IMG/VR virus record: IMGVR_UViG_3300033514_000533 | Coordinates: 1-24,448 of that record | Direction: 5' to 3' (one strand) | Origin: a virus | Lineage: Duplodnaviria > Caudoviricetes | DNA length: 24,448 nt | Shown: positions 1-24,448 of the stretch, in pieces | How positions within the stretch are numbered: the stretch's first letter is position 1 | How the letters are laid out: each line of letters starts with the position of its first letter | Program-made: the position numbers and the translations under genes | The notes under the pieces: model-generated | Told to the model about the DNA's origin: nothing | The model's database searches: none | Seen by the model: only the letters and a program-made list of their open reading frames with translations

Positions 1-483
1 ATCATCATATAAATGCAATAAAGAGATTTGATAATATTTATTATATCCGTTATTTAGCGTCCTAATTCCGTTATTTTGATTAAAATCTTCAGCGATTGGC
101 AAAACGATAATATACACGTTTTCATTTAAAATGTCAATACTCTTAGTTATAAGTAATTTAATTAGATTTTCACAATTACGATTAAAATAAACATGTTGCA
201 AAAGGTAATACTGAATCGAGTCCAGCGGGCTTCTATCTGTAATAAAATTATCATTATATTCTATTAATGAACATCTTTCAGTAATCATTTCATGATAAAA
301 TTCAGCAACAATTTCTGGGTTTTCTATTCCCTTTTTAACCAAATCGTCTTGTGATTTTATCTGATATTTTGATAAATATTTGGTAGTTGGTATATTTAAT
401 ATATCAACATTTAAACGCGACGACAATGATTGCATTAATGTCGTTTTTCCTGTACCAGACGCACCACTCAAAATAATTTTCAT
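1..483 (-). CDS. P-loop nucleotide kinase/ATPase (dNMP/thymidylate kinase-like, AAA_28-type); runs off window start
   Basis: Not in the ORF track. ATG at 483-481 overlaps the TGA of the upstream ORF (ATGA). Translates MKIILSGASGTGKTTLMQ... with Walker A and a FITDRSPLD motif typical of nucleoside monophosphate kinases; open to position 1. Confidence 0.75.
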   Translation of the reverse strand, partial: MKIILSGASGTGKTTLMQSLSSRLNVDILNIPTTKYLSKYQIKSQDDLVKKGIENPEIVAEFYHEMITERCSLIEYNDNFITDRSPLDSIQYYLLQHVYFNRNCENLIKLLITKSIDILNENVYIIVLPIAEDFNQNNGIRTLNNGYNKYYQISLLHLYDD

Positions 484-2210
484 AACAACTTAATCTCCAA
501 TTCAAATGTTTTGAAAAGTGATTCTTTTTTCGCAGACGAAATCACTTCAGATGGTATTTGACCTAGTGTGATCAAACCATCGTGCATATTAACCAACACT
601 GTACAGTGCGGTGAATTCTCAATACCATTGCAAATATGCTGTATCGCGCTTGATTCATAGCTTGTAATGAAATGATAGCGAATTTTCAGAAAATTATAGT
701 AGATTTTTTTATCTAACACATGATAGTGCTTACCATTTGGTAATTTTATATAGATTTCATTATTGATTTCTATTTTGTTATCATTTAAATATCCGCGCAC
801 AACCTCATTAAATGAAGATAAATCATTTATTAAATCAGCCATTACAAGTGATATTTTCTTGCGATAAAAATCGGCTTCTCTCGCGTTAATACCTGCTTCC
901 ATAAGAAGCATATATAATGCACCTTCTTTACGGCGCAAAGACATGCCGTAAATCAAGCCATTAATAATGGCTTTTACTAAATTAACATATTTAGCATCCT
1001 GACTACCAAAAATCTCAATCGCTAAATTTTCTCTCGAAATTTCTCCGCGTGCGTACCTTCCGATCTTTTCGGAAGATTTATTGTTTAATGACAGCACCTC
1101 AGTTATGATTGTTGGGTGACATTTTTTAATGTCATAATTGTTATATTGCAACCCACTTAACGCATATCTCTTGAATTCTGTCGGCATATTTTGAAATGGT
1201 ACTTCTATTTCAGACCAACGTCCGCCTTCTTGTTCATTATAAATAGAAATATAGAACATATAGCCATCAATCTCCAATCCAACATCATTAAGATGCTTAA
1301 GATAATTGATAGCAATTGCGCGCTTAATGGTATCCGTTTCTTTATTAATATAATCGTTAATGCCAGATATATTTTGAGGAACGATATATCCTATTTTGCG
1401 TTTATCCGATGTTAATGACTTCTTTATTAATGACTTCGATGATTTCTTGGATAACTTTACAACAACAAAATCAACAGATTCAAGATCATTAATATCCTTA
1501 ATGGTCGCCAAATCTACAACAACACTTGCTGAATTGTCGTGATTATGATTATATTTATTGTAATCGTTAATATAGCCATTATACACGCTATTGGGTATTG
1601 TGTATCTGCGGCATTTGCGAATATTTGTTGATGAATACCCGGTGCGAAACAATAAATTAAATGACGCTAAAATATTTGTATCACGAATGCTATACTTGTA
1701 CATTAATAAATCGCGAGAAATCCCTGTGACCTTTTTTCTAAAGTCATGTTTATTAAATGTATCGCGAGTATTTGATGGATAGAAATTCTCAAAATACTTG
1801 GAAAAAGTATAGCAATGCACAAATCTAATGTATTGACTGATTAATTTAATTCTATGTTTAAATCCGAGTTTATCCTTCTTAAAACTAAATGTGGTTTTTT
1901 CAGACAACGTGGTTTTCAAATCATCATCTGAATATGAATTCAATAATGAAAAAAGAGATTTTACATATCCAGATGATAAATATACATAATTATACTGTTC
2001 CAATTGGTTGACGGGAATTTTGGTCGACGCGAGACTACCTAGTAATTTTTTAATTACTATAGGGTTATCTAATGATAATATCGAGGATAATTCCGTATCT
2101 TTATCGCTATTTCTAAACAATCTAGCGATTTGATTCACAATTAATCCTTTTGTGCTGCTATTTATCATTGGATTTTCTGCAAAAAACTCGTCCAAAACTC
2201 TCGTGTTCAT
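480..2210 (-). CDS. Stand-alone family A polymerase-superfamily protein (PolA/T7-RNAP palm; TV-Pol-like) with no recognisable exonuclease domain
   Basis: C-terminal ~250 aa carry ordered motifs: GGRWS (cf. TGRLSS), motif A YDIKKCHPTI, motif B VKAIINGLIYG, ESSAI helix, motif C VNMHDGLI. RBS AAGGAAAAC precedes the ATG. The N-terminal ~320 aa are unrecognised. Confidence 0.65.
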   Translation of the reverse strand: MNTRVLDEFFAENPMINSSTKGLIVNQIARLFRNSDKDTELSSILSLDNPIVIKKLLGSLASTKIPVNQLEQYNYVYLSSGYVKSLFSLLNSYSDDDLKTTLSEKTTFSFKKDKLGFKHRIKLISQYIRFVHCYTFSKYFENFYPSNTRDTFNKHDFRKKVTGISRDLLMYKYSIRDTNILASFNLLFRTGYSSTNIRKCRRYTIPNSVYNGYINDYNKYNHNHDNSASVVVDLATIKDINDLESVDFVVVKLSKKSSKSLIKKSLTSDKRKIGYIVPQNISGINDYINKETDTIKRAIAINYLKHLNDVGLEIDGYMFYISIYNEQEGGRWSEIEVPFQNMPTEFKRYALSGLQYNNYDIKKCHPTIITEVLSLNNKSSEKIGRYARGEISRENLAIEIFGSQDAKYVNLVKAIINGLIYGMSLRRKEGALYMLLMEAGINAREADFYRKKISLVMADLINDLSSFNEVVRGYLNDNKIEINNEIYIKLPNGKHYHVLDKKIYYNFLKIRYHFITSYESSAIQHICNGIENSPHCTVLVNMHDGLITLGQIPSEVISSAKKESLFKTFELEIKLL

Positions 2211-2230
2211 GTTTTCCTTTTGAAATTATG

Positions 2231-3172
2231 TTATTTATTTAGATGTAATAAAAAACCGATGGCATTCATGTATTCGCAATATTCCTGTGGACATTTGTAA
2301 AAATCATCTGCTATCTTATTAAAGAGATAAGCACCACCCCCAACAAAAGCTATAAAATCTAATTTATCAAGAATATCATTGAAATTATCTTTAAGTATTT
2401 TTTCAATATCTATTTTATATTGGTCTAACAATTCTTTTACAATTTGAGAAACATCATAGGTCGTGCCGCGTCTCTTAAATGAACGAGAATATAGCACATC
2501 TTGACATTCTTTTAACTGCAAATCAATTTTGTAATTCTCTTTGATTGTCTCTTGCAATTTCCTAGCAACCGAAATTAACCCTGATTCTTTAATTCCTTTA
2601 ACATTTCCAGTTGAAACCACACCATTAATAACATGACATACATCAATAGTATTGAAACCAATATCAACAACAAAATAACTTTTATCTTCTAAAAATTCAG
2701 ATGTTGGTGTTGGAAATGTTGTGTAATATTTTTGAAATGCTAATTTCGCACCCACACCTTGAGGAAGCAGCGATAATTTAGTGTTTCCCATTCCGTTTGT
2801 ATTCAAATAATTTCTGATTACTTGTTGATATATTTGTCTAATAGGCAAAATTTGATAATGAAAAATAGACAAACCACAGCAAATTCCATTAGGGATTATT
2901 CCTAACATATTAATTGCGTGCTGCAATAATAATGGCGTGTACTTTTCTAACTCATCGTATGTTACAATATTAATTATATCATTTCTTTTTAGTGCTAAAT
3001 CACCAACGTAATAATATTTTCCGTTATAAGGAATAAGATTTTTATCTGTTACTAATCCTGTTGGCGGTAATTCTGCAACAGTAGAACTGAACTTAAATAT
3101 CTTTGATATATTCTGACCATCTCCAAATACCACTTTTGATGCTCCGAATCCTAAATCAATACCTGCAATCAT
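2231..3172 (-). CDS. ParM/StbA-like actin-fold ATPase
   Basis: Phosphate-1 IAGIDLGFGASK, PQG, phosphate-2 VVDIGFNTID and adenosine FVGGGA motifs. Start is best placed at ATG 3172 (GAGGAG RBS; TAATG overlap with the upstream gene). Confidence 0.85.
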   Translation of the reverse strand: MIAGIDLGFGASKVVFGDGQNISKIFKFSSTVAELPPTGLVTDKNLIPYNGKYYYVGDLALKRNDIINIVTYDELEKYTPLLLQHAINMLGIIPNGICCGLSIFHYQILPIRQIYQQVIRNYLNTNGMGNTKLSLLPQGVGAKLAFQKYYTTFPTPTSEFLEDKSYFVVDIGFNTIDVCHVINGVVSTGNVKGIKESGLISVARKLQETIKENYKIDLQLKECQDVLYSRSFKRRGTTYDVSQIVKELLDQYKIDIEKILKDNFNDILDKLDFIAFVGGGAYLFNKIADDFYKCPQEYCEYMNAIGFLLHLNK

Positions 3173-3471
3173 TAAAAACACTCCTCTTCAGCGGGAAGAA
3201 AATCAATATCTTGTTGTGTGGAATTTACAGCGTCAACAGCAGCACGCTCCATTTTTTTGTAAAGAATTTCACTGTGATCTATTTCATTTTGCTCTAATTC
3301 TTCTTGAATTGTTGTATTGTTGTTAATACTGGGTAATATTACCGTTTCTGGTTTATCCACATCAACTTCTTTTTTTGTTTCTGTAGCAGAGTAAACTATT
3401 GGTGTTTTGTTATCAAAAACTATTGTTAGTGAATTAATTGGTTGATCTGTTTCTAATGATAATTTAAACAT
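3172..3471 (-). CDS. Small acidic protein translationally coupled to the ParM-like gene (possible adaptor)
   Basis: The ORF track start (3531) lies inside a promoter. ATG at 3471 has an AGGA RBS and gives 99 aa, MFKLSLETDQPINSLTIVFD...; its stop overlaps the ParM start. Confidence 0.65.
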   Translation of the reverse strand: MFKLSLETDQPINSLTIVFDNKTPIVYSATETKKEVDVDKPETVILPSINNNTTIQEELEQNEIDHSEILYKKMERAAVDAVNSTQQDIDFLPAEEECF

Positions 3472-3502
3472 TTTTTCCTGATCTTTATATATAAGGAAAG
3501 GC

Positions 3503-3531
3503 AGTATAGCATGAAAAAAATTAGATGTCAA
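3503..3531 (-). promoter_or_regulatory. sigma70 promoter PL1
   Basis: Minus strand TTGACA-N17-TATACT with TG extended -10. Confidence 0.8.
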
Positions 3532-3575
3532 TATAAAAATAAAAAAAACACGTTTACAATAATCTCTTTAAAAGC

Positions 3576-3604
3576 ATTATAACATCATCATAAATCATTG
3601 TCAA
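3576..3604 (-). promoter_or_regulatory. sigma70 promoter PL2
   Basis: Minus strand perfect TTGACA-N17-TATAAT with TG extended -10. Confidence 0.8.
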
Positions 3605-3671
3605 TAACTATATTTATATCCGTATATTAAATAAAATATTCAATATTATAGTTAAATTTCTTTAATAACAT

Positions 3672-3753
3672 TTTCTCTTATGCGTTAAACCCTAACCGTC
3701 TGCGTGCTTGTGCGGTCGCCGCACGCTGCGGAAGGGTAAACGCTCGTGAGAAA
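3672..3753 (+). repeat. GC-rich hairpin element, copy 1 (inverted relative to 4175-4256)
   Basis: Nested arms tttctc/gagaaa, gcgtt/aacgc, accct/agggt, ccgt/gcgg, gcgtgc/gcacgc around a 13-nt loop. Confidence 0.9.
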
Positions 3754-3788
3754 GTTCTCTAGTAATATAAAAAATATTAAAAGCATTG

Positions 3789-3936
3789 TATAATATAATA
3801 TATATAAACGAAAATTTGAGAAAGAATTATGTTGTGAGAAAAATTAAGTTCAGTCCTCATATTACAAACACATTGATATATATTCCTAACGCGTGCAACT
3901 TTTATAATTATTTGATTGTAAAGTAAATTCCTAGAA
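3789..3936 (+). repeat. ~150-bp direct repeat, copy A
   Basis: Matches 3996-4157. Contains an identical 27-bp core ttcctaacgcgtgcaacttttataatt (3883-3909 = 4103-4129) and begins with an AT-only tract. Confidence 0.9.
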
Positions 3937-3995
3937 GATGACGTGTTAAACATAATAAATATAGCATTTTTTAAAATAATTAATAAAAAGAATTA

Positions 3996-4157
3996 TATAA
4001 TATAATATATATAAATTAAATTTGAGAAAAAAATTAATTGAGAAAATGAGGTTGTGAGAAATATTAAGTTCATCCCCACACATAACACACACATTGATAT
4101 ATTTCCTAACGCGTGCAACTTTTATAATTGTTTGATTATGAAAGTAAATTCATAGAA
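3996..4157 (+). repeat. ~160-bp direct repeat, copy B
   Basis: Second copy, core offset 220 bp from copy A, with an extra TGAGAAA-containing insertion. Confidence 0.9.
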
Positions 4158-4174
4158 TCGTAGAAACTTATTTT

Positions 4175-4256
4175 TTTCTCACGAGCGTTTACCCTTCCGT
4201 AGCGGGCGGCACAGACGCAAGCCCGCAGACGGTTAGGGTTTAACGCATTAGAGAAA
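4175..4256 (-). repeat. GC-rich hairpin element, copy 2
   Basis: Reverse complement matches 3672-3753 closely. Inner stem is gcgggc/gcccgc (compensatory change versus gcgtgc/gcacgc); the loop is diverged but the same length. Confidence 0.9.
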
Positions 4257-4290
4257 TAATCAATTATAATTTTGGTGATTTTAATTTAGA

Positions 4291-4319
4291 TTGACAATGA
4301 GAAAATAAAATGATAATAT
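4291..4319 (+). promoter_or_regulatory. sigma70 promoter PR for the helicase operon
   Basis: TTGACA-N17-TAATAT with TG extended -10. Shares TTGACAATGA with PL2 and has a TGAGAAA box in the spacer. Confidence 0.7.
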
Positions 4320-4357
4320 GACAGTACGTGAAAAAAAGAAAAACAGGCAACAATTAA

Positions 4358-5752
4358 ATGATTAATGATCTTGCAGTATCATGTAGTTTGGGAAATACTA
4401 AAATAAGGGAAATTATATTTCCATTCTTACAAAGGATAAAATTTGATACACCTGCGGCTAGAATGATTAAAAAATATTTTTTAAATAGGAAAGATGGTAA
4501 TATTGAAATAGCAGAATTCACATCTTTTCTAGCAGGTACACCTTATGTAGATAAGGTGGATGGCGAGAAGAAAAATTTAAATTTTAATGAAATTAAGAAA
4601 ATTGTTGATATAGTAAAACACTATATAGATTTACCAGAGGATAAAATTGATGAATCTATAAAAACATTTGAAATTTATTATAAACAAAAATTAGCTAACA
4701 ATATTTTAAGTGACAATGATTCGCCGGAAAAGATTTTTGATGAATTTAAAAATGCAGAATTGTTTGATGCAAACAATATTAAAACCATTGATTCAGATGT
4801 AATTATTGAGAGAATTACGGATATTGAAATTGATGATGAAATAAGAAAAATTGGCACACCAATTCCTAGCTTTCTTAATAGCATTAATGAATCATGTAGT
4901 TATGGTGGATATATTAAAGGAACGATTAATTTAGTGTGCGCTCCACCGGGAGTAGGTAAAACTCTATTTATGTTAAATGAAGCAATAAATTTTTTAAGAC
5001 AAGGAAAAAAAGTATATTGGTTAAGTGTTGCAGATATGATGAAAATTGATATTATGACAAGAATGGCTTCAATATCTTGTAATATTCCAATGAAAGATGT
5101 GACCAGTAGATTACCTTTAAATGAACTTGATCAGCATTATTATAACATCTCTGTAGAAGAAATGTTATCAAAAAGAATAAAAAAATATTTTTATTGGGAA
5201 AACCATGATTTACAATATTACGACAATTTTTATTGTTCTATTGTTGATTCTGGGAGACTATCCGCTGATGATCTAGAGAGTGTTGTTAATAAAAAACTAA
5301 AACATCTTTTAGATAAGGATGTTGTTGATATTATTTTTTTAGATTATGATGGTGGAATTAAAAAAACTAAAAGTGATAATTCTTACGAAGAAGGTGAAAT
5401 ATTATACAATAAAGCTGTAGAAATAGCTAGAGATGATGAATCTAAATTATTATTTGTTGCTTCACAACCCGCCAAATGGTCATATTTGCACGAAGTTCTA
5501 TACATGGATAGTATCGGGGAATCTGCTAGAAAAGTTCAAATTGCAGATATGGGTATTTTTATTAGTAGGGTTACAACCAGTACAGGAGTTGTTAATATTG
5601 ATAGACAAAGACGTGGTGAGAAATTAAAATTTTTTTATGAAAGAAGTTCATCAGGAAGGATTTATGAAATTGACTATCATGAGTATCAGGAAATAAAACA
5701 AGAATATGATGAACAACAAAAGCGATTTGATAGTAGTTCAAAAAGAAGGTGA
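4358..5752 (+). CDS. Replicative SF4 helicase (DnaB/T4 gp41-like)
   Basis: Walker A APPGVGKT, H1a YWLSVADM, Walker B IIFLDYDG, H3 FVASQ, SIGESARKVQIAD and arginine-finger RQRRG. Confidence 0.85.
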   Translation: MINDLAVSCSLGNTKIREIIFPFLQRIKFDTPAARMIKKYFLNRKDGNIEIAEFTSFLAGTPYVDKVDGEKKNLNFNEIKKIVDIVKHYIDLPEDKIDESIKTFEIYYKQKLANNILSDNDSPEKIFDEFKNAELFDANNIKTIDSDVIIERITDIEIDDEIRKIGTPIPSFLNSINESCSYGGYIKGTINLVCAPPGVGKTLFMLNEAINFLRQGKKVYWLSVADMMKIDIMTRMASISCNIPMKDVTSRLPLNELDQHYYNISVEEMLSKRIKKYFYWENHDLQYYDNFYCSIVDSGRLSADDLESVVNKKLKHLLDKDVVDIIFLDYDGGIKKTKSDNSYEEGEILYNKAVEIARDDESKLLFVASQPAKWSYLHEVLYMDSIGESARKVQIADMGIFISRVTTSTGVVNIDRQRRGEKLKFFYERSSSGRIYEIDYHEYQEIKQEYDEQQKRFDSSSKRR

Positions 5753-6398
5753 AATACGTTTAGATTGCAAAATTCCATCTTTAAATTCTACATACAAATG
5801 TATGTGTAGAGGTGGTAAAGCTGTAATGTATAAGTCATCTGAAGTTAAGTTGTTTCAACAAGAATTAACATTAAAACTCGGTTTATCAGAAATAAAGCAT
5901 TTAAGCAAACTTCCCGCTAAAGAAGTTGAACAAGTTTATATGTTAATTAATTTAAAATTAAAAGAAAATCTGTATAAAAGGGATGCCTCAAATTCTCTAA
6001 AAATGATAGAAGACTGTATATCTAATGTAACTGGGATAAATGACAATAGAAATACAAAAGTGCTAGTATCGAAATCTTTATCGACAGATAGTTATGAATA
6101 CATTGGTATAAATACACTTGTTTTATTTAAAGAATCATGTATGAAAAAACTCGCAAAAAAAAACTTGGCTTTAATGGGATTCCCTTCGGAAATATCAGAT
6201 CAATATGTATTTATGTTAATGGTATTGGATGTTGGCGATTCGATTGAAACTAAATTATATAAAATAACAAAAAAATCTGCAACTCAATTTGAAATAAAAA
6301 TGAAAAATAGTAGTGTAGATACCGTAGCTGGAAAGATTATGGATACCAAAAGCACTTTTACTATTTTGACTGGTATTAAAGGTGGTGAATTTGAATGA
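5706..6398 (+). CDS. rusA: RusA-family Holliday junction resolvase with a C-terminal extension
   Basis: IPSLNSTY and KRDASNSLKMIEDC...GINDN match the RusA DxxNxxKxxxD...ND catalytic pattern. Confidence 0.75.
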   Translation: MMNNKSDLIVVQKEGEIRLDCKIPSLNSTYKCMCRGGKAVMYKSSEVKLFQQELTLKLGLSEIKHLSKLPAKEVEQVYMLINLKLKENLYKRDASNSLKMIEDCISNVTGINDNRNTKVLVSKSLSTDSYEYIGINTLVLFKESCMKKLAKKNLALMGFPSEISDQYVFMLMVLDVGDSIETKLYKITKKSATQFEIKMKNSSVDTVAGKIMDTKSTFTILTGIKGGEFE

Positions 6399-7497
6399 CG
6401 ATCATGATTTGATTTTATTTCTTAAAAATAAGAAGATAAATATTCTTAGTGATATACTAGAAGTATTAGCAAAAAAGATTAAATCACCAAATATAGGAAA
6501 TCCATTAAAAGAAGATATACGATTATCTATTTTTTATATTGCAAAAGAGATGTCTTTTAGATTAAAGACTGGTAAACATAATGATGACGCTTGTTTGAAT
6601 GCTGCGTTAGCATTTCTATATATAGTTGAAAGTGGTGATGAAATAACAGACACACAGTCAAAATTACGAACAATTTTACTGAATTATTATGCGAACAACC
6701 ATTTTTTAGCGCATGATAATGTACAAATGAGAAATGCAATTAGTGCTAATACTGATGAAAAAATCATATTTGAAGAGCATATAAAAAACGCTATAGCATC
6801 ATTACCTGTACAATATCAGAAAATGGTTTTACATCTATTTGTATATCCTAATGATATTAGCATCTTAAAAAGGATATTATCAAACGCTGAATCTATATCC
6901 GTATATTTGAAATTCAATGAAATACTAAAGTTACATGGATGTAGAGATTATTTTACCAATGATTTATCTAAGATATTGTTTTTAAGTTCGTATTATAAAA
7001 ACAATAACGCTATTACGTCACTGCTATTAATGTTTGGAGATATAAAGAAATTATTTCAATTTTGTGAATTTTACGGTGGTACAGAAATAAAAATACCAAC
7101 TACAGACGAATTGATTAATGCTGTAAAAAAAGCTAATGGATTGGCTGAAAAACTAACCGATAGATGTACAAGTGAATTAACTGTACGTGAAAACGAGTTT
7201 TTAGGATATTTAGCAACTACCGTTGATATGGATACAGGTAAATTACAGGTTAATCCGATTTTAGAAAATTATCTATTGACTTCTTTATCTGACTATGTTA
7301 ATATATCGTCTAAATATCATAAGATGCTCTTGAGAAATTCAAATGAAGAAAAAAGTGAAAAAAACTATGAGATATTAAACGATGAAATAATTAGACAATT
7401 AAATATTTTTAAACATATAAATGAATTATTATTTAACTCACAAGACCTATTAAACTTAATAAATATTATAAATCATCCATATAAAGAGAAAACATAA
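6382..7497 (+). CDS. Putative transcription regulator: sigma70/ECF-like N-terminus plus a Mor-like motif
   Basis: Region 2-like IFYIAKEM..DDACLNAALAFL..LRTILLNYY, region 4-like IKNAIASLPVQYQKMVL, and Mor/C-like FCEFYGGTEIKIPT. Exact start uncertain. Confidence 0.4.
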   Translation: MVNLNDDHDLILFLKNKKINILSDILEVLAKKIKSPNIGNPLKEDIRLSIFYIAKEMSFRLKTGKHNDDACLNAALAFLYIVESGDEITDTQSKLRTILLNYYANNHFLAHDNVQMRNAISANTDEKIIFEEHIKNAIASLPVQYQKMVLHLFVYPNDISILKRILSNAESISVYLKFNEILKLHGCRDYFTNDLSKILFLSSYYKNNNAITSLLLMFGDIKKLFQFCEFYGGTEIKIPTTDELINAVKKANGLAEKLTDRCTSELTVRENEFLGYLATTVDMDTGKLQVNPILENYLLTSLSDYVNISSKYHKMLLRNSNEEKSEKNYEILNDEIIRQLNIFKHINELLFNSQDLLNLINIINHPYKEKT

Positions 7498-7498
7498 A

Positions 7499-8794
7499 AT
7501 GAGCATAACATTAAATAGAACAGTAAAAACACCACAAGAAGCTGTGAATGATTTTTCAAATCATTCTAATACACAAAAAGTAGCAGTTGGCTATATGCCG
7601 TACACAATTCCCGCAATGGAAAGTAGAGAATGGTTGGTTCGATTTTTTCCTATTGATTTGTTAGAGCAATACTTAAAAAGTGGCAGCAAGGAATCAATTA
7701 TTGATTTCAATTATAATATTGATGAAAATCCATTTCATAGACATATTGTATATCATGAAACAGATAAAGGTAGCGTTCCTTGTATGAACTTTTTAAGGCT
7801 CATTCCAGAAAGAAGAAATGGTCATGAAGAATATTGTGATATTTGTGGAACGCGTTTTAAGATATTAGACCTTCCCCCATCAGACGATAAGAAACTTGAA
7901 TATTTAAAATCTAAAGGCAAAACATTTAACAGTAATGGTCTGGAAGATAAGTTTTTTGAGTCTAATGTAGAAAAGAAATTGCAAAAAGGAATTCAACCAA
8001 CTAAAACATATCTGTATTTAATGTATGTTCATCAGTTTCCTTCTGATTACATAGAAAATAATAACAGTGTAGATTATTTACCAAAATTAAATAATCGTAT
8101 GCTTTTTGTAGCCAAAGTTAATAAAAAAACGCACGAATCTATTAACGCTTCGCTCGAATTTTATCTGAATAAAAAGAATAATGAGCAATTTATCAAGTCA
8201 ATCGATCCTAGAATTGATGTTGCACCTTATTTTACATTAAATTTTAAAGCGTCTTTAGAAAAGCCTAAAGACCCAAAATCAAAAAAATTGATCAGTTTGG
8301 TTTTGTCGTTATCAGATGATAATTGTGAATACAGCGATGATTTAAAGAAAGAACTTTCTGACGTGAAGGAAGGGAAAATCAAACCAGAAGATACAATGTT
8401 ATTTGGGAAGTCGAATGTAAAACAAGTTATTGTTGAAGATAAATATGATGCAGATAAACAGAAGGCAGCATTTAATTTCGCCAAATCTCAAATGAATGCT
8501 ATTTTTAGACAGAAAAATCGTGAAGATTTACTGCTTCCAATTGATAATACTAACGCAGTAGTTGTAAATATGTCATCGCAAGCAAATCAAAAGCATACAT
8601 GTTTTGGTAGCTTCTCGGAAGGAGATACAGACTGCATTAAATGTAGTTATTTAACACAATGTGAAAGTGCGACAGGTCGTCCTACCGTACCTACCGTACC
8701 TGTTCCTAGCTCTAAAGCTGCATTGGATAATAATATTAAAGCATTAACACATTCTGTCTCAGAATCAAATTTTGATGATGATGTTCCTTTTTAA
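7499..8794 (+). CDS. Single-stranded DNA-binding protein (T4 gp32-like)
   Basis: WLVRFFP (cf. gp32 VIRFLP), H...C...CDIC zinc ligands, acidic SSB tail NFDDDVPF, and location in a replication operon. Confidence 0.7.
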   Translation: MSITLNRTVKTPQEAVNDFSNHSNTQKVAVGYMPYTIPAMESREWLVRFFPIDLLEQYLKSGSKESIIDFNYNIDENPFHRHIVYHETDKGSVPCMNFLRLIPERRNGHEEYCDICGTRFKILDLPPSDDKKLEYLKSKGKTFNSNGLEDKFFESNVEKKLQKGIQPTKTYLYLMYVHQFPSDYIENNNSVDYLPKLNNRMLFVAKVNKKTHESINASLEFYLNKKNNEQFIKSIDPRIDVAPYFTLNFKASLEKPKDPKSKKLISLVLSLSDDNCEYSDDLKKELSDVKEGKIKPEDTMLFGKSNVKQVIVEDKYDADKQKAAFNFAKSQMNAIFRQKNREDLLLPIDNTNAVVVNMSSQANQKHTCFGSFSEGDTDCIKCSYLTQCESATGRPTVPTVPVPSSKAALDNNIKALTHSVSESNFDDDVPF

Positions 8795-8872
8795 TTAACA
8801 TTTAAACAAACAGTGTATAAGAAACTATATGCTGTTTGTCGTTGTTCAGACAATTCCAACAAGATTAATTTT

Positions 8873-9750
8873 ATGACAAAAGCATTAATAATCGCTGATG
8901 TTCATATTGATGATTATAGAGAACACAACTTAGAAAATGATGCTAAATTCAGATTAAATCAATTTATAAAATTAGCTTATAGAACTAAAGAGGTTATCGA
9001 AAATGAAAAATGTGAATATCTTTTTATTTGTGGTGATTTTTTAAACAAATCATCGCCACACCCATACATCTCAAATGTTGCAAAACAATTTTTAAAGATT
9101 GTAAGTAAAGTAGCAAAAGTTTATTTAGTGGCAGGTCAACACGATTTAGATACTAGGTCTAATCTTTCTTCTACTACAGTATGTAAACATGAAAACACGT
9201 ATTTAACGTTATTTGAAGAAATAGACAATGTTCATTATCTTCATAAGGATATATTGAGGATAGGTGATGTTGAAATAGGATTTAATGGTTGGGAAAATAA
9301 CTATGATTTATCGTGGATAAACGACAGATCATATAAAAAACAAGTTGATATTTTGATTAGCCATAAAACTATCAACGGATCACTATTAAGTAGTGGATAT
9401 AGTGTTAAAGGTAATGATATTTCGTTAGATTATTTTAATGTGGGTTTTTTTGGTGATATTCATAAATATCAAGTATTGAATAATGGCAAGGTAGTGATAC
9501 CGGGTGCAATTATACAACACTCTCTTGGGGATTGTGAAGATAATGCTTATATTGTTTGCAATATAGAAACGCAACAATGGTATCGAATCCCAACGGTATC
9601 TGAAAAATATAAATTTTTAGTCTTTAAAAAAGACAGCGAATCTAATTATGAAGAATTAATTGTATCTAAAAGTAAAGATAAGATCACAAGAAAGCATATA
9701 TATAACAAACTAAATATATTGGATTTAATCCAAGCATATATAGATAAACA
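8873..9750 (+). CDS. sbcD: Mre11/SbcD (gp47-like) metallophosphoesterase nuclease; exon 1 of a probable SbcD-SbcC fusion
   Basis: Motifs ADVH, CGDF, AGQHD, ISH, GDIH. Start ATG 8873. The frame is interrupted by the intron GTGCG at 9751; the track ORF runs on to a stop at 9772 inside the intron. Confidence 0.88.
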
Positions 9751-11880
9751 GTGCGATTTGTTGGTAGCCTAATACATAAGCTACCCAATTGATTTAGAAG
9801 ATAAAATCAATTGAACTGATGTGTAAAGTGGTGAAAACCCACCCGTCCCGGCATGGACGTGAAGCAGACCTACCCACAGGGAGATAGCTCAATTCTATCA
9901 AGCTGAAGCTGGGAATAGGACGGAATCAGAGGACTCACCTGAAGCCCACACTGCCGTTAGCTTAGTTCTCATGATGAAATGGTGTACAAACAATTGCCTG
10001 AAAAAGTCTCCAACTATACTATAGAAATAAAGGTGAAGCAAAAGAAACTATAGAATATCCAATACTCGCTAGATTATTGTTTAGATACTAGCAATGCTGA
10101 GTAGGATGTGGGGAAAATGGCAGCATCTAAAAGAACAGTATGGTTGCACATCGGAACAAATAAAAACGTCTGAAAGGTCTGGTAACTTGGTCGTTATCAG
10201 TAGGATAGATGAGAATCGGAATCCCTCAAGACGGGTAAGATGTCTCGTAATTGAGACAAGGATTTGAGAATGAATTTGCAAACTAACAACAATGGAATTA
10301 GACACATGATTACTAATCATAGTGAGTTCAAGACTGCTCAAATAACAGTCTTTAAGTTGCAAAAGCGAATTTATAAAGCTACCGCTAGAGGTGATTTACG
10401 GTCAGCACGTAAACTCCAAAAGTTGTTGCTCAACTCTCAATCAGCAAAGATAATAGCAGTACGTCAAGTAACACAATTGAATCAAGGTAAAAAGACAGCA
10501 GGTATTGATGGAATAATAGCATTAACACCAAAAGAAAGAATGGAATTGATAGTAAGATTGAGAATGTGGAAAACATGGAAACATCAAGCACTCAGAGAAA
10601 TCCCAATCAAGAAAAAGAATGGTAAAACTCGAATGCTAAAAATTCCCACAATCTCAGATAGAGCTTATCAATGCCTTCTGAAATTGGCACTAGAACCAGC
10701 ACATGAAGTCACTTTACATGAAAGAAGTTACGGGTTTAGAACAGGTCGAAGTGCACACGATGCACAGAAAAACGTGTTTGTCAACCTGAGAAGCAACTCC
10801 AATGGAAAAGACAAACGTGTATTGGAATTAGATATATCTCAATGCTTCGATAAAATCGAACATAAATCAATACTGGAAAAACTGATAGCTCCAAAATGGG
10901 CGATAAAAGGAATAAAACTAGCACTAAAAGCTGGAATAAACCCTGAATTCCCATCACAAGGCACACCACAAGGTGGAATAATTAGTCCGCTGTTAGCAAA
11001 CATTGCATTAAACGGTATAGAAAACATACACCCATCAATAAGATACGCAGATGATGTGGTAATATTTCTAAAACCAACCGATGATGAAAAAGCGATACTA
11101 AACAAGCTGCAAATATTCTTAACTGAAAGAGGATTGACAATAAATGAAGAGAAAACACGGGTAACACCAACAACCAAAGGTTTTAACTTTCTTGGGTGGA
11201 CGTTTATTAACAAACCCAATGGCAAATTAACCTGCTATCCTACAAATGAAAGCAGAGAAGAATTGACAAAGAAAGTGAAAAATCTAATCACTAAAAGCGG
11301 ATTACCAACAAGTGAAAAGGTAGTAAAACTAGCACCAATTATACGTGGCTGGAGAAACTACCATAAATACTGTGATATGACAGGAAATAACGGACTATGG
11401 AATCTAAATAAATGGACGTGGAAACAACTGCATAAAAACAAGAATGCAACAGTGTATCAGACGAACAGTCTAATACAAAAAGCATTCCCAACAGTAGATT
11501 ATAGCTTGTTTAGCTTTGTAAGTGTAAAGGGAAATAAATCCCCTTATGACGGCGATATGATGTATTGGTCAGCAAGAAATTCCAAACTGTACGATAATCA
11601 AACAGCCAAAGCACTAAAGAAGCAGGGTAATAAATGTGGAAAATGTGGTATGTACTTAACGGGAGAACAACCAGTTGAATTACACCATATAAATGGAAAT
11701 CACAGTGACAACAAGCCTAAAAACTTAATAGCAATACATCGCTCATGTCACATAGAAATCCACTCCACGTATAGCAAAGGTCTGATAAACCTAACAAATT
11801 CGGGAGCCGTGTGAGGTGAAAGTCTCATGCACGGATTTAATCGAGAAGCGTCCTATATAATAGTAGGCGTTGACTCAACT
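9751..11880 (+). mobile_element. Group IIB intron (chloroplast-like/cyanobacterial CL-type), complete with IEP
   Basis: 5' GTGCG; DI closing stem atttgtt/aacaaat; EBS1 TGTTTA (10078-10083, in a gctag/ctagc loop) complementary to the exon end TAAACA; J2/3 AGA at 10212; DV gagccgtgtgaggtgaaagtctcatgcacggattt (~11803-11838); DVI with bulged A11873. Confidence 0.92.
10264..11814 (+). CDS. ltrA: Group II intron reverse transcriptase/maturase with HNH endonuclease
   Basis: RT0 LQKRIYKA/NQGKKTAGIDG, RMLKIPTISDR, SYGFRTGRSAHDA, GTPQGGIISPLLANI, RYADD, X domain IRGWRNY, CGKC...HHINGNHSDNKPKNL...CH. The real start may be ATG 10270 or 10306. Confidence 0.95.
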   Translation: MRMNLQTNNNGIRHMITNHSEFKTAQITVFKLQKRIYKATARGDLRSARKLQKLLLNSQSAKIIAVRQVTQLNQGKKTAGIDGIIALTPKERMELIVRLRMWKTWKHQALREIPIKKKNGKTRMLKIPTISDRAYQCLLKLALEPAHEVTLHERSYGFRTGRSAHDAQKNVFVNLRSNSNGKDKRVLELDISQCFDKIEHKSILEKLIAPKWAIKGIKLALKAGINPEFPSQGTPQGGIISPLLANIALNGIENIHPSIRYADDVVIFLKPTDDEKAILNKLQIFLTERGLTINEEKTRVTPTTKGFNFLGWTFINKPNGKLTCYPTNESREELTKKVKNLITKSGLPTSEKVVKLAPIIRGWRNYHKYCDMTGNNGLWNLNKWTWKQLHKNKNATVYQTNSLIQKAFPTVDYSLFSFVSVKGNKSPYDGDMMYWSARNSKLYDNQTAKALKKQGNKCGKCGMYLTGEQPVELHHINGNHSDNKPKNLIAIHRSCHIEIHSTYSKGLINLTNSGAV

Positions 11881-13870
11881 TAATATGTCAGCAATTCATT
11901 CATATTATTTTAATAAAATAAAAGATGGGATTGAGTCTTTTATTGATTGCGATTTTACAATCAATTCTGTTGAATTGAAGAATTTTCGATCTGTTGAATA
12001 TTTAAAGTTCTTACCAAAAGAAGGTATTACACTGATACAGGGAGATGTTGGCAGTGGAAAATCAACATTAATTAATGCTATTAGGTATGTCTTCTTAGAT
12101 GCAAAAGACTCTATCAATCTGAAGGACTTGGTTAAGCTGAATTCAAAATCAATGAGCGTGTCTATTGAGATAGCGTATCAAGGGCATACACATTATATTG
12201 AGCGAGGTTATGCCAAAAATAGCGGTTACTTGATATATAAAATTAACAACAAACTAATTGAGTCTGAAAATCAATCCAGCATAAAAAGTCACATTTCAAA
12301 TAATTTAAGATTTTTAAAGCTATTTAATGTTTTTTTCTTTAATCAGCGTAGAGAAGGTTTTTTAAGCAGTTATTCTTATTCTGAACGCGTTTCTTTAATA
12401 TCTGACATTCTAAACTTAGATATATTAGATAAGATATATAGATTAGTTGTTGATGATGTCGCTAAATTAAAAAATGAGATTAGTTTAATTTCAAATGAAA
12501 TAAACAGTAAAACAGCGACAATAAATGCAAGAAAAGAGCAGATAGCGCATTGGAATAGTGATATTGATTATCAATCATTAATTGCAGATAATTTGAGATT
12601 AATATCTATTTATTCTTTGATAATAGAGTTAAACGAAAAAACAGAATCGCATTCTAAACAGCAACAGATTAATCGTAAAATTGTTGAATCATTGTCTGAT
12701 TTGCCGCAGTTATTGTCAAAATCAACGGATAAAACACCGTTACTATTAGAAAAAAATAACTTATTGTCTTTGCTAGAAGAATCGACATCGGAATTAATAC
12801 GCAGACAAAAATTATTAGAAAAATATAAAAATGAAATCAATAAAATTCAGTTAAATGTTGATATTTTAAAAAAACAAAGAGATGTCTTAAAAGAATCAAA
12901 ATGTCATGCTTGCGGACATTCGTTAAATGCAGAAGAAATAGAATCTCTAAAACAAAAAACAGATTTGAGTATTTCAGAAAACGAAAACAGATTGGAAAAA
13001 GGTAAAAAAGCTGTAGAAAGTATTGATATAGACAGTGTTGAATTAAAAAATTACAAAATTAAATCACTTATATCTGAAATTGACAATAAGATTTCGTTGA
13101 TTCTTGCAGAAGAAGATAATTTCATAAAACAACAAAACAATCAAAGAAAGTTAGCTGTTGCAAAAGATATTATAACTACTTCTGAAAACCAAATAGAGGC
13201 TTTACAACACAAAATTCTTGCTGTTTGTGAAGAGCATAATGTACAGCCGATAAATGCCTACCAAGAAGTGATGAAGTTGAAGGAGGAAAATGCTGGCTTT
13301 AATCAGTTGCTTATATTAAAAAACAAATATCAGATTTCACTTGAAAAAATAGAAAAAGATGAGGCAACTCTAAAGGATACTCAGCACTCTCTTGCAATAA
13401 AAGAGGCTAATCTAGTGGATTTGTCGAAATATTTAGAATTGTTTTCTCCAAAAGGTGAGATTCTACTGTCGATTTTAAATGAGTTATCCCAAATATTCTC
13501 AAACAATCATATTAATGTTCGTTCTATTAAAAAATTAACAAACGGTGATGTAAGACCAGATTTCGATATTGATTTTAAAGTAGATAATGAGTGGATAAAG
13601 TATGATATGTGTAGCGGCGGTCAGCAAACCATAATAGATATTTCAATACTAGAAAAGCTATATGGGATATTAGGAAAGGTTGGTGTGTTGGCATTTGATG
13701 AGACATTTAAGTTTTTAGGGGATTCTGATACAGAGCAGGTGTTGCAATCAATAAAATTAATTGATGCTAATCACGTATTTATCATATCTCATGCTCAAAA
13801 TTTTCCTTATTCGGATTCTTTAATCAAAGTTGACTTTGATAAAAAAAGCATATATAATGTTGTGTTTTAA
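11881..13870 (+). CDS. sbcC: Rad50/SbcC (gp46-like) SMC ATPase; exon 2 of a probable SbcD-SbcC fusion
   Basis: ELKNFRS, Walker A GDVGSGKS, Q-loop FFNQ, coiled coils with a CHAC zinc hook, signature CSGGQ, Walker B AFDE, ISH switch. Confidence 0.9.
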
Positions 13871-13935
13871 ACCCTAGATAATAGTTGAATTGTTATTCAT
13901 TGCTAATTTCAATAATTATTTTTTGGGAGATTTTA

Positions 13936-14589
13936 ATGGACGATAGATTACAAAGACACACATTGCATAATGGCAAAACCCTTGTTATTTTCGGTAGAGA
14001 TAATGCCGAAATTATACATGCTTTTGCGAGAATTCAAGAATATTATGAATCTAAAGATTTTAAGGACGTTATTGTAGATAATTTAGAAGAAATTATAGAT
14101 TCATATAAAAACAAATATGATATAGATTATATGAATAATTGGGATGGTTTTAATATACCAAAAACAATAGTATTTGATTTTGTTAAAAAATGCAAGGTGT
14201 TGAATAGACATGAGAAATTGTTGGTTAGACTTTTAAAGTCTATGAATAGTGTTGAGTATGTCATAGCTTATGTAACAAAAAAATCAGACGCTATACTGCA
14301 TGAAATTGCTCACTCGATGTATTATCATGACAGTGAATATAGAGATAAAGTAAATAGTGAAATTGGAAAGTATAATACTAAAAAGATTGATAAAATCCTT
14401 TCAGAGCGTGGTAAACATGAATCAGTTTATCTGAATGAAATTAATGCACATGCAATTTCTGGTATGGATGATCTGTTTAGTAATTGGTTTGATTCGCTGC
14501 AATGGTTATTTTATTATAAATGGTATTACTGCAATATGATTAAAAACTTAGAAAAAACATATAATCATTATATGTTGCGTAACCAATAA
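13936..14589 (+). CDS. HExxH zinc metallopeptidase-like protein
   Basis: AILHEIAH plus downstream NEINAH (possible third ligand). ATG 13936 has a GGAG RBS. Confidence 0.55.
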   Translation: MDDRLQRHTLHNGKTLVIFGRDNAEIIHAFARIQEYYESKDFKDVIVDNLEEIIDSYKNKYDIDYMNNWDGFNIPKTIVFDFVKKCKVLNRHEKLLVRLLKSMNSVEYVIAYVTKKSDAILHEIAHSMYYHDSEYRDKVNSEIGKYNTKKIDKILSERGKHESVYLNEINAHAISGMDDLFSNWFDSLQWLFYYKWYYCNMIKNLEKTYNHYMLRNQ

Positions 14590-14603
14590 TGGAGTAGCTT
14601 ATA

Positions 14604-16037
14604 ATGAAAATATTAATTGTTGATCCCCAGAATTACAATTTATTGGATTTTGCATTGTCTTGCATGGCAATTGGTCATGACATAACATATTATATCGAAA
14701 GTACAGATAGAAATAATTTAACAGGTAGCGGTTTATTGGAAATATCTTCTTCATGGGAAGATAAGTTAGAAGGTAAGGATTTGATTTTATTTGCTACAAA
14801 TAATTACAAAAATGAACTTGTAGATAAGTTGATATCGGGCAATTATCCAGTTGTTGGTGCGGGTTCTTTGGGTAGTAAATTAGAGTCCGATAGAGAATTT
14901 GGGATTGATATTCTTAAACAATATAATATTTTCAATACTATTCCATGTAAAAAATTCAATACTAAGTATGAATGCGAACAATATATTGTCAATAATTCAG
15001 ATCAAAGATTTGTTTTTAAACCGCCCGGCGAAACTATTGATAAATCCATGACGTATGTCAGTAGAAATAATAAAGATTTGTTGTTTATGTTGAGTTATTG
15101 GGAAAAACTAGGCAAACTACCATCGCAATTTTATTTGCAGAAATTTATTAAAGGAGTGGAAATGGCTGTTGGTAGTTGGTTTAGTTATAAATCAGGTTTT
15201 TCAAGATATGTGTTTGAAAATTTTGAATTTAAAAAGCTCATGAATGATGATTTGGGTGTTGCTACATACGAGCAGGGTACAGTGGGCAGATATGTTTTAG
15301 GTGCTAAATCAAAACTAGCTCAATCCGTTCTATTTAAAATAGAGAGCTATTTAAAGCAAATAAAATATATTGGATATATAGATGTAAATTGCATTGTAAG
15401 CAATGAGGGGATAGCATATCCACTAGAATTTACTACTAGATTCGGATATCCAACATTTGCATTACAAAGCACATTACACAAAGGCGATCCTGCTCAGTTT
15501 TTATTGGATTTAACTCAAGGTAAAGATACACTGAGAGTAGATGAAAGTGTAGCTACATGTGTTGTTTTATCGCAACCAGATTATCCTTATGATAAAATAC
15601 CAGTTGAACAACAGGTTGGGATACCAATTTTTGGAATAACAAAAGAAAATAGAAAATTCATTAAATTGTTTTTGGCTATGCAAACTAAAGTGCCTGAAAT
15701 TATCGACGGCAAAATACAACAAGTAAATGAATTTGCAACAACAGGCGGTTTTATTATGTGTTGTGTTGGAGTAGGAGGTTCTGTTCAAGAATCCCAAGAT
15801 AGAGCATATAAATTAGTGAAAACCATAGAAATTCCAAACTCATTGATGTATAGAACTGATATTGGCGACAGATTAGAACATCAAATCCCGATACTGCATT
15901 CTTTAGGCTATTGTAACGATATGGAATATGGTGCAAATTTCAAATATAAACAAGAAGATATAAATCAAAAACCATCAGATAATCAAAGCAGTATAGCAAG
16001 AAGCACTTTAGATTATCTATCTACATTAGTTGTATAA
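14604..16037 (+). CDS. PurD (GAR synthetase)-like ATP-grasp ligase
   Basis: LESDREFG (cf. LEGSKAF), FVFKP, QKFIKGVE, EFTTRFGYP (cf. EFNxRFGDP), TGG and YRTDIG; GGAG RBS. Lacks the N-terminal GxGGREH. Confidence 0.75.
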   Translation: MKILIVDPQNYNLLDFALSCMAIGHDITYYIESTDRNNLTGSGLLEISSSWEDKLEGKDLILFATNNYKNELVDKLISGNYPVVGAGSLGSKLESDREFGIDILKQYNIFNTIPCKKFNTKYECEQYIVNNSDQRFVFKPPGETIDKSMTYVSRNNKDLLFMLSYWEKLGKLPSQFYLQKFIKGVEMAVGSWFSYKSGFSRYVFENFEFKKLMNDDLGVATYEQGTVGRYVLGAKSKLAQSVLFKIESYLKQIKYIGYIDVNCIVSNEGIAYPLEFTTRFGYPTFALQSTLHKGDPAQFLLDLTQGKDTLRVDESVATCVVLSQPDYPYDKIPVEQQVGIPIFGITKENRKFIKLFLAMQTKVPEIIDGKIQQVNEFATTGGFIMCCVGVGGSVQESQDRAYKLVKTIEIPNSLMYRTDIGDRLEHQIPILHSLGYCNDMEYGANFKYKQEDINQKPSDNQSSIARSTLDYLSTLVV

Positions 16038-16587
16038 TTCAATTGTTGCAACATACATGTATTTACAAAAAAGTATTAATAGAAATATACCATTAAAATC
16101 AGTAATAATCAGAGATGATAGCGAGATTGAAAAACAAGAAGAAAGCAATCCATATCTCAAGATAGAAGCAGACGATATCGGTATTATATGCAACTTCAAT
16201 GACAGTTTAAAATATGCTGAAAAATCAGGTTGCACTCCATATTCAGTAATATGGTATGAATTAATACTATCAAATTGTTTGCAAAAACCAGTTAAGATTC
16301 TTTCCTTTAATTACAAGGAAGGTGTAAGAAGCACATTTTTGTATTTAGAGTTAATATATACACTATTAAATAGTGGCAATACTTCTTTGAAAACAATAAA
16401 AGGTGTTATAACTAAAGAATTGCGTTCTTGTTTTAAACGAGGTTTTAATGTGAAAATCTTAAAAAAAGAAAAAACTAAAATTATAGTTGAAATTTTCAAT
16501 GATAAAATCAAAGATGATATTGTTCTCTTAGTGAGTAAGTATATATCAAGCGGATTTAATATAATTGTAATTCTTAAAACTATTTAA
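16030..16587 (+). CDS. Hypothetical protein
   Basis: 185-aa ORF tightly packed in the operon; start uncertain (TTG 16030 or a later ATG). Confidence 0.6.
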   Translation: MYNSIVATYMYLQKSINRNIPLKSVIIRDDSEIEKQEESNPYLKIEADDIGIICNFNDSLKYAEKSGCTPYSVIWYELILSNCLQKPVKILSFNYKEGVRSTFLYLELIYTLLNSGNTSLKTIKGVITKELRSCFKRGFNVKILKKEKTKIIVEIFNDKIKDDIVLLVSKYISSGFNIIVILKTI

Positions 16588-16597
16588 AGGGTTTATT

Positions 16598-16780
16598 ATG
16601 TTTATACCAATTACAAGTGGTGGTTTTTTTTTGCTTTTTAAAGAGGATGATAATGTATTATCATCTATAACGGGCGTGTATGATTATAAAATAAGCAAAG
16701 AAGTACCCTACGAATTGTACATGAAAATGTTTAATATGGCAATTGAAAGATTAAATCAATCGAAAATAATTGACGAATAA
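16598..16780 (+). CDS. Small hypothetical protein
   Basis: 60 aa, AAGGG RBS, fills the gap between neighbours. Confidence 0.55.
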   Translation: MFIPITSGGFFLLFKEDDNVLSSITGVYDYKISKEVPYELYMKMFNMAIERLNQSKIIDE

Positions 16781-17210
16781 CGGTATGAATTTATATAGAA
16801 AAAGTTACGAGGAATTAAGGTGTTATAGAAGCAATATAGAATACACTGATTTTTTATATATTGTTAGCTCAGTTATATCATACATAAAAAATCAGCAAAT
16901 CCACAACGCAGATTTTACGGAAAAATGCAAAATTGTTAATCACAATTTATTGGAATTGTATAACGTACAATTAAAGAGAGAATATAGTGAATCTCTTTTT
17001 AATAATTTTGAGAACTTAATTATTGATGCAAATATCATTAATGTTGAATTGGTAGCGGGATATATTTTTAAATACATTGATTATATTGACTCAAATTATG
17101 AATTTCTAATATCTGATTTGGAGGATTTGTATGGTAAAATGAAATTATTTCTAGCAAGCAAGAACGCTAAGTTTTCTTTAACGGAAAATATATCAATAAT
17201 CTACAGATAA
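16770..17210 (+). CDS. Hypothetical protein
   Basis: 146-aa ORF (ATG 16785 is an alternative start) in an operon-like arrangement. Confidence 0.6.
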   Translation: MTNNGMNLYRKSYEELRCYRSNIEYTDFLYIVSSVISYIKNQQIHNADFTEKCKIVNHNLLELYNVQLKREYSESLFNNFENLIIDANIINVELVAGYIFKYIDYIDSNYEFLISDLEDLYGKMKLFLASKNAKFSLTENISIIYR

Positions 17211-17216
17211 AACGAC

Positions 17217-17579
17217 ATGAAAGACAACGAAAATTTAAAAAAAATCCTGAGAAGAATAAACAACTATTTCTTTAATTACAAAAATGAATATGATCAAGGC
17301 AAACCATTGGTTATGTTTGCAGATATAGATTTACTAGAAAATTATTTTGTTATTTTTACAAAAGAAAATGAAGATATATTGAATTTTCATAATGGTATTT
17401 TATTGAATACCGTGACTAATGAAATATATGAATTGAAAGCAAAAATATATAGCTTTCTAAAACAAGAAGCGGTTGATATTGATAGAATTATCAACCTATC
17501 AGAGAGAATACTGTTTAAGATAGATAGTATAGAAAGTTTTCTGAAAAACTATGAATTAATGAAGAAAATATTACTTTAA
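17217..17579 (+). CDS. Hypothetical protein
   Basis: 120-aa ORF ending at the terminator. Confidence 0.65.
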   Translation: MKDNENLKKILRRINNYFFNYKNEYDQGKPLVMFADIDLLENYFVIFTKENEDILNFHNGILLNTVTNEIYELKAKIYSFLKQEAVDIDRIINLSERILFKIDSIESFLKNYELMKKILL

Positions 17580-17580
17580 A

Positions 17581-17619
17581 AAAAAGGTCGCTATATCATG
17601 CCAATATAGCGACCTTTTT
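17581..17619. terminator. Bidirectional intrinsic terminator
   Basis: aaaaaggtcgctatat-catgcca-atatagcgaccttttt between convergent genes; U-tract on both strands. Confidence 0.88.
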
Positions 17620-18531
17620 CTAGTTAATTTGTGTGTATAGTTTTCTTATGTCATCAGAAACCGATGATGCAATAGCAAAATCTTTACCACAAAAATCAGG
17701 TAATTTCGGTTTATTCAAAACCCTCGATTCTAAAAAACTATAAACATCTGGATTCTCCCTGCATGTTTCCTCAACATTTCTAATGCAATTAATGCGTAAT
17801 TGATTGTCATACTCAGTATTTAACCCATCCAAAAAGAATTCTAATGCCGTATGTTTCTCATATAAATCAAATAGCATTTTTGATAATTTTTTTGGTGGTA
17901 TTAAATGATCATAAATAACTGGGGAATCATAACAAACATCATACAATATATTCATATCTCTTGGGTTGCATTGCAATGGTGTTTCATCCCTCACTGAAAT
18001 CTTAAACCATTGGTTATTATCGCAATAAAACGCCTGACCTACTTCCCCAAATAACAAAGTTTTACTTTCTGTGTTATTCATAATCCGCATATACAATTCC
18101 CTAGTTTTACTGGTATTAGAGTATATAATTGCATTTTCTAAATCAGCTTCTTTTGTCGTTTTGTGGTATAATACCCTATGACACACGAATTGATATACAT
18201 CATCGTTGGCAAATAATTTATCAACATGACCAATACATTCACGTTGTAATTTTTCACCTAATGTTTTATCCATACCATTAAGAAAAAACACAAGTGAGGT
18301 ATATTTTGCATATAACTGACGCAGTTGTTCTAATAATACAGGTAATGGTGGAATGTATGTTAAACAAATGGGTTCTCTACATATATCTAATTGCAAATCT
18401 ATTTCTCTTCCGCTACAAATCTCAGGTGTGTGTTTGCGACGTGATACCTTAGAATATACATTATTTTGTAGGAAAATAGCCGTACCTGTTTCACCAAAAA
18501 TCCAAGTTTTTACATGATCGGTTTTGTTCAT
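17620..18531 (-). CDS. Hypothetical protein built from two tandem ~150-aa homologous domains
   Basis: ATG 18531 with AAGGA RBS. Halves align: KTWIFGETG/KTLLFGEVG, LYAKYTSLVFFLNG/LYEKHTALEFFLDG, DVYQFVCHRVL/DVYSFLESRVL, TRELY/IRKLY. Confidence 0.75.
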   Translation of the reverse strand: MNKTDHVKTWIFGETGTAIFLQNNVYSKVSRRKHTPEICSGREIDLQLDICREPICLTYIPPLPVLLEQLRQLYAKYTSLVFFLNGMDKTLGEKLQRECIGHVDKLFANDDVYQFVCHRVLYHKTTKEADLENAIIYSNTSKTRELYMRIMNNTESKTLLFGEVGQAFYCDNNQWFKISVRDETPLQCNPRDMNILYDVCYDSPVIYDHLIPPKKLSKMLFDLYEKHTALEFFLDGLNTEYDNQLRINCIRNVEETCRENPDVYSFLESRVLNKPKLPDFCGKDFAIASSVSDDIRKLYTQIN

Positions 18532-18662
18532 TATTTTTTTTCCTTTTTGATGTGGTGACAATAGCAACATGAGTGGTTTTTCATGTTGTATGTAATATCG
18601 ACACAATGCAATCGTGGCGTGTGCAACATTGGCACGGTGTTTTTTACCGTGCCACATGCAAT

Positions 18663-18691
18663 ATTGTAACGTGTCGCGGGGATCGTGTCAA
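18663..18691 (-). promoter_or_regulatory. sigma70 promoter for the antisense gene
   Basis: Minus strand TTGACA-N17-TACAAT. Confidence 0.75.
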
Positions 18692-18780
18692 TCGAATTGA
18701 TGATGTGTTATCATAACATTATTATAACAGTGAGTCAACTGTTTTTTTTATCACATTATACTGAAAAATTTTATACAAAT

Positions 18781-18809
18781 TTGACAAAAACAATAAATTC
18801 ATATAAAAT
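18781..18809 (+). promoter_or_regulatory. sigma70 promoter
   Basis: TTGACA-N17-TAAAAT upstream of the 18905 gene. Confidence 0.7.
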
Positions 18810-18904
18810 AATGTATTATCTCAAGAATTTGTCTAATCTTAGTTTCCAAAATATAGCAAGGAGATAATACAAAAAGAAAATAATTACTAAAATGGTAAAC
18901 AAAA

Positions 18905-20089
18905 ATGAAAATAAAAAACAATGCTAGATTATTAAATCTGCTTTTGAAAAAATCAATTAAAGCAATAGATGATACTAAATACTATGTTGTATATGTTGAT
19001 TATTCAACAGGCTTAGAAATTCCTTTATTTGGTGGTTATGATAAACTATCCAATGAAGTTGATGCCACATTTGAAGTTTATAAATTTCAAAACAAATACG
19101 ATGTAATTTTAGAATGGGAATATAAATTAGGTGTAAGAATAAATACAGATAAACTGATTGATTTGGTAACTCAAAGAAATCAACATAATCTTGTTGATAA
19201 TACCCAACCACAACCACAACAAAATAACCGATATTCGGATTTATTCAATGATATTGACAAGCAAATTCGTAGCATTGATACTAAAGAGTACCCTAAATAT
19301 TTTCAAATAAAAACCCACAAACCCTCAAATGGCGTGGAAATAAAGAATGATGATTTTGCGTTTGTGGTTAATGCGTTATTTAAAAAGTTGAATTTAATAG
19401 ACATGGAAAAAATAAGAAGAGAGGTTAATCCAGAAAAACAATCTGAACTACTTCCTTCATTACAATTAATATTGTCATACATATTGCACGCATGGGAATA
19501 TAATGTTGCGAATATCAAAGAATTTAAGAAGAATAAGGAATTCATAAAAACAGTGTATGATCATGCGAAAAAAACAAATCAACAATATGATTTAGAACAT
19601 GTTTGTGGTATAATGAATTTGAATATTAATTTTCCAAAAGAAATTGGATTTATAAAAAGGGTTTTATTTGGAAATAAACCTCAACAGAAATTGGAAGAAG
19701 GTTGTGGTTGTGGATGTAGAGCCGACACAAAAAGCGATTGGGTTAGTGCGAATCCGTCTTTTTTCAATAGAAAAGACTCCGTGTCGTGTGTTTGCAGCTT
19801 ATTAAAGATTCTGCCTGTAGTTATAGAAACCAATGTAAATAATAAATCATTATTGATGCAAAAATTACTTGACAAATATCCAAATGAAGATGATAAATAC
19901 AGGGAGTTTGCGATGGATATATTGCAAGGGTTAATAGATAAAAAACAATATTGGATAGAAATATTTTATAAATTAATGAGAGTTGTGATAGAGGGTGAAA
20001 ATAAGAAAACAAACGAATCTCAAGCTAAAGCAAAAGCACCAGAGTATTCAGAATTAAATCACTTCATTCGCGTATTAAATTCATTGTAA
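18905..20089 (+). CDS. Hypothetical protein (QP linker, EEGCGCGC motif)
   Basis: 394-aa ORF with its own promoter and a downstream hairpin; no recognisable family. Confidence 0.7.
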   Translation: MKIKNNARLLNLLLKKSIKAIDDTKYYVVYVDYSTGLEIPLFGGYDKLSNEVDATFEVYKFQNKYDVILEWEYKLGVRINTDKLIDLVTQRNQHNLVDNTQPQPQQNNRYSDLFNDIDKQIRSIDTKEYPKYFQIKTHKPSNGVEIKNDDFAFVVNALFKKLNLIDMEKIRREVNPEKQSELLPSLQLILSYILHAWEYNVANIKEFKKNKEFIKTVYDHAKKTNQQYDLEHVCGIMNLNINFPKEIGFIKRVLFGNKPQQKLEEGCGCGCRADTKSDWVSANPSFFNRKDSVSCVCSLLKILPVVIETNVNNKSLLMQKLLDKYPNEDDKYREFAMDILQGLIDKKQYWIEIFYKLMRVVIEGENKKTNESQAKAKAPEYSELNHFIRVLNSL

Positions 20090-20092
20090 CAT

Positions 20093-20137
20093 CAAACGCA
20101 CCGCTATTTATATTAAATTACAATAGCGGTGCGTTTG
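20093..20137 (+). terminator. Hairpin, probable terminator
   Basis: Perfect 16-bp inverted repeat caaacgcaccgctatt/aatagcggtgcgtttg just after the stop; U-tract is weak. Confidence 0.55.
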
Positions 20138-20164
20138 CGTTATGTATCCTTAGTGATTTGTTGG

Positions 20165-20193
20165 TTGACTCTGATTTGCATATATGATATACT
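20165..20193 (+). promoter_or_regulatory. sigma70 promoter for the primase operon
   Basis: TTGACT-N17-TATACT with TG extended -10, ending 9 nt before ATG 20203. Confidence 0.7.
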
Positions 20194-20202
20194 GATTGAA
20201 TT

Positions 20203-21222
20203 ATGAAAGAGATTAAAAAGACAGCAAAACATATAGATTTAAATTCACTAAAAATATCTAAATCAAGTGGCAATGTTACCAGATATTACTGTCCTAATTG
20301 CATCATAAAAATAAACAAATCGGATGACGAGGGAACTCTATCGTTTAATCACGCTTTGAAGAAGGGATGGTGTTATCGTTGTCATACTGCCTTTTTTGTA
20401 CAAGGAAAGAGTGTATTAGAAGAATTAGATGATGCAAGTGATTACTTGTCAGGGAATCAATCTGTCAAGATTGCAGACAATACATTAATAACAACAACAA
20501 TAACAACAAAAATAATACAAAAAAAGACACACCAATCATTCGCAAAAGCAGAGCTATCAAACAAAGAGATAATTATTACACCATTAATTGATAGACACAA
20601 AATCTATTTGGAAAATAGAAATCCGTTTATATTAGAAATTTCTGATTTTTTAGGGCTAAAGAGTGCGAAGTATTATCGAGATGCAATCTTTATTCCTTTT
20701 TTGTTTAATGGTGAGGTGTTTCAATTTCAATTGCGTTTTACGGATTTATTAAAACCAAAGCATTATACAAGCGTTGGGGATAAAATACCGTATTCGCCCG
20801 ATCATTTACTTTTCGATGTGAATAGTGTACAATCATTAAATGCGATCACATTGTGCGAAGGCGTGTTTGATGCTATTGCATTAAGGATAATGGGTTATCC
20901 AAATCCATTCGCTGTTTTGGGTTCGGTAATCACAGATTATCAAATGGATATATTAAGGAATTTTGAATTTGAGGAAATATATTGTGCCTTTGATAACGAA
21001 TATTTGAATAAGGAAAATATAAAAAACATTATAAATCTGTTTCCTTTTGTTTCTCAGCATAACAGTATCGTTTTTCCAAAGATAGACGATATTCAACCAG
21101 ACCCAGAAGAGTTTTTAAGATATAAAAGCAAATTAAATCAAGATTTGTATGACAAATACAAAGAAAACACTCATAAATGGCTACTAAATGTTAGTAATAA
21201 ATCGCGATCCTCAAATTATTGA
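20203..21222 (+). CDS. DnaG-type Toprim DNA primase (phage gp61-like)
   Basis: Zinc finger CPNC...CYRC, Toprim LCEGVFDAI, AVLG, AFDNE, DPEE. Confidence 0.85.
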   Translation: MKEIKKTAKHIDLNSLKISKSSGNVTRYYCPNCIIKINKSDDEGTLSFNHALKKGWCYRCHTAFFVQGKSVLEELDDASDYLSGNQSVKIADNTLITTTITTKIIQKKTHQSFAKAELSNKEIIITPLIDRHKIYLENRNPFILEISDFLGLKSAKYYRDAIFIPFLFNGEVFQFQLRFTDLLKPKHYTSVGDKIPYSPDHLLFDVNSVQSLNAITLCEGVFDAIALRIMGYPNPFAVLGSVITDYQMDILRNFEFEEIYCAFDNEYLNKENIKNIINLFPFVSQHNSIVFPKIDDIQPDPEEFLRYKSKLNQDLYDKYKENTHKWLLNVSNKSRSSNY

Positions 21223-21910
21223 AAATGCTATAAACAAAGGAAGTAGGCTAAATAAGCCTGTAGAAATAAAGATACTCTCTTATGAGCGAGAGCATTATTT
21301 GGGAATGTCTGAAATTAGCAATTGTCCTAGATTATTGTGGTTTAAATTCAATAAAATAGAAGAATATAATGGAATTGAAATCACTCAAAAAGAAACGGCA
21401 GATAAATTGCATAGAATTTTTAGGATGGGGCATATCTTAGAGCAAGAAGTTATTCATTTAATGGATAGTGGCGGGTTGAGAATATCAGGTCAGCAAAATA
21501 CATACACTGATTTTGCAAATAGATTTCGTGGGCATTGTGACGGTTTGGTTAAGATTAATGGTGAATGTCGTTTATTCGATATAAAAACGATGAATCAGAA
21601 TAAGTTTGAAATGTTTTGCGATGGGAATATCAAATCATTGTTTTTTTCTTATTGGTGTCAGCTTAATATGTATATGTATTATGAGAATAATTACAAACCT
21701 TCATTTCTTATAGCCTACAATAAGAATACATCTGATATTAAGGTGAGAACAGTTGAATATGAACCCACGCTTGTTAAGTTTATGATAAATAAATGCGAGA
21801 AAATATTGCGTTCAACTTCACCTTCTGATATAATTGTCGGCAGAGCAAATGAGAGTTGTATGTACTGCCCATATAGTTCAATATGCAACTCTATCGACAA
21901 CACAACTTAA
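21188..21910 (+). CDS. Cas4-like PD-(D/E)XK exonuclease with Fe-S cysteines
   Basis: SEISNCPR, GHILE, GHCDG, DIKT, QLNMYM, CMYCPYSSIC; no CRISPR context. Confidence 0.85.
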   Translation: MLVINRDPQIIENAINKGSRLNKPVEIKILSYEREHYLGMSEISNCPRLLWFKFNKIEEYNGIEITQKETADKLHRIFRMGHILEQEVIHLMDSGGLRISGQQNTYTDFANRFRGHCDGLVKINGECRLFDIKTMNQNKFEMFCDGNIKSLFFSYWCQLNMYMYYENNYKPSFLIAYNKNTSDIKVRTVEYEPTLVKFMINKCEKILRSTSPSDIIVGRANESCMYCPYSSICNSIDNTT

Positions 21911-21930
21911 TTTAAAAGGTCATATTATCA

Positions 21931-23601
21931 ATGAGCGACTTCGCCCAATCTATCACTTTAGAAGAAATTGAAGAACAGGTGAAATTGAAATTTCCATCAC
22001 ACAAGAAATTTAATGATGGTCAATTTCAAATTATTATGAAGATTCTATCTTCTTTCTTAATAGACGGCAATAAATTCTATATACTAGAAGCCCCAACAGG
22101 TATTGGAAAATCAGTTATTGCTAAAACTGTTGCAAATGTTATTAATTATTTCACTGTACCAAACAGTAAAATTATTACATGCAACCGATTATTGCAACGA
22201 CAATATTCTTCTGATTTCGACGATATGAAAAATATCGAAAGTTCAAAGCATTATGATTGTGCAATATCCTTGTTTAAGGGTGCTGCATCTACTCATTATA
22301 ACGATATTGATTGTGGCGGAAGGTCATGTCCCTCAATAGGACGTTGTGATTATTTTAATGCTTTTAACGCATTTATTAACGCACCGACAGGGATTACTAA
22401 TTATGCTTACTATTTAATGAATGCAGAAATAAATAGTAATTTACTGATAGCTGATGAAGCTCATAACATGGAGAGTTTAATTTGCACACATTATTCAATT
22501 GAATTGGAGTCAGAGCAAGTCAATGGTTTATTTAAATACATGAAAAAAATTCAAGTTGACAATGAATCTGCATCTAAAATTCGTAGGGGATTTTTAGAGA
22601 TGAGAAGTTATATTTCAGGTCAGACTGAGAATTTGTTTTTTCTTGATGATTTTATTTATAACATCGGATTAATGTATAAGCGTTTAACATCTGAAATTTT
22701 AAAACATAAACGTGGTAGCAAAACAACACTAATCTTTTCTGGTAAAGAAGACCACCTGTCTAAGTGTAAATCGCATATTGAATATCTGAAAAGATTAGAG
22801 GTTTTGTTGCAGATTTTTAGATCAAATCCATCATCTTATATTAAGATGTATAGCATTGAAAATAATGGCAGTGAAGACCTTGTAAAAGCGATATTGAAGC
22901 CATTAGAGCCTCGACACATTGCGAGAATATTGTTTGATCGCAGCAAATATGTATTGTTAATGAGCGCAACGATTTGTGGTGTTGAAGAATTTGCAGCAAA
23001 CTTGGGGATTACCAATTTTGGTTTTGATTGTTTGAGCAGTCCATTTCCTGTTGAAAATCGACTCATTATGTTACATAATTTGGAAGGGTTAAATAATGGT
23101 AATTTCTCTCAATTAGTTGACTTATACATACAAAAAATGGATGAAATTCTTGATTTTCATATTGAGGATCGTGGGCTTATCCACACTGTTTCATATTCAA
23201 ATCAAAAATTAATTGAATCAAAATCGCGGCACGCTAAACGTTTTATCTTACCAAAAAGAGGAGAACTATTTAATATTAACAAGTTAAAGTCAACAAAAAA
23301 CGGAATTTTATTATCCCCTTCAATGACGGAAGGTGTTGATCTAGCAGATGATCTATCGAGATTTCAAATAATATTTAAGATGCCATTTGCAAATCTTGGT
23401 GATAAATGGATTAAAAAGAAAATGGAATTATCTTATGTGTGGTATTTGATTCAAGTTGCGAGAACATTCTCGCAGTCATGTGGTCGGAGTGTGCGTCATA
23501 AAGAAGACTCAGCGATAACACACGTTATTGACGGCAATATTAATAAAATTCAGCATCTTTTGCCAAAATATATTCAAGAAGCACTGAAGGAAGATAATTA
23601 G
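21931..23601 (+). CDS. DinG/XPD-family SF2 helicase
   Basis: Q motif, APTGIGKS, LQRQY, four-Cys Fe-S segment, DEAH, MSAT, SPF, EGVD, QSCGRSVRH. Confidence 0.88.
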   Translation: MSDFAQSITLEEIEEQVKLKFPSHKKFNDGQFQIIMKILSSFLIDGNKFYILEAPTGIGKSVIAKTVANVINYFTVPNSKIITCNRLLQRQYSSDFDDMKNIESSKHYDCAISLFKGAASTHYNDIDCGGRSCPSIGRCDYFNAFNAFINAPTGITNYAYYLMNAEINSNLLIADEAHNMESLICTHYSIELESEQVNGLFKYMKKIQVDNESASKIRRGFLEMRSYISGQTENLFFLDDFIYNIGLMYKRLTSEILKHKRGSKTTLIFSGKEDHLSKCKSHIEYLKRLEVLLQIFRSNPSSYIKMYSIENNGSEDLVKAILKPLEPRHIARILFDRSKYVLLMSATICGVEEFAANLGITNFGFDCLSSPFPVENRLIMLHNLEGLNNGNFSQLVDLYIQKMDEILDFHIEDRGLIHTVSYSNQKLIESKSRHAKRFILPKRGELFNINKLKSTKNGILLSPSMTEGVDLADDLSRFQIIFKMPFANLGDKWIKKKMELSYVWYLIQVARTFSQSCGRSVRHKEDSAITHVIDGNINKIQHLLPKYIQEALKEDN

Positions 23602-24448
23602 TGTTAATACAACACGGTGTAAATTCTGAGATATGTTTTTTATGTGAAGATGTCTCAGAATTTCAGTTTTCAGAAGAATTTAAAGATATTAGAATTTCTG
23701 CCAATAAAAAGATTGTTAATTATTGTGTTACAGATGATTTTAGCGAAACAAGACCTTTTAAAAAGGTTTTTGTTTTGGATAAGCAGATATATAATACACT
23801 ATCAAACGATAGTCAATATATTCTATGCGATAATATATCTGTTATTAATGGAGATAATGACTCGATAGAGGGTTGTATTGAGCTAAAATTAGATGGTTTA
23901 TTAAATATTGTTTCACAATTAATGAGAGAGACAGATGTTGCATTGGTGACAATCACTAATGAATTTTATTCATGGGATGATAAATTCAAAATAGAATGTT
24001 TGTGGTTTGCTACTCATAAACAAGAATTCAAGATAATTGTTGATAGGGATTTTTATGACAATGAGCTTACTGCAATTGAAAACCTGTTAAGTACAGGTAA
24101 AGTATGGATACATGACATAAAAAAAGAAATGTCTATTTATTGGAGATTAACAAAGAAGAAATTACCACTACAAGATATTTCAGTGTTATTATCAATAGAT
24201 AACCCATCAAATACAAAAGAAAAAATATCTACATTACTAATGCTTTATCTAAGCATTGGTAATTGTCAACAAATAACACCCATTTCTATTTTGAAATTAA
24301 AAAAACTGTTATATGAAAAACACAGTGAACCATATCAGTATTTTATCAAACAATCATATTTGTCATGTATTTTAGAATCAAATGCAATTGGATGGGATGA
24401 GGGTATTGCATCAAAAATAGAAAAAGTATATTGCAAAAAAAGAAATGA
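23601..24448 (+). CDS. Large ORF running off the window end; probable N-terminus of a family A DNA polymerase with a degenerate 3'-5' exonuclease fold
   Basis: Not in the ORF track. GTG 23601 overlaps the TAG of the helicase gene (GAAGGA RBS); 282 codons with no stop. KVWIHDIKKE, QDISVLLSIDNP and LESNAIGWD resemble PolA HNxKFD, DTMxxxYLLDP and MExNGIxxD. The ORF is secure; the function is tentative. Confidence 0.55.
   Translation, partial: MLIQHGVNSEICFLCEDVSEFQFSEEFKDIRISANKKIVNYCVTDDFSETRPFKKVFVLDKQIYNTLSNDSQYILCDNISVINGDNDSIEGCIELKLDGLLNIVSQLMRETDVALVTITNEFYSWDDKFKIECLWFATHKQEFKIIVDRDFYDNELTAIENLLSTGKVWIHDIKKEMSIYWRLTKKKLPLQDISVLLSIDNPSNTKEKISTLLMLYLSIGNCQQITPISILKLKKLLYEKHSEPYQYFIKQSYLSCILESNAIGWDEGIASKIEKVYCKKRN

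Follow-up and report, generated by a model that had tools for sequence, protein, structure and literature searches.

Two inverted hairpins lie between divergent operons near the left end of a stretch of a large phage genome, and one of these operons encodes an actin, a kinase-like protein and a family-A polymerase reduced to its core. What do the hairpins do, and do the genes beside them belong to them? The window analyzed here is a 24,448-nt stretch (IMGVR_UViG_3300033514_000533, positions 1-24,448). The first-pass annotation had read its left end as one replication and partition module, in which the polymerase starts synthesis at the hairpins and the actin positions the DNA. The components of this module proved to be real; their status as a unit was not supported, and the hairpin pair, called a dyad here, is multi-copy.

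The source phage is best read as a large uncultured myovirus related to the Kleczkowskaviridae. RHph_Y65 (Kleczkowskaviridae), Ralstonia phage RP13, and Acinetobacter phage Ab1-TPeters provided the best relatives for DnaB, the primase, and the actin, the closest DnaB proteins being those of Kleczkowskaviridae and RP13. These phages share with the window phage the gene orders DnaB-small ORFs-SbcD/C and primase-Cas4-helicase-PolA; however, their proteins are merely 27-38% identical, and they carry neither the minimal PolA nor the dyads. Two further contigs were used: G006, which is 99.7% identical to the window across 14,575 nt and continues its sequence, and G001, from a sister strain (80-91% identical). 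The genes of the window relevant to the question are the following.

1..483, minus strand: nucleotide monophosphate kinase-like P-loop protein (phrog_2107 thymidylate kinase, E 1e-12)
480..2210, minus strand: minimal family-A polymerase, 576 aa, TV-Pol/divPolA2-like by fold and catalytic residues
2231..3181, minus strand: ParM/Alp-like actin of large phages (PF21522 E 3e-12, PF17989, phrog_691 E 2e-33)
3172..3471, minus strand: 99-aa acidic protein, actin partner (aligns with the pre-actin ORF in Y65, RP13, and pv27)
4358..5752, plus strand: DnaB-like replicative helicase, gene 1 of the right operon (phrog_19 E 7e-34)
20203..21222, plus strand: Toprim (DnaG-type) primase (profile matches)
23601..24446, plus strand: N-terminal third of a full family-A DNA polymerase, its ORF cut by the window end

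The minus-strand run of the 99-aa ORF, the actin, the 576-aa ORF, and the kinase ORF agrees with the operon described earlier; the kinase-like ORF is cut by the window end, and the version in the related locus L002 has 199 aa. A separate replicase and primase had also been proposed and are indeed encoded, as the DnaG-type primase and as the cut ORF starting at 23601, which is a full PolA: the orthologue in G001 has 816 aa (phrog_17 E 5e-33), and the continuation is found in G006 too.

Dyad 1 and its flanks comprise six features.

3503..3604, minus strand: two sigma70-like promoter matches into the left operon (12/12 and 11/12, consensus match only), outside the hairpin
3672..3753, plus strand: hairpin A, 82 nt, with a bulged stem of ~26 bp
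3776..3936, plus strand: inner arm X1, with an AT-rich tract, TGAGAAA motifs, and a conserved inner box at 3883-3922
3983..4157, plus strand: inner arm X2, a direct copy of X1 in the place of the relatives' inverted inner arm
4175..4256, minus strand: hairpin B, an inverted copy of A
4291..4319, plus strand: sigma70-like promoter match into the DnaB operon (10/12, extended TG)

Hairpins A and B are inverted and 88-90% alike (107 bits; none of 200 mononucleotide shuffles scored above 42.8), fold as DNA on both strands with z scores of -5.1 to -7.2, and have a GC content of 55% vs 16-22% around them. In the stem, four of 20 pairs were changed on both sides and 97.8% of 180 cells pair, a level reached in 0/500 shuffles, with slid controls at 31-45%; these shuffle tests are inflated because the arms are related. 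The covariation and the pairing level argue for selection on the hairpin structure, in line with the earlier description of the hairpins as structurally conserved. Compensatory changes in near-palindromes may also arise by template switching, with no selection needed. Between the window and L002, the hairpins are 87-90% identical and most of the spacer aligns weakly. The locus had been called mirror-symmetric, which holds for the hairpins but not for the whole, because the two inner repeats of ~165 nt are direct; full dyad symmetry was found in relatives. Sequencing depth over the hairpins was ~25-90 times gene depth in 4/4 runs, ratios that sum overlapping contigs and other strains and give no copy number.

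The 576-aa protein is made up of a polymerase region (residues ~260-576) and a probable winged-helix domain (~115-225). Fold comparison matched it to Pol theta and Klenow (VIA Z 17, rmsd 3.6, 284 aligned) and to T7 RNAP (Z 12.7), and no match to a nuclease domain was obtained in Pfam, PHROG, or NCBIfam. The exonuclease-free PolA-type palm seen at first pass is thus confirmed by the fold and by the intact catalytic aspartates. The alignment contained 19 of the 32 matches of a full HMMER search, together with P0002 and the window protein, low-complexity or multi-stretch matches being excluded; R331, D360, K413, E519, and D544-G545 are invariant in all 21 rows, and D360 and D544 are the two conserved aspartates of an RRM palm. 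Word-index protein searches, the alignment as query included, found only two near relatives (the nearest outside homologue, P0003, is 35% identical), and a direct search with the 576-aa protein found none in viral contigs and phage records; tblastn of the window protein, P0033, and P0004 against phage records matched Microcystis phages only, with no barbavirus record among them.

TV-Pol proteins are described as nuclease-free minimal PolA cores with a beta-hairpin arginine, two palm aspartates, and an extra N-terminal domain, and are predicted to have primase and polymerase activity (Iyer, Abhiman, Aravind 2008, PMC2579912). The window protein has the same elements: G330-R331, invariant, lies between model strands 317-326 and 332-335. 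Model helices 281-290 and 294-310, which precede this hairpin, may correspond to the TV-Pol two-helix thumb. Its relatives adjoin integrase, resolvase, IS605-type transposase, and KilA-C genes, and the family profile aligns at 99.3% to Ma-LMM01 gp030, a candidate TV-Pol. However, the N-domain looks winged-helix rather than all-helical, the gene sits in a phage operon without an adjoining integrase, and no D5 helicase was found in the window. The fingers motif RxxxK is also altered: K413 and Y421-G422 are present, the position -4 is V409, and the arginine is likewise missing in the aligned relatives and in gp030. Because of this missing arginine, the protein is classed as TV-Pol-like and not as a TV-Pol member. 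It also resembles divPolA2 of barbaviruses, an accessory divergent PolA beside the regular DNA polymerase (Yutin et al. 2024, PMC11348598), in being a second divergent PolA with an intact active-type palm, no exonuclease, an extra N-terminal globular domain, and a variable neighborhood; it differs in that the host phage uses PolA, not PolB. Judged by its codon changes from L002 (138 synonymous, 72 nonsynonymous), the protein is under purifying selection. The gene looks foreign and was likely acquired recently, with a four-fold GC of 37% vs 21% (p=1e-6). Most likely, the minimal PolA is an accessory priming or gap-filling enzyme.

Linkage of homologues to hairpins and a skew switch had both been set beforehand as tests of a dedicated local module, and both went against it: none of 22 family loci matched the hairpin model or carried a like dyad, and GC skew, expected to switch at the origin, was rejected as origin evidence because it follows the coding strand. 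The switch at dyad 1 tracks gene strand, a lone minus-strand gene in the right arm flips the skew too, and no lasting switch was found at dyads 2 and 3. The coupling to the actin was not supported either. The actin has the actin-fold NTPase of ParMRC/Alp systems and is 33-38% identical to proteins of Rhizobium, Ralstonia, Vibrio, Campylobacter, and Acinetobacter phages; it travels with the 99-aa partner, whose profile matched 38 of the 55 phage actin loci with a cutoff of E<=0.05 and 35 of them with E<=0.001, and not with the polymerase (0/55, with room downstream in 53) or a hairpin (0/55). The 99-aa protein is a putative adaptor for the actin. That the dyads are centromere-like sites for this pair would suit the place of dyad 1 directly upstream and its concentration of TGAGAAA (8 of the window's 15 copies within 3747-4298); however, the pair also occurs in dyad-free cultured phages and at most actin loci, and no recognized DNA-binding domain was found in the acidic partner, which makes this use of the dyads highly improbable.

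Dyad 1 is not the only one. In G006, hairpins at 17181-17827 form dyad 2 of the same phage, 23.4 kb from dyad 1, between PolA and terminase. G001 has dyads at 36183-36830 and 12439-13041, and the third locus, in the sister strain, lies 23.8 kb beyond the second, within the tail operon. There are consequently at least two dyads in the same phage and three loci in the group, and the regular spacing refers to two intervals in two strains. A typical arm combines a GC-rich hairpin with bulges, an AT-rich tract, and two boxes, one outer and one inner, and the arms face each other. Of 13 arms examined, 10 have the inner box 184-234 nt inward of the hairpin, and the AT fraction directly inside the hairpin is 0.76-0.91 in 13/13. 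No minimal PolA gene accompanies dyads 2 and 3; dyad 3 has no inner boxes, and an 85-aa ORF lies within it.

We consider, at a little less than an even chance, that the dyads are multiple sites at which bidirectional replication starts or restarts, and that the actin pair and the acquired minimal PolA are separate modules. The separation is supported by the actin loci without polymerase or hairpin, the absence of the family from 4/4 cultured kin, the foreign codon GC, and L004, where the window's dyad is joined to the actin and polymerase alleles of L002; it is further supported by the 12 of 18 family loci with integrase, resolvase, transposase, or KilAC genes as neighbors (70 of 107 neighbors scanned). 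The hairpin pair is one member of a two-armed repeat dispersed over the genome of this large myovirus. A phage protein may bind the inner boxes, the AT-rich tracts would melt and the helicase load, and on each exposed strand the hairpin would fold and mark the place for priming, with forks departing both ways; the default candidate for making the primer is the core DnaG-type primase with DnaB. The geometry of the pair, as noted at first pass, fits bidirectional priming. Against multiple origins stand the lack of a lasting switch in skew at the other two dyads, the composition and setting of dyad 3, and the cultured kin: dyads are absent from 4/4, and since the three scanned over the whole genome have none, the lineage replicates without them.

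Could the minimal PolA itself serve the dyads? As a dedicated initiator-primase, it would bind the arms through its winged helix and prime the hairpins in trans at every dyad. In the data searched, neither the enzyme branch nor the dyads occur outside this phage group, and the cultured kin lack both, so priming in trans keeps a low probability. The intact catalytic residues, the purifying selection, the probable wHTH domain, de novo priming by the related CcPol-MP (PMC10061031), and a gene and hairpins both GC-richer than the genome are consistent with it. We nevertheless consider this role unlikely: the family loci lack hairpins, the gene lies 1.5 kb from dyad 1 behind the actin pair and is missing at dyads 2 and 3, and its alleles recombine freely against the dyad. 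The wHTH matches are also weak (Z 6-7 for residues before 260; best Foldseek E 0.014), the fold of the family N-domain had weak Foldseek matches, and the N-domains of window and family aligned over 42 columns at a probability of 18.6%. Equally doubtful is a broader proposal, in which the lineage took up a TV-Pol-like primase-polymerase and multiplied the enzyme's hairpin signal into regularly spaced dyads (~24 kb apart), one winged-helix PolA priming both strands at each of them before the core PolA/DnaB takes over, in a baculovirus-hr-like multi-origin system.

Variation among strains raised another explanation, that the dyads are non-coding repeats, selfish or neutral, resembling MITEs or the repeat regions of Campylobacter phages and acting mainly as recombination joints between genome modules. 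Between strains, arms were swapped, inverted, duplicated, and deleted: L047 and L048 have one arm in common and differ in the other, the two loop types lie on opposite sides in the window and L002, arm-to-arm blocks reach 100% identity, and joints in other samples showed sequence gained in tandem (3970/3972 to 3779) or lost (3808 to 4038). The ORF enclosed by dyad 3 points the same way, as do the repeat regions of the Campylobacter group II phages CP21, CP220, and CPt10, which have arms of tandem 72-86-bp units, are dispersed and bipartite with direct or inverted arms, in some cases enclose ORFs, border modules, and vary in unit number and by recombination (PMC4546147, PMC2853527). Their actin belongs to the same family as that of the window; the present arms differ in having one long covarying hairpin plus boxes instead of tandem units. 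We regard the repeat explanation as improbable, since the longest word shared by the flanks was 4-6 nt, at chance level in 5/5 dyads (ends placed by eye), with no target-site duplication and no sharp common terminus, dyad 2 keeps its place in strains 83-90% alike, and the stems covary with conserved bulges.

The arms might also be transcription-control cassettes, operators or structured leaders, for divergent operons. Divergent genes flank dyads 1 and 2, and near-perfect sigma70 matches occur just beyond these dyads; the matches, however, fall outside the repeated unit and are directed away, dyad 3 is embedded in an operon read in one direction and lacks a strong outward promoter, a terminator-like site was absent in 3/3 scans, and Rfam had no family on the hairpins. 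Such a function has a slim chance. An identity as integron attC was rejected by eye, the core-site order being reversed relative to the attC definition. Two longer hairpin patterns had no match in viral contigs, whereas one pattern of 17 nt and a degenerate one of 23 nt did; the match in L033, a different kind of virus, was set aside as chance. Blastn of the dyad arms against phage records gave no DNA similarity, and no two-armed hairpin repeats at even spacing turned up in the phage literature searched, in Rfam, or among phage and plasmid records.

An origin of the RSF1010 type is a single oriV per replicon with a cognate primase, an arrangement from which the several dyads depart; no AEP primase was found in the window phage. 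Dyad 1 does present a pair of structured signals, one per strand and inverted to each other, like the two ssi sites (ssiA/ssiB with RepB') at which RSF1010 primes, and these could prime opposite strands; the elements differ in length (82 vs 40 nt), and the hairpins here flank an AT-rich core (PMC8567376). Baculovirus hrs likewise consist of imperfect palindromes scattered over several loci, and they are reported to be origins and enhancers (PMC4535591); belonging to a eukaryotic virus and built of short tandem palindromes, they offer an analogy only. Should the dyads prove to be origins, phages would have a counterpart of the hrs. The covarying 82-nt hairpin family, with its natural stem variants, provides a defined candidate substrate for TV-Pol/divPolA2-type enzymes without an SSB or D5 partner, and bears on why phages with a full replisome retain such enzymes. 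Split over both stem ends, the base of the hairpin also looks like the RSB motif that PMC4598088 prints for single-strand origins of rolling-circle replication, a resemblance too short to carry weight.

Two GC-rich 82-nt hairpins, inverted and far above chance, lie in the window, an entire virus record of 24,448 nt, among the following features.

480-2210 (-): 576-aa protein (minimal polymerase)
2231-3181 (-): actin
3172-3471 (-): 99-aa ORF
3672-3753 and 4175-4256: inverted hairpins (dyad 1)
7499-8794: 431-aa protein, acidic C-terminus
9937-11879: group II intron in the SbcD-SbcC region
10264-11814: RT/maturase/HNH ORF of the intron
11802-11879: Rfam RF00029 match
14604-16037: PurD-like ATP-grasp protein (GARS_A, GARS_C)
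17620-18657 (-): 345-aa ORF, internal two-fold repeat, no family
18566-18618: segment matching sequence just outside dyad 2 in related contigs L047/L052

The first-pass annotation described a mirror-symmetric locus; the hairpins are indeed inverted, but the two repeats between them are direct, which leaves the window copy with only partial symmetry. In a relative 88% identical (L002, L003), the entire locus forms a ~920-nt dyad, each arm leading from an outer box through the hairpin and AT-rich tract to an inner box. Hairpin structure was conserved across nine copies, with both sides changed in 4 of 20 named pairs and 97.8% of cells pairing (the misaligned basal stem excluded), a pattern that can also arise through relatedness and template switching. 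G-T pairs favored neither strand, and geometry is compatible with use of the hairpin on either strand.

The decisive result was that the hairpin dyad is multi-copy. In four of four runs, hairpins piled up contigs at about 25-90x flanking-gene depth, a sum of overlapping contigs rather than a copy number; 11-23 variant contigs with many different flanks met at one hairpin site, and a short pattern recovered further dyad copies. In contig G006, which matches the window at 99.7% over 14,575 nt of overlap and completes PolA, dyad 2 lay 23.4 kb away from dyad 1, ahead of the terminase operon. In the longer relative G001 the position of dyad 2 was unchanged, and dyad 3 followed a further 23.8 kb on, within the tail operon and around an 85-aa ORF. 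The minimal polymerase was absent from G001 and G002, both of them fragments that stop short of its locus. Sequence comparison indicates that dyad arms recombine: loop types had changed sides between the window and L002, L047 and L048 had a single arm in common, and the inner repeat showed tandem gain and loss. Target duplication was seen at none of five dyads. That the dyads are purely a recombinational or selfish repeat seems unlikely to us.

Our leading, still tentative reading is that the dyads act at several sites per genome: a phage protein would bind the boxes, the AT-rich tracts would melt, helicase would load, and the hairpins would signal priming on both strands. Primers may be made by either the core primase or the minimal PolA, the second of these being a doubtful candidate that we keep because enzyme and dyads are both confined to this phage group. 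A transcription cassette is a less probable role still.

The dyad sequence was common to no record searched (Rfam; phage and plasmid records), and a literature search found no such elements described in phages. Repeat regions of Campylobacter group II phages have a similar layout (PMC4546147, PMC2853527), and baculovirus hrs (PMC4535591) and RSF1010 ssi sites (PMC8567376) are alike in possible function. Ralstonia phage RP13 (L062-L070) has dispersed ~100-nt intergenic repeats in two families with a ribosome-binding site at the end; these are promoter-cassette-like and unrelated to the window hairpin.

Polymerase, actin, and hairpins had been proposed as one hairpin-primed replication/partition module, which the related loci did not bear out. 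The hairpin model matched 0 of 22 loci of the polymerase family (19 distinct places), and self-comparison of 18 revealed no like dyad, so homologues were not tied to hairpin loci; at 12 of 18 family loci, integrase, resolvase, transposase, or KilAC genes were neighbours. Actin was not seen among family-locus neighbours (70 of 107 scanned). At 55 actin loci, many of them near-duplicates, neither polymerase (0/55) nor hairpin (0/55) was found and the 99-aa partner occurred at 38; the actin and 99-aa pair is common in large phages. A centromere role for the dyads appears very improbable. Three other phage loci, L083 (10683-12738), L084 (12383-13860), and L123 (10680-11804), carry pairs of inverted 57-80-nt arms downstream of actin, spaced 1-2 kb from each other, without a hairpin-model match. 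Among cultured kin, family or hairpin-model matches numbered 0 of 4, and three scanned whole held no dyads. Nor was a lasting skew switch found at dyads 2 and 3, G001 cumulative skew keeping its sign through both; the switch at 3.5-4 kb falls where gene strand changes, and skew reverses as well across the single minus-strand gene at 17620. Compared with window 1024-3200, L004 is a natural recombinant, its dyad and 99-aa ORF of window type and its actin and polymerase alleles those of L002, with a crossover near 3000-3200; this mix is neutral for a shared hairpin but gives no sign of co-adaptation.

No Pfam, PHROG, or NCBIfam family named the 576-aa protein, and HMMER over 1.84 billion representatives returned 32 matches (P0003 at 35%, others weak). 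G330-R331, Q340, D360, K413, E519, and D544-G545 were invariant in a 21-row alignment. The AlphaFold model, confident over ~280-576, matched family-A polymerases (Foldseek E 4e-9; VIA Z 17.2 Pol theta, 17.0 Klenow, 12.7 T7 RNAP), and an exonuclease domain was absent, confirming the PolA-fold protein without exonuclease proposed earlier. Residues ~115-225 gave Z 6-7 against winged-helix proteins, values inside the range the tool calls possibly common; the relatives' N-domain, modelled separately (pLDDT 87), returned mostly winged-helix rows, all weak. Microcystis phage Ma-LMM01 gp030, located next to transposases, aligned to the family profile (99.3%); the Ma-LMM01 TV-Pol listed by Iyer et al. 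(PMC2579912) may be gp030. Since V409 takes the place of the Arg in their RxxxK motif, we call the protein TV-Pol-like. The description of divPolA2 also suits it (PMC11348598). Enzymes of this kind are already described, and the protein forms a new member-like branch among them. Its gene differed from L002 at 138 synonymous and 72 nonsynonymous codons, a comparison indicating purifying selection, and its four-fold GC of 37% (20 other genes of the window, 21%, p=1e-6; 18 long G001 genes, 13-26%) suggests, without proving, a recent foreign origin. In a 191-kb provirus (L012 7974-9473 and L046), a single TGA interrupts one family member, and a second paralogue with a weaker match is also present.

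Four genes (99-aa ORF, actin, 576-aa ORF, kinase) run leftward from 3471, and a long block runs rightward from 4358: DnaB, RusA-like (weak match), SbcD, SbcC, group II intron, PurD-like, Toprim primase, Cas4-like nuclease, DinG-like helicase, and a cut ORF. The nearest relatives of DnaB, primase, and actin were Kleczkowskaviridae, RP13, and Ab1-TPeters (25-38% identity), with gene order in common. Because related contigs supply terminase, head protease, tail sheath, and tube, the predicted gene content makes the window phage a large myovirus. CheckV put G001 (52.8 kb) at 29%, and the runs richest in matches were microbial-mat metagenomes. The 431-aa protein, which varies more from strain to strain than the proteins beside it, is likely an SSB, given its position and tail. 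The L002 and G001 contigs both end near the group II intron; G001 also has a PurD-like protein within its sequence, and two ORFs corresponding to the 345-aa ORF. Small paralogous ORFs with common N-termini form a run between capsid and tail genes (L042 2471-8701; G001 19.4-25.7 kb).

Follow-up and report, generated by a model that had tools for sequence, protein, structure and literature searches.

Does the group II intron that lies between a Mre11/SbcD-type nuclease and a Rad50/SbcC-type ATPase in a Caudoviricetes genome (IMG/VR record IMGVR_UViG_3300033514_000533) separate two genes or interrupt a single one, and at which base does it end? The window, by which we mean the whole stretch of 24,448 nt analyzed, carries both coding segments and the intron on the same strand (table 1). 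The original prediction placed the intron end at 11880, one base beyond a canonical-looking AAC. We find it highly probable that the intron sits in a phage gene that was already one Mre11–Rad50 frame, and that it is removed as GUGCG...AACU, which restores a 955-aa product.

Table 1. Features of the interrupted Mre11–Rad50 gene (positions in the window)
Feature	Position	Strand	Basis
Exon 1: Mre11/SbcD-type metallophosphoesterase, codons 1–292 plus two bases, first helix of the helix-loop-helix	8873..9750	+	Pfam Metallophos 4e-11; motifs; P0006 model
IBS2 (TATAG), predicted EBS2 partner	9739..9743	+	Complement CTATA at 10014; inferred
IBS1 (TAAACA)	9745..9750	+	Complementary to EBS1 10078–10083, itself in a hairpin loop
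Group IIB (CL2-like) intron, GUGCG...AACU, 2,130 nt	9751..11880	+	Joint in intron-less contig; RF00029
EBS2 (predicted)	10014..10018	+	Position by analogy with relatives; X8 allele altered at 10014 and 10017
EBS1 (TGTTTA)	10078..10083	+	Pairs IBS1; X8 has 10083 A>C, fitting a flank ending GAAACA
EBS3 (A), predicted pair T11881	10117	+	Pairs base after branch A+7 in 21/28 relatives
J2/3 AGA; gamma = A10238, predicted pair U11880	10238..10240	+	35/37 relatives pair branch A+7; best alignment column
Intron-encoded protein (IEP), at most 516 aa: RT (YADD), maturase X, HNH endonuclease	10264..11814	+	Pfam, PHROG, TIGR04416
Domains V and VI; AGC triad 11805–11807; branch A11873	11802..11880	+	RF00029 alignment; fold
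Exon 2: second helix of the helix-loop-helix, linker, Rad50/SbcC ATPase, coiled coil, zinc hook	11881..13870	+	Pfam AAA_23, SMC_N; phrog_77 8e-40

Intron Boundaries and the Intron-less Allele

The intron begins with GTGCG directly after ...AAACA, which agrees with the 5' GUGYG start of group II introns, and a domain V with its AGC triad and a domain VI with its bulged A were recognized by RF00029 (match 11802–11879, 50.4 bits, cut-off 40) and by folding. Its 3' end, ACU, departs from AY, which is a consensus and not a strict rule. The Rfam model stops this intron one base short.

The boundaries were read from a natural intron-less allele. In one 276-nt DNA contig of run X12 (depth 3; one of the eight runs examined, with the small-share runs X13–X17, X19, and X20 and the mat runs X3–X7 left out), position 9750 is joined straight to 11881, the 2,130 nt being skipped without ambiguity. 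Because of this joint, the intron boundary and the in-frame fusion are both fixed, and the intron is a discrete insertion relative to that allele; the 9750/11881 boundary is thus confirmed, and the 3' end is 11880 rather than 11879, as predicted. A second, more diverged X12 contig continues from 9747, without loss of frame, into sequence resembling exon 2. Among the alternative joins that we translated, 9750 to 11881 gives 955 aa, three other neighboring joins give 302–306 aa, and 9750 to 11880 runs into a stop at codon 294 (293 aa), which is the outcome foreseen for splicing at 11879. The bulged A11873, which had been put forward in favor of 11880, indeed lies at −8 of an intron ending there. 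In X18, the only RNA run examined, intron and exon pieces are present and no junction-spanning RNA was found.

A Single-Chain Mre11–Rad50 Gene

Exon 1 carries the motifs DxH, GD, GQHD (a variant common to close homologs), and GDIH, and exon 2 carries Walker A, Q-loop, CxxC, SGGQ, Walker B, and H-loop; in the joined frame, the metallophosphoesterase motifs are N-terminal to the ABC-ATPase. A model of the homolog P0006 (pLDDT 80.6, pTM 0.42), whose best Foldseek match is the Mre11–Rad50–Nbs1 structure 7zr1 (E 7e-20), has a helix-loop-helix and a linker between the two domains and a Rad50-like fold. With helix placement taken from this model, the intron, inserted inside codon 293 of the window gene, would fall in the loop of the helix-loop-helix. 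Two strains, the window and L021, keep both exons open and every motif in place; they are ~91% identical around exon 2. Exon 2 has no cover in X8 and little in X9, which carries no reading either way, and a promoter scan stayed at chance level (20 found vs. 25.4 expected). The gene is annotated as two open reading frames because the intron interrupts it.

Separate sbcD and sbcC genes at this point in intron-less relatives were looked for, as the case that would speak against the fusion, and the homologs recovered were fused. The 955-aa product is 35% identical to P0006 and P0007 over its full length, and all 15 non-self protein homologs are fused, although one search behind the 15 could return long proteins only; residues 286–300 have equal length in 12 of them. 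Non-self matches to the ATPase half at 363–1157 aa are fused in 4/4 cases, and none of 474 candidates of 160–511 aa matched the nuclease half. Cultured Rhizobium phages hold the fusion as one CDS (e.g., Rhizobium phage RHph_TM30). Rhizobium phage RHph_TM39, a candidate split case, was rejected: it contains an exact tandem duplication of 1,399 nt, and its gene is not divided at this point. A search of viral contigs with the exon-1 protein gave no relative. At 24 distant viral loci (24–29% identity, many of them near-copies), the frame runs 1029–1161 aa to a stop in 22 and off the locus in 2, with a Walker-B-like motif in frame in 23/24; these loci lend weak support because 0/24 passed a strict test for Walker A together with the signature. 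Taken together, the intron-less joint, the 955-aa frame, and the fused homologs support the proposal that nuclease and SMC ATPase form one polypeptide whose synthesis depends on splicing, and sequence comparison indicates that the fusion predates the intron, as the ancestral state of the gene family.

Pairings at the 3' End and the Intron Lineage

The original prediction named as gamma the A of an AGA at 10212. Its identity as A stands, and with it the argument for 11880, but its position is 10238: the column of 10238 is complementary to the final base of the intron in 33/33 relatives versus 10/33 for that of 10212, in a set without the two ACA-ending, non-pairing relatives (35/37 with them). 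The AGA at 10212 was rejected as J2/3, as was a GGA at 10218, which pairs in 19/33. The A10238–U11880 pair is accompanied by covariation in relatives. Counted from the branch A, gamma pairs A+7 in 35/37 relatives versus A+6 in 21/37, and EBS3 pairs A+8 in 21/28 versus A+7 in 6/28, a Watson–Crick EBS3 pair being absent in 7/28; the shuffles behind these counts take no account of relatedness. Host frames are restored at A+7 in all eight decidable loci among 34. The intron carries EBS1, EBS2 (at a position taken by analogy), EBS3, and a branch A at −8, as expected of group IIB; the Rfam D1–D4 model had no match at E ≤ 1 over 9600–10400.

An ACU end peculiar to this intron was not borne out. From 75 rows, we kept 46 cyanobacterial relatives (7 own-family, 5 nested or interrupted, 7 duplicate rows, and 10 without a 3' end were dropped), and 27 of these 46 have non-AY ends at the same register, so the feature is a lineage trait, the U-ending ACU form itself being rare (1/46). 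On a quick RT tree, with long branches flagged and no reference IEPs included, AY and non-AY forms are unclustered (10 changes; 55 and 71 of 500 shuffles equally low). In this lineage the penultimate base, A or C, is probably under relaxed constraint; our literature search found no statement to this effect, although one may well exist in the curated Zimmerly database or in subscription papers, which lay outside that search. With the Rfam model one base early on ACC and ACU forms, one gene would become two in annotation.

The IEP, encoded in domain IV, matches RVT_N, RVT_1, and GIIM in Pfam and HNH entries in PHROG, and scores 286 bits against TIGR04416, just below the cut-off of 300. The 5' consensus and the cyanobacterial relatives suggest a CL2-like (IIB2) intron.

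The same intron was found at other sites. T11880 is retained ahead of each of five different 3' flanks, whose first bases are T, A, T, C, and A; EBS3 also occurs as G and T, the G of X11 facing, by prediction, a T (wobble). Because no contig spans the whole intron, EBS variants are linked to flanks by co-occurrence within a run. A metagenome pattern scan returned two loci only, both without the intron 5' end, and a flank search of viral contigs for a second insertion site gave nothing, the intron-less allele being unseen there.

Alternative Readings

That the intron ends at AAC (11879), within the final codon of an independent sbcD gene that is followed by a coupled sbcC, has a negligible probability: RF00029 stops there, the end would fit AY, and the succession of stop, one base, and ATG resembles translational coupling, but T11880 is missing from the intron-less allele, which contradicts this reading, the gamma, EBS3, and frame tests indicate A+7, and homologs are continuous at this point. 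Alternative 3' sites one base apart could instead yield the 955-aa fusion plus a separate nuclease and ATPase (stop, one base, ATG11885). Splicing would then naturally toggle the DNA-repair machine between a fused and a split form, which would be far more interesting if true but is very unlikely; one-base slippage of the intron in the CUU run at its 3' boundary, at a frequency that matters, is in our view equally doubtful. Mis-splicing at 11879 does give a stop, one base, and an in-frame ATG in both the window and L021, and the EBS3 A could pair T11880; however, such a stop arises from any T preceding an Asn or Asp codon. The model for a switch is B.a.I2, which uses two sites 4 nt apart and makes unfused and fused products, but according to the available part of PMC4424553 both of its sites are served by separate gamma and EBS3 pairs, whereas here only 11880 is paired; at 11879, gamma A would face C and the branch would lie at −7. 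In RmInt1, a pyrimidine run blurs the 3' site in circle formation, yet ligated exons were correct in 35/35 clones (PMC4238363, available part). A split would moreover divide the helix-loop-helix between two chains, and no split homolog was found among the protein matches compared. There is no Shine–Dalgarno match before ATG11885 (−2.0, +0.4 kcal/mol), which says little, as 3/4 control starts are also weak. The 1-nt switch raised in the original prediction finds no support, since 11879 fails both gamma pairing and branch spacing.

The boundary may also be right and splicing poor or absent, leaving the gene largely inactive and the phage leaning on host enzymes or a co-infecting intron-less phage. 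No spliced RNA was seen in the X18 contigs, and RmInt1 ligates <1% of exons in vivo (PMC4238363, available part); we nevertheless hold this improbable, as two strains preserve both exons uninterrupted with every motif, the IEP, domain V, and branch site are intact, and the intron-bearing form dominates 7/8 runs examined.

In the preferred reading, a group IIB intron would have inserted within codon 293 of a pre-existing single SbcD–SbcC frame and would be spliced out with the help of its own predicted maturase, restoring the 955-aa nuclease-ATPase; the 3' site would be set by A10238–U11880, EBS3 A10117–U11881, and the branch A at −8, all of which indicate 11880. Without splicing, translation would yield a nuclease of 299 aa that has lost half of the Rad50-binding helix pair. 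The intron presumably homes into intron-less alleles and occasionally reaches new sites with EBS1–3 altered to match, and such natural alleles at several sites would be a convenient system for watching retargeting. The fused enzyme, whose activity is predicted, may act in phage recombination-dependent replication, like T4 gp46/47.

Comparison with Known Systems

The locus places a phage recombination gene among the hosts of group II introns, and a naturally occurring intron-less allele fixes the boundary. Its weight is modest: this is a new case of a known fusion and a known kind of intron, not a new mechanism. Group II introns in phages are already known, with hits in 9,229 IMG/VR genomes (PMC12350094), and that survey likewise has an RT-encoding intron in a conserved phage DNA-metabolism gene with its boundary taken from intron-less homologs; its 3' ends come largely from a D5/D6 model, which falls one base short here. 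Its supplement has no SbcC, SbcD, Rad50, or Mre11 term and does not list the sister contigs L001 and L102, and we found no report of a group II intron in a fused Mre11–Rad50 gene in the literature or in this supplement.

Mre11/Rad50 (SbcD/SbcC) fusions have been described in Mimivirus (R555), Bacillus phage 0305phi8-36, and plasmids (Yoshida et al. 2011, PMC3175470, available part). They likewise include viral cases and combine an N-terminal metallophosphoesterase, a helix-loop-helix, a linker, and an ABC-ATPase with coiled coil and zinc hook, whereas in the gene described here a group II intron interrupts the loop of the helix-loop-helix, and GQHD stands where they have GNH(D/E). RmInt1 of Sinorhizobium meliloti ends in CC; according to the available part of PMC4238363, this end is found almost nowhere but in RmInt1 and some class D introns, whereas such ends are the majority in this cyanobacterial lineage, and RmInt1 is, unlike our intron, of class D, without endonuclease, and in a transposase gene. 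With the cyanobacterial CL2/IIB2 introns such as Trichodesmium Tr.e.I7 (PMC4649490, available part), our intron shares the 5' GUGCGAUU, EBS3, and a branch A at −8; its RT-X-En protein is 44–65% identical to those of cyanobacterial relatives. Our intron differs from them in being phage-borne and in forming, with L002, a long branch of its own.

Intron Boundary and Intron-Less Allele

The fusion gene is interrupted by a group IIB intron, provisionally placed in the CL2 class; the names given to its domain I elements are likewise provisional. When joined in silico, 9750 and 11880 lead to a stop after 293 aa, and 9750 and 11881 yield 955 aa with the complete set of nuclease and ABC-ATPase motifs. 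Eight of the 20 sequencing runs were examined, all as contigs. In run X12, 9750 is directly continuous with 11881 in a 276-nt contig (depth 3; 174 and 102 flanking bases, 11 differences); the 2,130 bases absent from it start with GT and end with CT, and the joint is without ambiguity. A second, more diverged X12 contig follows the window up to 9747 and then passes into sequence resembling, in frame, the start of exon 2. No intron-less joint is listed in the remaining seven runs examined, and the contigs of the single RNA run among the eight fall short of spanning the junction. The X12 joint indicates that, without the intron, the natural allele carries the fused frame, and that T11880 is part of the intron; together with the 955-aa frame, it confirms the predicted 3′ end at 11880. 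In X8 and X9, coverage extends over exon 1 and the intron but not, or barely, over exon 2 (11922–13750), which may result from the tool's filter or from a divergent exon 2.

Features of the interrupted gene and its surroundings (window coordinates)
Feature	Position	Strand	Remark
ParM/MreB-like actin gene, and gene-poor gap with GC-skew change near 4000	2231–3181 and 3531–4358	− (actin gene)	noted together
9-nt repeat, variable, with strain-specific replacements	8670–8770		tail of the ORF preceding the fusion gene
Metallophosphoesterase frame	from ATG 8873	+	reaches GTGCG at 9751
RT-maturase-HNH gene	10264–11814		inside intron
Rfam RF00029 match	11802–11879		
SbcC-like frame	to 13870		
ATP-grasp protein, 477 aa	14604–16037		weak GARS (PurD) domains; close to replication genes

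The Mre11-Rad50 Fusion in Homologues

The ATPase half, searched at 363–1157 aa, retrieved itself and four proteins, each fused, and the nuclease half matched 11 long fused proteins in a search restricted to long proteins and none of 474 short candidates. The fused homologs that were to be sought with the 955-aa product do exist: P0006 and P0007 align with it end to end at the 35% identity level, and length across the junction equals that of the product in 12/15 homologues (one residue shorter in two, two longer in one). Of 23 GenBank phage records with a match, 13 carry a single stretch that matches 80% or more of P0006, and the homologue of Rhizobium phage RHph_TM30 is a single CDS of 2,880 nt. 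A model of P0006, whose best structural match is Mre11-Rad50-Nbs1, places the junction in the predicted loop of the helix-loop-helix that separates the nuclease from the ATPase. On these data, the fusion is older than the intron. The prediction of a single nuclease-ATPase frame is borne out by the alignments, the X12 allele, and the RHph_TM30 CDS. In Rhizobium phage RHph_TM39 (L076, 123–2920), the homologous fusion gene contains 1,399 nt duplicated exactly in tandem, which mimics a split and is likely an assembly artefact.

Gamma, EBS3, and the 3′ End in Cyanobacterial Relatives

RT searches identified cyanobacterial relatives (44–65% identity), of which 46 were kept; 29 of 75 rows were left out (7 from the intron's own family, 5 nested, 7 duplicates, and 10 lacking a 3′ end). 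Counting from the branch A, with A+7 corresponding to 11880, the GGTA(R)GA purine pairs with A+7 in 35/37 relatives (shuffle mean 26.6; reached in 0/10,000 shuffles) and with A+6 in 21/37 (P = 0.13); for the EBS3 position, a pair forms with A+8 in 21/28 (shuffle mean 9.6; reached in 0/10,000 shuffles) and with A+7 in 6/28, the shuffles ignoring kinship throughout. The host frame is decisive at 8 of 34 loci and chooses A+7 in all eight, including two ACC ends. In the alignment, window column 10238 covaries with the last intron base in 33/33 relatives (two non-pairing ACA ends lie outside this set) and column 10212 pairs in 10/33. Gamma is therefore an A, as predicted, and its correct column is 10238, not 10212.

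The 3′ consensus of group II introns is AXX(X)XRAY (PMC7923331), and IIB2 features have been described (PMC4649490). At A+7, the 46 relatives end in ACC (23), AAC (13), AAT (6), ACA (2), ATC (1), or ACT (1), and AY and non-AY ends are interleaved on a quick RT tree. The 11880 site, originally termed non-canonical, has standard IIB spacing and a penultimate base that is relaxed among relatives as well. Neither the locus nor ACC/ACU ends of cyanobacterial introns were found reported in the open-access literature. At two loci (L009 and L017), related cyanobacterial introns appear to start with GAACGATTCG, not GTGCGATTCG, at ~600 nt before the RT match and to end in ACC, possibly being non-standard at both ends. 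In L011 (124, 237), L012 (1578, 1777), L018, and L008, one group II intron lies nested in another, either in its domain I or in its RT gene.

The original prediction also envisaged that a 1-nt slip to 11879 could switch between fused and split nuclease/ATPase, which we now regard as very improbable. The slip would create a stop one base ahead of ATG11885 in the window strain and a second strain alike, but the same stop arises wherever a T precedes an Asn or Asp codon, and both the gamma pair and the −8 branch spacing are lost at 11879. Moreover, a split would sever the helix pair of the helix-loop-helix, and none was found among the homologues. In B.a.I2, the known case, pairings are full at both sites (PMC4424553), and RmInt1, whose CC end is followed by CC, forms aberrant circles and still shows correct exon ligation in 35/35 clones (PMC4238363).

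Other Insertion Sites

The intron has five kinds of 3′ flank (window, X9/X10, X11, X1, and contig L002), all with T11880, followed by T, A, T, C, and A, respectively. One X8 contig differs from the window at EBS2 (10014, 10017), at EBS1 (10083), and, with A>T at 10117, at the EBS3 position; judging from co-occurrence, these changes run in the directions required for pairing at a second insertion site, where the 3′ exon starts with A after AACT. Position 10117 is G throughout X11, where EBS3 pairing would be wobble, and in part of X2 and X9. Because no contig covers the entire intron, links between EBS alleles and flanks are drawn from co-occurrence. A 93% identical copy (L002/L022, 1–1734 and downstream), adjoined by tRNA genes and short phage-like-looking ORFs, lies on a contig of 6.7 kb that was assigned to a Chloroflexota bin but is probably a phage fragment binned in error.

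Virus Record and Proposed Mechanism

The 24,448-nt record encodes helicase, primase, Cas4-like exonuclease, and actin-like partition genes, and eight microbial-mat runs contain at least half of its words. GC skew changes sign near 4000, within a gene-poor gap from which gene blocks diverge; an origin or a promoter region may lie here. A sister strain has an additional 193-aa ORF directly after the fusion gene (L021, 1411–1992, minus strand), missing from the window, which by eye looks like a GNAT acetyltransferase.

Most likely, a maturase-assisted ribozyme would form a lariat at A11873 and then ligate 9750 to 11881, the predicted exon ligation being guided by EBS1/2, EBS3, and gamma. Both exons are still open in the second strain, ~91% identical around exon 2, which argues for working splicing. 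The spliced mRNA would yield one nuclease-ATPase chain, which by analogy with T4 gp46/47 (PMC3175470) may serve recombination-dependent replication, and an RNP with endonuclease would home into intron-less alleles such as those of X12. The locus is real and built from known parts: Mre11/Rad50 fusions have already been described from viruses, plasmids, and cells (PMC3175470), and group II introns from phages (PMC12350094).
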